A DNA stretch of 64,000 nt, taken from positions 1 to 64,000 of the forward strand of contig CAVOID010000015.1 of the NCBI GenBank assembly GCA_963695875.1, written 5' to 3'. The DNA is from an uncultured delta proteobacterium (GTDB lineage: Bacteria; Desulfobacterota; Syntrophia; Syntrophales; UBA2185). The position numbers were made by a program, and so were the translations under genes. Positions 1 through 64,000 of this stretch are shown piece by piece (within the stretch, counting starts at the first letter, position 1; each line of letters opens with the position of its first letter). The notes under the pieces are model-generated. The model saw only the letters and a list, made by a program, of their open reading frames with translations, did no database searches and was not told the origin of the DNA.

Positions 1-88
1 GTAGTCAAACACCAGAGAAACCATTGTCACAAAAGGATGGCTCCTCTCGTTATTGATTATTTTAGATCTGTTTTAGATAATAATTAAA

Positions 89-104
89 AGCAAGGGATAT
101 GCCA
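89..104 (-). promoter_or_regulatory. sigma54 -24/-12 promoter (TGGCATATCCCTTGCT) for a leftward gene running off the window start
   Basis: Exact TGGC-N7-TTGC spacing on the minus strand. A GAGGAG RBS and a GTG/ATG start lie at about 25-47. Confidence 0.75.
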
Positions 105-193
105 GTCCTATAATTCTAAAGTGCAACATATTGAATTAATACTGATATTATGGCTTTGCAGGGATCAGTGAGCTTCCTCTGCTGTCATAAATG

Positions 194-210
194 TGGATAA
201 AAAGTATACA
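194..210. promoter_or_regulatory. putative enhancer-binding-protein site (TGGATA-N5-TATCCA-like)
   Basis: TGGATAAAAAGTATACA; its reverse complement matches the copies at 637, 669 and 2086. It lies about 90 bp upstream of the sigma54 site at 89-104. Confidence 0.6.
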
Positions 211-636
211 ATTTTAATATCCACTTGTAGACAAATTACCCATTCGCCGATGAAAAGTGAACAGGTATAAACGAGACCCGTAAAGGACTTCCCTTCTTAA
301 TCATTAACACAAAAAGTAAATTTGCAAACGTTATTCCATGCTTGGTAAACATGCCCCGTGCTTGATGTGAGGGAATCCAATATTATCATAGATTCCTGCT
401 TTCGCAGGAAATACTCACACCACTCAGAGAACCACGTCGGCATGAAAATGATAATGTCATGCAAAGCCGTGAGCTTGTCAAACGGTCGAAGCGTGAATTT
501 AGCCTATCCGGAGTATATCGAAGCATCGAAGTACGGCCCATCGTCTGGCTCAGTGTGACAGCTATTTTCGCAGAAATGCCAGGGTAAAAGAAAGCTGTGG
601 AGAATGACTTGCTTCCCCACTCAAAACAATCATTAG

Positions 637-685
637 TGGATACTTTTTATTCAACTGGATATCGCAATTGGATACTTATTATCCA
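637..685. promoter_or_regulatory. tandem putative enhancer sites
   Basis: TGGATACTTTTTATTCA (637-653) and TGGATACTTATTATCCA (669-685), upstream of the sigma54 promoter at 772. Confidence 0.65.
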
Positions 686-771
686 CTATATGTCTCTAAG
701 GTTGGAAAGCAAAAAAAATCAAAAGAAATAACGGTTTGTAAATAAAGAGTTTACATGGCAAGCGGATCATC

Positions 772-787
772 TGGCATGGCAATTGCT
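772..787 (+). promoter_or_regulatory. sigma54 -24/-12 promoter (TGGCATGGCAATTGCT)
   Basis: Consensus spacing, located upstream of the glycosyltransferase. Confidence 0.75.
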
Positions 788-916
788 CTATGCAAAGTCA
801 TGAATTTAAAAGAAGATATAGCATTAAAATATTAGTAATTGCATTTTTCTAGTTCTTATTCATGGCGGCTTGAACAGTTTCTGCTTCTGCCGTCGTTTCC
901 GATGGGGGTTTATGAT

Positions 917-2074
917 ATGCAAGCTAATGCTATTGAATCTCGCAAGAAAGTTGTTGTTGTCATTGCTAAATACGGCCTCGTTGGCGGAGCAAAAGGGCAT
1001 ACTGCGGAATTGACGAGCCGCATTGCCAAAGAAGCCCGTTATGACGTTCACGTATTTGCCGACAAATGGGTTGATCATGATGAAAACATCACATTTCACA
1101 AGATTCCGATTATCACTTTGCCGAAATATCTAACAACACCGAGCTTCGCTTATTTCTCAGGTCTTCAAATATCCAGGATGAATTCATTCGATTTGATCCA
1201 CACACACGACCGGATTTTCAACGCCGACGTATACATCATGCATGGCATACCTCATAAAGTTTGGGTACGTGAGGTAAGAAAAAAGAGCATGAGCCTCTTT
1301 GATTACAGTACAGAATTGGTTGAACGTAAATTGGTGAAGAATGGAAAACGAAAAGAGTTTATCGCAGTATCCACCCTTGTAAAAGAGAAGTTTCTTGAGG
1401 CCTACAATGACGTTGCTCCTGCAAGAGTCTCAGTTATCCACCCCGGCGTGGATATTGAGAAGTTCCAAAAATATAATAGGCAACTCTATCGTAACGAAGT
1501 GAGGCGAAAGTTCACCATTGATCCAAAAGATATAACAATTCTTTTTGTTTCTATGAATTACGACATCAAGGGGCTCGACTATCTGATGACCGGGTTAGCG
1601 AGATTCAAATCGAGATATCCGGAGAAAAGATTCAAATTGTTGATTGTGGGGAAAAGCTCTGATCGAAAATACACCCATCTCGCCGCAATGTTAGGGATTG
1701 GAGATTCTGTCATTTATACAGGTGTAATACAGAATGATGAAATTGCAAAAATTTATCTCGCTTCAGATATTTTCGCCATGCTTTCAAGGTGCGATACTTT
1801 CGGCCTTACTGTGCTGGAAGCAAGGGCCGCTTCTTTGCCTGTCATTATTAGTGAACACGTTGGTGCAAAGGACATTATCCGACACGGCAAGAATGGATTC
1901 GTTGTAGGCAATGAGATAAATCCTGATGAAATTGCTCATGCAATTTTTCTTCTCTGCAAGGATGACGTCAAGACCAGCGTAGCAAGAGATGCCTTTTTGA
2001 CGGCTTCCAAAAAATCCTGGGAAACAACTGCGGAAAAAACGAAGGAGATATACGACTTTTGTATGAACGTTTGA
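917..2074 (+). CDS. GT4 family glycosyltransferase (WaaG/RfaG-like)
   Basis: YGLVGGA N-terminal loop, IHPGVD, KGLDYL and DTFGLTVLEA (D/E-x7-E) motifs. ATG at 917 preferred over TTG at 839. Confidence 0.85.
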   Translation: MQANAIESRKKVVVVIAKYGLVGGAKGHTAELTSRIAKEARYDVHVFADKWVDHDENITFHKIPIITLPKYLTTPSFAYFSGLQISRMNSFDLIHTHDRIFNADVYIMHGIPHKVWVREVRKKSMSLFDYSTELVERKLVKNGKRKEFIAVSTLVKEKFLEAYNDVAPARVSVIHPGVDIEKFQKYNRQLYRNEVRRKFTIDPKDITILFVSMNYDIKGLDYLMTGLARFKSRYPEKRFKLLIVGKSSDRKYTHLAAMLGIGDSVIYTGVIQNDEIAKIYLASDIFAMLSRCDTFGLTVLEARAASLPVIISEHVGAKDIIRHGKNGFVVGNEINPDEIAHAIFLLCKDDVKTSVARDAFLTASKKSWETTAEKTKEIYDFCMNV

Positions 2075-2085
2075 TAATGTTCACG

Positions 2086-2102
2086 TGGATACTTTTTATC
2101 CA
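2086..2102. promoter_or_regulatory. putative enhancer site TGGATACTTTTTATCCA
   Basis: Perfect TGGATA-N5-TATCCA inverted repeat about 97 bp upstream of the sigma54 promoter at 2199. Confidence 0.65.
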
Positions 2103-2198
2103 TATTTTTCTTTTGTATGAGACATAAACTGATGAATGGCAGTGCTTGATTAGCGAAAAACTAAGTATATAGATGTCTTACATAACATGACGATTATC

Positions 2199-2214
2199 TG
2201 GCACAGCCCTTGCT
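2199..2214 (+). promoter_or_regulatory. sigma54 -24/-12 promoter (TGGCACAGCCCTTGCT)
   Basis: Near-perfect consensus, followed by an AAGGAG RBS at 2247. Confidence 0.8.
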
Positions 2215-2261
2215 GTCTACACAAGCCAAAGAGAGAAATAGCTTTTAAGGAGAATATAACC

Positions 2262-2786
2262 ATAAGAAAATTGACAACAACATTAGTCACAGTGTTTGTT
2301 GTAACAGCCCTATCAGCTTATGCATCTGCTTTCGGTCCCGGTTTGGGACGGGAGCATGGCGGAGGGGAATTTTACATACTCGATACATCATTTCTATCCC
2401 GGCTTAATCTGACGCCCGAACAGACGGCGATGATCAATGCCTTCCGTGAAGCCAAGCTGAGGGACATCAAGCCCATCCAAGATAAGATGTTCAGCAAGCG
2501 GGGCGATGTAGGGTTACTCTGGCTGCAGACGAATCCCGACCAGGAAAAGATTATGGCAGCGCAGAAAGAAATTAGTGCGCTGAGGGATAAAATGCAGGAC
2601 AAAATAACCGGCTATTGGCTGGATTTTCTCAAGGTCTTGACGTCCGAACGGCAGGAAAAGGTAAAGTCTTTCAAGATGGGTCGCGGTTTTGGCCCTGGTG
2701 TGAGGTGTGGAACCGGATATCACGGTGGCGGACGGTGTGTTGGCGGGCCGGGCAGTAGTCCTGGATACGGCCCTCGCGGCAACTGA
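2262..2786 (+). CDS. Spy/CpxP/ZraP-like periplasmic protein
   Basis: Signal peptide, LNLTPEQ and LTSERQ (LTxxQ-type) motifs, Gly-rich flanks. The RBS points to ATA at 2262 or TTG at 2271, not the ORF-track start at 2187. Confidence 0.75.
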   Translation: MRKLTTTLVTVFVVTALSAYASAFGPGLGREHGGGEFYILDTSFLSRLNLTPEQTAMINAFREAKLRDIKPIQDKMFSKRGDVGLLWLQTNPDQEKIMAAQKEISALRDKMQDKITGYWLDFLKVLTSERQEKVKSFKMGRGFGPGVRCGTGYHGGGRCVGGPGSSPGYGPRGN

Positions 2787-2810
2787 TTAAGAAATAGAAA
2801 AAAGATACAA

Positions 2811-2842
2811 AAAAAACCCGGGAGGATACTCCTGTGTTTTTT
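2811..2842 (+). terminator. imperfect intrinsic terminator-like hairpin
   Basis: A-tract, GGGAG-gata-CTCCT, then a T-tract, just after the Spy-like gene. Confidence 0.4.
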
Positions 2843-2916
2843 ATTGCTATGAAGCAGTTGTTAAATGCGATTGAAAATGTTATTTGCATATGTCAAAGAA
2901 TTTGCCATAGCGAGGA

Positions 2917-4185
2917 ATGAACATGAGCCCAACTCAAGAGAATGAACCCACTCAACAACCCTGCATAAAACGAACGCATCGGTTTTCTAATATGATACGA
3001 AGTCGATGGATCTGGCTCGTGATCGTCGTCTGTATCGCTGCCGCAGCTTACAAGATATTCCTGATGCAGACGGCAACTCAGGCCGTGGAGCGTGCCAAGG
3101 CCCAGAATGATGCTCAGCGTCCCCTGCCGGTGATGGCAGTGGCCGCCAGAAAGGCGGATATGGATGTCAATTTGAGAGGCCTCGGTACCGTAATACCGGT
3201 GAACACGGTCACCGTGCGATCCCAGGTCAGCGGACAGCTTTTACGGGTGCATTTCAAAGAGGGACAGATTGTGAAGGCAGGTACGCTGCTGGCCGAGATA
3301 GATCCCCGTCCCTTTGAGGTCCAGCTCATGCAGGCCGAAGGGCAGCTTGCCCGCGATGAAGCGCTGTTGAGGAATGCCGAGAGCGACCTGGTGCGTTACA
3401 AGCTGCTGCTCGTCGCAGGATTCCATCGCCGATCAGCAGGTGACCACCCAGGAATCGCTGGTGCAGCAATACAAGGGGGCTGTAAAAACAGACCAGGGGC
3501 AGATCGCCAACGCAAAACTGCAACTCACCTATTCGCGAGTTATTGCACCGGTATCGGGGCGTATCGGTTTGCGACTGGTGGACCCGGGAAACATGATTCA
3601 ATCGAACGATGTGAACGGAATGGCGGTGATAACGCAGACTCCAACCGGTCACCGTCGTATTTTCAGTACCGCAGGATAATCTGCCCGCCATCATGAAACG
3701 ACTGCGCACGGGAGAAGTGTTGCCTGTCTACCGCTTACAGTCAGGATGGTAAAGCAATGTTGGCCAAGGGGACACTCCTCGCCGTCGACAACCAGATCGA
3801 CACAACTACGGGAACCGTGAAACTCAAAGCCAAGTTCGACAACAAGAATAACGAGCTCTTTCCCAACCAATTTGTCAATGTCGTTATGAAAGTGGACACC
3901 CTGTCCGGCGTGACCGTCATGCCCACAGCGGCGATACAGCGCGGCTCCATCGGCACTTTTGCCTATGTCGTAAAGGAGGACAAGAGCGTAAACGTGCGTC
4001 CATTGCAGCTTGGTCCGACGGAAGGTGAAAACGTCGCCGTCTTGAACGGTCTGGCGCCGGGAGAATTTGTGGTCGTGGTCGGAGGGGACAAACTGCGCGA
4101 GGGCACGAAGGTGGAGATCGTCACGAACGAGGCCGCAGGCACTCCGGCACAGGGGAAGAAAAACTCCCCGGGACGGTGCTCCTAA
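2917..4185 (+). CDS. mdtA: RND efflux membrane fusion protein, MdtA-like (split by frameshifts)
   Basis: ORF pieces 2917-, 3374- and 3757- give [26 protein letters not shown] and [15 protein letters not shown] in order. Confidence 0.85.
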
Positions 4186-4271
4186 GGACAAGCATTAACG
4201 AAAGGACCGAATTATGATGAACACAATCACCGTCGTCATTACCTCGCTGACTTATTGAAACAGAGAACCCT

Positions 4272-7200
4272 ATGAATCCCTCCCGTCCTTTCATCCAGCG
4301 GCCTGTCGCAACATCCCTGCTTATGATGGCCATTCTCCTGTCGGGCATCATCGCCTACCGGGTGCTGTCGATCTCGGCTCTTCCCCAGGTGGACTACCCG
4401 ACGATTCAGGTCGTCACGCTTTATCCGGGCGCAAGTCCGGACGTGGTCACTTCATCCATTACCGCACCGCTGGAGCGGCAGTTCGGTCAGATGCCGGGAC
4501 TTAAATCAGATGTCCTCCACGAGTTCGGGCGGCGCATCGGTCATCACCCTGCAATTCAGTCTTAGCCTGGACATTGATGTGGCGGAGCAGGAGGTGCAGG
4601 CCGCCATTAATGCCGCCAGTAATCTGCTGCCCACGGATCTGCCGATGCCGCCGATCTACAGCAAGGTCAACCCCGCCGACGCACCGATCCTGACGTTGGC
4701 CGTCACCTCCAAAACCCTGCCGCTGCCGAAGGTCCAGGACCTGGTTGATACGCGTCTCGCTCAGAAGATCTCGCAATTGCCGGGTGTCGGTCTGGTGAGC
4801 ATGAGCGGCGGACAGCGGCCGGCAGTTCGCATCCAGGCCAACCCCAAGGCGCTTGGCGCCTATAATCTGACCCTCGAAGACGTGCGTACTGCCATCAACA
4901 ATGCAAATGTCAACCAGGCCAAGGGCAGCTTCGATGGCCCTGCCCGCGCATCGATGATCGATGCCAACGATCAGCTCAAATTGGCGACAGAATATGAACG
5001 ACTCATCGTCACCTACCGCAATGGAGCGCCGGTGCACTTGTCCGACGTGGCCGATGTCTGCGCGATGACGCCGAAAATATACGCCTGGCCGCCTGGAGCA
5101 GTGAGGTCGCCGGCGGTCATCGTCAATATACAGCGTCAACCCGGCGCAAACGTCATCGAGGTCGTGGACCGTATCAAGAAAATCATGCCGCAATTGCGGG
5201 CATCTTTACCGAGTTCAGTGGAGGTCGCGTTACTTTCCGACCGGACCACCACCATCCGGGCTTCCGTACGAGGACGTCCAGTTCGAATTGATTCTGGCGG
5301 TGGCGCTCGTGGTCATGGTGATCTTCCTGTTTCTGCGCAACCTCTCGGCCACCGTGATACCAAGCGTCGCCGTGCCGCTTTCTCTCGTCGGCACTTTCGG
5401 CGTGATGTATCTGGCAGGTTTCAGCATCAACAACCTGACGCTGATGGCGCTCACCATTTCCACGGGCTTCGTCGTGGATGATGCCATCGTCGTCATCGAG
5501 AATATCGCGAGATACATCGAGCAGGGCGACTCTCCCCTGGATGCCGCGATCAAAGGCTCGCAGCAGATCGCTTTCACCATTATCTCGCTGACCTTCTCTC
5601 TCGTGGCCGTGCTGATCCCGCTCCTGTTCATGGGGGACGTTGTGGGCCGGCTGTTCCGCGAATTCGCCATCACGCTGGCCGTGTCCATCCTTATTTCCGC
5701 GGTCGTTTCCCTGACGCTCACGCCCATGATGTGCGCGAAACTGCTGCACCATATCCCCGAAGCCGAGCAAGGCCGATTTTATCGTGCCAGCGGCCTGTTC
5801 TTCGAGAGAGTGATCTCTCGCTACGGCAAAATGCTCACCTGGGTGCTCGATCACCAGGGGATAACGTTGCTGACGGCCATTGCCACGCTTCTCTTGACGG
5901 TGCTTCTTTATGTCATTGTCCCCAAGGGTTTCTTCCCCGTGCAGGATACGGGCATGATTCAAGGCATATCCGAGGCCCCGCAGTCGATCTCGTTTTCGGC
6001 GATGGCGGAGCGTCAGCAGTCCCTGGCCAAAGTCATCTTGCAGGACCCCGCCGTGGAAAGTCTATCGTCCTTCATCGGCGTGGATGGAACCAATGTCACG
6101 CTCAACAGCGGACGCATCATGATCAATCTGAAGCCGAAGGAAAAACGTGACGCCGATGCGATGGGTGTCATCCGCCGCCTGCAGCCGAAGCTCGCTCAGG
6201 TTCAAGGCATATCTCTCTACATGCAGCCCGTGCAGGATCTCACGATCGAGGACCGGGTGAGCCGCACGCAGTACCAGTTTACCATGGAGACCGCCGATCC
6301 GAACGAATTGAGCCTGTGGAATAGCCGTCTCGTCGAGCGACTCTCCCGGTCTGCCCCATCTTGCCGATGTGGCGAGCGATCTTCAGGATCAGGGATTGCA
6401 GGCTTACGTCGCCATCGACCGCGATGCCGCCGGCCGGATGGGTATCACGACCGCTGCCATCGATAATATATTATACGACGCCTTCGGGCAGCGGCTCGTG
6501 TCCACCATTTTTACGCAATCGAACCAGTACCGCGTCGTACTCGAGGTACAGCCCGAGTATAAGCGAGGCCCGGCGGCGCTGAACGATCTCTACATCGCGT
6601 CCTCAACGGGAACGCAGGTGCCCCTGGGATCTATCGCCACTATTCTGGAAAAACCGGCGCCGCTTGTTGTCAACCATCTCGGCCAGTTTCCCGCGGCAAC
6701 CATCTCTTTCAACCTGGCGGACGGAGCCTCCCTCGGAGATGCGGTCAACGCAATCGAAACGACCGAACGGGAGATCGGCCTGCCCGTCAGCGTCAAGACC
6801 GGTTTTCAGGGCGCCGCGCTGGCTTTTCGCTCTTCGCTTTCGAGCACCCTGCTGCTGATCCTCGCCGCCATTGTAGCCGTATATATTGTATTGGGCGTGC
6901 TTTACGAGAGCTATATCCATCCGATAACGATTCTTTCCACGCTGCCGTCGGCCGGTGTCGGGGCGCTGCTCGCACTCATGATTTCCCGCACGGATCTGGG
7001 CATCATCGGCATCATCGGCATCGTTCTTCTGATCGGCATCGTCAAGAAGAACGCCATCATGATGATCGATTTTGCGCTGGAGGCCGAACGCAAGGAGGGC
7101 AAGACACCCCGAGAAGCCATATTCCAGGCTTCTCTGCTGCGATTCCGTCCGATCATGATGACCACCCTGGCGGCGCTGCTCGGCGCCTTGCCGCTTATGC

Positions 7201-7379
7201 TGGGTACCGGCGTCGGTTCGGAACTGCGCCATCCCTTGGGTATCACGATGGTCGGCGGGCTTATCTTGAGCCAGATACTGACGCTCTTTACCACCCCGGT
7301 GATCTATCTGGCCTTTGATCGTCTCAGCAGGCGCATAACGGCTCGTTACAACCGTTCGGCAAGGCCTGAGGACAGCTGA
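4272..7379 (+). CDS. mdtB: RND efflux permease, MdtB-like (frameshifted)
   Basis: [18 protein letters not shown] start, [14 protein letters not shown] and [15 protein letters not shown] motifs, spread over four consecutive ORFs. Confidence 0.9.
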
Positions 7380-7392
7380 CGAGGCCTCGTTT

Positions 7393-10300
7393 ATGAGTCT
7401 CTCATCCTCATTCATCCACCGGCCGGTCGCCACCACGCTGCTTACGCTCGGGGTGATGCTGACCGGTATGGTCGCCTTTTTCCTGCTGCCCGTGGCGTCG
7501 CTGCCCCAGGTGGATTTCCCGACCATATCCGTACAGGCCTCGCTCCCCGGAGCGAGTCCGGAAACCATGGCCGCAACCGTGGCGACGCCGCTCGAGCGCT
7601 CCCTGGGCCGTATTGCCGGCGTCAGGGAGATGACATCCGTCAGTTCGCTCGGTTCAACCCGCATCACCCTGCAATTCGATCTCGACCGCGACATCGACGG
7701 CGCCGCCCGGGATGTGCAGGCGGCGATCAACGCAGCCCGCAGCCTGCTGCCGTCGGGACTGCCCAGAAACCCGACTTACCGCAAGGTCAATCCGGCCGAT
7801 GCACCGATCATGATTCTGGCCCTGACCTCGGATACCATGACCCGCGGCCAGCTTTACGATGCAGCCGATACCATCCTGGCGCAGAAAATTTCTCAGGTGA
7901 AAGGTGTCGGCCAGGTGAACGTCGGCGGCAGTTCGCTGCCTGCGGTCAGGGTGGAACTGAACCCCACGCTGCTCAACCGCTACGGAATCGGCTTCGAGTC
8001 CGTACGCCTGGCGATTGCCGCCTCCAATGCCAACAGACCGAAGGGCGACGTTGAGGATGGCGACCGGCACTGGCAGATCTATGCCAACGACCAGGCCAAA
8101 ACGGCCAGGGATTATATCCCGCTTATCGTTACCTACCGAAACGGCGCAGCCGTGCGACTCTCTGATCTGGGCGAAGTTGTCGATTCCGTGCAGGACTTGC
8201 GGAATGCAGGCTTGTACGATGGCAAACCTTCGGTTTTGCTGATTATCAGCAAGCAGCCGGGCGCCAACGTCATCGAAACGGTCGACCGTATCAAGGGCCT
8301 CTTGGCACAATTGAGGGCCTCGGTGCCGAGCGCCATCAAGATCACCATCGCTTCAGACCAGACCGCCACCATCCGCGCTTCGCTTGCGTGAAGTCGAGCG
8401 CACCCTGATGATTTCCGTGGGTTTGGTGATTCTCGTGGTATTCCTGTTCCTGCGCAATCGTGCGCTCCACGCTGATTCCGTGCGTGGCCGTGCCGGTATC
8501 CTTGATCGGCACGTTCGGTGTGATGTATCTCGCAACTACAGCCTGGACAACCTCTCCCTGATGGCGCTTACCGTTGCCACCGGCTTCGTCGTGGACGATG
8601 CCATTGTGGTGCTGGAAAACATTTCGCGCCACATCGAAAAGGGGATGCAGCCTTTTAAAGCGGCGCTCCTCGGGGCGCGCGAAGTCGGATTCACGGTGCT
8701 GTCCATGAGCCTCTCCCTGGTTGCGGTTTTTATTCCCATCCTGCTCATGGGCGGTGTCATCGGCAGGATATTCCGCGAGTTCGCAGTGACACTCTCGGCG
8801 GCGGTCCTCGTATCACTGGTTGTTTCTCTTACAACGACGCCGATGATGTGTGCGCGCCTTCTCAAACCCGGAGATGATCTGAAACGCGGTTGGTTCTACC
8901 GGACCGGCGAACATTTGTTTGCGGGTTTGCTTTCCCGGTATGAGCGATCGCTCGGCTGGGCGCTCGGGCACGGGCCTTTTATGATGCTCCTTTTGCTGGT
9001 GACGGTGTGCCTGAACGTCTACCTGTACGTGGTTATTCCGAAGGGGTTTTTCCCGCAGCAGGATACGGGGCGATTGACGGGCAGCATCCAGGCCGACCAG
9101 AACATCTCTTTCCAGGCCATGCAACGGAAACTGGTCAATATCATGAATGTGGTCCGACAGGATCCGGCCGTCGAAAGTGTTGCCGGCTTTACGGGAGGCG
9201 GCCAGATCAACTCCGGCTTCATGTTCGTGTCCTTGAAACCGCTCAGCGAACGCAAGGATTCGGCCGACAGGGTGATGGCGCGACTGCGCCCTAAACTGGC
9301 CAGGGAACCCGGCGCACGATTATTTCTGCAGCCGGTACAGGATATCCGGGTCGGCGGACGTTCATCCGGCGCCATGTACCAGTATACGCTCCAGGCCGAA
9401 GATCTCACCGAACTGAGAACCTGGGAGAAGAGGATCCGGGATGCTCTGGGCGCAGCTCCCTCAACTGGTGGATGTCAACACGGACGAGCAGGACAGGGGA
9501 CTTCAAACCGCCGTTGCCATTGACCGCGATGCCGCTTCTCGCATGGGGGTGACAACGGCGCTCATCGATGCCACCCTGAATGACTCCTTTGGTCAGCGGC
9601 AGGTGTCCACAATCTATAATCCGCTTAATCAGTACCGGGTCGTTATGGAAGTGGCGCCGCAGTATGGGCAGAGTCCCGAGGCGCTCCGTGATTTGTACAT
9701 CCGTGTGCCTTCCAGCGCACAGTTTCCGGGGGGAGCCCAAGTGCCGCTTCTGGCCTTCGCATCGTACGGGTTGAACAATACGCCCTTGTCGGTCAATCAC
9801 CAGGGCCAGTTCGCCGCTTCCACGATCTCTTTCAACCTGCCTCCCGGCATCTCGCTCTCGGAGGCTACGAAAGCCATCAGCGATACGATGAACCGCATCG
9901 GAGTACCGGGCTCCATAAGCGGCAGCTTTCAGGGAACGGCCCGGACATTTCAGGCGTCCCTGCAAAGCCAGCCATGGCTGATCCTCGCCGCTTTGGTCAC
10001 TATCTATATTGTGCTCGGCATCCTGTATGAAAGCTATGTCCATCCGATCACCATTCTATCCACGTTGCCCTCAGCCGGTGTCGGAGCCATCCTTGCCCTC
10101 ATCATATCCCGAACGGAATTCAGCATCATGGCGCTGATCGGAGTCATCCTGCTGATCGGTATCGTGAAGAAGAACGCCATTATGATGATCGACTTCGCTC
10201 TGGATGCGGAACGAAAACAAGGGAAAAACTCCAGGGATGCCATATTCGAGGCTTGCCTGATTCGTTTCCGGCCGATCATGATGACGACCATGGCGGCACT

Positions 10301-10502
10301 GCTTGGTGCGATACCGCTCATGCTCAGCGCCGGGGACGGGGCCGAATTGCGTCGACCCCTGGGTATTTCCATCGTCGGTGGACTGATCGTGAGCCAGATG
10401 CTTACATTATACACCACGCCGGTCGTCTATTTATACCTTGACCGTTTCCGGCTTTGGTGTCTGTCTCGAGAGGTCGCAAAGGCCGGACACATTCTCTGGT
10501 AA
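7393..10502 (+). CDS. mdtC: RND efflux permease, MdtC-like (frameshifted)
   Basis: [25 protein letters not shown] and RFRPIMMTT motifs over three ORFs; paralog of the preceding gene. Confidence 0.9.
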
Positions 10503-10527
10503 TGGAGGAGACTGGAGGTATCAAAAG

Positions 10528-11976
10528 ATGAATAAACCATTGCTTCGAGGCATTGTCATGATTGGCTTGGTGATGCTTTTGGGCTGTGCCATTGGGCCGG
10601 ACTATAAACGCCCGCCTGTCCCTGTCCCGATGGAATTTAAGGAAATGAAGGGCTGGAAGGAAGCGAAACCCCGTGACGACGGGACAAAAACAGAGTGGTG
10701 GAAAGTCTTCAACGATCCGCTGCTTAACTCTCTGGAGGAGCAGGTCGGCATATCAAACCAGTCGCTTGCACAGGCGGAGGCCCAGTACCGCCAGGCGCGG
10801 GCACTTGTTCAGGGGGCGCGAGCGAATTATTTCCCCGTTATTTCCGCTTCCACGGCGGCCAGCCGTTCGAGGCAGTCTAGCGGCAATACTGTTTCCGGAA
10901 CGAATACGACGGACCAATACTCGCTTTCCCTCGATGCCGGTTGGGAGATTGATTTATGGGGACGTGTGCGACGCCAGGTGGAGTCAAGCACGGCCAGCGC
11001 TCAAGCAAGCGCCGCCGATTTACAGGCATTGCGACTGTCAATGCAGGCGGAACTGGCACAAGATTATTTCCAGCTGCGCACATTAGATGCACAGAAGAAG
11101 ACACTTGATGACACGGTTATCGCTTACCAGAAGGCGCTTGAACTTACCAAAAACCGGTATGCGGCCGGCGTGGCAGCCAAAGCCGACGTTGTTCTGGCTC
11201 AGACACAGCTTAAGTCCACCCAGGCACAGGCAATCGACATCGGGATACTCCGTGCGCAACTTGAACATGCAATCGCGTTGCTGATTGGAAAGGCTCCGGC
11301 TGACTTTTCCATACCGGCGGCGCCGATTATCCCAACATTACCGCAAATTCCGATCGGCATTCCATCCGATATTCTCGAACGCCGCCCGGATGTCGCCTCC
11401 GCAGAGCGAAAGATGGCCGCTGCAAATGCTCAGATCGGGGTGGCGAAGGCCGCCTACTTTCCGTCATTGACACTATCCGCTTCCACCGGTTATCTAAGTA
11501 CGGGTTTAGCTGATCTGCTTACCGCGCCCAGCTTCTTTTGGGCTTTAGGCCCTGCAGCACTGACCCAGACGCTATTCGATGGCGGCGCCCGTAAAGCTCA
11601 GACGGAACAGGCCATTGCATCCTATGAAGCAACCGTGGCTGCCTATAAACAAACCGTACTGACGAGTTTCCAGCAGGTGGAAGACAACCTTGCGGCACTG
11701 CGTATCCTCGATGAGGAAACGCTGGTTCAAGACGAGGCAGTGAATTCGGCGCGGGAATCGGTAGTCCTAACCACCAATCAGTACAAAGCCGGAATCGTCA
11801 GTTACCTCAACGTCATTACCACTCAATCCATTGCACTCACAAACGAAAGAACGGCGCTGGGTATTCGCGGTCAACAGTTGAATGCCGCTATTTCTCTCAT
11901 CAAGGCGCTCGGCGGCGGCTGGAGCGCGACCGCCCTGAACGGAGGCGACAAAGGTAGCGAACATGATGAACAATAG
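10528..11976 (+). CDS. RND outer membrane factor lipoprotein (NodT/OprM family)
   Basis: Lipobox LLGC, GPDYKRP, WEIDLWGR, ERRPDV and KALGGGW motifs. Confidence 0.9.
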   Translation: MNKPLLRGIVMIGLVMLLGCAIGPDYKRPPVPVPMEFKEMKGWKEAKPRDDGTKTEWWKVFNDPLLNSLEEQVGISNQSLAQAEAQYRQARALVQGARANYFPVISASTAASRSRQSSGNTVSGTNTTDQYSLSLDAGWEIDLWGRVRRQVESSTASAQASAADLQALRLSMQAELAQDYFQLRTLDAQKKTLDDTVIAYQKALELTKNRYAAGVAAKADVVLAQTQLKSTQAQAIDIGILRAQLEHAIALLIGKAPADFSIPAAPIIPTLPQIPIGIPSDILERRPDVASAERKMAAANAQIGVAKAAYFPSLTLSASTGYLSTGLADLLTAPSFFWALGPAALTQTLFDGGARKAQTEQAIASYEATVAAYKQTVLTSFQQVEDNLAALRILDEETLVQDEAVNSARESVVLTTNQYKAGIVSYLNVITTQSIALTNERTALGIRGQQLNAAISLIKALGGGWSATALNGGDKGSEHDEQ

Positions 11977-12075
11977 ATTTATATGCTCTGTCAAAAGCGG
12001 CGCATTCTTATGCGACCATTCGATGGGTGACAATGGATTAATCGTGAGGCCACAACCTTTAGGGAGGAAATAATC

Positions 12076-12465
12076 ATGATTCAAGACCGCTATGAACGAG
12101 GTTGGGAAAAGTTAAAAGAAATAGACGGAGAAGCCGGTGAACGAGTTATCAAAAGCTTGCGCGACATTGCCCCCGACTTTGCACGCTACGTTATTGAATT
12201 TCCGTTCGGAGATATTTATTCCCGTCCTGCATTAGACCTAAAGTCACGTGAAATAGCCGTGGTTGCCGCTTTAACCGCGCTTGGCAATGCTGCCCCGCAG
12301 CTAAAAGTCCATATTCATGGTGCCGTTAATGTGGGTTGCACACGAGAGGAAATCATAGAGGTTATTATGCAAATGGCGGTTTATGCGGGATTTCCAGCGG
12401 CACTAAATGGATTGTTTGCCGCTAAGGAAGTATTTCAGGAACGCGACAGCTCCGGGCAAAGCTGA
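12076..12465 (+). CDS. carboxymuconolactone decarboxylase (CMD) family protein
   Basis: [27 protein letters not shown] and YAGFPAALN motifs; strong RBS. Confidence 0.85.
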
Positions 12466-12539
12466 CGGCTTTAGCCTTTTGTAGTCTTGTTCGTACCATA
12501 TTTCCCTCACCTAACCACTGGAAATGCTTGTCAGTGCTC

Positions 12540-12735
12540 CCTCAGTACCACAAAGTATGATCTTGAACCCTTAAAGGGTGACACCTTCGATCTGATCTAT
12601 ACAGCCGGCCTGTATGACTATATCAAAACCTACCTCTTCGACGCCCAAACCATTCCGGAGAGAGCCATCAAAAATATCCAGGTAATTGAAGAGCCCCTGG
12701 GGATCAACTATTTCCTGAAGATCGACAAGAATTAA
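12540..12735 (+). pseudogene. probable remnant of a SAM-dependent methyltransferase C-terminus
   Basis: FDLIYTAGLYDY and EEPLGINYF segments lie next to each other with no proper start. Confidence 0.4.
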
Positions 12736-12795
12736 TCGGGCAGCAAGCCTTAGCTAGTGAGATGATCAATGAATGGAATTACCTTATATGAAGTC

Positions 12796-13498
12796 TTATT
12801 TCAGATCGGAAAACTTGTATCCGATACCCCTGACGGTGAGAATATACTGCGGTTTTTCTTTATCTTTTTCTATGGCCAGTCTCAGTCGGCTGATATGGAC
12901 ATCCACGGTGCGGGGCTCCACGAATGTTTCATCCCCCCAGACATAATCTAAAAGCTGATCCCTGGTGTAAACCCTGCCGGGATGCTGGGTGAAGAATCGT
13001 AACAGTTTTAATTCCGTAGGACCAAGATCAATCCTTTTCCCATCTACGGTTACCTCGTAAGACCTGTAATCGATATGGATTCCTTTGTATGTGAATGTCT
13101 CCGTCTTGTCGGAATCAGGCCGCACTTCTGTCCTTCTCAGGACCGCACGGACTCTGGCTATCAGCTCTCTGACATTGAAAGGCTTGGTGATGTAATCGTC
13201 TGCACCCATTTCAAGACCCAGGATTTTGTCTACCTGATCACCTTTGGCCGTGAGCATGATAATGGGGAGCGTTTCTGTTTCCGGATTCCTCCGAATAAAT
13301 TTACAGACTTCTAATCCTCTGATTCCCGGAAGAAGAAGATCCAGAACAACCAGATCGGGTTTTTGGGTCTTAACCAGACTCCAAGGCACTTTCTCCATCG
13401 TAGGCCTTGATAGTGGCAAATCCCTCTTTTTCAAGATTGTAAGTGATTAAATCCACTATGCCCTTTTCATCATCGACAACAAGTATTTTTTTCGGCAT
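12796..13498 (-). CDS. OmpR/PhoB-family response regulator (frameshift near 13385)
   Basis: MPKKILVVDDE start at 13498, then LDLLLPG, GADDYITKPF, RTVDVHISRLR and TVRGIGY. Confidence 0.85.
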
Positions 13499-13526
13499 AA
13501 GGACGTCCTGTAAAAAACTCCTCCTT

Positions 13527-13632
13527 TGTCATTTCGACCCCTTCGGTTTACGCAGGGTAAACTACGGGAGAAATCTTATAAAATATTGATGAATAGCAAG
13601 ATTGCCGCGTCGCTATGCTCCTCGCAATGACA
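13527..13632. repeat. REP/MITE-like palindromic intergenic element
   Basis: Terminal inverted repeats TGTCATTTCGA / TCGCAATGACA (10 of 11 match) with internal hairpins. Confidence 0.55.
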
Positions 13633-13662
13633 CTGTGAGTAATTTTAAAGGTCCCATAAGTA

Positions 13663-15023
13663 TTAAAAAAGATATTCCATTAGATTTTTCAGGTTGCTGA
13701 CCCTGATGAATTCCATCTTTTTTTCCAGAGAACCATTCCGGGAAGTGGTCTGAGGAAGGATGCACCGCCGGAATCCCATGCGGGCTGCCTCCTTGATCCT
13801 GATGTCCATCTGGGAGATCCCCCGCACCTCGCCGGTAAGACCCACCTCACCGAAAACCACCGTACCCGAATCTATCGGCCTGTCAAGGAAACTGGAGGCC
13901 ATGGAGGCAACAATTCCCAGGTCTACTGCCGGCTCATCCACTTTAATGCCGCCGGCCACATTGATAAAAATGTCGTGACCGCCAAGACGGAAACCGCAGA
14001 TCTTGTCCATAACGGCAGCAAGCAGAGACACCCTGTTCTGATCGACTCCGATGGTTGTTCTCCGGGGCATGCCGAAATTCGTCGGGCTGACAAGGGACTG
14101 GATTTCAATAAGGATCGGCCTGGTTCCTTCGATACTCGGCACCACCACAGAACCCGCTGCCCCTTCCGGCCTTTCTGTCAGAAAAAACGCGGAAGGATTC
14201 GATACCTCAATCAGGCCATTGTCTCTCATCTCAAAGACACCGATTTCGTTGGTCGGCCCGAACCGGTTTTTCATAGCCCTGTATAATCCGGTAGGCGTGA
14301 CCTGAATCTCCCTCGAAATAGAGTACTGTATCAACCATGTGCTCCAGGACTTTCGGTCCGGCAATAGAACCGTCCTTGGTCACATGGCCGACCAGAAAGA
14401 CGGGAATGCCCGTCTTTTTTGACATGAGGATGAGCCTGCGCTGATGACTCCCTGACCTGTCCGACACTTCCCGGTGCGGACGAAAGGTTCGACGAATAGA
14501 CAGTCTGAATGGAATCAATCACTACCACGCTCGGTGATATCTCTTTAATATGCCTGATTATATTTTCCAGATCTATCTCAACAAGAACAAAAAGGTTTTT
14601 TGATGAGGCCCCTACCCGCCTTCCCCGGAGTTTTATCTGCTTTGCCGATTCCTCACCGGAAACATAAAGGATCTTTAAATCCTTTTCCGCCAGATTATGA
14701 AGGATCTGAAGAAGCAGCGTCGATTTCCCGATGCCGGGGTCGCCGCCGACCAGGGTGACCGACCCGTTAACTATCCCGCCTCCCAGAACCCTGTCCATTT
14801 CCACAATCCCGGTGGTAATCCGTTCTTTTTCATCAGCTACAATTTCATCGATGGGCAAAGGGGGTTCGTTGAACTGGATACCCATGGAAACTGCGGTATC
14901 GATATCCCTTATTTCTTCTTCAACAAAGCGGTTCCACTCAGCGCAGGAAGGACATTTCCCCAGCCATTTCGGTGATTGGTGCCCGCAGTTCTGACAGAAA
15001 AACGTGGTTTTAATTTTCTTCAA
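13663..15023 (-). CDS. radA: DNA repair protein RadA/Sms (frameshifted)
   Basis: CxxC...CxxC zinc finger, [13 protein letters not shown]alker A, KNRFG motif and Lon-like C-terminus. Confidence 0.95.
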
Positions 15024-15175
15024 CCAAAAAACCCCTTGCAAAGCTTCATTTTAATGTGAACATATGTTTTTTTACCATAACAGTCAATATGAAACCAAAT
15101 CCGAAAAATCTTGAGTAATCATTTCAATGCTGATATATTTCTAAAGCTTTAAAAAAAGTCAGGAGATATTAATGT

Positions 15176-16304
15176 ATGCATAATCCAAATTTTAGTTCCG
15201 GCCCTTGCAGCAAGAGACCACATTGGAATCTGGAGGCACTCAAGGATGCCCTGGTCGGCAGGTCTCATCGATCTACCCAGGGAAAGGAAAAACTGGCCAA
15301 GGCCATTGCTGAAAGCAAAGAAATTTTGAAAATCCCCGCTGATTACCTTGTCGGGATATTACCGGGATCGGATACGGGCGCTTTTGAAGCAGCCATGTGG
15401 ACACTCCTGGGACCCCGGCCGGTTACCGTCCTGGTTTGGGAGAGCTTTTCTGAAGGATGGGCGACGGATATAACCAAGCATCTGAAACTGAACCCCACCA
15501 TCATGAAAGCCGATTACGGGAAAATACCGGACCTGAAGGCCGTTAATTGGTCCCATGATGTTGTCTTTGTCGCCAACGGCACCACCAGTGGTGTCAGAAT
15601 CCCCGACTGGGAGTGGATTCCGAAAGGATCGCGAAGGGTTGTCCCTATGCGATGCCACCAGTGGCGTCTTCGCCATGACCGTTGACTGGTCGAAAGTGGA
15701 TGCCTTGACATACTCCTGGCAGAAATGTCTCGGCGGTGAAGCAGCCCACGGCATGCTCATCTTGAGCCCGAGGGCTGTTCAGCGCATCGAAACCTACGAT
15801 CCGCCGTGGCCGCTGCCCAAAGTCTTCCGCCTGAAAAAAGGCGGAAAGATCGACAAGGCAATCTTTGAAGGAGATACCATAAATACCCCTTCCATGATCT
15901 GCGTGGAGGACTACCTTGATGCCCTCACATGGGCAAAGGAAATAGGACTGGAGGGACTTATTAAAAGAAGTGAAGCAAATCTCAAAATTATTGAAGAGTG
16001 GGTCGGAAATAATGACTGGATTGATTTTCTCGCTGTCTCAAAAGAAATACGGTCCAGCACTTCCGTGTGTCTCTCTGTAACCGATGAAAAAGTGAAGAAG
16101 CTGTCGAAGGACGACCAGGCAAAGTTCTTGAAGAGTATCGCCAGCGAACTCTCCAAGAAAAATATTGCGCACGATATAAATTCTTACAGGGATGCCCCGC
16201 CGGGATTCCGTTTCTGGTGCGGCCCGACTATCGAACCAAATGACATCAGGATAGCCCTCTCAGAAATGGAGAAGGTGTATCATCAGAAAATTAAAGATCT
16301 GTGA
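15176..16304 (+). CDS. serC: phosphoserine aminotransferase, Methanosarcina/alphaproteobacterial type (frameshift near 15625)
   Basis: [32 protein letters not shown] and [13 protein letters not shown] motifs. Confidence 0.9.
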
Positions 16305-16356
16305 TCAGTTTTAGATCATCACACTAATTAATTTCAGGAGGGGAGGATCATTTTTT

Positions 16357-17943
16357 ATGAAGAAAGTTCTCGTGAGTGACACCCTGGCGGTAGAGGGTAT
16401 ACAAATATTGAAGAACGCACCCGGTATTGAGGTAGACGTGATGACAAACCTTACGCCGGACGAACTCAAAGGCGTCATCAAGGACTACGATGGTCTGGCC
16501 ATAAGGAGCGCGACCAAGGTCACCAAAGGAAATTATCGACCATGCAGAGAAACTTACCGTGATCGGCCGAGCGGGGATCGGCCTTGATAATGTGGACATC
16601 GCCGCAGCAAGCAAACGGGGCATCGTGTGCATGAATACTCCTGGCGGCAATACTATCACTACAGGTGAACATACCATTGCCATGATGTTTGCGCTTGCGA
16701 GAAAGGTACCCCAGGCCACTGCATCCATGAAGGCAGGCAAGTGGGAAAAGAACAAATTTATGGGCGCGGAGCTCTACAACAAGACCCTCGGAATTATTGG
16801 TATCGGGCGGGTCGGCACCATTGTGGCCGACAGGGCGCAGGGTTTAAAGATGAACGTTATCGCCTATGACCCTTTTATCTCCCCGGAGGCAGCCGGAAAA
16901 TTGGGGATCTCCCTCGTCACACTGGACGAACTGCTGCAAAAATCCGACTTTATCTCCGTACACACGCCGATGACAAAAGAAACGAAAGGAATGATTAATG
17001 CAAAAGCCTTTGACAAAATGAAGAAAGGGTGTCTTCATCATCAATTGTGCCCGCGGAGGAATCATCAGCGAAAAAGACCTTTATGACGCCCTCAAATCGG
17101 GAAAAGTTGCCGGTGCCGCCCTCGACGTTTTTGAAGAAGAACCAACGAAGAATACGGAACTTATCTCCCTCAATAACGTGATCTGCACGCCTCATTTAGG
17201 TGCGTCAACAGACGAAGCACAGATCAATGTGGCCATAGCTATCGCGGAGCAGATCGTAAACTTTCTTACAAAAGGGAGAAATCAAGAATGCCGTTAATTT
17301 CCCCTCTGTCAGTGCCGAATTACTGACTGTCATCCAGCCGTTTCTGGATCTCGCAGAGAAGCTGGGGAAATTCGAGGCACAAGTTGTCAAAGGCGCTATC
17401 AAGGAAATCACCGTCGAGTATAGCGGGGAAATCCTGAACTATAACGTAGCTCCGATCACTATTTCTCTGATAAAAGGACTGCTAACACCAATCCTCAATG
17501 AGAATGTTAATTACATCAATGCACCTGTCGTTGCCAAAGAACGCGGCATTAGGGTTGTTGAGTCGAAGAGCAGCGAGGCGAAGGATTACACAAGCATGAT
17601 ATCACTGACCATAAAGACCTCGGAAGAGACAAGCTACGCCGCAGGCACCATTTTTGGTCGCCAAGATTCACGTATCGTCAGAGTTAACAAATTCACCGTC
17701 GAGGTCATCCCAGAGGGTCACATGCTGGTTATATCCAACTACGACAAACCCGGTGTAATAGGCAATCTTGGCACAACTTTGGGAAGCAACAGCGTCAATA
17801 TCGCGAGACTCCATCTTAGCAGGGAACAGGTCGACAAAATGGCATTAGTTGTCCTGACGACAGATACAATGGTAGCGGAAGATGTGATCGGAAAGCTCCG
17901 AAGTCTGCCCAACATCATATCGGTCACCCAACTTGAGATGTAG
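16357..17943 (+). CDS. serA: D-3-phosphoglycerate dehydrogenase with ACT domain (frameshifted)
   Basis: [28 protein letters not shown] and INCARGG motifs, C-terminal DKPGVIG ACT domain. Confidence 0.9.
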
Positions 17944-19257
<1,314 letters not shown>

Positions 19258-19322
19258 CCTTTTTTTCTTGACAACTTAAGAGACTTCTTAGTAAGAGGGC
19301 GAACTTTAAAATTGAATCATGG

Positions 19323-19398
19323 GGGCCGTTAGCTCAGGTGGTAGAGCAGCGGACTTTTAATCCGTTGGTCGGGAGTTCGACTCTCCTACGGCCCACCA
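19323..19398 (+). tRNA. tRNA-Lys (anticodon TTT)
   Basis: Acceptor stem GGGCCGT/ACGGCCC, D-arm, anticodon arm GCGGA-CTTTTAA-TCCGT, GTTCGA T-loop and encoded CCA; 76 nt. Confidence 0.97.
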
Positions 19399-19405
19399 AA
19401 AGAAA

Positions 19406-19644
19406 TCAAGGTGCTACGAGTTGTAAACCACCTTTTAAACCGCCAAGTCTGCCAAGCCCAACAGCATGAGGATTTTTATCGGATGGGATTTCTTCTGCCT
19501 TCATTTCTCCTGTAGTTTCTGCTACAATAGACGCGGCCTGTTGACTTATATCCCGTGGTCTTTTCTTTTTATCTTTCATGGCTAAAGCATAGCATAACCG
19601 CTTAAGCATTTCAGGATTTAAGATATTAAAACTGACCTACTACC
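19406..19644 (-). mobile_element. probable IS remnant with a truncated small basic IS-passenger protein
   Basis: The KRPRD...KNPHAVGLGRLGGLKGG peptide ends abruptly. A possible IS end (GGTAGTAGGTCAGTTT) lies at 19629-19644 on the minus strand. The family link is from recall and was not searched. Confidence 0.45.
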
Positions 19645-19736
19645 AATCTTTCTGTTCATTATCTATTAATTAGTGTATAATTATTAACAAGATCGATCTT
19701 CTTTATATTTCACCCATAATCAGAGGCCACTATGGG

Positions 19737-21125
19737 ATGAAAGTAAAATCTAGAACAAAACAGACGAATACAACAGATAAGCAAGCTGCCGCAACGCTTC
19801 TCTGGAAGTATGGAGTATTCCAGGAGCTGGCAGATAATATCAGTGATGGCGTTTACTGCATCAACACTAACGGATATTTTACCTTTGTAAACAAAGCAAT
19901 CACAGAACGATCTGGTATGCCGCCGGATAAATTCTACAAATCCCACTTCCTCGATATCGTTCATCCCTCATATCGTGATCAGGCCGTACAGAACTTCCGG
20001 AGAGTTATGAATGGTGAGAACGGTATAGTGTATGAGTTGAGATATGAAAGTGCCGATGGACAAGCAATGATCGTGCAAGTGCATTCACAACCGATCCGTA
20101 GCGACGGTAAGGTAATTGGCATGCTGGGTATTTCGCGAAACATCACCGAGCAGAAGCAAGCAGAAGAGTTGTTGCATAAAGCCGAAGCCCGTTACCATGC
20201 CATTGTTGAGGACCAGGAGGAGATGATCTGCCGTTTTCTTCCCGACAGCACGCTGACCTTTGTCAATAGTGCATACTGTCATTATTTCGGCAAGAGCCGG
20301 GATGAGTTACTCGGGAAGAAGTTTCTGTCCCTTATTCCGGGGAGGGAACGGAAGATGGCGGCGGAGAGGATTGCCGCATTAAGTCCAGAAAGACCGACAG
20401 ACATGCATGAACAGCAGGCAATTGCCGCTGGTGGTGAGGTCCGCTGGCAGCAGTGGGTGAACAGGGCGCTGTTCGATAAACAGGGGAATCTCACAGAACT
20501 TCAGGCAGTGGGGCGCGACATCACCATGCGCAAGCTGGCTGAGGATGCCATCAAAGCATCCGAGATGAATCTGTCAAGGCTGGTCAAGGAGCGGACGGAG
20601 GAGCTCTCGAAGCGAAATATGCAACTGGAGGCAGAGATCAGAGATCGGAAACGTGTCGAGGAAACATTGAGGAAAAGAGGCCGGGAACTTAACCGCCAAG
20701 CACGCAAGCTGGAAGAACTGAATGCCGCCCTTAAAGTTCTCCTGAAGCAGCGGGAGGAAGACAGGACAGAACTGGAAGGTAAGGTGGTGTCGAATGTCAA
20801 GGAGCTTCTTCTCCCCTACGTGGAGCAAATGAAGGAGAGGAAGCTGGATTCCACGAGCAAGGTCTTTCTAAATGTTTTTGAGTCAAACTTGAAAAGCATC
20901 ATCTCGTCCTTCCCCCAGAGGTTAACTTCGAAGCAATCAGGCCTTACCCCACGGGAGGTACAGGTTGCCGATCTCATCCGTCAAGGAAAGTCTACCAAGG
21001 ATATCGCACGGTTTATAAGAATCTCCACGAGTGCTGTCAGTTTACATCGTTATCACATCAGGGAAAAATTGGGAATCATTGACCAGAAGATTAACCTCCG
21101 AACCCACCTGCAATCCCTATCATAA
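19737..21125 (+). CDS. PAS-PAS-coiled coil-LuxR HTH transcriptional regulator
   Basis: Two PAS/PAC domains (ISRNITE, GRDITMR) and the LuxR HTH LTPREVQVADLIRQGKSTKDIA...HRYHIREKLG. Confidence 0.9.
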   Translation: MKVKSRTKQTNTTDKQAAATLLWKYGVFQELADNISDGVYCINTNGYFTFVNKAITERSGMPPDKFYKSHFLDIVHPSYRDQAVQNFRRVMNGENGIVYELRYESADGQAMIVQVHSQPIRSDGKVIGMLGISRNITEQKQAEELLHKAEARYHAIVEDQEEMICRFLPDSTLTFVNSAYCHYFGKSRDELLGKKFLSLIPGRERKMAAERIAALSPERPTDMHEQQAIAAGGEVRWQQWVNRALFDKQGNLTELQAVGRDITMRKLAEDAIKASEMNLSRLVKERTEELSKRNMQLEAEIRDRKRVEETLRKRGRELNRQARKLEELNAALKVLLKQREEDRTELEGKVVSNVKELLLPYVEQMKERKLDSTSKVFLNVFESNLKSIISSFPQRLTSKQSGLTPREVQVADLIRQGKSTKDIARFIRISTSAVSLHRYHIREKLGIIDQKINLRTHLQSLS

Positions 21126-21423
21126 CAGTAATTTTATCTTACTATTATTTTACTAAATATTTAATAATAATATAACTTCCATTAGACCTTGGAACGTGTA
21201 TAACAATATAGTCAGAATATGTGCTTTGCAATATTTTAGATGATAAAAGTGTGACTTTCTCAACCCTAACGCGGCGGTGTTAGCGGCCCAAGTTCAGTGT
21301 TTTTTAATCCATTCAAGAAGGCAATCCATAAAGAGGAAATACATAATAATAGATATCTAATATTATAAATGGGCTTGAAAATATTCAGGAGGGACATAAG
21401 ATGAAAACGATGTGCAAAGTAGC
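21030..21423 (+). repeat. copy A of a ~400 bp inverted paralogous repeat (LuxR 3' end, intergenic region and next start)
   Basis: Aligns by eye with the reverse complement of 41619-42018, including a 54 bp identical core. Confidence 0.9.
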
Positions 21424-23779
21424 GATAATAGCGATTTGCCTGTTAATCGCGCAGACGGTTCTCATGGCTGGTCCGGAGCAGGCAGGGGCCCAGATACCCA
21501 ACTGCACAGTCACATCCGCTAATGGTACATATACCGCGTCTCCAATCGGGTGTAAAGTTTATGCGGCTTCTGCGTCTGGTGTACCGGCTGGGCTTATAAC
21601 GACAGCGACAACTGCGCAGCGAATCTATCCTGGATCCGGTAACGATTTTACATTATTCTTTTCAGATAACGCAAAAGGTAACGGAATAACTTATAATTTA
21701 AACCCTGCCCCAACTCTTTATCAAACTTCTAAAGCTATAACAAATTATGCGTATACCACCTTGAACAGTAGTCTTAACACAACTAAGATGTATGATAACT
21801 GGGGGACAACAATTATTCCAACCGGCAAATACCTGCAAGCAAACCCCATCAATAATGAGTCCACGGGAATAATTCAGGTTGCGGGAAAAATAGTTAACCC
21901 TGTGAAAAATGGAGGGACGATGAAGGTCGGTGGTGAACCCGACGGAGTGATAATCGATGGCTCCCTGACGAACCAGCTGGTTTTCCCCAGGCCCTTCGCG
22001 ATGGGTTATTTTCACTCTCTCGGGCTGAAATCGGACGGCACGGTCTGGGCATGGGGTGACAATTCTTTCGGTCAGCTCGGGAACGGGACTTACACGGGCA
22101 GCAGTTCTCCCGTACAGGTGAAGGACCCGAGGAACGAGACGGGCGCGACGCCCCTGACGGGAATCGTATCTGTTTCGGCGGGTGAATTTCACTCTCTCGC
22201 GCTGAAATCGGACGGGACGGTCTGGGCTTGGGGTGACAATACTTACGGTCAGCTCGGGCACCCAATGGACTCCACCCTCAGCAATGTTCCCGTGCAGGTA
22301 TTGGACCCGACGGACCCGTCGGGCATGACGCCCCTGACCGGAATCGCGTCTGTTTCAGCGGGTTTTTGGCACTCTCTCGCGCTGAAATCGGACGGGACGG
22401 TCTGGGCTTGGGGTTATGATGGTGACGGTCGAGCTCGGGACCGGCTATAACGGGGACAGTCTCTTTCTTCCCGTGCAGGTGGTGGACCCGACGGACCTGA
22501 CGACTCACCTGACGGGAATTGTGTCTGTTTCAGCGGGTTTTTCGCACTCTCTCGCGCTGAAATCGGACGGGACCGTCCGGGCATGGGGGGCGAACTCTTG
22601 GGGTGCGCTCGGGAACGGAACTAACACGGACAGTTATGTTCCCACGCTGGGTCGTTAGGGGCCTGACGGAAATCGTGTCCGTAGAGGGGGGTGCAACCCA
22701 CTCTCTCGCGGTGAAATCGGACGGGACGGTCTGGGCATGGGGTGACAATTTAAACGGTCAGCTCGGGAACGGAACTACGACGGACAGCTGGGTTCCCGTG
22801 CAGGTGTCGGGGCTGACGGAAATCGTGTCCGTCTCGGCGGCGAGTTGGCACTCTCTCGCGGTGAAATCGGACGGGACGGTCTGGGCACTGGGGTGACAAT
22901 TATTACGGTACGCTCGGGAACGGGACTAGCGGACCTCTTACGGACAGCAATGTTCCCGTGCAGGTGTCGAGCCTGACGGGAATCGTGTCCGTTTCATCGG
23001 GTGCAAACGACTCTCTCGCGCTGAAATCGGACGGGACGGCCTGGGCTTGGGGTTATAATGGTGACGGTGAGCTCGGGAACGGGACAACCTCTGACAGTTA
23101 TGTTCCCACGCCGGTGTCGGACCCTCCAGAATGGGGTATGTCACCGGGTACCTTGTCGTTCGATATTGGGGGCACTACTCCATGCCCGTGTGGCCAAAGC
23201 TGCGGTCCGGGGTTTTACAGTCAGCTTTGTGTAACTGGCACAGTAACGCTTGATGGTGCAACAGTGATCTTGAACTTCATTGACGGCTTCACACCGCAAC
23301 AGGCTGGTAATACTATCTTCCATATAATTTCTGCAGCCGGCCAAGTGATCGGCACGCCCCTTCAAGTGCTGCAAGTAGTAAATGGGGAAATAACGCCTTA
23401 CACCGGTAGTGTTGTCTTCGATCAAAATGCTACGGGCACGACGTTACTCAATGCCATTGTGACTTTGCAAAACCAGATAAGAGATTTAGATGTCAGTGTG
23501 TTCAAAAAACGCGACATTACGAAAACTCTCCTACTGACGGAGTTAGACGTGGTTATGGCCACAATTAACGAGGGCATCAAACATCCCAAATACAGCAAAT
23601 TTTTCTTTGGGGTTGCCCTTGCTGAGCTCCAACTTGTAATCTTGCCCGAAACCAACGGTTGTGAAAAACCGCGGGCAACGCGTCCTGATGGCGATGACTT
23701 GATAGTTAATTGTACGGCTCAGGGCCTGGTTTATCCTCTCGTTTTGAACGCGATAGATGTCCTGAGACATTTATTATGA
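21401..23779 (+). CDS. secreted RCC1-repeat (beta-propeller) protein (frameshifted into four ORFs)
   Basis: Signal peptide and seven [27 protein letters not shown] repeats starting near 22013, 22190, 22370, 22545, 22699, 22849 and 23009. Confidence 0.85.
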
Positions 23780-23906
23780 TTCGGTAAATCTGCATTGGTT
23801 TCTTTGGAGGCTTTGTATTTGTCTCCGAAGTTTGACTTTTGGGTTTTGTGGGATCTATTGACTCTCAAAAAATATTTTTAACATTTATTGCAAGGAGGGA
23901 ATTACC

Positions 23907-24800
23907 ATGGGAAACTTTACCAGATTGATAACGTTGATTTTCGTCTTGTCAGTTTTAATGGTTACCCCAACATTGGGTGCATCAGCGCCGGTGATATACG
24001 ATGTAAAATCAGATTACAATGCCATGACCCTCACTGTGATCGGGCAGAACCTTGGAAGCACATCTGGCACCGTAACACTCGGAGGTACCCCGCTTACCGT
24101 CAATAGTTGGTCTCCAAGTGCAATCGTTGCGCAGATTCCCCAAGGAACTAGCCCTGGAAGTTATTCATTGGTTGTTACAGGACCAAGAAGGGGTGATCTT
24201 AGCGCAACGGCCGAAGTAACTATAGGGGAATTGAACATCCAAGGCACATATTCCTTCACGGGTCAGGCCTCCGGTCTCAGTCTCGCACGGCGATTTCAAC
24301 TCAGCTCTCTGATTCCGATAGTCAACGGGTACGTATGTTTCTGTAACGTGCAGCATGACAGGGCGTTGCGACCTTCAGTAGTGACAGGCACGGGAACTTT
24401 GTCGGGTCAGGGGTATCCACCACCATTGGCCCGTTCTATGTATTTGGGAATTCTTGGTGATTCGGGTTCGACAAATTATACTGAACAATTCACATACACC
24501 GTCGGAACTGACGGCATCATTACTATACCGGGTAGCCTCGCGCACGGGGACATATCTCACGGGGCCCCGTACCGACCATACGTGGGTGGAATACCCGATC
24601 ATTCTCACAGGTATGATCTCGATGGATAGAAATAGCATAACGCTCAGCAGCCCCGATCCGCCAGTGATCACGACGTTCACAGACATACTTCTAATGGGAC
24701 CGACCATCGCATCTGTCATCGATCGCGCGTCATGTTAGGACGCCAGTAGAACAAGGAGCAATGGGAACCTGATCGGGATTGCGATCACCGATAAAGTGTT
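23907..24800 (+). CDS. secreted IPT/TIG-like domain protein (frameshifted; 3' end uncertain)
   Basis: Strong RBS, signal peptide, and the Ig-like pattern LTVIGQNLG...VTLGGTPLTVNSWS...PGSYSLVV. Confidence 0.6.
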
Positions 24801-25006
24801 CCTGAACCGTCAACCGTGCTTTTTTTGGTTTCGGTTTAATGTCGGGTTGAGTAGGGATCAGAAGAAAGTATAAGAAGTAATGTTGGCAGACGTCAAAAGA
24901 AAGTGTAGAAAGTTAGAATAATTCATTGTGTCGGAATGGCCCCCATGAGCTTTTTTGTTTTCGTGGGGGAAATTTTCACTATCAATATTTGAGAGGTCGG
25001 AAAAAA

Positions 25007-28000
25007 ATGGCGACACAACGACATCACTCGTGCCTTGTATCTTTGATCACGGTTTTCCTTGTTTGCGTCCTTTTTCTGGGTGTGGCCTCCGTTGCGGTTG
25101 CGGCGGGGGATGGAGTAAGACTGGACGGCAGCCTCGGTCAGACCCCGGGTATTGTGGGCGGGGGCCAAGTAAACGGCACCCCAACTACTTACCTGATTAC
25201 CGACACCCTGGGAAAGAAAGCCGGCGGCAATCTATTCTACAGCTTCGGCAGCTTCAACATTTACACGGGAGAGAGTGCCACCTTTCACAGCCCAAATAGC
25301 ACCAGTTATAACAATATCATCAGTCGCGTGACCGGGGGGAGTCCGTCCAGCATCGATGGACTCCTCAGGTCGACGATTGAAGGAGCAAATCTCTACCTGA
25401 TGAACCCGAGCGGCGTCATGTTCGGCCCCAACGCGAGCCTCGATGTGAAGGGGAGCTTCCACGTGAGCACGGCGGACTATCTCAAGTTCAGTGACGGGGG
25501 TGTTTTTTACGCCGACCCCGCGAAGAGCAGCGTGCTCTCCGTGGCGGAACCGCAGGCATTCGGGTTCCTCAGCGCAAATCCGGCCGCCATTTCCCTGGAC
25601 CGATCGGTCCTCACGGTACCGGACGGGCAGACACTATCGATTATTGGGGGAGATATTAACGTTCAAAATGATCCCACATCTCCTACATATTATGGAGCGA
25701 CATATTATACTCTCTCCGCACCGGGGGGGAGGATAAACCTCGTCAGCGTCGCCTCACCGGGTGAAGTCAACCTGAGCACACTGGATATTGGTTCTTTTAC
25801 AAAACTGGGGAATATCACATTCTCAAACGGAGCCAATGTGAACGTTTCCAGCAGCGATGGAACGACACCAGCAGGATCCGTCGTCATAAGGGGTGGCCAA
25901 ATCCTCTTTCAAGGTTCCGCTATCGATGCGACGGGAAACCCGGGTGGCTCGATCGATATTAAGGGAGAGACCCTTCAACTGGATAATTCTTCTTTCAATA
26001 TATCCACCTATGGCGATGCGGATCACCCCGGAACGGCATGTCAGATCGAGCTTTCCGGTGATTTTATCATGAAGAATGATTCGTGGATTGACTCTGAGAG
26101 CTTTGGTACGGGGCGCGGGGGAGACATACGCATCAATGCAGGCAATGTCATGCTGGGGGATGACTCTCCCGGCAGCGGTCCATTAGCCGCCTTTGGCAAT
26201 TACGGTTTTATCCAGTCGGGCTACTTTGCTTCGTCAGGTCCGGTGGTATCATATCCATTATTTCAGCCGGCGACGTGGTTGTGAAGAATGGTTTCTATAT
26301 CGCCGCAATGACAGCCGGTGAAGGGAATGCCGGCAATATTACCATCCAAGCCGGCAACAATTTCGTCATGAAAAACGAGTCTTACATCGATTCCTCGACT
26401 TGGGGCACAGGGCGCGGAGGATACATACAAATAACTGCGAGGAATATAACGCTCGGCGATGATGCCCCCGGAATACCACTCTTGGATACTTTCGATCCCT
26501 TTAACCCTTACGGCAGCATCCGTTCGTGGTCTAATCCATCATCAGGCCCAAGCGGTGATATATCTATTACAGCAGGTAATCTCATAGTTAAGAACGGTTT
26601 TTATATCGGCACCGCGGCGCTGAATCAGGCGAATGCGGGCAATGTCACGGTTCGCGCTGATACTATAAAGTTTCTGGATCAGGGAAACATATTCTCGAAT
26701 GCTTTCGCGTCAGGGACAGGGGGTAATGTCGATGTGTCGGCCCGTGATATCCTGATTTCCGCCACGAATGAAGCAGCAGTGACAAATAGTCAATATATTA
26801 CCGGCATAGGTGCGCAAACCGGTGGCACCTCTAACGGTGGTAAAATAACAGTAAACACGGACAGCCTGCAGCTCCTCGACGGAGGACAGATAAGCACGGT
26901 CCTTCTCGGTTCGGGCCGTGGAGCGGACATTGAGATTACGGCGAAGAATATCCTGATTTCGGGATTTGTTCTTGATCCTGCCTTATCCCCCGTGCCGTAT
27001 GGATTATCAGGGATAGATGCGCGTGTGGTTGGCGCGGCGACAACCGGTGGTATCGGAGGGAACATTGCCGTCACCGCAGGCAATCTGAACATAGCGAATG
27101 GAGGGGTTATCCGTACGAACCTCTTTGAAGATGCCCCTGGCACAGCCGGCAATATCACCGTCAATGCGGGAGCAATAAATATCAGCAGCGGCGGCCAGAT
27201 CTATGCGGATTCCTTCCGGGGAACAGGCGATTCGGGAGACCTTAATATTACCGCAAACAGCATGAGCATCTCCGGCTTCGGGGGTTCGCAGGCTCCCTAT
27301 CCCGTTCCCGACTTTACGGGACTTTCGACCAAAACGAATGCAGGGAAAGGCGGCACGATTAATTTAACCCTCACTGGCGATCTCTCGATAACAAACAAAG
27401 GATCGATCAGCGCCGATACGCAGGGGACAGGTTCAGGCGGTGCCATCAATATACGCGCGCAAAATGTGATGCTTACCGATCAGAGCATTATCAGCAGTTC
27501 AAGCTCCGGGACAGGGCCAGGCGGAGTGGTTAATATATCGACTGTCGGTGATCTCTCTGCAACAAACTACGGAACGATCAGTGCCGCTGCAAGCGGGGAC
27601 GGTGTGGGCGGTGACATAAATATCAAGGCGCAAAACTTACGCCTCACCGATCAGGGCACTATCAGTAGTTCCAGCTCCGGAATCGGCAACGCCGGAAATG
27701 TAAATATCACCGCCGCTGATTCTATACTGCTGAGAAACAGCTCCATTACCACAGAAGCCATGAAAGCGGACGGGGGTAACATCCAGATAAGCGCCTCATT
27801 CGAGGTGAGCCTCTTTGACAGTAAGATCACAGCGAGTGTGGGCGGAGGACCTCAGACAACCGGAGGAAACATCACCATTGACCCACAGTTTGTCATTTTG
27901 AAAAACAGCCAGATTATCGCCAATGCCTTTGAAGGCAGAGGAGGCAACATACTGATCAATACAGGTGTATTCCTTGCAGATCCGGATAGTGTAGTGGATG

Positions 28001-28227
28001 CTTCGTCCGCCCTGGGCATTAATGGCACGGTTGATATTCGAGCGCCCATCACCAATGTCAGCGGGCTTTTGAATCCATTATCCGCTGATTTTGTCAGCGC
28101 TACGGCACTGCTTCGAGAGCGATGCATTGCCAGGATCCAGGGGGGCAAATACAGTAGTTTCGTAGTAGGCAGTCGTGATGGGCTACCCATTGAACCGGGC
28201 AATCTCATGCCTGGATTTCTGCACTAA
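25007..28227 (+). CDS. TpsA-type filamentous haemagglutinin-family exoprotein (frameshift near 26245-26280)
   Basis: TPS domain (GGNLFYSF, NIISRVTGG, NPSGVMFGPNASLDV), GxGGxIxI beta-helix repeats and the conserved C-terminus IIANAFEGRGGNI...RC...SSFVVGSRDGLP. Confidence 0.9.
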
Positions 28228-28317
28228 TTGCTCCCGGCTATTTAAATCAATAAAACCAATAGCTGGGGAATCAGTACCGATAATCAAGATAAAAGGTTTG
28301 AATCCGGCAGCGAGCGT

Positions 28318-28404
28318 ATTCCCCGTAGCTTGCTGCGGGGTAAGCGAGCGAATGGGGAACATCATTATAGTCTCAAGAAGTCAGCATCCGACATTAGAAT
28401 TATA
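28318..28404. repeat. palindromic intergenic repeat (CCCCGTAGCTTGCTGCGGGG)
   Basis: Shares the hairpin, TTCGCTCG and ATAATTCTAAT motifs with 39501-39600. Confidence 0.55.
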
Positions 28405-28424
28405 CCGGCTAGGGGATAACTACT

Positions 28425-30239
28425 ATGAAGGCAGAGAGTTTGCTTCGCCATTGGATAAAGAAAGTCCCACTTCCTGAGATGATCAGAGATCTTTGGCATC
28501 ACAGCTCACGGGGTACTTACTTCGCATTGCGCACCTTCCTGGTCTTTCTGGTATTGATCTCTCTTATCACTTCTGCTTATGGCCAGGTGCTGCCCCGTCT
28601 CGATCCCACAGGCCGATCAGGAGATAGGCGTCCCGAGCCTCTTGAGGAAGAACTCCTAACCCCTCCTCCGACGGTGACGCTTCCTGCTCCACCTGGTCCC
28701 GCGAAGGAACAGGCGGTACCGCTTCTCAAGAGTGTATTTGTACGTAAGATAGTTGTAACGGGAAGCACAGTCTTCAAGGCAGACGAGATCGCCAGGGTCA
28801 CCGCTCCTTATGAAAACCGGAATGTGACAATGGAAGATCTGGAGTCTCTTCGCCGGGCTTTGACACTCCTATATGTGAACAAGGGTTATATTAATTCCGG
28901 CGCCATCATTCCGGATCAGAAGGTGGTTGATGGTGTGATTACCTTTCAGATTATTGAAGGTAAGCTCACGCACATAGACGTGGAGGGGAACAAGTGGTTT
29001 GGTGAGGCTTTTCTCAGGGATAGGATAGCTCTGGGCGCAGGAGCTCCCGTCAATATCAGTCCTTTGCAGAACCGTTTACAGATACTGCAGCAGGATCAGA
29101 GGATACAGCGTATTCATGCGGAGCTGAGACCCGGCGCCACACCCGGAGAGAGTGAGTTGAAGGTGAAGGTAGAGGAAAAACCACCATTTTATGCATGGCT
29201 CGCATTTAACAACTACCAGCCACCGTCGGTTGGTGCTGAAAGGGGACTCCTCACACTTGCTCACCAGAACCTTACCGGCCATGGAGATATCCTGAGTTTA
29301 ACATACGGACGTTCGGAAGGTCTCAGTCCCCAGCTTGACACCTGGTATGCGATCCCCATCAATGTTTACGATACAACACTGCTTTTAAGATACAGGATAA
29401 ACGACTTTGACGTTGTTGACAAGGAGTTTGGACCACTGGACATTTCGAGTAAATCGGAAATCTATGAACTTACCCTGCGTCAGCCTATCTACCGGACACT
29501 CAACCAGGAATTCGCCCTCGCCCTTACGTTAGAGCATGAGTACAACAAGACCTATCTGTCCGGAGAACCTTTTTCATTTGCTCCGGGAGTGCAAGATGGG
29601 CGCGAGGTAGTGATTCCAGTGCGGTTTTCACAGGAATGGACATACCGTACGCAGCGGCAGGTCATCGCGGCACGATCCCGTTTCTCCTATGGTCTGCACA
29701 CTGAGGATACGACAATAAATAATAATAAAGACGTCCCGGACGGAAGATTTTTTGCGTGGCTGGGACAGTTTCAATGGGCTCGAATCCTGGGATTCTGGGA
29801 TACGCAGTTGCTCTTCCGGGCAGATATACAGCGTTCCAATGATTCTCTTCTACCCCTCGAGCAGATTACCATCGGCGGGAGATACAGCGTAAGGGGCTAT
29901 AGGGAGAACTTGCTGGTCCTTGATCAAGCCTTTATTGCCTCCCTGGAAGCCCGGATCCCCATTATACAGAATAAGCGCTGGGCGGACTATATTCAATTGT
30001 GCCCTTTTTATGATTACGGCAGGGGGACAAACAAGGATTTTCCAACCCCCGATCCGGTAGATATTTCCAGCGTCGGCCTGGGCCTCAGGTGGGCTGCACC
30101 CTTGATAAAATCACCTTTTGAGCTGAGGTCCGAACTTGAAGTATACTGGGGGTATGCCCTGAGAAAGATCGATCTGCCGTATGACGATCCCCAGGATGCC
30201 GGGATTCACTTTCAAATCGCCATCACAGGTTTCTTCTAA
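28425..30239 (+). CDS. TpsB ShlB/FhaC/HecB-family outer-membrane transporter
   Basis: POTRA domain (YVNKGYINSGA), IGGRYSVRGY motif, C-terminal Phe; start uncertain. Confidence 0.9.
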   Translation: MKAESLLRHWIKKVPLPEMIRDLWHHSSRGTYFALRTFLVFLVLISLITSAYGQVLPRLDPTGRSGDRRPEPLEEELLTPPPTVTLPAPPGPAKEQAVPLLKSVFVRKIVVTGSTVFKADEIARVTAPYENRNVTMEDLESLRRALTLLYVNKGYINSGAIIPDQKVVDGVITFQIIEGKLTHIDVEGNKWFGEAFLRDRIALGAGAPVNISPLQNRLQILQQDQRIQRIHAELRPGATPGESELKVKVEEKPPFYAWLAFNNYQPPSVGAERGLLTLAHQNLTGHGDILSLTYGRSEGLSPQLDTWYAIPINVYDTTLLLRYRINDFDVVDKEFGPLDISSKSEIYELTLRQPIYRTLNQEFALALTLEHEYNKTYLSGEPFSFAPGVQDGREVVIPVRFSQEWTYRTQRQVIAARSRFSYGLHTEDTTINNNKDVPDGRFFAWLGQFQWARILGFWDTQLLFRADIQRSNDSLLPLEQITIGGRYSVRGYRENLLVLDQAFIASLEARIPIIQNKRWADYIQLCPFYDYGRGTNKDFPTPDPVDISSVGLGLRWAAPLIKSPFELRSELEVYWGYALRKIDLPYDDPQDAGIHFQIAITGFF

Positions 30240-30273
30240 GCAGGAGAATGAAATCTGAATTAGGGGAATTGTT

Positions 30274-32686
30274 ATGAAAATGAATAAAACCTTTAAAAGA
30301 TGCAGGGTCTCTTTCCGAAGGTTCATTCCTTTATCAGCTTTCTTATGTCTTTTCATGTTGGTTCCCGCTTTTGGAAGTCTCTTTATTGGTACTGCCTTTT
30401 CATCGGAGGAATCGCCGGTTGTAAAGAATCCGGGTCTGAGTCCGAAGACATCAGGTTCGTCTGAAGGCCAATCGCCCGGAAAATATATAGACCAGGGAGT
30501 CCTTTCGTTTGATCGGGGCGCCTTTGATGATGCCATTGTAAACTTCGAAGCTGCCATACGTTTGTGTGAGCAGGATACTAACAAGGTCAAGCAGTGCGAG
30601 GCACTAATAAGGCTGTCTCAGGCCAGTCATTTTACCGGCCAATACAAGAAAGCACTGCAAAGCTTGGAAAAGGCCATGACCATTGCAAGAGAATTGAATG
30701 ACGGACATCAAATTGCCGCTATCTTCGGTTCCATGGGAAATGTCTATATCGGAATGGGTAATGGTAATTTGGCTTTAGAAAATTTGAATCAGGGACTCCT
30801 TATCGCAAAAGAATCAGGATATGTCAGATGTGACAGCTGTCATTCTGAACAATTTTGGGAACCTGTACGTTTCGCAGAACAAATATGATGACGCACTCAA
30901 TGCATATCGGGAAAGCGCTCAGCAAGCGAAGAAAGCGAAGAACATTTCGCTTGCAGTCCAGGCTGATATCAATGGGGCGACGGCCGCATTGAGAGGCGGT
31001 AAATATGCCGATGCCCGGAAGCAACTCGATAAGGCGGTGGGTCAACTTCGCAGTCTCGAAGATTCCTATGCCAAGGCTTACAGCCTCATCAACGCAGGCA
31101 TTGTATACTCTGATCTTCGTGTGTATTATCCTGACCAAAAGCAGGTTCTTTTAAAGCAAGCTTACACTGCAATCAATGAAGCCCTTACTGTGGCCCAAAA
31201 GATAAACGACCAGAGAACAGTATCATATGCATACGGCTATCTCGGAAAACTGTATGAAGATGAACGTCAATATGAGGAGGCCCTCGAATTAACCAGACGG
31301 GCAATATTTGCGGCCCAACAGAAAAATGCAAACGAGGCTCTGTATAGATGGCACTGGCAGAGCGGACGGATTCTCGCCCATCTGGGTAACATAGATGAAG
31401 CAATTGTATCTTACAGAAATGCGATACATGACCTGCAGGCTATCCGGGAGGAATTTGCTTCCTGCTATGCCAGTCCTGAATCGTCCTACCAAAAAACCGC
31501 AAGTGTCGTCAGTTTTGAAATGGTGAAATTGCTCCTCGAGCGTGCCTCCGTGCTCCAGAAAGGGGAGGCTGTCGAGCCTTATCTGGTCGAAGCCCGTGAG
31601 GCTTTAGAAATCTTGAAGGTGTTTGAGTTGCGGGAGTACTTCAAAGACGATTGCGTGGATGCCGCCCGATTTGTTGAGAAAAAACTGGATGTAGTTTCTG
31701 AGAAGGCCGTGGTAATTTATCCGATTCTGTTAGATGATCATGTGGAACTCCTGGTAAGCTTTTCAGGACGCCTCAAAAGATTTACACTCCCTGTGGGAGC
31801 AGTTGCCTTAACCAACGAGATCAGGGAATTCCGCAGAAAGCTCGAAAAACGAACCACAGGAGAGTACCTGCCCCATGCCCAGAAGCTTTATGACTGGATC
31901 ATCCGACCTCTCGAAAAAGACCTTAATTCTGTGAAAATTGATGCCGTTGTGTTCGTGCCGGATGGACCTCTCCGGACAATTCCCATGGCTGCGTTACACG
32001 ATGGAAATAAATTTCTAATTAATCGTTACCCGGTTGCTATTACCCCGGGATTAAATCTTACGGATCCGCGCCCCTTCAAACGGGAGAACGCAAAAGTACT
32101 GGCCCTGGGGTTGACCGAACCCAGGCAGGGGTTTCCCGGTCTGCCCTATGTATCCGGTGAGCTCAAGGCTATTAAACAACTTTATGGAGGGCAGTTCCTG
32201 CTGAATGGGGAGTTCCGTGTGTCTAATGTGGAAAAAGAGCTGAAGAAGGAACCCTTTAGTATTGTCCATATAGCCTCGCACGGCCATTTTGGGGGGGACG
32301 TGGGTGATACATTCCTCCTGGCATTTGATGAAAAGTTCACTATAGATCGCTTCGGAGAGTATGTGGGTCTTTTCAAATTCCGTGATGAGCCCCTGGATTT
32401 ACTCACATTGAGCGCATGTGAAACCGCCGCAGGGGATGACCGGGCAGCACTGGGCCTGGCTGGGGTTGCCATCCGGGCAGGCGCCAGGAGCGCTCTTGCA
32501 ACACTTTGGCATGTCAATGATCCCGCATCTTATGAGTTGATCGTAGAATTTTACAAACAGCTACAGCATCCGTCTGTCTCGAGAGCCGCGGCACTCCAGG
32601 CAGCACAACTCAAACTGCTCGGAGATCTGCGCTACGATCATCCCGGTTACTGGGCGCCTTTCATTTTGATCAACAACTGGTTGTGA
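30274..32686 (+). CDS. exported TPR-CHAT (caspase-like HetF family) protease (frameshift near 30825)
   Basis: N-terminal signal/TM segment, TPR repeats, FVPDGPL, catalytic HIASHG and LSACETA, and the HPGYWAPFILINNWL end. Confidence 0.9.
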
Positions 32687-32701
32687 GGTTGCCTGCAAGG
32701 T

Positions 32702-34642
32702 ATGGCACAGTTTCTCAAATTCATCCAGAAACCCATCATCGTCAAATTGATGGGAGGTCTCCTCGTTTTTCTGCTTATCGTGGGTTTGCGAAACAGCGGA
32801 CATCTCGAATTTCTGGAACTCGCAGCGTATGACTGGTTCATACGCATGGAGCCGAAACTCTCCAGCGGAGATCCCAGGATAACGCTCATAGAGATTTCCG
32901 AAAAAGACATTCATGCCCATGGCCGCTGGCCCCTGACGGATGAGGCCCTCGCCAAAGCCATGAATATTCTCGTCAAGGATAATCCCCGTGCCGTTGGCCT
33001 GGACATTTATCGCGATATTCTCGTGCCTCCAGGAAGCGAAGAATTAAACGCCATCTTCGTCGAAAATCCTCAAATCATCGGGGTGATGACATTCGGCGAG
33101 AAGGGTGTGCGGCCGCCGGCGATCATCAGCAATACGGAGCAAGTGGGGTTTAACGACATACTTGTCGATCCCGGAGGTATTGTGAGGAGAGCGCTTATCT
33201 TTCTGGATGACGGTGAGAATGTGTATAATTCTTTTGCCCTCCGGCTCGCTTCTCTTTATCTTCATGCGGAAGGAATTGCTCTACAGGCTGATCCGGAAAA
33301 TCCGCAATACATCCGTCTGAAGGATACTACGATAAAACCTTTTGAGGCAAATGACGGGGGCTATATTAAGGCGGATGCTAGAGGTTACCAGTTTCTTCTG
33401 GACTTCGAGAACGCGGGCTTGCCTTTTCGGTCCTATTCTTTCTCCAAGCTGTTATCCGGTGAAGTTCCAGCGGAAGCGATCGCCGATAAAATAATCCTAA
33501 TCGGCGTCAGCGCCCAGAGCGTCAAAGACTTTTTTTATACACCGCTGAGCAAAGGTTTCGAAGAGGTCCAGCAGGTTCCCGGTGTTGTTCTGCACGGACA
33601 CATTATAAGCCAACTGCTGAGGTTCGCCCTCGACGGAACTTCACCGCTAAAGACATTGCCGGAAACGCAGAAGCTCATCTGGATCTTGCTCTGGAGCCTC
33701 ACAGGAGGTTTGATCGGACTCCGCATACGCTCCGTATGGCGCTTCTCTATGTTGATCTTAGGCGGCTTGGTGCTTCTTTGTCTTGCGTCATATTTTGCCT
33801 TTCTTGCCCGCTGGTGGATTCCCCTGGTGCCTCCAGCTCTATCATTCTTCATATCCGCTGTTGTCGTCACGGCCTACATGTCAAGCCATGAAAAGAAAGA
33901 GCGGGCCCTCCTGATGCAGCTCTTTTCGAGACATGTGTCAAAAGAAATTGCGGAGATCATCTGGCAGCAGAAGGATCAGTTTCTGAACGACGGCCGTCCC
34001 CGATCCCAGAAAATGACGGCTACCGTTTTTTTCTCCGATTTAAAGGGTTTTACAACGATGTCCGAAAAGATGGACCCGCAGGAGCTTATCGACTGGCTGA
34101 ACGCCTATATGGAACCTATGACGCGCTTGATTATGGAGCACGGCGGGGTCATCGATGACTATGCCGGGGATGGCATCAAGGCGAACTTCGGTGTGCCGCT
34201 GCCGCGGAAAAATGAAGATGAGGTGCGCTCGGACGCCATGAATGCAATTAACTGCGCTCTTGCCATGGAGAAAGAAATGTGCCGCCTCAATGCCTTCTGG
34301 AGCCAAAAGGGGCTTCCCGCCATGGGGACGCGGGTCGGCATCTTTACCGGGACTGTTGTGGCGGGCCTTCTGGGAAGCTCAAAGCGATTAAAGTACACCA
34401 CCGTCGGCGATACCGTTAACATTGCCGCGCGGCTGGAAAGTTATGACAAAGAAGTGTGCAAAGATGCCCTCTGCCGCATCCTCATCGGTGAGCCGACTTT
34501 GCGCCATGTCAACGGCCAGTTTAAGACAGAAAGAATAGGAGAGGTCAGCCTGAAAGGAAAGGATGAAAGAATAATCGTTCACCGGGTGCTGGGTGATGAA
34601 TCTCCCGGCTCTCAAGCAATATCAAAGGAGGGAATATCATGA
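32702..34642 (+). CDS. CHASE2-domain membrane class III nucleotide cyclase
   Basis: CHASE2 motifs (RWPL, GLDIYRD, PGVVLH), three TM helices, FSDLKGFT, GDG and YTTVGDTVNIAARLES. Confidence 0.92.
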   Translation: MAQFLKFIQKPIIVKLMGGLLVFLLIVGLRNSGHLEFLELAAYDWFIRMEPKLSSGDPRITLIEISEKDIHAHGRWPLTDEALAKAMNILVKDNPRAVGLDIYRDILVPPGSEELNAIFVENPQIIGVMTFGEKGVRPPAIISNTEQVGFNDILVDPGGIVRRALIFLDDGENVYNSFALRLASLYLHAEGIALQADPENPQYIRLKDTTIKPFEANDGGYIKADARGYQFLLDFENAGLPFRSYSFSKLLSGEVPAEAIADKIILIGVSAQSVKDFFYTPLSKGFEEVQQVPGVVLHGHIISQLLRFALDGTSPLKTLPETQKLIWILLWSLTGGLIGLRIRSVWRFSMLILGGLVLLCLASYFAFLARWWIPLVPPALSFFISAVVVTAYMSSHEKKERALLMQLFSRHVSKEIAEIIWQQKDQFLNDGRPRSQKMTATVFFSDLKGFTTMSEKMDPQELIDWLNAYMEPMTRLIMEHGGVIDDYAGDGIKANFGVPLPRKNEDEVRSDAMNAINCALAMEKEMCRLNAFWSQKGLPAMGTRVGIFTGTVVAGLLGSSKRLKYTTVGDTVNIAARLESYDKEVCKDALCRILIGEPTLRHVNGQFKTERIGEVSLKGKDERIIVHRVLGDESPGSQAISKEGIS

Positions 34643-35392
34643 ATAACCTGAAACTAATAGTAATCGTCGGGCTTATTGCGGCGCTGCCGTTTCTCACCGG
34701 CGCAGCAGATGAGGGTAAGACAAAGCGGTCTGATGAAAATACCCAAACAGATCAAAAAGCGAAGCAGGTTACGACCGTGGGCAAGCCCGTATACAAACCG
34801 CCTCTCCGCGGATCGCCAGCCGGGCGTGTGGGGGGTGGAACGCGCGGGATGACAGAAAGGGAGTCCTTTTCTCTACAGGTCCTGGCGCCGGACCACATTG
34901 GTTTGACGATCCAGGATCAACCCTGTCTCTACTGGTACGTATCGAAACCAATCCCTTATCCTGTTGAACTGACCGTTATTGAAAGAAATGCAGTGAAACC
35001 ACTTCTTGAAAAGATCATCAAGGGTCCTGATAAGGGTGGCATCCAATTCATTCGTTTAGCCGATTATGCTGTGCATCTGCGTCGGAATGTCCCATACAAA
35101 TGGTTTGTGACCCTTGTGACCGATTCCAATCACCGTTCCAAAGATATTCTGGCAGGTGGCATAATAACACTGGTTGAACCGCCGCCATCGCTATTCGGCC
35201 AAACTCAAGGCGGCAGACAGCGGCAAAGCGCCCTATATTTACGCCGAGGAGGGGCTATGGTATGATGCGCTGGGAGCGATATCAGGGATGATCGATGCTT
35301 CACCGAATAATGTGGATCTCCGCAAACAGCGCGCCTCCCTTTTAGAACAGGTAGGTTTAAGTGAAGTTGCAGAATTTGAGAATCGGCAATAA
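34639..35392 (+). CDS. DUF928 family exported protein (frameshift near 35195)
   Basis: YKPP-RG-P-GRVGGGTRG, GLT...P-LYWY and YAEEGLWYDAL...LLEQVGL motifs. Confidence 0.85.
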
Positions 35393-35571
35393 GTGTTTAA
35401 AAAACAAATAGAAACAAAACTGACATAAATTATAGAATAGGCTGATGCTTTGTATATGATGGGCGTGAAGTCTGTGAATGCCAACCCGTCGACCAGACAA
35501 CGAAAGTGACCTTTGATATAGATGGACACGTGAAGGAAGTAAGGGAAATCCATAAGGAACAGTAGACTGCC

Positions 35572-36498
35572 ATGAACGAGAACGAGAGCGGGAAAAAGGG
35601 ACTTACGGGGAGCAGAGTTTTCGGGCAATTGCCCAAAGAGAAGTGGGATGAGCTCACTAGGGCTATGGAGAACCAGGTGGTAGCACGGCGTACGATCATC
35701 TTCAGGCAGGGGGATCCAGGGGACAAGTTTTACATTATCCATTCAGGGAAAGTGAGGGTGTTCAGGAAGGACGCTGATGGATTGGAGACGGACTTGTCTT
35801 TGCTGGGAGCGGGTGAAAGCTTTGGTGAGATGGCCCTGCTGACAGGTGAGACGAGATCAGCGAACGTGGAGGCGGTAGAAGAGACCCGCCTAAAGGTGCT
35901 TTCCAAAGAGCAATTTGAGCTTATTCTGAAGGACTTTCCCCATATTTCCCTGGCCTTTGTGAAGCAGATGTCGGGATGGCTTCTGAGGGATGAGAAGACC
36001 ATTGAGAAGGAAGCGCAACAACTTTACCGGGCACATCACATATCCTGGTTTGATTTTCTGCTGGTGATCGGGGTGAGTGTAATTCTAGCCCTCGTGTTCA
36101 ATAAGTCTAACCCGAACGGGATACCCCTGTTTCCGAAGTTTCCTGACAGGAAAGCGATTTCCGAGATCAGCGCTGCTCAGGCGATGGAAGAGGTGAAGAA
36201 GGGCGAAGCGCTCATCGTGGATGCTGGTCCTGAAGCCTTCTATGAAAAGAAACATATCCAGGGGGCGATCAGCATACCGCTCTCTCTTTTTGATATAGTG
36301 TATACGATGGCCTTTGGAGGGAATGAGAAGGGGAAAAAGGTGATTGTGTACGGAGGAACATTCAGCAAGCTCTATGATTGGGAGCTGGCGGACAAGCTCC
36401 TTCTTCGGGGGCATAAGGATGTGAAGGTGTTGGAGGGGGGGATGGCGACCTGGGAAAAAAAGGGCTATCCGGTGGAGGAGGAGAAAGGGAAGGAATGA
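35572..36498 (+). CDS. cNMP-binding domain - TM helix - rhodanese-like fusion protein
   Basis: IFRQGDPGD and FGEMALL...RSANV (cNMP domain), a hydrophobic helix, then HIQGAISIP and [12 protein letters not shown]. The active-site position reads YGG, not YC. Confidence 0.85.
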
Positions 36499-36998
36499 TC
36501 CATACATTTCTAAAACAGATTGTGACGAGTCCGTATCTGGCGCTGATTCTGAGGGTGTTCGTGGGCTATATCTTTCTGTACGCTAGCGTGAGCAAGATAC
36601 CGCACCCTGCGCAGTTTGCGGAAGCGACGGCAGCCTATCAACTGATCCCGTACTGGTTTCTGAATGTGGGGGCTATACTATTGCCGTGGATCGAGTTTGT
36701 GAGCGGGCTGTTTCTGATCATCGGGCTGAGGACGAGGGCGGCGGCAACCCTCATCGGTCTGATGTTGATCATGTTCACCGTGATGGTCCTGACCAACATG
36801 TACTGGGGAGCGTCTATTACGTGTGGGTGTTATGATACGGTGGGGGAGCCTATTGGGTGGAAGAAGGTCAGTGAGGACATATTACTGCTCCTCTTCACGA
36901 TACAGATTTACTTCTGTGACAGGTTGTTCATCTTCCGCAGGGGGGGCTTAATGCCCAGCATAAAGGGCATGGTCGCTACTCTGACAGGATTGCAATAA
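36495..36998 (+). CDS. MauE/DoxX family membrane protein
   Basis: LILRVFVG...[16 protein letters not shown] and the conserved CGC motif. Confidence 0.85.
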
Positions 36999-37006
36999 GG
37001 TGGCCT

Positions 37007-37372
37007 ATGATGCACACATCAAGATTTCAGGATTATGGATTGATGGTTGGTCTTTGCGTGCTTCTGATGCTTCTGCTCTCATGTGAGTCCAAGGATAAAT
37101 ACGCGGGAGTATACAAAGCGGTGGGGAATGAGTCGGTGAAGCAGGGGGAGACCGTCTTGGAATTGAAGGGGAATGGGGATGGTCTGTGGAGAGTGGCCTC
37201 TGATGAGGTAGCGGGAACCTTCGTAGAGGTCCCCTTTGTGTGGTACATCAAGCAGGGGGAGTTGCGGGTGAACACCAGAGCAGGGGGAGTGATTGTGGGG
37301 AAGATAGGGAAGGACACCATTCAGATGACCCTCCCAGGCTCCAAAGTGATGACCTTCAAGAAGATCCAATAA
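37007..37372 (+). CDS. small lipoprotein of unknown function
   Basis: Lipobox LLSC followed by a beta-rich domain. Confidence 0.7.
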   Translation: MMHTSRFQDYGLMVGLCVLLMLLLSCESKDKYAGVYKAVGNESVKQGETVLELKGNGDGLWRVASDEVAGTFVEVPFVWYIKQGELRVNTRAGGVIVGKIGKDTIQMTLPGSKVMTFKKIQ

Positions 37373-37398
37373 GTCCAGAGGTCGAATCTCGGAAGCAG

Positions 37399-37827
37399 CT
37401 ATCTATTCCCATTGGGTTCGACTGGATACTTCGCTACCTCCCAGGCCCTCCATCCGCCCTTCAATGCGTATATCTTCTTGTATCCTTTCTCCATGAACTG
37501 CAGTGCCGCACGGGCACTGGTCGCTTCATCGTGTCACTTACAATAAAAAACTAATGTTTTCTCTTTTGGATACTTGTTGATCCAGGAGGTAAGATAGCGG
37601 ACGTCCTCGTGAACAGCCCCCTTGATCTTGTTCTTGCTGTTCTCCCAGTCGTGGACCGTCCTCACATCGATAACGATGACATCGGGATTCACAAGCTGCG
37701 CTTTCAGCCCATCAATAGACATCTTCTGCACACTCTCGGGGGTGAGCTCCGTCGCGGCGAAACTAACCGTTCCCGCGAAACCCACCGCAAGCACCATCAA
37801 GGCCAGAAAGAATACTGTTTTTCTCAT
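37399..37827 (-). CDS. exported rhodanese-domain selenoprotein (C-K-U; Sec at the in-frame UGA 37536-37534), 142 aa
   Basis: Reading through the UGA gives HDEATSARAALQFMEKGYKKIYALKGGWRAWEVAKYPVEP and completes the rhodanese fold. A SECIS-like hairpin lies at 37501-37519. Confidence 0.9.
37501..37519 (-). other. putative bacterial SECIS element (CAGUGCC-CGUGC-GGCACUG)
   Basis: 7 bp stem; the loop follows 21 nt after the UGA. Confidence 0.8.
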
Positions 37828-38052
37828 TTATCCCTCCTTTTGCGCCGGTCAATTGTTAAGGGTTACTTCTTAAGTCTCTTCTCATATTTTTTGGAAGGTC
37901 ATTTATGGCTACTGTAAGTAAATCGGCTGGGTTCTTGTCATGCTCAACGGCAACAAATCTTAGTTTCTTTATAAACGTGCTAATCAAGACGAAATGATAC
38001 CACTTTTCAGATAGTCTTGAGCGTGTATTAATCACCCCGCATCGCTTCAAGA

Positions 38053-38364
38053 TTACTGGATGATCTGCGGTTTCCCTTCGATCGGGAATTCTTGCTTGGC
38101 CAGACCCTCTACAATCTTCTCGATACTGGTTTTTGCATCGTCGAATTTTACCGTGACTTCGTGAGTTAATTGGTTCGCATCATATTGCAGCACGCCCGGG
38201 ATTTCCTTCAGGGTAGCACGTACCCATTTAGCCGAGTCCGGTCACTCACATCCGGGAACTACCATTTTGACAATTCTTTCGGCAGCAAAAATGGGTTGTG
38301 ATGCGACGAGCAGGAACATCACACTCAAAAGACAGACGATCAGGGAATGTTTACTCCGCTTCAT
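38053..38364 (-). CDS. exported HMA/MerP-CopZ-like selenoprotein (G-C-E-U; Sec41 at 38244-38242), 103 aa; absent from the ORF track
   Basis: MKRSKHSLIVCLLSVMFLLVASQPIFA signal peptide, AERIVKMVVPGCE-U-PDSAKWVRATLKEIPGV...VTVKFDDAKTSIEKIVEGL HMA pattern, GAGGGG RBS, and a SECIS-like hairpin. Confidence 0.85.
38211..38225 (-). other. putative SECIS element (GGGUA-CGUGC-UACCC)
   Basis: Same loop and 21 nt spacing as in the rhodanese genes, with a different stem sequence. Confidence 0.8.
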
Positions 38365-38983
38365 GGGTATTCCCCTCAATATTTTTGGGTTAGATTATAC
38401 GGATGCCTCTTTCTAAGAGATGGGTCTTCTATACATAGTTTACATTTTTTATTTCTCAAACAAATTGGTTAAATCGGATAGAAGGGTTAAGTGGATAAGA
38501 TATAAATGAACGAATATAATTTTATACTTATGTGAATTTATATAGTGATTCTTCTTCTATGTCAAGCTAATTTTGTCACTAAATATGTCCGGTATAGCTG
38601 TCGATTTCCACGAGTATGCTTGTGAGAGTTTTTCGATGATCGCTGGTAGATATCAGAAGGTCAAGCATTTGTATGAATTTCTCCCCGGTCTCATGATCTC
38701 TAAAAACATAGGGAGAATTCCGTTCTCTAAACTATATGTGCCAACAGAGTAGAAGATTACCGTTAAAAACATTCACTTTCACTGCCCACGTTATGGTACC
38801 TCATAAAAAATAAATCATGCCCCTTCTCTCTTTCAAAAATTACTCTCCGGTGGATGGAAGGATGCTCATATTGGGCAAAAGTCATATCTGGCAAAGATCA
38901 GGACGCATATTTTTTACAGCGAGCAAGGCTCCTCCATGCAGCCGGAAAAAGAAAATGATCAAAGAACCAGATGACCAAATAAC

Positions 38984-39487
38984 CTATTTGGCAGAACGCA
39001 CCGGGAGAACCCGGCTGCTGATGACGTACGACTGGGGATTCCAACTCCGTTCGCCGTACCGGAAATTGAAGACGGCGGCGGCGGAATCGCGCGTCGCCGA
39101 GTTCCATAACCAAAAACAGGTAATATCTATCAACTCCGTTGCGATATGAATATTATAGCTTCGATTGCATGCTCCTGGACGGGATTTACTCGCATCATAC
39201 AGCCCCATCAATTCATCCTGCGTTGGCATCCGCCAGTCCGTATAGCCGCCGCCGCGATAATTCTCGCAATAACTCTTGGCATCCGCCCAGTTTATGTTGC
39301 GTTCATTGTCCTTTGCCGCCCACATTAGGTTCGTCTGTGTGTCCAGGACCGTCCCATCATCATAGGCGATGAAACGACCGTCTCTGGCGATCTCTCCGGC
39401 TGCGGCATATTCTGCAAAAACAAAAGTACCTATATAAAAAACCAACACCATTGCCGCAATGAAAAAGCCCTTTCTCAAGTCAGTCAT
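38984..39487 (-). CDS. exported DUF1566 (Lcl C-terminal) domain protein
   Basis: DGTVLDTQTNLMW, WADAKSYC, GYTDWRMPTQDEL and VLPVR motifs. Confidence 0.85.
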   Translation of the reverse strand: MTDLRKGFFIAAMVLVFYIGTFVFAEYAAAGEIARDGRFIAYDDGTVLDTQTNLMWAAKDNERNINWADAKSYCENYRGGGYTDWRMPTQDELMGLYDASKSRPGACNRSYNIHIATELIDITCFWLWNSATRDSAAAVFNFRYGERSWNPQSYVISSRVLPVRSAK

Positions 39488-39500
39488 ACGTTCACCTCTC

Positions 39501-39600
39501 ATAATTCTAATCTCTAGGGGTTAAATTTCCCTAAGCTTACTTCGCTCGTAAAGGACCCGAACCTTCAGATACCCCGCAGCTTGCTGCCAGGGTAGTTCAT
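39501..39600. repeat. second copy of the palindromic intergenic repeat
   Basis: ATACCCCGCAGCTTGCTGCCAGGGTAG, related to 28318-28404. Confidence 0.55.
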
Positions 39601-39706
39601 TTTGTTTTTTCCACTAACCGCTTGGCTTTCCGGCGTTGCCACAGTATTTCAACGATGTATCCGTAGGCTCCAGCCACTCACAAAAATTGACGGATGATTA
39701 AGACAC

Positions 39707-39738
39707 AAAACCCCGCTCTCGCTTGAGAAACGGGGTTT
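39707..39738 (-). terminator. intrinsic terminator-like hairpin
   Basis: AAACCCCG...CGGGGTTT stem with a T-tract on the minus strand. Confidence 0.5.
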
Positions 39739-40125
39739 CGATAAGCTCTTCATGGCACCACCCTTACAAAAAGGGTTCAGACTAGTTGTTAACCTTTTGA
39801 CGATGCCCTATTTAAATATGATTATTTTTTGCTCTCAATTCTTTGAAAAGTCAAGAGACAAATTTCATTGATAATCATTTGAAAGGATGTATATCTATCA
39901 AAACCACGGGACACTGCCTTCACCCTCAGAATCTATTATCCATGAGACCTAACGATTACCATTGTAAGAATCAATATTTCCCTAACATTAATGGTTAGGA
40001 GGAAGTAGCGGATTATCGCTGTCACCCGAGAGCTGTGCAGATCAATTTGAAAGCGATTATCATGACAAGTCGCTAAGACGAAAAATCAAAAAACCTATTA
40101 CCGAGGTTACAATAAGAAAATTAAT

Positions 40126-40557
40126 TTATTTAGGTTCGATTGGATACCCCGCATCCGTCCAGGCATGAAAACCACGCTTGAGGGCGCTTACCTTTTTAAA
40201 GCCATTGTCCAATAATATCTGTGCCGCACGGGCACTTGTCGCTTCATCGTGTCAGGTACAGTATGTAATGATCTCTTTGTCCCTCGGCAGTTCGTTGCTT
40301 CTGACCTCCAGTTGAACTATGGGAATCCTGATGGCCCCTCTTATCCTGATCTTGCTATCGGCATATTCTCGTCCCGCTCGGACATCAACAATCACTATGT
40401 CCTCACCTTTATCCATCTTAGCCTTCAGTTCCTGCACTGTGATTCTTGGAACTACATCGTCTGCAGATAAAACAACCGATACGATCAGCTGATTCAGTAC
40501 ACCGAAGAGCAGAGAAAGAAAGAGACCCTTTAAAAACCATCTCATCGCCATCCTCAT
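40126..40557 (-). CDS. second exported rhodanese-domain selenoprotein (C-T-U; UGA at 40254-40252), 143 aa
   Basis: Reading through the UGA gives HDEATSARAAQILLDNGFKKVSALKRGFHAWTDAGYPIEPK then TAA. A SECIS-like hairpin lies at 40221-40235. Confidence 0.9.
40221..40235 (-). other. putative SECIS element (GUGCC-CGUGC-GGCAC)
   Basis: 5 bp stem; the loop follows 21 nt after the UGA. Confidence 0.8.
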
Positions 40558-40689
40558 CTCATCCTTCCGGGGTAAAATGCTTCTTAATTGCTGTGTCTAA
40601 AACTTACTGAATAACAAGTCGAGATCCAGACTTTATTATAATGCATTAAGCCAGCTCAAAAATTGGGTGGGTCGTGGGTTGCTTGTTTA

Positions 40690-41175
40690 TTATTCCTTTT
40701 TTACTGAACGGGGGAAACAGCATTCCCAACTTGGCATACCATCTTCCTCGTTGCGAAGTTTCATGGTGAAATCACCCTTGCTTATTTCCGTGGCAATGAT
40801 CGCATTACCATACTTCTTACCCCTTACTTCAACCTTGTCGCCGGCCATAAATTTGATCTTCTGATTTTCAATGAACCACTTGGGTCCCATATAGACGACA
40901 TACTTGTTATTCTGATCCGTAATGAATCTCATCTGCAGACCGTCTTTCACACCTTTCATCGGCTCAACTCTCGTTACTTTACCGGGCTCCACCACTATTG
41001 CTTCCATTCCCGTAAATGATGTCTCGGCATCAAGTCCGGGAACTCCCAAAGTCCATGCACCCCTTGATACAGGGCCCGAGGACTGAGATGCCTGAGCAAA
41101 CAGCTCTGGTGCGAAAGTCATGCTCACCAAGAACATCATTGCAACTACAACCGTCCAACGTGCTACCTTTCTCAT
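40690..41175 (-). CDS. exported OB-fold-like protein with a C-terminal Cys-Cys
   Basis: AGGAGG RBS, signal peptide, VYMGPKWF...GDKVEVRG...LRNEEDGMPSWECC. Confidence 0.7.
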   Translation of the reverse strand: MRKVARWTVVVAMMFLVSMTFAPELFAQASQSSGPVSRGAWTLGVPGLDAETSFTGMEAIVVEPGKVTRVEPMKGVKDGLQMRFITDQNNKYVVYMGPKWFIENQKIKFMAGDKVEVRGKKYGNAIIATEISKGDFTMKLRNEEDGMPSWECCFPRSVKKE

Positions 41176-41474
41176 ACTTTCCTCCTTGGTATCATTGTTT
41201 TGACCCACCCGATTTCGAGCTTAACGATTTAAAAAATGAACCTTCCATACCTCGTGACATCATCTTGTATCCCCTATGGGGTGATGATCCTGTCCAACAC
41301 TCTGTTCTTTTTTGCGCAATCTGCAGGGATGGCTCCGGTACAAATAATATCTTTTGACTGCTATTAGTGTCAATCTCTAAATGCTGCATCATGCAACAGT
41401 TTATAATCAGGTATAGACTGATTTGTGGCTTCGAAATTCCTGCAGTAATCGCCCAATGTTGCATACAGGAACGG

Positions 41475-41517
41475 AAAAGCCCGAAGCGATTGAGTTGGCA
41501 AAATTGGCTTCGGGCTT
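41475..41517 (-). terminator. strong hairpin / intrinsic terminator
   Basis: AAGCCCGAAGC...GCTTCGGGCTT followed by TTTT on the minus strand. Confidence 0.55.
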
Positions 41518-41618
41518 CTCTGGAAACGACCGGCCTCAAAGAAGGAGGAGGCATGAAAACAAAATATATTTTAATTATAAGCCTTTAGAAAGAGTCAGTC
41601 AATCCTTTTTCTATCAGT

Positions 41619-42018
41619 GCTGCTTCGCACATCGTTTTAACCTTATGTCCCTCCTTAATATTTTTAAGCCTGTTTATAATATTAGGTATTTGTTACTATT
41701 ATTATGTATTCCCTGTTTATGGATTGCCTTCCTAAATGGATTAAAAAACACTGAACTTGGGCCGCTAACACCGCCGCGTTAGGGTTGAAGAAGTAATATT
41801 CTTATCATTTAGAATATTGCAGAGTACATTTTCTAGTTATATTGTTATACAGATTCTAAGGTTTAATGGAAGTTATATTATTATTAAATTATAAATAAGA
41901 AAATAGTAAGGCAAAATTACTATTATGACAGGGTCTGCAGGTGGGTTCTGAGATTGACCTTCTGTTCAATTATTCCTAATTTGTCCCTGATGTGACAGCG
42001 ATGCGCACCGACAGCACT
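41619..42018 (-). repeat. copy B of the inverted repeat: LuxR 3' remnant, promoter region and decayed downstream start
   Basis: Encodes SAVGAHRCHIRDKLGIIEQKVNLRTHLQTLS*, compared with SAVSLHRYHIREKLGIIDQKINLRTHLQSLS* in copy A. The downstream ATG is replaced by GTT. Confidence 0.9.
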
Positions 42019-42091
42019 TGCAATCTCCAACACATTTATCATTTGACATTAAAACATTAGAAAATTACACTATAAAAAATCTCAATTTGTT

Positions 42092-44218
42092 ATGAGATTG
42101 CTGTGTTTTTCTTATATACCAGACAGCCATGGTGAAAATGAAGGGAACAGCCCCGTGAAAAATGATTTAAAAACAACTCAGGAACTTGTTGAGGAGCTGG
42201 CTTCTGTAAAACATAGAATTGCAGAGCTGGAGCAAGCTGAGAAGAAACATCTCACAATCATTCAAAATATCCGGGACGGCATCTATATGCTCGACAGCTC
42301 CGGTAAGTTCACATTTGTCAATGATGTGATTATAGAGCGCTCTGGCTTCCCGGCAGAGTGGTTTTTAGGCAGAAGTTATCTCGATGTCGTCAGCACAGAA
42401 GACCGTGAACGCGTGCAGAGCATTTTCAACGCTTCGAAGGATGGGAGAACACGTACTTACGATCTTTATCTTTCTTATCCAACTGCCTCCGGGAAACTTA
42501 TATGTGTCGAGGTGTGTGCAGTGCCTCTCTTAGACGGTGATAAAGTGATTGGTCGGATAGGTATCTCACGTGACGTCACCGAACGTAAACAGATGGAAGA
42601 GGTCTTAAGGGCAAGTGAAACTAGTTTCCGGCGTATTTTCAATCAATCACCCATTGGAGCAGCGATTGTAACACCGAATAATCGTTTTGCCCTCGTTAAT
42701 GAAGCCCTATGTCGCATGATGGGATACACGGAGAAGGAATTAACGTCGTTTACATTCACAGACATCACACACCCCGACCACTTGGCCACTGATACAGAAC
42801 AGGTGAAACGTCTTGTTGCCGGAGAGATCGACGAGTATGCAACCGATAAAAGGTATATTCGCAAGGACGGCGCTGTCATCTGGGGACGATTGTCGGTGCG
42901 GGCAATCAGAGACGCGACGGGCCGTCTTCTTTATTCTTTGCCGTTTGTAGTCGATATCACTGAACGCAAGCAGGCGGAGGAGGCTCTGAAAGAGACAGAA
43001 CGAAGGTTATACGAGATTATTGAGGAGTTAAAAATTGCCAAAGAGTCAGCCGAAGCCGCCACACGTGCAAAGACGGATTTTCTGGCCAACATGAGTCACG
43101 AGATCAGGACACCGATAAATGCGATCATCGGATTATCCAACCTCTTCTGGAATACGGACGTCTCGGTCAAGCAACGCGATTACTTGAACAAAATAGAGAC
43201 TTCGGCCAGGTCCCTGCTGGGAGTCATCAATGATATCCTGGATATCTCCAAAATCGAGGCGGGCAAGCTGGAGATGGAATACGTCGATTTCCGGTTGCAT
43301 GACATCATGAACAACATAACCACCATGTTTTCCGCGAAGGCCATTGAAAAGAGGATCGAACTTATGGTGTCCATAGCAGGGGATGTGCCGTGCGAGTTGT
43401 TGGGAGATCCCTTACGCCTGGAGCAGGTGCTGGTGAATCTAACGGGCAATGCGGTCAAATTCACGGAGTCAGGATTGATTATGGTAAAGGCAGAACTGAT
43501 TGAAAAGGATGCAGTGCGCTGCAGACTGAGATTTTCCGTTATGGATTCCGGCATAGGGATGACCGGAGATGAGATATCCAGGCTCTTTGCGGCCTTCTCT
43601 CAGGCGGACAGTTCCATAACCAGGAAGTTTGGCGGCACGGGTCTTGGCTTGGCCATTTCGAGGCGGCTGGTGGAGATGATGGGTGGGGAGATACATGTGG
43701 AGAGTGAGCCAGACAGAGGCAGCACCTTCACTTTTACGGTGGAGTTCGGATGGCAGCCGGAGGTGTGGGATGATAAAAAAGGAAAGATCGCCGCTCAGCC
43801 AGCGGCGGACTTCACGGGAGCGCGGTTGCTTTTGGTTGAGGATAATCTTATAAATCAGGAGGTAGCGAGAGAGATTCTGGAAGGCGCCGGTTTCGTAGTT
43901 GATGCGGTGAATAATGGCCTTGAAGCGGTGGAGGCAGTGCGCTCAAATGACTATGACGCTGTAGTCATGGATGTGGAGATGCCGGTGATGAGCGGATACG
44001 AAGCCACACGTCTGATCCGGGGAGATGCTCGCAGCAAGGATCTGCCGATCATTGCCATGACCGCTCATGCCCTTCAGGAAGTGCGAGAAGAATGCCTGGC
44101 GGTTGGTATGAACGACTATGTTACAAAGCCGATAGAAAAGGGCTGGGTGTTTTCAGTCCTTAGCCGTTGGGTGAAGCCCCGGTCATTGGTCCGGGACAGT
44201 AAAACGGCAACTGATTAG
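42092..44218 (+). CDS. cytoplasmic PAS-PAS hybrid sensor histidine kinase with receiver domain
   Basis: FLANMSHEIRTP H-box, NLTGNAVKFT, GGTGLGLAI, and receiver motifs LLVEDN, MDVEMP and KP. Start may be the GTG at 42154. Confidence 0.92.
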   Translation: MRLLCFSYIPDSHGENEGNSPVKNDLKTTQELVEELASVKHRIAELEQAEKKHLTIIQNIRDGIYMLDSSGKFTFVNDVIIERSGFPAEWFLGRSYLDVVSTEDRERVQSIFNASKDGRTRTYDLYLSYPTASGKLICVEVCAVPLLDGDKVIGRIGISRDVTERKQMEEVLRASETSFRRIFNQSPIGAAIVTPNNRFALVNEALCRMMGYTEKELTSFTFTDITHPDHLATDTEQVKRLVAGEIDEYATDKRYIRKDGAVIWGRLSVRAIRDATGRLLYSLPFVVDITERKQAEEALKETERRLYEIIEELKIAKESAEAATRAKTDFLANMSHEIRTPINAIIGLSNLFWNTDVSVKQRDYLNKIETSARSLLGVINDILDISKIEAGKLEMEYVDFRLHDIMNNITTMFSAKAIEKRIELMVSIAGDVPCELLGDPLRLEQVLVNLTGNAVKFTESGLIMVKAELIEKDAVRCRLRFSVMDSGIGMTGDEISRLFAAFSQADSSITRKFGGTGLGLAISRRLVEMMGGEIHVESEPDRGSTFTFTVEFGWQPEVWDDKKGKIAAQPAADFTGARLLLVEDNLINQEVAREILEGAGFVVDAVNNGLEAVEAVRSNDYDAVVMDVEMPVMSGYEATRLIRGDARSKDLPIIAMTAHALQEVREECLAVGMNDYVTKPIEKGWVFSVLSRWVKPRSLVRDSKTATD

Positions 44219-44264
44219 AGAGGACCGAACAGGCCGGCAACAATATATTTCTATGGAGCAACAT

Positions 44265-44345
44265 ATGACACAGGATGGGCAGGAAAAGAATTACCGAATA
44301 TTGGTTGTGGACGATGCTTACAAAATATACAGGTTATTGAAAATA
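44265..44345 (+). pseudogene. receiver-domain N-terminal fragment
   Basis: GGAG RBS, then MTQDGQEKNYRILVVDDA, which stops shortly afterwards. Confidence 0.45.
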
Positions 44346-44459
44346 TGTTGCAAAAAGGCGGTACGAGAGGCTGTATCGATTTTTCCGTCCCCATATCCAG
44401 AAGGAGTGATTTGTCTCTGCATATAAACTGTCAGCAAATATTAATAATACAGAATAAGC

Positions 44460-45764
44460 ATGGACTGGCTTCTACATCTCCCCGCATATATTAAAGTAGG
44501 TGGTTCCTTCCTGGGAATTTTGATGCTGAACTATTTTGGTCTGCCCCTGGGTCTGGCTATTCTCCTTTTTTCTATTCTTCTTCCCTTGTGGGCCGGCACA
44601 GGTATGAACGGTCTTTACTACCAGATTGAAAGTTTTTCCCAGCCCCAGAATTATATACTACCCGTGATCATTCTCCTGCTTCTTTTTTTTACCGAATCGC
44701 TGAGCAAAACGGGCCGGATGGAACGCACGATCGGGGCGCTGAAAGAATGGCTGAAGAGCAAGCATATTATCTTGGCTGGACTACCCGCACTGGTGGGACT
44801 ACTTCCTATGCCCGCCGGCGCCCTGTTTTCGGCACCCTTTGTGGCCTCCGTTGATGAAAAAAAAGAACTCGAACTGTCTCACAAAGTCGCCATCAATTAC
44901 TGGTTCCGTCATATCTGGGAATACTGGTGGCCCCTTTACCCCGGTGTAATTCTTGCCATGCAGTACTCGAGACTTCCGGTAATTACCTTTTTTTTAATAC
45001 AGATTCCTTTTACCCTCGCAGCAGTGCTTGGAGGGTATATCTTCATTCTGCGGAGGGTTAAAGGCGAAGATGAGCAGAACCGTGGTTATGGAAAAATGGA
45101 CATCGGTGAAGTCTTCTCGGCAATGGGACCTATCGGACTCCTCGTCACTTTATCGATCCTGGGATCGGCAGTACTGCCCCTTTGGGGCATCGAGGGTACA
45201 CTTGCCAATTTGATAGCCATGCTGATCGGCCTTATCATTGCCCTTGGGTCCATTTTCTCCGGCCACGCTGCGGCATTCAGGCCGTCACTCCGCATGCTTA
45301 AACGTATGGATACCTGGCTCATGATAGCCCTTGTCGTGGGAATACAAGCCTTTTCCGCAGCCCTGCTGTGTCCGTTCAATGCTGGCGGTGACACATTAAT
45401 CACAGGGATGCGCGATGAATTCATCAGAACAGGCATTCCTTTGATCACGGTAATCATGCTTATCCCCTTCATCTCCGGCATGGTGACGGGAGTTGCTTTC
45501 GGCTTTGTCGGCGCCAGTTTCCCGATCGTATTTGCCCTCGTTGGACCGGAACCGTCTCCTGCGCTGTCCGCGGCAACTACGGCCTTTGCCTATTCATTCG
45601 GCTACATGGGAATGATGCTTTCTCCTATGCATGCCTGCTTCGTCGTTACTGCTGAATATTTCTGTACAACTGTTTTTGGCGCTTATCGTTATATTATCGG
45701 GCCGGTAGTCATCATTCTGCTCACAGCGATTGTCCTGTCAGGCATCTATTATATTACATTCTGA
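44460..45764 (+). CDS. DUF401 family (TIGR00529-like) membrane transporter
   Basis: PALVGLLPMPAGALFSAP, NYWFRHIWEYWWPLYPG and SPMHAC motifs; many TM helices. Confidence 0.85.
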   Translation: MDWLLHLPAYIKVGGSFLGILMLNYFGLPLGLAILLFSILLPLWAGTGMNGLYYQIESFSQPQNYILPVIILLLLFFTESLSKTGRMERTIGALKEWLKSKHIILAGLPALVGLLPMPAGALFSAPFVASVDEKKELELSHKVAINYWFRHIWEYWWPLYPGVILAMQYSRLPVITFFLIQIPFTLAAVLGGYIFILRRVKGEDEQNRGYGKMDIGEVFSAMGPIGLLVTLSILGSAVLPLWGIEGTLANLIAMLIGLIIALGSIFSGHAAAFRPSLRMLKRMDTWLMIALVVGIQAFSAALLCPFNAGGDTLITGMRDEFIRTGIPLITVIMLIPFISGMVTGVAFGFVGASFPIVFALVGPEPSPALSAATTAFAYSFGYMGMMLSPMHACFVVTAEYFCTTVFGAYRYIIGPVVIILLTAIVLSGIYYITF

Positions 45765-45929
45765 CAGAGTGGATTTGTGAACCCTTTCATCTATCATAAC
45801 GTGCAGCATCCTGTTTGGAGGAAGGACCACCTTTTCTGAAGTTTGGATGAATATTTCTCTTCCTGATCCTAGAAATTGCACCCCCGTCATTGATGGGAGA
45901 TTACGATCAACAACCCGATCCAATCAAAT

Positions 45930-45960
45930 AAAAAAAGGCAGGGTCTCTCGGCCCTGCCTT
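45930..45960 (-). terminator. intrinsic terminator after pal and the LysM remnant
   Basis: AAGGCAGGG...CCCTGCCTT stem with a T7 tract on the minus strand. Confidence 0.75.
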
Positions 45961-46010
45961 GAACTATCGTGGTTTACGTCCCCTATAGCTATTTACTCTT
46001 CATATCTGCT

Positions 46011-46290
46011 CAACTTATAGGAGGAGTACATGCACCAGAAGGAGGTGTATAAGGTTTTCGAGCGCCAGTCTTTTTCCTTGATTCTTTAATCTCATCCATT
46101 GTCATGCCTCTGCGGGGGATAACTAACTTCTGGCCCCGACAGATCAGATTCTAATTCTGATTCTTAATTTTATCTTTGGTTGCCTCGTAAATAACCGGCC
46201 ACAGGAATGGATCTCTATAAATACTTTCAGCTTGCTTATCTGCCCTGGACAATCTCTCTTCTTAGCCACATGCGACCACATCATTGACTT
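46011..46290 (-). pseudogene. degraded LysM-domain gene
   Basis: IYRDPFLWPVIYEATKDKIKNQN*NLICRGQKLVIP LysM pattern with an in-frame TAG. Confidence 0.6.
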
Positions 46291-46296
46291 GTCTCC

Positions 46297-46848
46297 CTAT
46301 TTTTGGGGCGTCACGACAAAATGGTCTCTCCTGTTTTTTGCCCAAGCTTCTTCGTTGTGTCCCGGATCCAGGGGTCTTTCCTTACCATAACTTATCGTTT
46401 TTAACCTTTTCCCATCAATCCCAAGTTCAACAAGATATTTCATGGCTTCCTTAGCGCGTCTTTCGCCAAGCGCAAGGTTGTACTCAGTCGTTCCTCTTTC
46501 ATCACAGTTCCCTTCAATGAGCGCATCATAATTTTTGTTTTTCGTGAGCCAGCCTGCGAGCTGTTTAACAATGTCCCTGGCTTCAGGCCTGAGACTGAAT
46601 TTATCGAACTCAAAATAAATATCTTTAAATGCGATTCCCTCTTTTGCGGAAGCGGCCGTCTCCTGCGTTGCTTCTGCCTCAGCACCTTTTCCTTTTTCAG
46701 TTACGGTGCCGGCACCCGCTGTTGATTCCTTCTGGACAGCCGATTCCTCCCCCTTCACAACAGCTTTCTGTGTACATCCAATAGTAAATAATGACAAAAG
46801 CCAAAGTATGGAAATAATCCAAACCACTAATTTCGGACGCCTTTTCAT
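46297..46848 (-). CDS. pal: peptidoglycan-associated lipoprotein
   Basis: Lipobox TIGC, IYFEFDK, EGNCDERGTTEYNLALGERRA, SYGKERP and KNRR motifs. Confidence 0.93.
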   Translation of the reverse strand: MKRRPKLVVWIISILWLLSLFTIGCTQKAVVKGEESAVQKESTAGAGTVTEKGKGAEAEATQETAASAKEGIAFKDIYFEFDKFSLRPEARDIVKQLAGWLTKNKNYDALIEGNCDERGTTEYNLALGERRAKEAMKYLVELGIDGKRLKTISYGKERPLDPGHNEEAWAKNRRDHFVVTPQK

Positions 46849-46989
46849 CTTAACCCTCCTCTCATAAGATTATTTCAACATACAATATTTGATAATTTGC
46901 AATTTGTCAATTGATTTTTACACAAATTATTTGTATAGAAACGTAAAATGCATTAGAATAAATGCAGATGATTATAGAAAGGATCAGAT

Positions 46990-47490
46990 ATGCCCCAAAA
47001 AGCAAAAGTGGTATCGGACATTATAAACAATATTCGCAGGGTTTTTAAAGTTGTGAACGAGCAGTCAAAGAAAGCAAAAAGGGTTACAGGCATCACAGGG
47101 CCTCAACTTTGGGCAATCAAGATTATAGGAGACTTGTCGCCAGTTAGGGTCTCTGACCTGGCAAGCCGCATGTATATACATCCTGCTACGGTGGTCGGCA
47201 TACTCGATCGCCTTGAATCAAAAGGGCTTGTAAAGAGGGTGAGGTCCAGAGATGACAAGAGGGTTGTAACGGTTGAACTGACGGATGTTGGCAAGAAACT
47301 CGTTAGAAAAGCGCCGGAAGTTGCTCAAGGGTTATTAGTTGCCGGTCTCGAGGTACTAACTCTTAAAAAGCTGCAAAGTATAGCTCAAGGGTTAGATGAA
47401 CTCGTGCACATTCTGGGAGCCCAAGAATTACCACCGCGATTGATTCTTCTGCCTGAGGTGAATCGGCCTAAAAAGCGAAAAAAGGAATAA
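46990..47490 (+). CDS. MarR family transcriptional regulator
   Basis: ITGPQLW, ATVVGILDRLESKGLVKR and DDKR wHTH motifs. Confidence 0.9.
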   Translation: MPQKAKVVSDIINNIRRVFKVVNEQSKKAKRVTGITGPQLWAIKIIGDLSPVRVSDLASRMYIHPATVVGILDRLESKGLVKRVRSRDDKRVVTVELTDVGKKLVRKAPEVAQGLLVAGLEVLTLKKLQSIAQGLDELVHILGAQELPPRLILLPEVNRPKKRKKE

Positions 47491-47832
47491 GATGGCACAC
47501 ATCACAAAAGATTCCAAGATACCTGCAATGCTCCATTTCCATCCACTATTTCCACCTTATTAAATATATCCGGGGTAACACTTTGTGAAAGAGACCATGT
47601 TTAGCATCAGGCCGGTGATCCTCAATCCAATGAAGTGAAAAATCCCGAATTTCCCCTGTAGTCATTCTTGGGCATAATGATGCCTCCATCATCTTCATTA
47701 CAAATTTTGTCCGAGAAGGTTTTTCTTTTTTGCTGATATTACTAATTTTTTTATTTCTTTTGCCGATATAAGACACAGATGCTTATATCCGTTGTGCCAG
47801 GTCTTGTTGGAAGAATTCTTTGCCTTTGACAC

Positions 47833-47848
47833 TGGTATCAATCTTGCC
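47833..47848 (+). promoter_or_regulatory. candidate sigma54 promoter (TGGTATCAATCTTGCC)
   Basis: GG-N10-GC spacing, upstream of a small membrane ORF. Confidence 0.45.
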
Positions 47849-47962
47849 TCTTTTCATCTTTCCATGAAGGAATGGAGAAAAGATTTCCCAGATTGTATTG
47901 GTTGAGGAATTGCCGGAAAAATGAGCCACGTAGCGATCAGACTTTTAAAAAGAGGCGGAGAA

Positions 47963-48118
47963 ATGGTCCACCGTTTTCAAGACTATATTAAAACCAGGCC
48001 ATGGAATGATAACATGGATGATATTGAAGATGTCATCAAACCCTTTATGTGGGTAGTAATCGCCTTCACTTTTGTTTTTATCATCCTTCAGGTAGTTGTC
48101 TCGATCCTTCTGATGTAA
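47963..48118 (+). CDS. small single-TM protein (51 aa)
   Basis: GAGGCGGAG RBS and a hydrophobic C-terminal helix. Confidence 0.5.
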   Translation: MVHRFQDYIKTRPWNDNMDDIEDVIKPFMWVVIAFTFVFIILQVVVSILLM

Positions 48119-48297
48119 CTTTACAGCTAACAGTTCTTTCTATTAAATTTCCCGTCACATGCCATGAAAAAGATTCTCATCACCGCTGCTAACGTCTTCA
48201 TTGGGTTCCATCAACCGGCGCGTTACCCGATTATTAATCATAAAATTATGGGTGCGAAATGCCCGGCTGCTAATTCTTGCCTTTCAAATGCCGCGAC

Positions 48298-49392
48298 TTA
48301 GTCCCCGAAAGAGATCCCAATTTCCCGAGCCGTCTTAATTTTATCACTATCAATGGGAACATTTTTTATGCGTCCGATTATCTTCTCAAGGGGCACTGCT
48401 TTTATATGCGGCGGATCAAGGGCCACCATGGTACCGAACTTTTGCTCCCCAATACTGCGAACGGCCGCCGCACCGAAACGGAGGGCTACCAGCCGATCAA
48501 ATGTTGTAGGAGGACCGCCGCGCTGTAAATGGCCAAGAACCAGGGACCGTGTCTCTTTACCCGTACGTGCCGCAATCTCCTTTGCTAAATACTCCCCTAT
48601 ACCACCCAGAACGACATCCTGCCGGCCAATTTCTCCCTTGCCTTTGTCCATTGTACGACCGCCGGCAGGGGATGCCCCTTCTGCAACGACAACAATTGAG
48701 TAATGTTGGCCGCGAACATCGTAGTCCATTATGTGATCGCAGACCTTATCAATATGAAATGGTATCTCCGGAATGAGAATAACATCCGCTGATCCGGATA
48801 AGCCACTATTCAACGCAATCCACCCTGAATGACGCCCCATAACCTCTACAACCATTACCCGTTCATGTGACTTGGCTGTGGAATGAAGACGGTCAATGGC
48901 CTCTGTAGCTATACTTACGGCAGTGTCAAAACCGAAGGTGATTACTGTCTCACAGATATCATTATCTATGGTCTTGGGCACACCAACGACAGGTATTCCT
49001 TTCTTAAATAAATCATAAGCAATACCTAAGCTGCCATCACCGCCTACCGCTACCAGGCAATCAAAACGAAGGCGTTTAAAATTTTCGATGACTTTATCCG
49101 ATACATCACGTATTTCAACCTCACCGGCCATATTTGTTACCGGCATTTGAAATGGATTGCCCCGGTTTGTTGTCCCCAGGATCGTCCCCCCGGTGTTGGA
49201 AATGTGACTTACTATTTCAGGAGTCAAACGGATAACTTCATCAGTATTCAGGAGACCGGTGTAACTATTCTTGATACCATATACTTCCCAACCTCTGTTG
49301 TAGGCCGCCATGACAACAGCTTCAATAACTGCATTAAGTCCGGGTGCATCGCCTCCCCCGGTATTTATGGCAATTCTCATCTTCTTTTCCAT
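48298..49392 (-). CDS. pfkA: 6-phosphofructokinase (group III type; GGDGS and PKTIDND suggest ATP dependence)
   Basis: TGGGDAPGLN, GGTILGT, VMGRHSG and LGHLQRGG motifs. Confidence 0.93.
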   Translation of the reverse strand: MEKKMRIAINTGGGDAPGLNAVIEAVVMAAYNRGWEVYGIKNSYTGLLNTDEVIRLTPEIVSHISNTGGTILGTTNRGNPFQMPVTNMAGEVEIRDVSDKVIENFKRLRFDCLVAVGGDGSLGIAYDLFKKGIPVVGVPKTIDNDICETVITFGFDTAVSIATEAIDRLHSTAKSHERVMVVEVMGRHSGWIALNSGLSGSADVILIPEIPFHIDKVCDHIMDYDVRGQHYSIVVVAEGASPAGGRTMDKGKGEIGRQDVVLGGIGEYLAKEIAARTGKETRSLVLGHLQRGGPPTTFDRLVALRFGAAAVRSIGEQKFGTMVALDPPHIKAVPLEKIIGRIKNVPIDSDKIKTAREIGISFGD

Positions 49393-49610
49393 TATGCCCC
49401 CTTTTAGACACTATGTTTTGTATTTTATTAGCAAATATTGTACCATACTATGTTCCCTGAGATCATACAAAAAGGCCGGCTAATAAGAATATGAGGGATC
49501 AAATTTGCTATTGTACTATCAAACAGCATACAATTCCTCCCTGATCCCAATGGTTAAGTTGCAATTTCGGACAAATACTATTATAAACAGGCCACCAAAT
49601 TGGAGAGCAT

Positions 49611-50837
49611 ATGGAAAAGCCTGTCCTAAGAAGGGACATTCAACCTGTCGCCACAACAGTTAAAGGTCGTCAAATGATCGTCTTTCATGATCCTTACCAT
49701 TTGACCGACCATAGCATCGCTATCGATAAGAAGGCCCTTCCCATCCTGCAGTTGCTTGACGGGACGCATGACCTCAGAGATATTCAAATGATAATGATGA
49801 AACAGCAGGGTGGCAGCATTGTTTACATCTCTGAAATCGAATCTTTTATTGAAATGCTTGACAGTGCCTGTCTTTTAAACAGCGAATTCTTTAACAATAG
49901 AATGAGCAGGCTTCGATACGAATTCGGCAGCCGGCAAAATCGTCTCCCTGCACATGCCGGAAAATCCTATGCGGCAGAGCCTGGTCAGTTTGCCCAGTTC
50001 ATACATGACGTTGAAAACAATCTCAACCAAGATAATTTACGATATACAAGGGATAATATTACCGGCATCCTCGCTCCACATATAGATATCAAGGTTGCCA
50101 AGGAAACCTATATTAACTCTTACCGCTGTTTAAAGGGCAGGAATTATGATCTCGTCGTTATTTTCGGAATCAACCACCACGAACAGGAAGGGCTTTATTG
50201 TGTTTCAGAAAAGAATTATGTGACACCTTTCGGGGAAATCAAATCCGACAGAAATTTCATTTCAGGATTAAAGAGCAATTTACCCGAGGGAACGTTTGCA
50301 GCAGATGATTTTGGCCATATGATGGAACATTCCATCGAATTTCAAACCATTTTTTTGCACCATTATCTGCAGGGACCGTTTTCAATAGCAGCGATTCTGT
50401 GTGGGGGCGTTCATGAGTTTATCTACCAAAAGAAAAATATCCTCGCCGATGAGAGATTCCGGGGGATGGTAGATGCGATGAAGAAATTAATGCAAAAGGG
50501 AAACAACCGTACCCTTATTGTGGCAGGTGTCGACCTCTCCCATATTGGAATCAAATTTGGAGACCAATTGCCGGCGGATGCCATTCTGCCTCAGGCGACA
50601 TCTAATGATAAAACGATATTGTCTTTCCTTGCGCGGGGAGAACCGGAAAATATTTTCCAAAACGCAGTCGAAACCCAGGACAGATACCATGTCTGCGGTC
50701 TTCCTGCCATCCTGCTTTTTGCCAGCCTGTTTGCAGAAAGCCGCGCAGACATTCTTCATTTTGACACTTATAATGAGCGAGAAACACACAGTGCCGTAAA
50801 CTATGCATCCTTGATTTTCTTCTCCAAATCGGAATAA
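49611..50837 (+). CDS. MEMO1 / AmmeMemoRadiSam protein B with N-terminal extension
   Basis: PAHAGKSY, APHID, EHSIEFQ, DLSHIG and VCG motifs. Confidence 0.85.
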   Translation: MEKPVLRRDIQPVATTVKGRQMIVFHDPYHLTDHSIAIDKKALPILQLLDGTHDLRDIQMIMMKQQGGSIVYISEIESFIEMLDSACLLNSEFFNNRMSRLRYEFGSRQNRLPAHAGKSYAAEPGQFAQFIHDVENNLNQDNLRYTRDNITGILAPHIDIKVAKETYINSYRCLKGRNYDLVVIFGINHHEQEGLYCVSEKNYVTPFGEIKSDRNFISGLKSNLPEGTFAADDFGHMMEHSIEFQTIFLHHYLQGPFSIAAILCGGVHEFIYQKKNILADERFRGMVDAMKKLMQKGNNRTLIVAGVDLSHIGIKFGDQLPADAILPQATSNDKTILSFLARGEPENIFQNAVETQDRYHVCGLPAILLFASLFAESRADILHFDTYNERETHSAVNYASLIFFSKSE

Positions 50838-50982
50838 AGCCGGTAAAGGAGCATTTAACACTTACCCCAATCCTATATATTTACATTCTTACCCATATAG
50901 CCCAAATTGATGAATGTGATTGACATAATTGTATATTTAAAGTACTTTGAAAAGAATATTCGACATTAGGAGGAACAAAAGG

Positions 50983-51453
50983 ATGGCTGCTAATAAATTG
51001 CGTGTTTTAATACCAGCGGTGTCCTTGATGCTGGTAATGGCTGCATGGATTACTATATCGGGAGAAGTATACGGAGGCACACTTTACCAATATATAGATA
51101 AGGACGGCTCCACCGTAATTACCGACAACCCCCCGGAGGGAGTCCAAGCCGAACCTCTGATGTCATTGCCCGATATGACAGAAGAACAAAAGGCAGAGAC
51201 TGAAAAAGAGGATGACGCAAAAATTCAAAAAAATCAGCAGGCTGATATAAAAAGGCTGGAGAAGGATGAAAAAATCAAAACTGCCAGAGAAGAATTGGAG
51301 AGGGCAAAAAATGATGCAGACCTCTACAGATCGAATATGAACCAATCTGCCAATTATTCGCAAAGGCATCACTGGCGGGTTATGTTAGACGAACAACAAA
51401 AAGTGATTGAGGAAAAGCAGAAATTGATTGATGAACTTGAAGCACAACCATGA
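50983..51453 (+). CDS. DUF4124 domain exported coiled-coil protein
   Basis: Signal peptide and LYQYIDKDGSTVITDNPP motif. Confidence 0.75.
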   Translation: MAANKLRVLIPAVSLMLVMAAWITISGEVYGGTLYQYIDKDGSTVITDNPPEGVQAEPLMSLPDMTEEQKAETEKEDDAKIQKNQQADIKRLEKDEKIKTAREELERAKNDADLYRSNMNQSANYSQRHHWRVMLDEQQKVIEEKQKLIDELEAQP

Positions 51454-51462
51454 CATAGATAG

Positions 51463-52296
51463 TTGTTCAACATGGTTGAAAAAAGACACTTATCACAACG
51501 CAGTTTCTATATCCATGCCGCCCGCCATCGCCTCTTTGCTCAATTCATCGATTCAGATTCTGAGGATCCCAAAAAGAGTCCAACAACCTTAGTCTTTCTG
51601 CATGAAGGACTCGGCAGTATCGCTCAGTGGCGTGATTTCCCTGCTTGCCTGAGCGCGATGACCGGATTACCCACATTGGTATATGAGCGATGGGGATACG
51701 GAAGCTCTGACACCCTAAATGTCCCAAGAACCATGGGCTACCTTCATGATGAGGCTTTGATAAGCCTCCCCGAGGTGTTGGAGCAGGTAAATATCAATGA
51801 TGCCATTCTGATCGGTCACAGCGACGGCGGCTCTATCGCCCTTATTTTTTCGGCCATTCATGGAGACAAGGTTCGCGGAGTTATCACAGAAGCGGCACAC
51901 GTCTTTGTTGAAGATGTAACAATAGCCGGTATACGCCAGGCCTTCGAGCTGTACGGGACAACCGATCTCAAGGATCGTCTGCATAAATTTCACAAGAATA
52001 ACACTGATCTGATGTTTCGCTCCTGGGCCGACACGTGGCTTGCCCCATGGTTTCGCAATTGGAATATTGAAGAATACCTTTCACGAATTACCTGTCCTCT
52101 CCTCGTGATCCAGGGGGAAGACGACGAATACGGAACAAGTGCACAGGTAGAATCGATCATATCGCAGGCAGGAGGTCCGGCGGAGGGCGTCATCGTATCA
52201 AACTGCGGGCATGTTCCGCATCACCAAGCCCGTGAGCGTGTGCTCGATAGAATGGCCCGTTTCATCAGTTCTCTTGCTCATTCGAAGCAAATCTAA
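51463..52296 (+). CDS. alpha/beta hydrolase
   Basis: FLHEGLGS, GHSDGG nucleophile elbow, QGEDDEYG and GHVPH motifs. Confidence 0.9.
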   Translation: MFNMVEKRHLSQRSFYIHAARHRLFAQFIDSDSEDPKKSPTTLVFLHEGLGSIAQWRDFPACLSAMTGLPTLVYERWGYGSSDTLNVPRTMGYLHDEALISLPEVLEQVNINDAILIGHSDGGSIALIFSAIHGDKVRGVITEAAHVFVEDVTIAGIRQAFELYGTTDLKDRLHKFHKNNTDLMFRSWADTWLAPWFRNWNIEEYLSRITCPLLVIQGEDDEYGTSAQVESIISQAGGPAEGVIVSNCGHVPHHQARERVLDRMARFISSLAHSKQI

Positions 52297-53498
52297 TCAT
52301 CTTTCAGAATACGAACCCCTATTCTTGTCTTGTCATAACAGTATGCCTCAAGCCCCGGCACGATCATGCGTACAGTCGGAATGCCTGTGTCCGGTCTTGT
52401 AAGATCTACCGCAATTACCCGAGCCAAGCCCCTTGCCCACAGTTTCGCAATCATAGTTCTGATATCCAGCAGTATGTCCTTACTGAAATCCACTTCAATA
52501 TCTCGAAGTCCCTTCCGAGCATACGCATAGAACCTCGGATCATCGTCGCCTTCACGATCACCAAGATAGGCCGTTATGGGTTCGCATATTCCCTCGATAC
52601 CGAATTTTTGGATCAACAAAGCCCTGGTGGTCACGATTTCGAGAAGTGAACGGATCATGGCGACGCGGGGATCAAGATGGGCGCCAAAACCGTCTATAGG
52701 TTTCATTGTTGGATGAACCAAGTCGTGGGAAAAGGCGGCAATGACAGGAACTCCAATGTCCGAAGTTATGTCCTTAGCGACTATCTCAATACCGGCATGC
52801 TCGAATTTTTCGAAGATTTTAATTATGAACTGGTTGGCCGGCTCATCCTCGATAAACAGGGCATCGCTGTAACTACGTGTATACCGCACTATGCTCCATG
52901 CGTCTCGCTCGATAACCTCGGCAAGACCGTGAACGACGGCCTCTTCAATGGTATTCCCCGCAGCAATGCCGTTTGTATGAGTATCCATAAGAAAGACATC
53001 GTCCAGATGGCAAGGATGGTAGACCGCGCAGGCGGGGACCAGGATATCTTCGTTGCGCGCCAAATCGCATCCCCAGACCCAGTGAATATCCCGATCATGG
53101 TTGTAATCGCTGTCGTTGGACAGAATCAGCTCGTGAGGATCAAGAATGTTGAACTTCTGTTTCAATTGGTTATAGCTGCCTTTGACCAGTTTATTCCTGT
53201 ACTCGTCCATGAATTCTGACGAATAGCGCTCGATGGATTCCATCGTCAAAGACACCTGGGCCTGAATCTGAGATACTCCCTTGCCCGTATGACTCGTTTT
53301 CGAATTGTCCGGTCTGATCCGGTGACAGGTAAAAACCGGAATCCCGATCCTGTCGAGATCCGATGCTTCCCTAAAGTCAATCATGCTGACCAGGTGTCTA
53401 ATGCTTTCGACAAAATGAAGTGTGGACTCCGGTGTCCTGGAGCGGTGTGTTTCCAGAATGTATACCTTGGGACATTCTCTTAGAATCATGCCTGGCAT
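52293..53498 (-). CDS. YcaO-family protein
   Basis: LDRIGIPV, GKG, MESIERYS, NGIAAGN, EVIERDA and VIAVDLT...PGLE motifs. Confidence 0.9.
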   Translation of the reverse strand: MPGMILRECPKVYILETHRSRTPESTLHFVESIRHLVSMIDFREASDLDRIGIPVFTCHRIRPDNSKTSHTGKGVSQIQAQVSLTMESIERYSSEFMDEYRNKLVKGSYNQLKQKFNILDPHELILSNDSDYNHDRDIHWVWGCDLARNEDILVPACAVYHPCHLDDVFLMDTHTNGIAAGNTIEEAVVHGLAEVIERDAWSIVRYTRSYSDALFIEDEPANQFIIKIFEKFEHAGIEIVAKDITSDIGVPVIAAFSHDLVHPTMKPIDGFGAHLDPRVAMIRSLLEIVTTRALLIQKFGIEGICEPITAYLGDREGDDDPRFYAYARKGLRDIEVDFSKDILLDIRTMIAKLWARGLARVIAVDLTRPDTGIPTVRMIVPGLEAYCYDKTRIGVRILKDD

Positions 53499-53730
53499 TT
53501 TTATACTCCTCCATTCATATTATTCTTGCCTGGAGTATAACACAATAGGACCATACTTCCAAATTCGTGAGAGAACTTTAAGAACTTGGAAAAGATCCTG
53601 GAACAATATGAAGGGTTGAAGAAACCCCTTCATATGATCTGCAGGCATATCAGTATTTAAACAATTTGTTTCCTTCAGTGAGTCTTGAGGACTTACAACT
53701 TAAAAGAATGGGCAATTGCAGAAGTCTCTT

Positions 53731-54696
53731 TCAAATACATCCCTGCAGGTATTTTCGGGCAATCTCCTCGGCCAGTGTACAGGGATCTGATTCCTTGTTG
53801 AGTAATTTTTCAATCATTCGATCGAGTTCCCCGGTGCTGACCAGGATTTTCAGCACCGGTTCAAGAATATTCGATCGGAGCGCCTCATTCAACTCATGCA
53901 CTGTCTTTCTGCGGATGCGATCACCAATGAAATCATTCTTTACGAGGAAGTCATAGTGTTCATGAACCTTGTCGGATAGTTTTTCAATATCCCCCTCAAA
54001 TTCATCCGGCTTGAAAGAATTCCCAATCGTCACAATCGGTGGACGCCAGCCGCCAGGCGGTATGGGAGACATTTCAATCATGGCCATCAACTCCCGCTGG
54101 AGCTTACCCGATCCCTCACGGTCAGACTTGTTGATAACAAATACGTCCGCAATTTCCATGATTCCCGCTTTGATCGCCTGGATCTCGTCTCCCATTCCCG
54201 GCACAAGGACAACAAGGACCGTATGAGCATAGTTGATGATCTCCACCTCCTGCTGCCCCGTACCAACAGTTTCCACAAGTACAAGATCTTTCCCCATGGC
54301 ATCCATAACATGGATGGCATCACCAACCGCCTTTGAGAGCCCACCTAGGGATCCCCGGGTGGCAAGGCTCCTGATAAAGACACCGGGGTCTTCAGAGTGC
54401 CGCTGCATGCGGATCCTGTCGCCAAGTGTTGCTCCTCCCGTAAAGGGACTGGTAGGATCAACAGCAAGGACGCCGATCGTCTTTTCCTTCCTTCGGCATG
54501 TTTCAATCAGACCGTCAATTATAGTGCTCTTCCCCGCCCCCGGCGAGCCCGTAATACCCACCACCTGCGCTTTGCCCGTATAGGGGAAAATGTGTTTGAT
54601 CGTCGATTTTGCTCCAGGAATATTATCCTCTATATCTCTTATAAGGCGGGATGCAGCCCGGATGTCTCCCGCCTTAATCTTCTCATCTATTTCCAT
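53731..54696 (-). CDS. meaB: MeaB/ArgK G-protein chaperone of a B12 mutase
   Basis: GSPGAGKST, AVDPTSPFTGG, ETVG and NKSD motifs; overlaps the upstream stop as TAATG. Confidence 0.93.
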   Translation of the reverse strand: MEIDEKIKAGDIRAASRLIRDIEDNIPGAKSTIKHIFPYTGKAQVVGITGSPGAGKSTIIDGLIETCRRKEKTIGVLAVDPTSPFTGGATLGDRIRMQRHSEDPGVFIRSLATRGSLGGLSKAVGDAIHVMDAMGKDLVLVETVGTGQQEVEIINYAHTVLVVLVPGMGDEIQAIKAGIMEIADVFVINKSDREGSGKLQRELMAMIEMSPIPPGGWRPPIVTIGNSFKPDEFEGDIEKLSDKVHEHYDFLVKNDFIGDRIRRKTVHELNEALRSNILEPVLKILVSTGELDRMIEKLLNKESDPCTLAEEIARKYLQGCI

Positions 54697-55106
54697 TACA
54701 TCCTTTCCGACGGCTTTACATTCTTGCTGACCCACTCTACGATCGAATCCAGGGTAGTACCTGGCACAAAGATCGCCTTGATACCGGCGTCTAAGAGCTT
54801 CTTAAAATCCTGCTCGGGAATGATACCACCTCCTATTACGGTAATGTCATCCGCTCCTTTTTCCTTCAATAAAGTGACTACCTGGGGGAATAAATACCGG
54901 TGAGCTCCTGATAGACAACTCAAGCCGACAACATCAACGTCTTCCTGGATTGCAGAAGCCGCGATCTGCGCCGGTGTCTGATGGCATCCCGTGTAGATTA
55001 CTTCAAATCCCGCATCCCGGAAACACCTGGCTAAAATTCTGGCTCCCCGATCATGACCGTCCAGCCCCGGCTTTGCCACCATTATACGAATCTTTCTCTC
55101 AGCCAT
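54696..55106 (-). CDS. cobalamin-binding small subunit of an acyl-CoA mutase (IcmB-like)
   Basis: KPGLDGHDRGA (DxHxxG), SCLSGAH and GGGIIP motifs. Confidence 0.93.
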   Translation of the reverse strand: MAERKIRIMVAKPGLDGHDRGARILARCFRDAGFEVIYTGCHQTPAQIAASAIQEDVDVVGLSCLSGAHRYLFPQVVTLLKEKGADDITVIGGGIIPEQDFKKLLDAGIKAIFVPGTTLDSIVEWVSKNVKPSERM

Positions 55107-55130
55107 CTCCTTCTCCTTCCTTATTTACTT

Positions 55131-56813
55131 CTAATAGAGTCCCGGATCACGGTATTCACCATAGAGTTCACGATAGACATCGCATATCTCTTGGACACTG
55201 GCCAGATTCTTCACGGCCGCAATGCAGTAGGGCATGACATTTTCACCCTTCTTGCAGGCATTCTTAACATCTTCGAGACTCTTCTTGACTGCCTTATTGT
55301 CCCGTTTCCTGCGCACGGCATTCAAACGTGCGATCTGGTCTTCTTCAACTTTATCGTCAATCTCTAAAAGAGGGATGGGTATCGCTTCATCTGTGACATA
55401 TTTGTTGACACCGACCATAATCTTTTCGCAGGAATCTATTTGCCGCTGGAACTTGTATGCCGAATCTGCAATCTCTAACTGCGGGAACCCTTTCTCAATC
55501 GCGGCTACCATACCGCCCATCTCGTCAATCTTGTTGATGTAGTCCCATGTCTGCTCTTCCATTTCGTTCGTCAGGGCTTCTATGAAATACGAACCGGCCA
55601 GCGGATCAATCGTACTGGCAGCACCAGTCTCTTCAGCAATGATCTGCTGGGTTCTGAGAGCGATCTGAACAGCAGAATCCGAAGGGAGGCACATCACCTC
55701 ATCGAGTGAATTGGTATGCAGGGACTGAGTACCGCCAAGGACAGCGGCGAGAGCTTCAGTTGCCGTTCGCACGACGTTGTTGTATGGCTGCTGCGCCGTC
55801 AACGAGCACCCGGCGGTCTGTGTGTGGAAACGCATCCACCAGGACCTCGGATCTCTGGCTTTATAGCGGTCGCGCATGACCTTCGCCCAGATCCTCCGGG
55901 CGGCGCGCATCTTACAGATCTCCTCGAAGAAATCGATGTGGGAGTTGAAGAAAAACGAGAACCGTGGAGCAAATTCATCGACATTCAATCCCTTCCTGTT
56001 GATGACATCCTCCACATACTCCATCCCATCACGGAGGGTAAACGCGAGCTCCTGAACCGCTGTGGATCCCGCTTCCCTGATATGGTACCCGCTGATGCTG
56101 ATGGTATTCCACCGGGGAACATGCTTCGTCCCGAATTCTACGGTATCGCTGATCAGTCTGACCGAAGGCTCCGGTGGACACATAAATGTCTTCTGCGCGA
56201 TGAATTCTTTCAGCATATCATTCTGGATAGTGCCGCCAATCTTGCTGAGAGGTATACCCTTGATCTCTGCCGCTGCACAGTACATCGCCCAAAGTATTGT
56301 AGCCGGCGGATTGATGGTCATGGACGTGGTTACCTGATCCATGGGAATTCCATCCACCAACTGAAGAAAATCCTCGAGAGTATCTATGGCAACCCCACAC
56401 TTCCCGCACTCACCGAGGGCCTTGGGAGAACCCGAGTCATAGCCCATCAGGGTCGGAAAATCAAAGGCCGTACTGAGGCCGGTCTGCCCCTCTTTGAGAA
56501 GCATGTGCCAGCGTTTGTTGGTATCTTCAGCGCTCCCCATGCCGGAGAACATTCGGAATGTCCAGTACCGCCCGCGATAACCGGTCACCTGGTTGCCCCG
56601 TAAATACGGAAACTGTCCTGGATATCCGATATCCTGTACAAAGTCCATGTCTTTTATGTCTTCAGGACCATAGAGCCTTTTGATTTCGAGGTCTGAAACG
56701 GTAGACCATCGTTCCCTCTGGTCGGGAACTTTGCTGACCACCTTCCGCACCTCGTCCTCCCACTTCTTTCGAAGTTCACTGGAATGACTCAGTACATCTT
56801 TTGCAAAATACAT
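55131..56813 (-). CDS. acyl-CoA mutase large subunit with isobutyryl-CoA mutase signature (F89, Q207)
   Basis: WTFRMFSG, QNDMLKEFIAQ, SISGYHIREAG and FHTQTAG motifs. Confidence 0.9.
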   Translation of the reverse strand: MYFAKDVLSHSSELRKKWEDEVRKVVSKVPDQRERWSTVSDLEIKRLYGPEDIKDMDFVQDIGYPGQFPYLRGNQVTGYRGRYWTFRMFSGMGSAEDTNKRWHMLLKEGQTGLSTAFDFPTLMGYDSGSPKALGECGKCGVAIDTLEDFLQLVDGIPMDQVTTSMTINPPATILWAMYCAAAEIKGIPLSKIGGTIQNDMLKEFIAQKTFMCPPEPSVRLISDTVEFGTKHVPRWNTISISGYHIREAGSTAVQELAFTLRDGMEYVEDVINRKGLNVDEFAPRFSFFFNSHIDFFEEICKMRAARRIWAKVMRDRYKARDPRSWWMRFHTQTAGCSLTAQQPYNNVVRTATEALAAVLGGTQSLHTNSLDEVMCLPSDSAVQIALRTQQIIAEETGAASTIDPLAGSYFIEALTNEMEEQTWDYINKIDEMGGMVAAIEKGFPQLEIADSAYKFQRQIDSCEKIMVGVNKYVTDEAIPIPLLEIDDKVEEDQIARLNAVRRKRDNKAVKKSLEDVKNACKKGENVMPYCIAAVKNLASVQEICDVYRELYGEYRDPGLY

Positions 56814-57036
56814 ATTACCTCCTCCTTTTAATAAATCTTATAAAACTGATATGCCAAATCAAGACTCCAAGGTGAATATCTTAACCCGCAAAAGTCCTGA
56901 TTAATCCTGCTCTTTGCATGCAGGCTCGTCAAACGGAAAATAGACATGCGCATCTCTCATTGAAAATGGACAATTATCTTAAGCCATGTTATATAATTTT
57001 CATCTCTCACCAAAACCAATTACGGAGGTAAAAGCG

Positions 57037-57336
57037 ATGAAAATCAAAATGCCCATAAAGTTTCACGGCAATTATCGGGTGATCATTCGCCAGGGCGATT
57101 GGGAAGCCCGGGAACGATGCCAAAAACTCATCATCAGAGAGATAACACCAGCTGAGAAAGAGCAATACTACAAAGAGATGGATGAAAGAGATATCCCTAC
57201 GCACCAGGTCAATTTTTTTGACTTTGGTTGCCGCCGCATCATAGAGGGCAAACTCACGGTAAACGAAGAAAACAGAGTGGCTTTCGCAGTTGAAGAAAAG
57301 GAGTACGAATTTTCACCCTTCGTCCCCGGAAGATGA
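57037..57336 (+). CDS. hypothetical protein
   Basis: GGAGGT RBS before ATG and a 99 aa open frame. Confidence 0.6.
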   Translation: MKIKMPIKFHGNYRVIIRQGDWEARERCQKLIIREITPAEKEQYYKEMDERDIPTHQVNFFDFGCRRIIEGKLTVNEENRVAFAVEEKEYEFSPFVPGR

Positions 57337-57381
57337 TCCGGCAACATCATAATATATAAAAGAGCCTGGTTATTCTTGCCC

Positions 57382-58531
57382 TTATCGCATGCCTAAGAGC
57401 TTTCTCGAGATAACTACTCTCTGAATCTCGTTCGTGCCTTCATAAATCTGGCAGATCTTTGCATCCCGCATGTGCCTTTCGGCCGGATACTCTTTGGTGT
57501 AACCGTAACCGCCGAATATCTGCACACCTTCAACGGATGCTCTCATCGCGACATCGGACGCATAACACTTTGCCATCGCCGATTCCTTCTCGTAATCAAG
57601 GTGATTATCCTCCATCCACGCGGCGCGAAGGAGCATCAGCTCCGCTGCATCAAGCTCCATTGCCATATCGGCAAACTTGAACTGGATTGCCTGGAAGGTC
57701 GAAATCGGCTTACCGAACTGCACTCTTTCTTTTGCATAAGCGAGGGCATCTTCCAGAGCGGCCCGACCGATACCGCAGGCCTGGGAACCTATTCCGATCC
57801 TTCCCGCATCGAGCCCCATCATCATCTGCTTGAAACCCTGGCCCGGCTTACCGAGGAGATTTGCCGCCGGTATCTCGGCATCCTCAAAGACCAGTTCCGC
57901 CGTTCCGGACGCCAGGATTCCCATCTTCTCCTCGATCTTTCCTACTTTAAAACCAGGGGTGTTCTTCATGTCCACGATGAGATTGATGACCCCCTTGTAT
58001 CCTAATGCAGGATCTGTCGTGACAGCCAAAACGCAGTAATGGGCTACATTGCCGTTCGTTATGAAGATTTTGGTCCCGTTGACAATATATTTGTCCCCCT
58101 TCAATACGGCCCGGCACTTGAGCGCAGCGGCATCCGAACCGGCGCTGGGTTCCGTTAAGCCATAGCAGCCTTCAACCTTTCCGCTTGCCACCGGCGTCAG
58201 GAACTTCTTCTTCTGCTCTTCCGTACCAAACGTCAAGACCGGATATCCGTACAGTGAATTGTTGACGGAGACAATGACGCCACAGCTTCGCGCAGGCCTT
58301 GGAAATCTCAATCATGCACAGAACATATGTCACTACATTCATGCCCGCCCCGCCGTATTCCTGCGGTACGGCGACGCCCATGATTCCCATCTCGCCCAGT
58401 TTGCGGCAGATCTCTTCCGGATGCCTGTGGGTTTTGTCCAGATCTGCGGCGATCGGTTTAATCTCCTGCTCCGCAAACTTTCTTACCATATCTCGCACAT
58501 CTCGCTGATCTTCTGTCAATCCAAAATTCAT
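57382..58531 (-). CDS. acyl-CoA dehydrogenase, butyryl-CoA DH-like (frameshift near 58290)
   Basis: LTEPSAGSD, NGTKIFITN, RVQFGKPI and IYEGTNEIQR motifs. Confidence 0.92.
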
Positions 58532-58587
58532 GGCTCATAACCCCCTTATTAATGATACGTTATTAATGCATTGTAGCAAACTGCAAA

Positions 58588-59370
58588 TCAACTTCCTGTG
58601 AAGACAGGCTTTCTTTTTTCAAGAAAGGCTTTCATTCCTTCTTTCTGATCATCCGTACTGAAGCACTGGGCGCAACACTCCATCTCAAGCCTGATGGCGT
58701 TATCGAGAGAAAGATCATACCCAAAATTGATTGCATGCTCGGCCATCTTGATGGCGAAACCGGGCATACGTGCCAATTTTCCGGCAAACTTTTTTGTTTC
58801 AGGGAGGAGCTGATCGAGCGGGAATATCCTGTTTACGAGGCCGATTTCATAAGCCCTCTTTGCATCGATCTGCTCGCCACTCATGATGAGTTCCTTAGCC
58901 CTACCCATTCCAACTAAACGTGAAAGCCTCTGAGTTCCTCCCCATCCCGGTATTAAGCCAATCAATATTTCGGGTTGGCCGAATCGGGCTGTCTCTGATG
59001 CGAATCTCATATCGCAGGCCATCGATATTTCTGTGCCACCACCAAGGGCAAAACCGTTCACGGCGGCGATCGAAGGCTTGGGTAAAGTCTCAATCAAGCG
59101 GAGCGTTTCATTACCCAGTTCCATGAAAGCAAGGGCGTCCTTGGGCCTCAAGTTCTGCATTTCCGATATGTCTGCACCTGCTACAAAGGCCTTCTCTCCC
59201 GCCCCGGTGAGGATGAGGACCTTGACGCTGTCATCATTTTTGCAGCAGGTAACAGCATCAAATAATTCCTTCATGGTTTCCGTATTCATGGCATTCAAGG
59301 CCTTGGGCCTGTTAAAAGTTATCGTAGCGATGCCCTCCTCCGCTGCAAACAAGAGGTTTTTATATTCCAT
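58588..59370 (-). CDS. crt: enoyl-CoA hydratase (crotonase)
   Basis: NRPKALNA, FVAGADI, GFALGGGTE and PE..GLIPGWGGTQRL motifs. Confidence 0.92.
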   Translation of the reverse strand: MEYKNLLFAAEEGIATITFNRPKALNAMNTETMKELFDAVTCCKNDDSVKVLILTGAGEKAFVAGADISEMQNLRPKDALAFMELGNETLRLIETLPKPSIAAVNGFALGGGTEISMACDMRFASETARFGQPEILIGLIPGWGGTQRLSRLVGMGRAKELIMSGEQIDAKRAYEIGLVNRIFPLDQLLPETKKFAGKLARMPGFAIKMAEHAINFGYDLSLDNAIRLEMECCAQCFSTDDQKEGMKAFLEKRKPVFTGS

Positions 59371-59451
59371 CTCACCTACCTCCTTTTTCACTTTCTTTTA
59401 ATGCCCAGAAAAGTGCTCCAAGCACCGAAGAACATTTCTCGAAATCAAGTA

Positions 59452-60309
59452 TCACTTGCCGTACTCGTAAAAACCCCTCCCCGTTTTTCTCCCCATGTAT
59501 CCCGCATCCACATATTTTTTCAAAAGCGGACAGGGGCGGTATTTGGAATCACCGAATCCCTTGTAGAGAACATCCATAATGGCCCAGCAGGTATCCAGAC
59601 CGATCAGATCTGCTAAGGCCAGGGGACCCATGGGATGATTCATGCCTAAAACCATGATGTCGTCAATTGCCTTTGGCGTACCCACACCTTCCATGAGGGC
59701 ATAAACGGCCTCATTGATCATCGGCATGAGAATTCTGTTTGATATAAATCCGGGGAAGTCATTGCATTCCACTGGGATCTTCCCGAACTGTTTGGAAAGC
59801 GCCTCGGTCGTATTGTACGTCTCCTGAGAGGTGGCCAAACCCCTGATGATCTCAACGAGCCTCATTACAGGTACAGGATTCATGAAATGCATCCCGATGA
59901 CAAGCGCCGGCCTCTTTGTCGCACCGGCTATCCTTGTGATTGGAATAGACGACGTATTAGTGGCCAGAATTACGCCGGGCTTGCAAAATTCATCAAGCTT
60001 TCTAAATATCCCAAGTTTCAGATCCTCTCTTTCCGTTGCCGCTTCCACAACGAAATCGGCATCCTTCATATCTTCCAGGTTAGTACTCTTCTTGATACGG
60101 CCCATGATCTCCTTTTTCTGGTCCGCCGTAAGCTTCTCTTTTGCTATGAGTCTATCAAGGTTCTTGGAAATTGCATCATAGCCTTTATCTACGAACTGGT
60201 CTGCTATGTCATTCATGATGACATTCAGTCCTCCCGGGTTTGCCGCAACCTGAGCGATGCCGTTCCCCATCTGACCGGCTCCGATAACGCCGAATGTTTT
60301 AATTGCCAT
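59452..60309 (-). CDS. hbd: 3-hydroxybutyryl-CoA dehydrogenase
   Basis: [29 protein letters not shown] and HPMGP motifs. Confidence 0.95.
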
Positions 60310-60372
60310 CGCTTCCTTTCTCCCTTCATTTAATTATGAACATTTCGTGTACCTGAAAATTAACTTCGCAAT

Positions 60373-61730
60373 CTATACCTTGATCAACATCGCATCACCC
60401 TGGGCATGACCCGAACATATTCCGCATATTCCTATACCACCGCCTCTACGCCGCAGTTCATAGGCCAGCGTCATGACGATTCTGGCGCCCGTAGCGCCGA
60501 TCGGGTGGCCATATGCAATAGCACTTCCGTTCACATTGATCCTCTTGAACATGTCTTCTTTAGTCATTCCCAGAATACTTCGCGCACTTACGAGCACTAC
60601 AGCTGCAAATGCCTCATTGATCTCGATGAGGTCAATCTTATCGAGTGTCATATCATTCTGCTCCAGAATCTTCTTGATGGAGAGCCCCGGTACCGTTGCT
60701 ATATCCTTCGGAGGCTGAGAGACCTCGGCGTAATCAAGTATGGTAAACAGAGGCTTTATCTCCAGTTCATCAGCCTTTTCCCTGCTCATAACCAGACAGA
60801 CATCACCGCCGTCATTCACGCCCGGCGCATTACCGGCTGTAACACTGCCAGGATCTACCGGTAACGGGACTTTTATGGTTGAAAACCGGCGGCAGTTTGG
60901 CCAAGCCTTCCATGGTCGTTTCCGGCCGCGGACCTTCATCTTTATCAAAGATGATTATCTTTTTCCCCTGTTTTACCTCGACAGGAAATATCTCATCATC
61001 CAGCTTCCCCGTCTTCATGGCCTCCACAGCTGCCATCTGCGAACGCAGAGCCCACTCATCCTGATCCTGCCGTGTAATTCCGAATTCATCACCCACTTCC
61101 GAGCCGTGAACAGCCATATGCCGGTTATAGAAAGCATCCCACAGGCCGTCGTAAACCGTCAAATCGATGACTGACCGACCGGGAAGGCCCATCCTCACGC
61201 CCCATCTCATTTCGGGAAGAGCATACGGACCATTGCTCATGCTTTCCTGGCCTCCGGCAACGCAAATCTCAGCCCTTCCCAGTTGAATCATCTGGACCGC
61301 CAGATCGATTGGTTTGATGCCCGAAGAACATACCTTGTTGATTGTAATGGAGGGAACGGATTCCGGAAGACCCGCCAGAATTGTCGCCTGCCGGCTGGGA
61401 ATCTGCCCGCAACCGGCGGGTACAACCTGCCCCATGAAGACATAATCCACATCCGAAGGCTTGACCTTTCCGTTTGTCCGCCTGAGAACCTCCTTAATTG
61501 CCAGAGCTCCCAGTTCGGGAGCGGTAAAGTCCTTCAGCGCTCCGCCGAATCTGCCGTACGGCGTCCGGCATGCCTCTACGACGACAACTTCTCTGAAATT
61601 TCCTGTACTGATTTTTTATCTTCCGCCCCATTGTCGAAAAATCCGGCTTTCTCTGACCGAATTTTGCGATTGGCGCATTTGCATACATCTCCGCCCTGGT
61701 TTTTTCCAGTTTCTGCGGTACCTTATCCAT
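60373..61730 (-). CDS. acetyl-CoA C-acyltransferase (thiolase), frameshifted near 61595 and 60850, with a likely N-terminal extension
   Basis: REVVVVEACRTPYGRFGG, NKVCSSG, NEAF, GHPIGATG and ICSGHAQG motifs. Confidence 0.88.
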
Positions 61731-61939
61731 TCCTTCCCCCTTGATTTTACCTTATTAGGTCTTTATATAAGTAGCAGAAGAGATCCTCAGATGCGAATCA
61801 AAGCTTTATTCGATAGCTGTGCTATGCAACTGTGTATTTTTATAGGCTTTTTGCTTCCATCACATGCTCGAAAAAATATTTTGAGCCGCGACGAATCCCT
61901 TCTGCAAGACTTCCCTAATATCAGATGCCGGTAATTAGA

Positions 61940-63099
61940 CTATTTCAGACTGTTTAAAATATCTCTGGCAATAATCATTCTTTGTATCTGGTTGGTTCCC
62001 TCATAGATTAACGTAATCCGGACATCCCTTGCGTAACGTTCAACGGGGAATTCTTTGGTGTATCCATACCCCCCAAGCATCTGTATAGCATTGAAACACG
62101 CCCTATCCGCTGCTTCCGTCGCGTAATACTTTGCCATGGATGCTTCTCTTGCAAAGGGTTTGCCTGTCTCTTTTTTATACGCGGCATTCATAAGGAGGAG
62201 CCTCGCCGCCTCCAGCTCCGTATAGGATTCCGCAATCATCCACTGGATAGCCTGAAAATTCGTTATCGGCTGGTCAAACTGCTTTCTATCCATGGCATAT
62301 CGTGTGGCATAATCCATCGCAGCAAGTCCGATACCCAAGACCAAGAGATCCGATACCGATACGTCCACCCGCCAGTTCCCCCGTGGCTGTCTTGAAACCG
62401 CCGTTCAATTTCCCCATAAGGGCCGATTTCGGTATCCGACAGTCTTCAAAGATGAGTTCGTTTGTCACAGAAGCGCACTGCCCCATTTTATGCTCTTCTC
62501 TTCCAACGGTGAGACCGGGGATGCCATTTTCCACCAGAAACGTGCTGATGCCGCTGCCCTTTTTTGCTGTCTTATCGGTCACTGCCCAGACAACGAACAC
62601 ACCCGCATATTCAGCGCTGGTAATGAACATCTTATTACCGTTAAGAACCCATTGATTTCCATCAAGGACAGCAGAGGTCTGGAGCGCGGCAGCATCGGAA
62701 CCCGCCACGGTTTCAGTCAAACCAAATCCACCGGCATAGTATTCACCCGAGCAAATCTTCGGGATGTACAACATTTTCTGCTCTTCGGAGCCAATAGCCT
62801 GAATTACCTCACAGACCATGTTATTGACCGACATGGTCACTGCCGTAGAAGCACAGGCCCTTGCAATCTCTGTGACCGCCAGACTGAAGGCCACAACACC
62901 TGCTTCAGAGCCTCCATATTCGACTCTTCACATTGATGCCCATCAAACCGAGCTCGGCAAGTTTCCTTAAATTTTTCAAGAAGGTTTCACGATCGCCAAC
63001 TTGGTCCAGCTTTGCCGCTACAGGCTCAAGCTCCGTCTTTGCGAAGCGCCTTGCTGTGTCTTGAATGATTATTTGCTCTTCTATCAGTTCTAAATTCGT
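61940..63099 (-). CDS. acyl-CoA dehydrogenase (frameshifted; start codon reads ACG)
   Basis: NLELIEEQIIIQDTARRFA N-terminus, LTETVAGSD, RKQF and IYEGTNQIQR motifs. Confidence 0.85.
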
Positions 63100-63136
63100 A
63101 GCTCTTCCCCCTCTCTTCTATTAATCTATAATATAT

Positions 63137-63176
63137 TGTATCCCTTGCTTCACCTTCAGGCAAAGCAAGGGATGCA
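63137..63176 (-). terminator. hairpin downstream of the CoA-transferase gene
   Basis: ATCCCTTGCTT...AAGCAAGGGAT inverted repeat. Confidence 0.55.
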
Positions 63177-63180
63177 TTTT

Positions 63181-64000
63181 TCATTTTTCAATAATAGCCT
63201 TGATCACAGGCGGATATTCCGTCTTTGCAGGCAGGAAGATCAGCTCCGGATCAACAAACTCTCTGAGGACGAATAGTTCTTTGTAAGTCGGATTTGGCGT
63301 TTCACCCTTAACTTTTGAAACATTCAAGTCAAACCCGCAATTTTCTTTGACCTTCTCCACAGTGACACTGGGGTGTAAGGTTTCCAGGTAGATGATTCCC
63401 TCTTTATCAAACCGGTATACGCCCATATTGGTCACTACTCCCACCGGCCCACAGTCCGCATAGGGCGTCCCTTTCCAGACTTCCTTCTTCGGTTTCCATT
63501 CCCTTGTCTTGAAATCCCAGCACCACCAGCCCGGTGTTGTGGTATAATCATTCCTCTCCAGAAACCTCCTTTTCTCCTGGAGGATGATGTAGGCGACCCT
63601 TTTCGACATGGTTCCTATGTCGGAATTTCCTCCGGAACCTGTGAAGCGGTGTGCCGGGGCATAGTAATCACCGATCGATGTAACATTCACGCCGCCGTAT
63701 TTGTCGATAGCGGCGCCTCCGAGGAACCCCAGGGTCACAAAACCCTGCTGCAAATAATACCCAAAGGTATCCACCAATCCTCCAAGGGTGGAACACATAT
63801 TGGCCGCCCTCTGGTCACTCACAGACATGGGCACATGCATGGTTTTCCCGTCACATATCCCGGATTCGTAGATCAACACCGCATTCGGTGCATTCAGCAT
63901 ATTGGCCGCCATAATCCCCACCATGGGAAGTCCCGTACCGGCAAAGACGACATCATCGTTCAGAACCTCATGAGCAATGGCAATCGCCATTAATTCGGGC
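63181..64000 (-). CDS. family I CoA-transferase beta subunit (GctB-like); 5' end lies outside the window
   Basis: VFAGTGLP, IYESG, GFLGGAAIDKYG and GSGG motifs. Confidence 0.85.
   Translation of the reverse strand, partial: PELMAIAIAHEVLNDDVVFAGTGLPMVGIMAANMLNAPNAVLIYESGICDGKTMHVPMSVSDQRAANMCSTLGGLVDTFGYYLQQGFVTLGFLGGAAIDKYGGVNVTSIGDYYAPAHRFTGSGGNSDIGTMSKRVAYIILQEKRRFLERNDYTTTPGWWCWDFKTREWKPKKEVWKGTPYADCGPVGVVTNMGVYRFDKEGIIYLETLHPSVTVEKVKENCGFDLNVSKVKGETPNPTYKELFVLREFVDPELIFLPAKTEYPPVIKAIIEK

Follow-up and report, generated by a model that had tools for sequence, protein, structure and literature searches.

Cys-x-Sec selenoproteins of rhodanese and MerP-like type, predicted to be exported, are encoded side by side in a Syntrophales genome

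The analysis of a 64,000-nucleotide stretch of DNA from an uncultured bacterium of the order Syntrophales (the window) has revealed three neighbouring minus-strand genes, rhd1, hma and rhd2, that are almost certainly genes of real selenoproteins. Two of them encode rhodaneses of a catalogued family, and the third encodes, as judged from its sequence, a MerP-like protein with a heavy-metal-associated (HMA) domain that belongs to an unmodelled subfamily largely restricted to the order. The explanation that best accounts for the whole region combines intact selenoprotein genes, two recurrent gene modules and a putative Cys/Sec redox mechanism, and it is considered rather probable.

Results

Three genes interrupted by in-frame TGA codons

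The three genes are the following:
rhd1, 37399..37827, minus strand: putatively exported single-domain rhodanese selenoprotein of 142 aa, motif Y-C-K-U-H-D-E, Sec codon 37534-37536
hma, 38053..38364, minus strand: putatively exported MerP-like HMA selenoprotein of 103 aa (ATG at 38364), motif P-G-C-E-U-P-D-S, Sec codon 38242-38244
rhd2, 40126..40557, minus strand: putatively exported single-domain rhodanese selenoprotein of 143 aa, motif Y-C-T-U-H-D-E, Sec codon 40252-40254

A preliminary description had stated that each gene carries an in-frame TGA two codons past a cysteine, that the domain is completed beyond this codon and that gene calling shortens two of the genes and misses hma, and the three statements have been borne out. 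The T of each TGA is located at 37536 (rhd1), 38244 (hma) and 40254 (rhd2), and translation of TGA as U yields the continuous frames YCK-U-HDEATSARAA, PGCE-U-PDSAKW and YCT-U-HDEATSARAA, respectively. The Pfam Rhodanese matches cross the TGA in rhd1 and rhd2 (E 1.3e-14 and 1.2e-15), as does the Pfam HMA match (PF00403) in hma (38.1 bits for a gathering threshold of 24.8, E 2e-9). In the list of open reading frames obtained with genetic code table 11, rhd1 is cut to 37534..37827 (97 aa) and rhd2 to 40252..40557 (101 aa), and hma appears as two fragments, 38242..38379 (45 aa) and 38053..38193 (46 aa). An alternative TTG start at 38379, upstream of the hma ATG, would give a protein of 108 aa (38053..38379). 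Given the conservation of the TGA column in relatives, the three frames broken by TGA are far above chance. The N-termini of the three proteins show a basic segment followed by a hydrophobic stretch and an A-x-A-like site, with putative signal cleavage sites VSFA/A, IFA/A and LSA/D, which suggests that the proteins are exported.

Evidence for selenocysteine

The machinery for selenocysteine insertion is present in the genome: selA, selB, selD and a tRNA-Sec with anticodon TCA were all found above curated or gathering cut-offs. The selD gene carries one in-frame TGA and thus codes for a selenoprotein itself.

The rhodanese TGA was found at the identical column in all 19 loci examined from relatives, and the best 54 rows of an order-wide rhodanese search all contained an in-frame TGA, with no Cys form among them; the existence of Cys forms is implied by the term "(seleno)protein" in the name of the family, NF041203. 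In 24 HMA loci from relatives, the corresponding column corresponded to C-x-U (21 loci), C-x-x-U (one), a Cys form (one) or an unclear residue (one). TGA was also present in 142 of 150 HMA rows among the matches listed in the order-wide search and in 26/26 metagenome HMA homologues, with TGG in 0/26. Cys-form HMA homologues include P0134 (C-A-C), P0135 (C-G-C) and L042, and L097 has C-x-x-C. The expectation that homologues carry TGA or Cys at this position, and not Trp, has therefore been confirmed.

The reading of these genes as pseudogenes, as assembly errors or as frames in which TGA means Trp or another residue could draw on the W shown at the Sec column in 7 of 10 fetched database homologues. 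However, the DNA sequence L116 encodes the protein P0121 letter for letter save for the one codon, a TGA shown as W, and W in the database proteins is therefore a mistranslated TGA; in addition, among 31 metagenome pattern matches, the four with TGG were unrelated sequences, and protein conservation runs on beyond the TGA in every locus examined. The Sec codons are spanned by contigs from four runs of four studies, and none of the 41 differences listed falls there (228 more lie beyond those listed). Neighbouring genes terminate at TGA, and a genome-wide reassignment of this codon is discarded because the cNMP-rhodanese gene described below has as its stop a TGA overlapping the start of MauE. 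This reading is already largely refuted, and its remaining probability is negligible.

SECIS-like hairpins

Bacterial SECIS elements follow consensus rules that include a stem-loop soon after the UGA and a G in the apical loop. A candidate hairpin was located in each gene:
SECIS-like hairpin of rhd1, 37501..37519, minus strand: stem GUGCC/GGCAC (extendable to 7 bp), loop CGUGC, beginning 16 nt past the UGA
SECIS-like hairpin of hma, 38211..38225, minus strand: stem GGGUA/UACCC, loop CGUGC, beginning 16 nt past the UGA
SECIS-like hairpin of rhd2, 40221..40235, minus strand: stem GUGCC/GGCAC, loop CGUGC, beginning 16 nt past the UGA

The offset from the UGA is identical in the rhodanese and HMA families, with a stem of 5-7 bp. 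In counts that come from related sequences within coding DNA, 85% of the cells of the rhd1 hairpin were paired across 21 homologous sequences, with compensatory changes at 4 pairs, and 92.9% were paired across 22 homologous sequences of the hma hairpin, nine of them showing a switch from A-U to C-G. The observed covariation score was reached by 0/500 shuffles in both cases, and some compensatory changes were synonymous on both sides. The second base of the 5-nt apical loop was an invariant G (21/21 in the rhodanese, 22/22 in the HMA family). No Rfam family matched the hairpins. The rhd2 hairpin also surfaced as a terminator-like stem.

The rhodaneses belong to a catalogued selenoprotein family

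The proteins Rhd1 and Rhd2 are members of NF041203 (rhodanese_LYCAU), with scores of 160.9 and 123.7 bits for a curated cut-off of 115, and they share with this family the C-x-U loop and the single-domain organization, without structural difference. The [LF/IT]-Y-C-x-U motif of the family is found in the active-site loop as F-Y-C-K-U in Rhd1 and T-Y-C-T-U in Rhd2, and the Sec aligns to the catalytic Cys of PDB 6mxv_A. The family assignments as a whole, including that of the HMA protein, are held with very high confidence. A paralogue of rhd2 is present in the same genome (C11:57003-57431, 83% identical) with TGA at the matching column. Thiosulfate rhodaneses have a cationic active-site loop; that of Rhd1 and Rhd2 carries acidic residues (U-H-D-E), and its Glu at +3 is conserved.

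In relatives, rhodaneses of the NF041203 type also occur in fusions, either with an octahaem cytochrome c, where the motif is U-x-U, or with a VTT/DedA membrane domain. A U-x-U rhodanese variant had already been reported in 2007 (PMC1976440). Other small single-domain rhodaneses are the polysulfide-sulfur transferase Sud of Wolinella (PDB 1qxn) and PspE/GlpE; Sud and PspE are periplasmic. Sequence similarity to the rhodaneses of the window is weak (1.6e-4 to 1qxn, 8e-3 to 1gmx) and, in contrast to Rhd1 and Rhd2, these proteins have one catalytic Cys and lack both Sec and a Cys at -2.

A MerP-like subfamily with Sec in the metal loop

A match of the hma type was found in 126 of the 201 sampled genomes of the order. 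On sequence grounds, the protein represents a MerP-like subfamily without a model of its own, with the motif G-C-x-U (G-C-x-x-U in distant relatives), and no NCBIfam cut-off is reached by it. The AF2 model (pLDDT 86) has strands at 29-35, 58-63, 69-75 and 96-101 and helices at 42-54 and 81-90, which corresponds to the beta-alpha-beta-beta-alpha-beta HMA fold, and its best fold matches are the MerP structures 1osd and 1afi. MerP is the best match in both sequence (33 bits) and fold (Foldseek TM 0.88 normalised to target), and it is likewise an exported lone HMA domain of about 70 residues behind a signal peptide.

Nevertheless, Hma differs from MerP proper in its score with the MerP model TIGR02052 (41.6 bits for a cut-off of 92.55, with 25-61.5 bits in twelve relatives), in the altered metal loop and in the mer operon context. 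The MerP loop is G-M-x-C-x-x-C and that of the hma type is G-C-x-U-x-x-S/T (G-C-E-U-P-D-S in Hma); in the alignment to 1osd, U takes the place of the first Cys of GMTCxxC, a Cys at -2 replaces Met and the second Cys becomes Ser. In the genome, which is 82.6% complete, no match was found for MerT, and the best match for MerA reached 345 bits, below the cut-off of 454.

Other HMA-type selenoproteins with Sec in the metal loop are the UxxU metal-binding (seleno)protein NF041115, with the motif U-x-x-U instead of C-x-U (Hma 21.7 bits, cut-off 95), the MerT/CopZ fusion selenoprotein NF045683 (Hma at most 36.7 bits, cut-off 375) and the UxxC form of P-type ATPases. The partner of the Sec in Hma is a Cys that stands in place of the Met, and not the canonical second Cys. 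A row named "Mercuric transport protein MerP" is included, without motif, in the GOS selenoprotein list (PMC2398784), and Hma may belong to the same family. Alignment thus places the predicted Sec at the canonical reactive position of both folds, the catalytic Cys of rhodaneses and the first Cys of the HMA motif GMxCxxC, and a conserved Cys is found two residues upstream in both.

Gene neighbourhoods

Other genes located around the three selenoprotein genes are the following:
35572..36498, plus strand: protein with cNMP-binding domain, membrane helix and rhodanese-homology domain (Pfam), first gene of a three-gene operon converging on rhd1
36495..36998, plus strand: MauE/DoxX membrane protein with a C-G-C motif (Pfam MauE 3.8e-26), start overlapping the preceding stop
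37007..37372, plus strand: small putative lipoprotein (LLLSC lipobox by eye), third gene of this operon
38984..39502, minus strand: putatively exported Lcl_C (DUF1566-like) protein between rhd2 and hma (Pfam Lcl_C 5.1e-19)
40690..41208, minus strand: putatively exported MamS/MamX-domain OB-fold protein with C-terminal W-E-C-C-F-P, likely ATG at 41175 (about 161 aa)

The Cys-Cys, MauE and cNMP-binding/rhodanese proteins named in the preliminary description were thus verified. The 120 homologues of the Cys-Cys protein all had PF26390 precomputed, among the matches listed; the protein falls in MamS_MamX clusters of the ESM Atlas (score 0.98), and its AF2 model (pLDDT 82.5) is an OB-fold (best VIA Z 8.3). 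The CC motif was present in 11 of the 13 MamS/MamX copies inspected. The rhodanese-homology domain of the cNMP-binding protein has no active-site Cys (Y-G-G-T-F-S in the alignment to Rhd2), and full-length homologues were found in only 4/201 sampled genomes of the order. No family was found for the lipoprotein. The Lcl_C protein recurs beside these modules in G180:C6 and G120:C65.

The same description had proposed that the three co-oriented selenoproteins form one undescribed periplasmic system, which is not supported in that form, as the rhodaneses are catalogued (NF041203) and the genes do not travel together; only sub-modules are conserved across genomes. The window is probably a mosaic of two recurrent modules and not one operon. 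In the first module, a CxU rhodanese comes after a MamS/MamX OB-fold Cys-Cys protein, and a ResA/TlpA-like WCPEC thioredoxin is usually added elsewhere: the Cys-Cys gene was the adjacent upstream partner in 11/11 rhd2-type loci, and the ResA-like gene was present in 9/11. In the second, HMA-CxU is followed by a CxU rhodanese, convergent with the cNMP-rhodanese/MauE/lipoprotein operon. This arrangement of hma and rhd1 facing cNMP-rhodanese/MauE was found in only two further genomes of the 201 sampled. HMA-CxU genes occur in at least three unrelated contexts that vary by lineage, and therefore their neighbourhood gives no consistent functional hint.

A single dedicated, co-inherited periplasmic system, composed of the three selenoproteins, the Cys-Cys protein and the MauE/rhodanese pair, would fit the blocks G120:C13 and G180:C6, in which the Cys-Cys, hma, rhd1, lipoprotein, MauE and cNMP-rhodanese genes occur together with 70-91% identity. 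It would also fit the MauE match, which is the only one in the whole genome and lies at this locus, and the presence of hma-rhd1 beside the cNMP-rhodanese trio in three of the four sampled genomes holding the trio. However, rhd2 is absent from the G180 block and reduced to a 32-residue fragment in that of G120; the HMA gene lacks these neighbours in G149 and G186, of the same genus; G093 keeps the trio, as do G120 and G180, but has no hma or rhd1 within about 7 kb; 18 other HMA loci have different neighbours; and the intergenic gaps among the three genes (225-620 nt) hold a repeated element. A system of this kind is consequently improbable.

Discussion

The UGA is almost certainly read as Sec by means of the short SECIS hairpin starting 16 nt downstream. 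The redox mechanism proposed for the proteins, with its putative redox pair, substrate and partners, is tentative. In it, the Cys/Sec pair would constitute a redox-active dichalcogenide in the periplasm. The Sec would attack a sulfane-sulfur (or selenium) donor, and the adduct could be resolved or taken over by the nearby Cys or by the Cys-Cys tail of the OB-fold partner. Re-reduction of the selenenylsulfide would then proceed by way of a ResA-like protein supplied by CcdA/DsbD (genes of this type are present in the genome), of MauE or, in fused relatives, of a multihaem cytochrome c. The HMA protein may carry the same ligand or a soft metal. A precedent is MccSep/ExtKL of Geobacter sulfurreducens, a periplasmic enzyme with Sec together with Cys that has been shown to reduce polysulfide and selenite (PMC13510729). 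The multihaem cytochrome c fused to relatives of Rhd1 and Rhd2 is a further likeness, but MccSep/ExtKL has no homology to the proteins of the window, whose rhodaneses lack a haem domain. Some observations count against the redox mechanism: rhd2 of the window has no ResA-like neighbour, the MamS/MamX copies beside hma-rhd1 in G120 and G180 carry Ser-Ser instead of Cys-Cys, and several features, the acidic rhodanese loop among them, point to metals and not to sulfur.

Soft-metal handling is a less likely function. In this case, Hg(II), Cu(I), Cd or similar metals in the periplasm would be bound through Se/S ligands of HMA-CxU, of the CxU rhodaneses (whose U-H-D-E loop is acidic) and of the OB-fold Cys-Cys tail, and passed on, for sequestration or hand-over to a transporter. 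In favour of this function, periplasmic metal chaperones with an OB-fold are known, and vicinal Cys-Cys is a typical motif of mercury proteins. MerP and CopZ/CopA domains resemble the HMA protein most closely in both sequence and fold, the Glu of the rhodanese loop is conserved, and Cu-type P1B ATPases (TIGR01511, 605 and 612 bits) and a YtkA-like gene are neighbours of the rhd1-like genes in G185 and G167. A 2026 review also implicates many transport-type selenoproteins in metal resistance (PMC13188914). On the other side stand the results for MerT and MerA and the loss of the canonical GMxCxxC in Hma; the flavoprotein beside HMA paralogues scores as Lpd-like, not MerA, and rhd2 has as its best conserved partners a reductant of the thioredoxin fold and, where fusions occur, multihaem cytochromes.

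Rhodaneses are able to carry selenium, and a link of DedA proteins to the uptake of selenite has been reported. Exported Cys/Sec proteins might accordingly trap selenite or selenide in Se-S or Se-Se adducts and deliver it inwards for the selenoproteome, an idea that would suit the VTT/DedA fusions, the selenoprotein nature of SelD and the selenite reduction by MccSep. This role in selenium acquisition or recycling is very unlikely, since selD, selA and selB are on other contigs without linkage to these genes.

Returning to the redox mechanism, a broader and speculative extension, which we would not expect to hold in full, is that Syntrophales-type anaerobes run an undescribed extracytoplasmic selenium-dependent relay. 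The MamS/MamX carrier, the C-x-U rhodaneses and the MerP-like C-x-U protein would hand one ligand (sulfane sulfur, selenium or a thiophilic metal) from one Se/S pair to another, and a ResA-like reductant, MauE or multihaem cytochromes would recharge the relay. If this were true, the HMA proteins with G-C-x(1,2)-U would make up a new family of selenoproteins and a hallmark of the order. A new kind of system is not established by these genes.

What is new for rhodanese_LYCAU are the conserved partners (the MamS/MamX Cys-Cys and ResA-like proteins) and the fusion contexts, which are not described in the accessible part of the review (PMC13188914). This orphan family thereby gains a reproducible context, with the OB-fold Cys-Cys protein, the ResA-like thioredoxin and the octahaem-cytochrome and VTT/DedA fusions, which makes a redox or carrier relay in the periplasm a testable hypothesis. 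The MerP-like selenoprotein subfamily has matches in over half the genomes sampled from one order, fits no NCBIfam model and has members that standard gene calling misses or splits and that protein databases show truncated or with a spurious Trp. Finally, two unrelated folds with neighbouring genes share the predicted Cys-x-Sec arrangement and have Sec at the canonical reactive position, which offers a natural experiment on why Sec replaces Cys.

Three selenocysteine genes on the minus strand

When TGA is read as selenocysteine (Sec), three minus-strand genes coding for predicted exported proteins are completed, and the TGA coordinates proposed in the preliminary description were confirmed for all of them:

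37399..37827, minus strand: rhd1, C-x-U rhodanese of 142 aa with TGA as Sec, motif Y-C-K-U-H-D-E; with the standard code, stop at 37534 (97 aa)
38053..38379, minus strand: hma, MerP-like HMA C-x-U protein of 108 aa with TGA as Sec, motif P-G-C-E-U-P-D-S; with the standard code, split into fragments of 45 and 46 aa
40126..40557, minus strand: rhd2, C-x-U rhodanese of 143 aa with TGA as Sec, motif Y-C-T-U-H-D-E; with the standard code, stop at 40252 (101 aa)

These are three intact Sec genes. The Pfam matches cross the TGA (Rhodanese, 1.3e-14 and 1.2e-15; HMA, 2e-9), and a signal sequence of the basic/hydrophobic/A-x-A type was recognized by eye at the start of each product. An alternative start for hma is the ATG at 38364, preceded by a GAGGGG box, and would give a protein of 103 aa. 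The neighbouring cNMP-rhodanese gene uses TGA as an ordinary stop, and because of this TGA is not a reassigned codon here.

Sec machinery and conservation of the TGA codons

The selenoprotein reading presupposes a Sec machinery, and the complete set was present in the genome of the organism (82.6% complete, 16 contigs, the window being C15:1-64000): selA (513 bits), selB (SelB wing domain within a 552-aa frame), selD (395 bits; contig 5 of this genome, G000 C5:126708-127637) and tRNA-Sec (76 bits, anticodon TCA). The selD gene has one in-frame TGA, and SelD is itself probably a Sec-containing protein. Paralogues of rhd2 (C11:57003-57431, 83% identical) and hma (C11:100387-100710, 69% identical) were found on contig 11 of the same genome, both with TGA at the same column.

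The rhd1 query matched in 97 of the 201 genomes sampled from the same order, Syntrophales (E <= 1e-5), with an in-frame TGA in all of the 54 best matches, and in the 19 non-self rhodanese loci examined a stop was always aligned to the Sec of rhd1, four of them showing U-x-U. Matches to hma were obtained in 126/201 genomes (E <= 1e-3), and by our own count 142 of the 150 matches listed had TGA. Non-self HMA loci (24) presented C-x-U at this column in 21 cases, C-x-x-U in one and a Cys form (C-A-C) in another, the remaining one being ambiguous.

Homologues with Trp at the Sec position had been regarded in the preliminary description as an argument against selenocysteine, and W was found at this column in 7 of the 10 database HMA homologues fetched. 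The fetched locus L116 encodes the database protein P0121 exactly, save for a TGA at the 'W', and therefore this 'W' is a gene-caller artefact. A scan of metagenome contigs for the exact pattern, with TGA or TGG permitted at the Sec codon, revealed 31 matches, 27 with TGA (26 of them full-length HMA homologues) and four with TGG, none of which translated to an HMA protein. Metagenome contigs of four runs, belonging to four studies (peat, wetland and freshwater sediment), spanned the three codons, and none of the 41 differences listed was located on them, a comparison of contigs only that establishes the presence of the TGA-bearing form and says nothing against the existence of variants. These differences include synonymous changes located 4-16 nt before the HMA TGA.

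SECIS hairpins

Folding placed a hairpin starting 16 nt after the UGA in the three genes, with the stem GUGCC/GGCAC in two of them and GGGUA/UACCC in the other, and with the loop CGUGC common to all. Alignments of 21 rhodanese and 22 HMA sequences had the helix at the same columns. In these related sequences, which lie inside coding DNA, 85.0% of the rhodanese cells were paired, with both-side changes at four pairs, and 92.9% of the HMA cells, with both-side changes at three pairs. The observed covariation was reached by none of 500 shuffles in either alignment, and pairing fell to 22-52% in both when the partner was slid by 1-3 columns. At the second loop position, G is invariant in both alignments. 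Some of the compensatory changes are silent in both arms of the stem (AGU...GCA to AGC...GCG), a sign that the RNA itself is under selection. An Rfam E-value scan of 37300-41600 gave nothing relevant, with one chance snoRNA row of 20.9 bits, and the promoter/terminator scan produced counts not above those of shuffles, the rhd2 SECIS hairpin being the only notable 'terminator'.

Families and motif anatomy

Both rhodaneses are members of the known family NF041203 (rhodanese_LYCAU, 'rhodanese-related (seleno)protein'; cut-off 115 bits), with 160.9 bits for rhd1 and 123.7 bits for rhd2. Aligned with rhodanese 6mxv_A, the Sec falls at the catalytic Cys, and there is an extra Cys at -2. A U-x-U form of rhodanese was reported in 2007 (PMC1976440).

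No NCBIfam cut-off was reached by hma, whose best match was MerP TIGR02052 (41.6 bits vs a cut-off of 92.55), with 21.7 bits against NF041115 (UxxU; cut-off 95), and 12 of its relatives were likewise below every NCBIfam cut-off. The hma protein belongs to an unmodelled MerP-like subfamily. In its AF2 model (pLDDT 86), C39-E40-U41 is located in the beta1-alpha1 loop, directly before helix 42-54, and the closest folds are MerP 1osd and 1afi (target-normalised TM 0.82-0.88). Aligned with 1osd, the Sec is opposite the first Cys of the MerP motif G-M-T-C-x-x-C, the upstream Cys of hma takes the place of Met and the second Cys is replaced by Ser, a position occupied by Thr in most relatives. In relatives at a greater distance the Cys is still at the Met position and the Sec comes one residue later (G-C-x-x-U), with C-x-x-C at these positions in one of them. 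At E <= 1e-8, hma matched in about 104 of the 201 genomes inside the order, by our reading of the matches listed, and outside it in 2 of roughly 290 sampled phylum genomes, both with TGA.

Among the selenoproteins of the GOS list, 'Mercuric transport protein MerP' stands with two sequences, its entry naming no motif (PMC2398784), and therefore HMA-type selenoproteins as such were already known. The C-x-U HMA form has no entry in the searched passages of a 2026 selenoprotein review (PMC13188914), and the literature search revealed no paper describing it.

Gene neighbourhood

The window contains two recurrent gene modules. In one of them rhd2 adjoins CCprot (40690..41208, minus strand), a Cys-Cys protein that probably belongs to the MamS/MamX family (0.98 in ESM Atlas), with 853 representatives at E <= 1e-3 and a precomputed PF26390 in all of the 120 homologues listed. 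The CCprot model (pLDDT 82.5) is an OB-fold for which VIA-align gave generic OB-fold matches only (best Z 8.3; CcmE, YgiW and ModG at Z 6.4-6.9) and Foldseek no match at E <= 0.001. A W-[EQ]-C-C-x-P motif at the C-terminus is restricted to its close subfamily. A CCprot homologue is located directly upstream of the rhodanese in 11/11 rhd2-type loci and is absent from the nine other rhodanese loci fetched. A convergent ResA/TlpA-like protein with a signal anchor and W-C-P-E-C follows in 9 of the 11 (112.9 bits against the ResA model, under the cut-off of 170). This triad is intact in the contig 11 copy of the same genome; the copy in the window has no ResA-like gene, and after it comes a repeat of about 250 nt.

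This repeat (39647-39920, between rhd2 and the Lcl_C gene) had no Rfam match; copies are present at C10:13415-13682 (85% identical) and C7:36312-36529 (90%), and in metagenome contigs its depth is several times higher, with numerous loose ends at 39703-39744. A degraded second copy of the rhd2 region and the DNA upstream of CCprot (window 40174-40375 and 41200-41610) was observed at G000 C5:210081-211374, with the upstream DNA 92% identical and only residues 1-61 and 128-143 of rhd2, the Sec-bearing middle being gone. A joint omitting the same 200 nt (40174 to 40375) was present in contigs of 3 of the 4 runs. Another repeat, of about 400 nt and 84% identity, occupies 41611-42019 and 21030-21431, one site being upstream of the gene for a hybrid histidine kinase, the second close to PAS-LuxR/RCC1 genes. 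The upstream block 24926-35265 (plus strand) includes a TPS-domain exoprotein, a 650-aa family-less ORF, a ShlB/FhaC-type transporter, TPR-CHAT, CHASE2-adenylate/guanylate cyclase and DUF928 genes.

In the other module, hma-rhd1 is convergent with a lipoprotein-MauE-cNMP-rhodanese trio, an arrangement that recurs with 79-91% identity in two sampled genomes (G120:C13 and G180:C6), where a MamS/MamX copy beside the block has Ser-Ser in place of Cys-Cys. These copies (L057 3679-4197 and L058 7355-7870) read W-E-S-S, and W-[EQ]-C-C was found in all 11 other copies inspected. The trio is present in only 4 of the 201 sampled genomes, in one of them (G093) with hma and rhd1 not nearby, and its rhodanese domain is without the catalytic Cys. 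As a test of lateral transfer, methylmalonyl-CoA mutase has no discriminating power, since its identity is 93-94% in both genera.

Other HMA C-x-U genes are located after cydAB and an Lpd-like flavoprotein (eight loci of one genus) or among PFOR, DUF362 and ferredoxin genes (five loci of another family). By score, the flavoprotein adjoining the HMA paralogues is Lpd-like and is not MerA. In the genome of the organism, 82.6% complete, MerT was without a match and no match to MerA exceeded the cut-off; CcdA/DsbD-type genes and one MauE are present. Just downstream of HMA paralogues in L059, L060, L062, L067, L068 and L071, two small adjacent ORFs (CL10 and CL5, the latter matching AhpC/TSA positions 52-123 only) resemble a peroxiredoxin gene interrupted by a stop in frame, and are possibly a further selenoprotein. 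One 247-aa frame in L049 (1063-1803, G062:C1) has an HMA C-Q-U domain and, after it, a weak thioredoxin-like region without CxxC (Thioredoxin_9, 19.9 bits, below the cut-off).

U-x-U members of the rhodanese family carry an octahaem HAO/HDH-like cytochrome c as a fusion. Such frames, 539-560 aa long and containing two TGAs, come from a sister family within the order (L089 6868-8487, G062:C9; also L027, L030 and L031) and join an exported U-x-U rhodanese_LYCAU domain (155 bits) to the cytochrome, which in L089 has eight CxxCH and 84.6 bits as HDH/HAO-like, below the model cut-off. A further selenoprotein form of the family is a membrane VTT/DedA domain fused to a Y-C-S-U rhodanese (L149 3901-4848, G007:C1), and about 10 more genomes have such frames, of about 325-347 aa. 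Family members were also found beside Cu-type P1B ATPases in two genomes.

Proposed function

In the periplasm, the Cys-x-Sec pair would act as a Se/S site, either redox-active or bidentate. A chalcogen/redox relay is tentatively favoured because the rhodanese fold is a carrier of sulfur or selenium, the partners met most regularly are a thioredoxin-fold reductant and, among the fusions, electron-carrying cytochromes, and the Cys at -2 resembles the expected resolving residue. There is also experimental precedent for a periplasmic Sec/Cys reductase of polysulfide and selenite (PMC13510729). The MerP/CopZ kinship of hma, the acidic rhodanese loop, the Cys-Cys tail of CCprot and the Cu-ATPase neighbours point to soft-metal handling by the C-x-U proteins, a more doubtful alternative. 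The preliminary description had tentatively joined the three selenoproteins, the Cys-Cys protein and the MauE/rhodanese pair in one system; its three Sec genes, carefully observed, are real, a single three-selenoprotein system is its weakest part and improbable, and the novelty is lower than proposed. The genes rhd1 and rhd2 add two members to a known family, hma is a new variant of HMA-type selenoproteins, and the uncharacterised rhodanese family NF041203 gains useful new gene context.

Follow-up and report, generated by a model that had tools for sequence, protein, structure and literature searches.

Three genes on the reverse strand of the window, the whole 64,000-nucleotide stretch of DNA that was analysed, contain an in-frame UGA followed by a short hairpin. 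Rhodanese gene 1 (37399..37827, reverse strand), an open reading frame with TGA read as selenocysteine (Sec, U), encodes a protein of 142 residues with the motif YCKU and a hydrophobic, signal-peptide-like N-terminus. Its putative Sec codon (37534..37536, reverse strand) corresponds to residue 98, and the candidate SECIS hairpin (37501..37519, reverse strand) comprises a 7-bp stem, CAGUGCC/GGCACUG, with arms at 37519-37513 and 37507-37501 enclosing the loop CGTGC at 37512-37508, 21 nt past the UGA. The second gene (38053..38379, reverse strand) encodes an HMA or MerP-like protein with the motif GCEU and a hydrophobic N-terminus, and the ATG at 38364 may be its true start. The UGA at 38242..38244 (reverse strand) falls at residue 46, in the metal-binding loop, and the hairpin at 38211..38225 (reverse strand), also 21 nt past the UGA, has a 5-bp stem, GGGUA/UACCC (arms 38225-38221 and 38215-38211), and the loop CGUGC (38220-38216). 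Rhodanese gene 2 (40126..40557, reverse strand) encodes 143 residues with the motif YCTU; its UGA (40252..40254, reverse strand) corresponds to residue 102 and is followed, after the same 21 nt, by a hairpin at 40221..40235 (reverse strand) with a 5-bp stem, GUGCC/GGCAC (arms 40235-40231 and 40225-40221), and the loop CGUGC at 40230-40226. These elements, three in-frame UGAs with identical spacing, identical loop and fully paired stems, agree, coordinates included, with an earlier description made from the letters of this DNA without database searches, here termed the sequence-only reading.

Both rhodaneses belong to an established selenoprotein family, rhodanese_LYCAU (CxU). Rhodanese 1 scores 54.9 bits against Pfam Rhodanese, with a domain that spans the TGA, and 160.9 bits against NCBIfam NF041203 (rhodanese_LYCAU; cut-off 115), and the corresponding values for rhodanese 2, where the TGA again lies within the domain, are 58.3 and 123.7 bits. 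This genome contains three copies of the NF041203-type rhodanese. The third window gene encodes a MerP-like protein of the HMA type whose Sec site reads CxU. It exceeds the Pfam HMA cut-off (38.1 versus 24.8 bits) with the TGA inside the domain, while its closest NCBIfam model, MerP TIGR02052, is matched at 41.6 bits, below the cut-off of 92.55.

The two window rhodaneses are divergent overall (identity of 36% at the protein level and 52% at the DNA level). From the TGA through GGCAC they are nearly identical, as the sequence-only reading had noticed, although the count is 33 of 34 nt rather than the 32 of 33 given there. Over the 11 codons starting at the TGA, 10 are identical, compared with 18 of 37 identical-residue codons elsewhere in the pair (Fisher p 0.013). 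The hairpin is encoded in the conserved codons T-S-A-x-x-A, with CGUGC supplying the Arg-Ala codons (CGU GCN). As the rhodanese stem sequence is nearly invariant, its apparent structure conservation is partly sequence conservation and could also reflect the conserved T-S-A peptide. The third rhodanese paralog of this genome, located on contig C11, retains TGA, 21 nt and CGUGC with only 3 stem pairs and a minimum free energy (MFE) of -5.5, which fails the -7.5 limit of the published model discussed below; thus, loop and spacing can persist without a good stem.

Rhodanese matches were present in 128 of the 401 genomes of the phylum, with one TGA in most top matches, and among the best matches from other genomes that were fetched as loci the TGA aligned to the Sec residue of rhodanese 1 in 29 of 29. 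In an alignment of 46 Sec-type rhodanese sequences (A1), gap-free from the TGA and including rhodanese 2, 42 of the 46 have a 5-nt loop exactly 21 nt past the TGA that is closed by an uninterrupted run of 5 or more pairs. Cells of the helix were paired in 82.9% of cases in A1, compared with 18.9-48.8% when the partner columns were slid, and one stem pair displays compensatory change (UA in 31 sequences, CG in 10 and UG in 3). None of 500 shuffles of A1 reached any of five measures of the helix, although such counts overstate the support because related genomes are not independent. Folding rhodanese 1 on its own pointed to a further, lower helix (columns 8-12 with 40-44), which was rejected, its pairing (66.1%) being that of the shuffles (66.0%), 273 of 500 of which matched or exceeded it.

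The 46 rhodanese loops are variable in sequence, with 14 different loops of which CGGGU (10 times) and CGUGC (8 times) are examples, and constrained at defined places. All 46 have G at position 2 and a pyrimidine at position 5; position 3 is occupied by U (24 loops) or G (22 loops), and 16 loops across the phylum begin with A or U. The two codons spanning the loop take only the forms N-G-K and N-Y-G, so that the residues of the Sec form are restricted to R/S/G/W and V/A/L/T/M, respectively. Six relatives without the TGA have Cys or Ser at the aligned codon, and Cys-form rhodaneses escape this restriction: at the place of the hairpin five of the six form 0-1 bp, and none has G at loop position 2. 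One Cys-form relative (L061) retains the stem. In this respect the rhodanese family neatly illustrates how an RNA signal can be embedded in a protein sequence.

A similar picture was obtained for the HMA family. Matches in the 401 genomes have a TGA at the Sec codon or at the next codon in 16 of 18 cases, and in the resulting alignment (A2) 95 of 96 helix cells (99%) are paired, one stem pair being AU in 12 sequences, GC in 3 and GU in 1. Loop position 2 is G and position 3 is U or G in 16 of 16. The spacing between UGA and loop is divided equally between 21 nt (n=8) and 18 nt (n=8). A paralog elsewhere in this genome, 69% identical to the window copy, has the loop GGUAU at 21 nt, such that the window copy has the loop of its rhodanese neighbours and departs from the paralog at 3 of the 5 positions. 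The sequence-only reading had proposed selection on RNA structure from the different but fully paired stems of the rhodanese and HMA genes. Selection on structure is supported by helices that are kept with compensatory changes within each family; the difference between rhodanese and HMA stems, in contrast, is not covariation because these sequences are not homologous, and real covariation is found only within each family.

The genome encodes the components expected for Sec insertion: a tRNA-Sec gene (selC), selA (609 bits), selD, itself with an in-frame TGA, and selB, which was found as two pieces (207 and 164 bits) in two reading frames of the assembly. The frame break in selB, on contig C9 near 81425-81444, is taken for an assembly indel error; if it were real, the Sec machinery would be broken. 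A second frame error is present in the assembly, in the fdhA copy on C4. Twelve Sec codons were located by heuristic scanning combined with searches for a small number of families, a list that is not exhaustive for an assembly 82.6% complete. In addition to the rhodanese and HMA sites they include two copies of FdhA (loop GGUCU at 18 nt), HdrA (GGUC at 27 nt), SelD (CGGGC at 16 nt), a MerB-like protein with two Sec sites (GGUCU at 17 nt and GGUC at 19 nt) and a Grx-like protein (CGGGC at 18 nt), each with an in-frame TGA. The loops over the 12 sites are GGUC(U) in five, CGUGC in four, CGGGC in two and GGUAU in one. Family searches in this genome revealed no in-frame stop in mvhD (FlpD family) or in peroxiredoxin (AhpC-TSA). 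The practical use of these results lies in annotation, as standard gene callers would truncate the three window genes as well as the genes of at least nine further Sec codons.

Chance tests gave mixed results. The bare pattern TGA-N21-CGTGC is not enriched in the window (4 matches against 1.73 expected, with 4 or more in 7 of 100 shuffles) and matches 57 times on both strands of the whole genome. When a stem of at least 5 bp is added, 4 of the 57 are left, namely the three window sites and one antisense to a NuoB-like gene, and the same stemmed motif after TAA, TAG, TGC, TGT or TGG instead of TGA gives 0, 0, 1, 0 and 1 matches in the genome, respectively. In another genome of the same family (G394) the stemless pattern matches 76 times, against 37 in a reversed control, with one match recognisable as rhodanese. 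The MFE of the window hairpins, calculated on 40-42-nt segments, is -12.4 (rhodanese 1), -8.5 (HMA) and -7.9 kcal/mol (rhodanese 2), and the respective z-scores against shuffles (-0.81, -0.05 and -0.70) are not significant. An Rfam search of 37000-41000 with E up to 10 returned three chance-level matches, no SECIS family among them, and codon-usage scoring for read-through TGAs placed the three true genes (0.13-0.28) inside the bulk of 203 candidates. A general hairpin filter (5 bp or more of stem, an early GU in the loop, spacing of 12-32 nt and weak coding support) produced 39 matches, of which 9 are confirmed Sec sites, and failed to return three others (SelD, Grx-like and third rhodanese); hairpin grammar alone is thus neither specific nor complete. 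With chance tests that are mixed and folding energies that are ordinary, the case for SECIS elements rests on position, reading frame and cross-genome comparison, not on stability.

Taken together, the data suggest, with a probability of about 0.9, that all three elements are bacterial SECIS hairpins of the canonical type, located within the coding sequence just past a UGA read as selenocysteine. If the process follows the pathway established in bacteria, SelB loaded with Sec-tRNA(Sec) would bind the apical stem-loop, chiefly through the exposed G at loop position 2 and the U or G at position 3, and the fixed distance of the hairpin would deliver the Sec-tRNA(Sec) once the UGA reaches the ribosomal A site. 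That the TGAs could instead be true stops or lesions, leaving truncated genes or pseudogenes in which the hairpins arise as side effects of peptide conservation or of gene conversion among paralogs, is extremely improbable. The frame errors in selB and in the fdhA copy, together with the unexceptional hairpin energies, are compatible with such a view, and gene conversion could generate the 33/34-nt identity of the window paralogs. Yet 45 other rhodanese genes and 15 other HMA genes, drawn from many genomes, have a TGA at this very codon, Pfam domains run on across the TGA, relatives that lack it have Cys or Ser in its place, the stems change in a compensatory manner and NF041203 is itself curated as a (seleno)protein family.

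A different matter is how far the shared features of the three hairpins extend. In the sequence-only reading, a UGA followed by exactly 21 nt and CGUGC constituted the SelB-binding consensus of this lineage, usable as a genome-wide selenoprotein probe. Two unrelated gene families do share the motif, at three in-frame sites, its stemmed form is rare in the genome with three of four matches real, and the rhodanese ortholog of G394 has it. Nevertheless, a lineage-wide rule of this kind is very improbable. The strict motif with stem recovers only 3 of the 12 Sec codons, plus the antisense false positive, and, of the genes against which a genome scan was to be checked (fdhA, selD, hdrA and mvhD/vhuD), it recovers none, since both fdhA copies, selD and hdrA use other loops and mvhD is without a TGA. 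The absence of the motif from known selenoprotein genes (fdhA, hdrA and selD) is the very outcome that its proponent had regarded as speaking against it. The two MerB-like sites, the Grx-like site and the HMA paralog differ in loop as well, and at all of these sites except the HMA paralog the spacing is also different. Among orthologs, 5 of 46 Sec-type rhodaneses and 1 of 16 Sec-type HMA genes fit, the HMA ortholog of G394 has the loop GGUGA, and the HMA family is itself split between the two spacings. The combination of UGA, 21 nt and CGUGC is therefore a family- or gene-level variant inside the published consensus and not a lineage rule, and a motif derived from one gene cluster is unsuitable as a genome-wide probe. 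The identity of the HMA and rhodanese loops is most likely a coincidence within a small repertoire of allowed loops. It is unlikely that it instead reflects a narrow SelB loop preference (approximately S-G-K-S-Y) or co-expressed neighbours tuned to the same insertion efficiency. Such an explanation would accommodate the four loop sequences that 12 Sec sites share across unrelated genes, and the lack of any loop beginning with A or U among them, compared with the 16 of 46 rhodanese loops of the phylum. However, these sites amount to only about eight independent ones, and a chance match at the three free positions under N-G-K-N-Y is expected at about 1 in 32, a figure that becomes less striking if matches to any loop of the genome are allowed; GGUC(U) and CGGGC are likewise common to unrelated genes that are not neighbours. 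It is similarly doubtful that the loops tolerated by this organism's SelB are fewer than the general bacterial model allows and that such pressure has led the HMA loop to match those of the adjacent rhodanese genes. Were a narrow loop set real, loop repertoires would be lineage-specific signatures and would allow a sharper genome-by-genome prediction of selenoproteins.

The SECIS of E. coli fdhF presents a small apical loop, at a fixed distance from the UGA, with an exposed G and U that are contacted by the C-terminal domain of SelB. In fdhA of this genome (GGUCU at 18 nt) the G and U presumably lie at positions 23 and 24 (numbering from the U of the UGA), as in E. coli, whereas CGUGC in the window hairpins is located one codon farther (G at position 26), on perfect 5-7 bp stems with no bulged U. 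At the protein level, no difference was found between the two window rhodaneses and NF041203 rhodanese_LYCAU, both being above its cut-off with a Y-C-x-U motif. A "Mercuric transport protein MerP" is listed in the selenoprotein table of PMC2398784, and, judged by their description, such MerP/HMA-type selenoproteins have in common with the window HMA protein a small HMA fold, an N-terminus that is hydrophobic and a metal-binding loop that contains Sec. The UxxU metal-binding (seleno)protein model NF041115 is different, as the window HMA protein reaches 21.7 bits against a cut-off of 95 and displays CxU (CxxU in relatives) instead of UxxU. The bSECISearch model (Zhang and Gladyshev 2005), in the form quoted in the review PMC13188914, describes a stem-loop immediately past an in-frame UGA, with 3-9 nt in the apical loop and 4-16 bp in the upper stem, a G at loop position 1 or 2 (mostly N-G-[G|U]-N-N), a UGA-to-loop spacing of 16-37 nt and an MFE of -7.5 kcal/mol or lower. 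All three window hairpins, with a 5-nt loop C-G-U-G-C, stems of 7, 5 and 5 bp and a spacing of 21 nt, are within every numerical limit quoted there, as are the other Sec sites located in the genome, the third rhodanese paralog excepted. Relative to the model as quoted there is no substantive difference, and the motif of the sequence-only reading is a narrower special case with one loop and one spacing. The conserved core of these elements, a stem, an N-G-[U/G]-N-N loop and a variable spacing, is the published bacterial SECIS consensus; the finding is an ordinary one, and the understanding of SECIS function is unchanged.

Three minus-strand ORFs of the window, encoding a rhodanese (rhodanese 1, 37399-37827), a heavy-metal-associated (HMA) protein (38053-38379) and a second rhodanese (rhodanese 2, 40126-40557), stay open only when an in-frame TGA is read through, and in each the Pfam domain spans this codon. 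The TGAs, located at 37536-37534, 38244-38242 and 40254-40252, respectively, are followed by 21 nt and then by CGTGC, closed by the stems CAGTGCC/GGCACTG (7 bp), GGGTA/TACCC (5 bp) and GTGCC/GGCAC (5 bp), exactly the sequences and positions described in the sequence-only reading. The near-identity of the two rhodanese genes from the TGA through GGCAC, previously counted as 32 of 33 nt, also holds, although the stretch comprises 34 nt of which 33 match. Overall, the two rhodaneses share 36% protein and 52% DNA identity, and the same codon is used at 10 of 11 positions from the TGA, versus 18 of the 37 identical residues elsewhere (Fisher p 0.013). The rhodanese 1, HMA and rhodanese 2 hairpins have folding energies of -12.4, -8.5 and -7.9 kcal/mol, which alone are unremarkable (z-scores of -0.81, -0.05 and -0.70), and Rfam revealed nothing matching them.

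Both window rhodaneses exceed the cut-off of NF041203 (rhodanese_LYCAU), a catalogued (seleno)protein family with a C-x-U motif. The HMA protein scores below the cut-offs of the curated MerP and UxxU models and is therefore filed only as an HMA-domain selenoprotein; "Mercuric transport protein MerP" is among the selenoproteins listed in PMC2398784, and no paper combining the heavy-metal-associated domain, selenocysteine and SECIS was found. All three selenoproteins display hydrophobic N-termini resembling signal peptides. Their neighbours, as identified by Pfam (35572-36998, plus strand; 38984-39502, minus strand), include a cNMP-binding and rhodanese protein, an overlapping MauE/DoxX membrane protein and an Lcl_C-domain protein. 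Together, these genes and N-termini suggest a periplasmic sulfur- or metal-handling cluster.

Rhodanese 1, used as query against 401 genomes of the phylum Desulfobacterota, found matches in 128, most strong matches containing one in-frame TGA. In all 29 loci returned from other genomes the TGA aligned with residue 98 of rhodanese 1. Twenty further regions were fetched, yielding 15 more Sec-type genes (TGA at the active-site codon), one gene with the TGA one codon later and six relatives with Cys or Ser at that position. The 46 Sec-type sequences align without gaps from the TGA onward, and in 42 of them at least five contiguous pairs close a 5-nt loop exactly 21 nt past the TGA. Cells of the 7-pair helix are paired in 82.9% of cases, a share that falls to 18.9-48.8% if the partner columns are offset by 1-3, and none of 500 shuffles reached any of five helix measures. 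These counts overstate the support because related genomes are not independent. Compensatory changes are evident, with one pair being UA in 31 sequences, CG in 10 and UG in 3, and another CG in 43, AU in 1 and UA in 1. A lower helix proposed by the single-sequence fold was unsupported in the alignment. As a control, five of the six Cys/Ser-form relatives present 0-1 pairs at the place of the hairpin, and loop position 2 is not G in any of the six; the hairpin thus goes with TGA and not with Cys codons. One Cys-form relative (L061:375-419, G081:C38) keeps a 5-bp stem, GCGCC/GGCGC, around the loop AAUGU, which lacks G at position 2, and looks like a recent Sec-to-Cys change.

The loop itself is constrained. 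Among the 46 Sec-type rhodaneses position 2 is always G, position 3 is U (24) or G (22), and position 5 is always a pyrimidine, with 14 kinds of loop in total (most commonly CGGGU, 10; CGUGC, 8; CGUGU, 6; AGUGU, 5). As the loop lies in frame, it imposes two codons, N-G-K and N-Y-G, restricting Sec forms to R/S/G/W followed by V/A/L/T/M; CGUGC corresponds to Arg-Ala, while the first of these residues is H, N, P, A or E in Cys/Ser forms. In three rhodanese LYCAU relatives with the motif Y-U-x-U (L025:1768-1812, L033:1588-1632, L066:895-939), TGA also stands in place of the Cys of C-x-U, so that a single hairpin lies 27 and 21 nt downstream of two UGAs one codon apart. In the gene with the later TGA (L076, from G035:C15, near position 458; motif C-C-S-U), the codon has shifted while the hairpin stays put, hence a spacing of 18 nt rather than 21.

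HMA matches were found in 17 of the 401 genomes, 16 of 18 matches carrying TGA. Over 16 sequences the 6-pair helix of this family shows pairing in 95 of its 96 cells, with one pair being AU in 12, GC in 3 and GU in 1, and another AU in 15 and GC in 1. Spacing from UGA to loop is 21 nt in eight sequences and 18 nt in eight; as in L076, it varies with the motif, CxU forms lying at 21 nt and CxxU forms at either 18 or 21 nt. Nine kinds of loop occur among the 16 sequences, CGUGC once, in the window copy. The conserved position, compensatory pairing changes and invariant loop G of both families bear out the earlier proposal that these hairpins are under selection as RNA structure.

The genome examined (2.86 Mb, 16 contigs, 82.6% complete) contains tRNA-Sec, selA, selB and selD, the latter with an in-frame TGA of its own. 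selB (C9:79843-81742, minus strand; L079) and one fdhA copy (C4:230992-233065, plus strand; L001) each read in two frames, probably owing to assembly indel errors; in selB the shift is at a GGGG run. A hairpin scan, Pfam and NCBIfam checks and family searches located at least 12 Sec codons, including the three window sites. The others are followed by the loops GGUAU (HMA paralog on C11; 21 nt after UGA, 7-bp stem), GGUCU (FdhA on C6 and C4; both 18 nt, stems of 8 and 6 bp), GGUC (HdrA-MvhD fusion; 27 nt, 7 bp), GGUCU and GGUC (first and second sites of a MerB-like protein; 17 and 19 nt, 6 and 7 bp), CGGGC (Grx-like UXX-star protein, 18 nt, 5 bp; SelD, 16 nt, 4 bp) and CGUGC (a third rhodanese). 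Family searches found no in-frame TGA in mvhD or the peroxiredoxins of this genome.

The third rhodanese (C11:57003-57437, minus strand; L058:385-429), 84% identical to rhodanese 2, keeps TGA, 21 nt and CGUGC with only three stem pairs (GCGCC/GGCAG); its MFE of -5.5 kcal/mol fails the bacterial-model limit, and the gene is perhaps decaying or decoded inefficiently. The MerB-like protein (C5:147641-148312, plus strand; L004:442-1113; Pfam MerB, 60.1 bits) has its TGAs at residues 91 and 156 and scores under the NCBIfam cut-offs (SaoL, 30.9 vs 140; MerB, 26.7 vs 193), possibly representing a double-Sec form outside the curated models. The Grx-like protein (C5:184270-184596, plus strand; L008:271-597) belongs to UXX-star family 1 (NF041114, 84.7 bits) and has its U at residue 13. 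The hairpin CCCCUC-GGU-GAGGGG follows another TGA, at residue 82, which may be either a stop or a further Sec codon.

The bare pattern TGA-N21-CGTGC is unenriched in the window (4 matches vs 1.73 expected; 7 of 100 shuffles reach 4) and occurs 57 times in the genome. Requiring a stem of at least 5 bp reduces these to four, the three window sites and one on contig C2 that was rejected as a false positive because a NuoB-like gene (Oxidored_q6) runs antisense to it; after other codons this strict motif occurs once each for TGC and TGG and never for TAA, TAG or TGT. As the genome-wide selenoprotein probe that had been envisaged, it finds 3 of the 12 located Sec sites plus the false positive and recovers none of fdhA, selD and hdrA, the genes named for its trial, which refutes a lineage-wide grammar within the same genome. 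Nor does the claimed SelB-binding consensus extend across other genomes, where the motif is present in only 5 of the 46 Sec-type rhodanese genes and in 1 of the 16 Sec-type HMA genes.

Judged from their sequence, the hairpins in the window are bacterial SECIS elements of the ordinary type, and the genes that carry them belong to known classes of selenoprotein. By analogy with the pathway established in bacteria, SelB carrying Sec-tRNA(Sec) would bind the apical hairpin via exposed loop bases and decode the UGA lying upstream. That the HMA gene and the neighbouring rhodaneses have CGUGC in common is most plausibly a coincidence within a small set of allowed loops; by our own arithmetic a match has a chance of ~1/32 for three free positions, and the sharing is less striking since GGUC(U) and CGGGC are also common to unrelated genes of the genome. 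A narrower loop preference of SelB in this organism, where the 12 located Sec sites present only four loops, none beginning with A or U, is improbable. In the bacterial SECIS model, as given in PMC13188914, an upper stem of 4-16 bp carries an apical loop of 3-9 nt at a distance of 16-37 nt from the UGA, with G at the first two loop positions, usually as N-G-[G|U]-N-N, and an MFE of <=-7.5 kcal/mol. With the third rhodanese lying outside, 11 of the 12 Sec sites located in the genome fit the model in this form.
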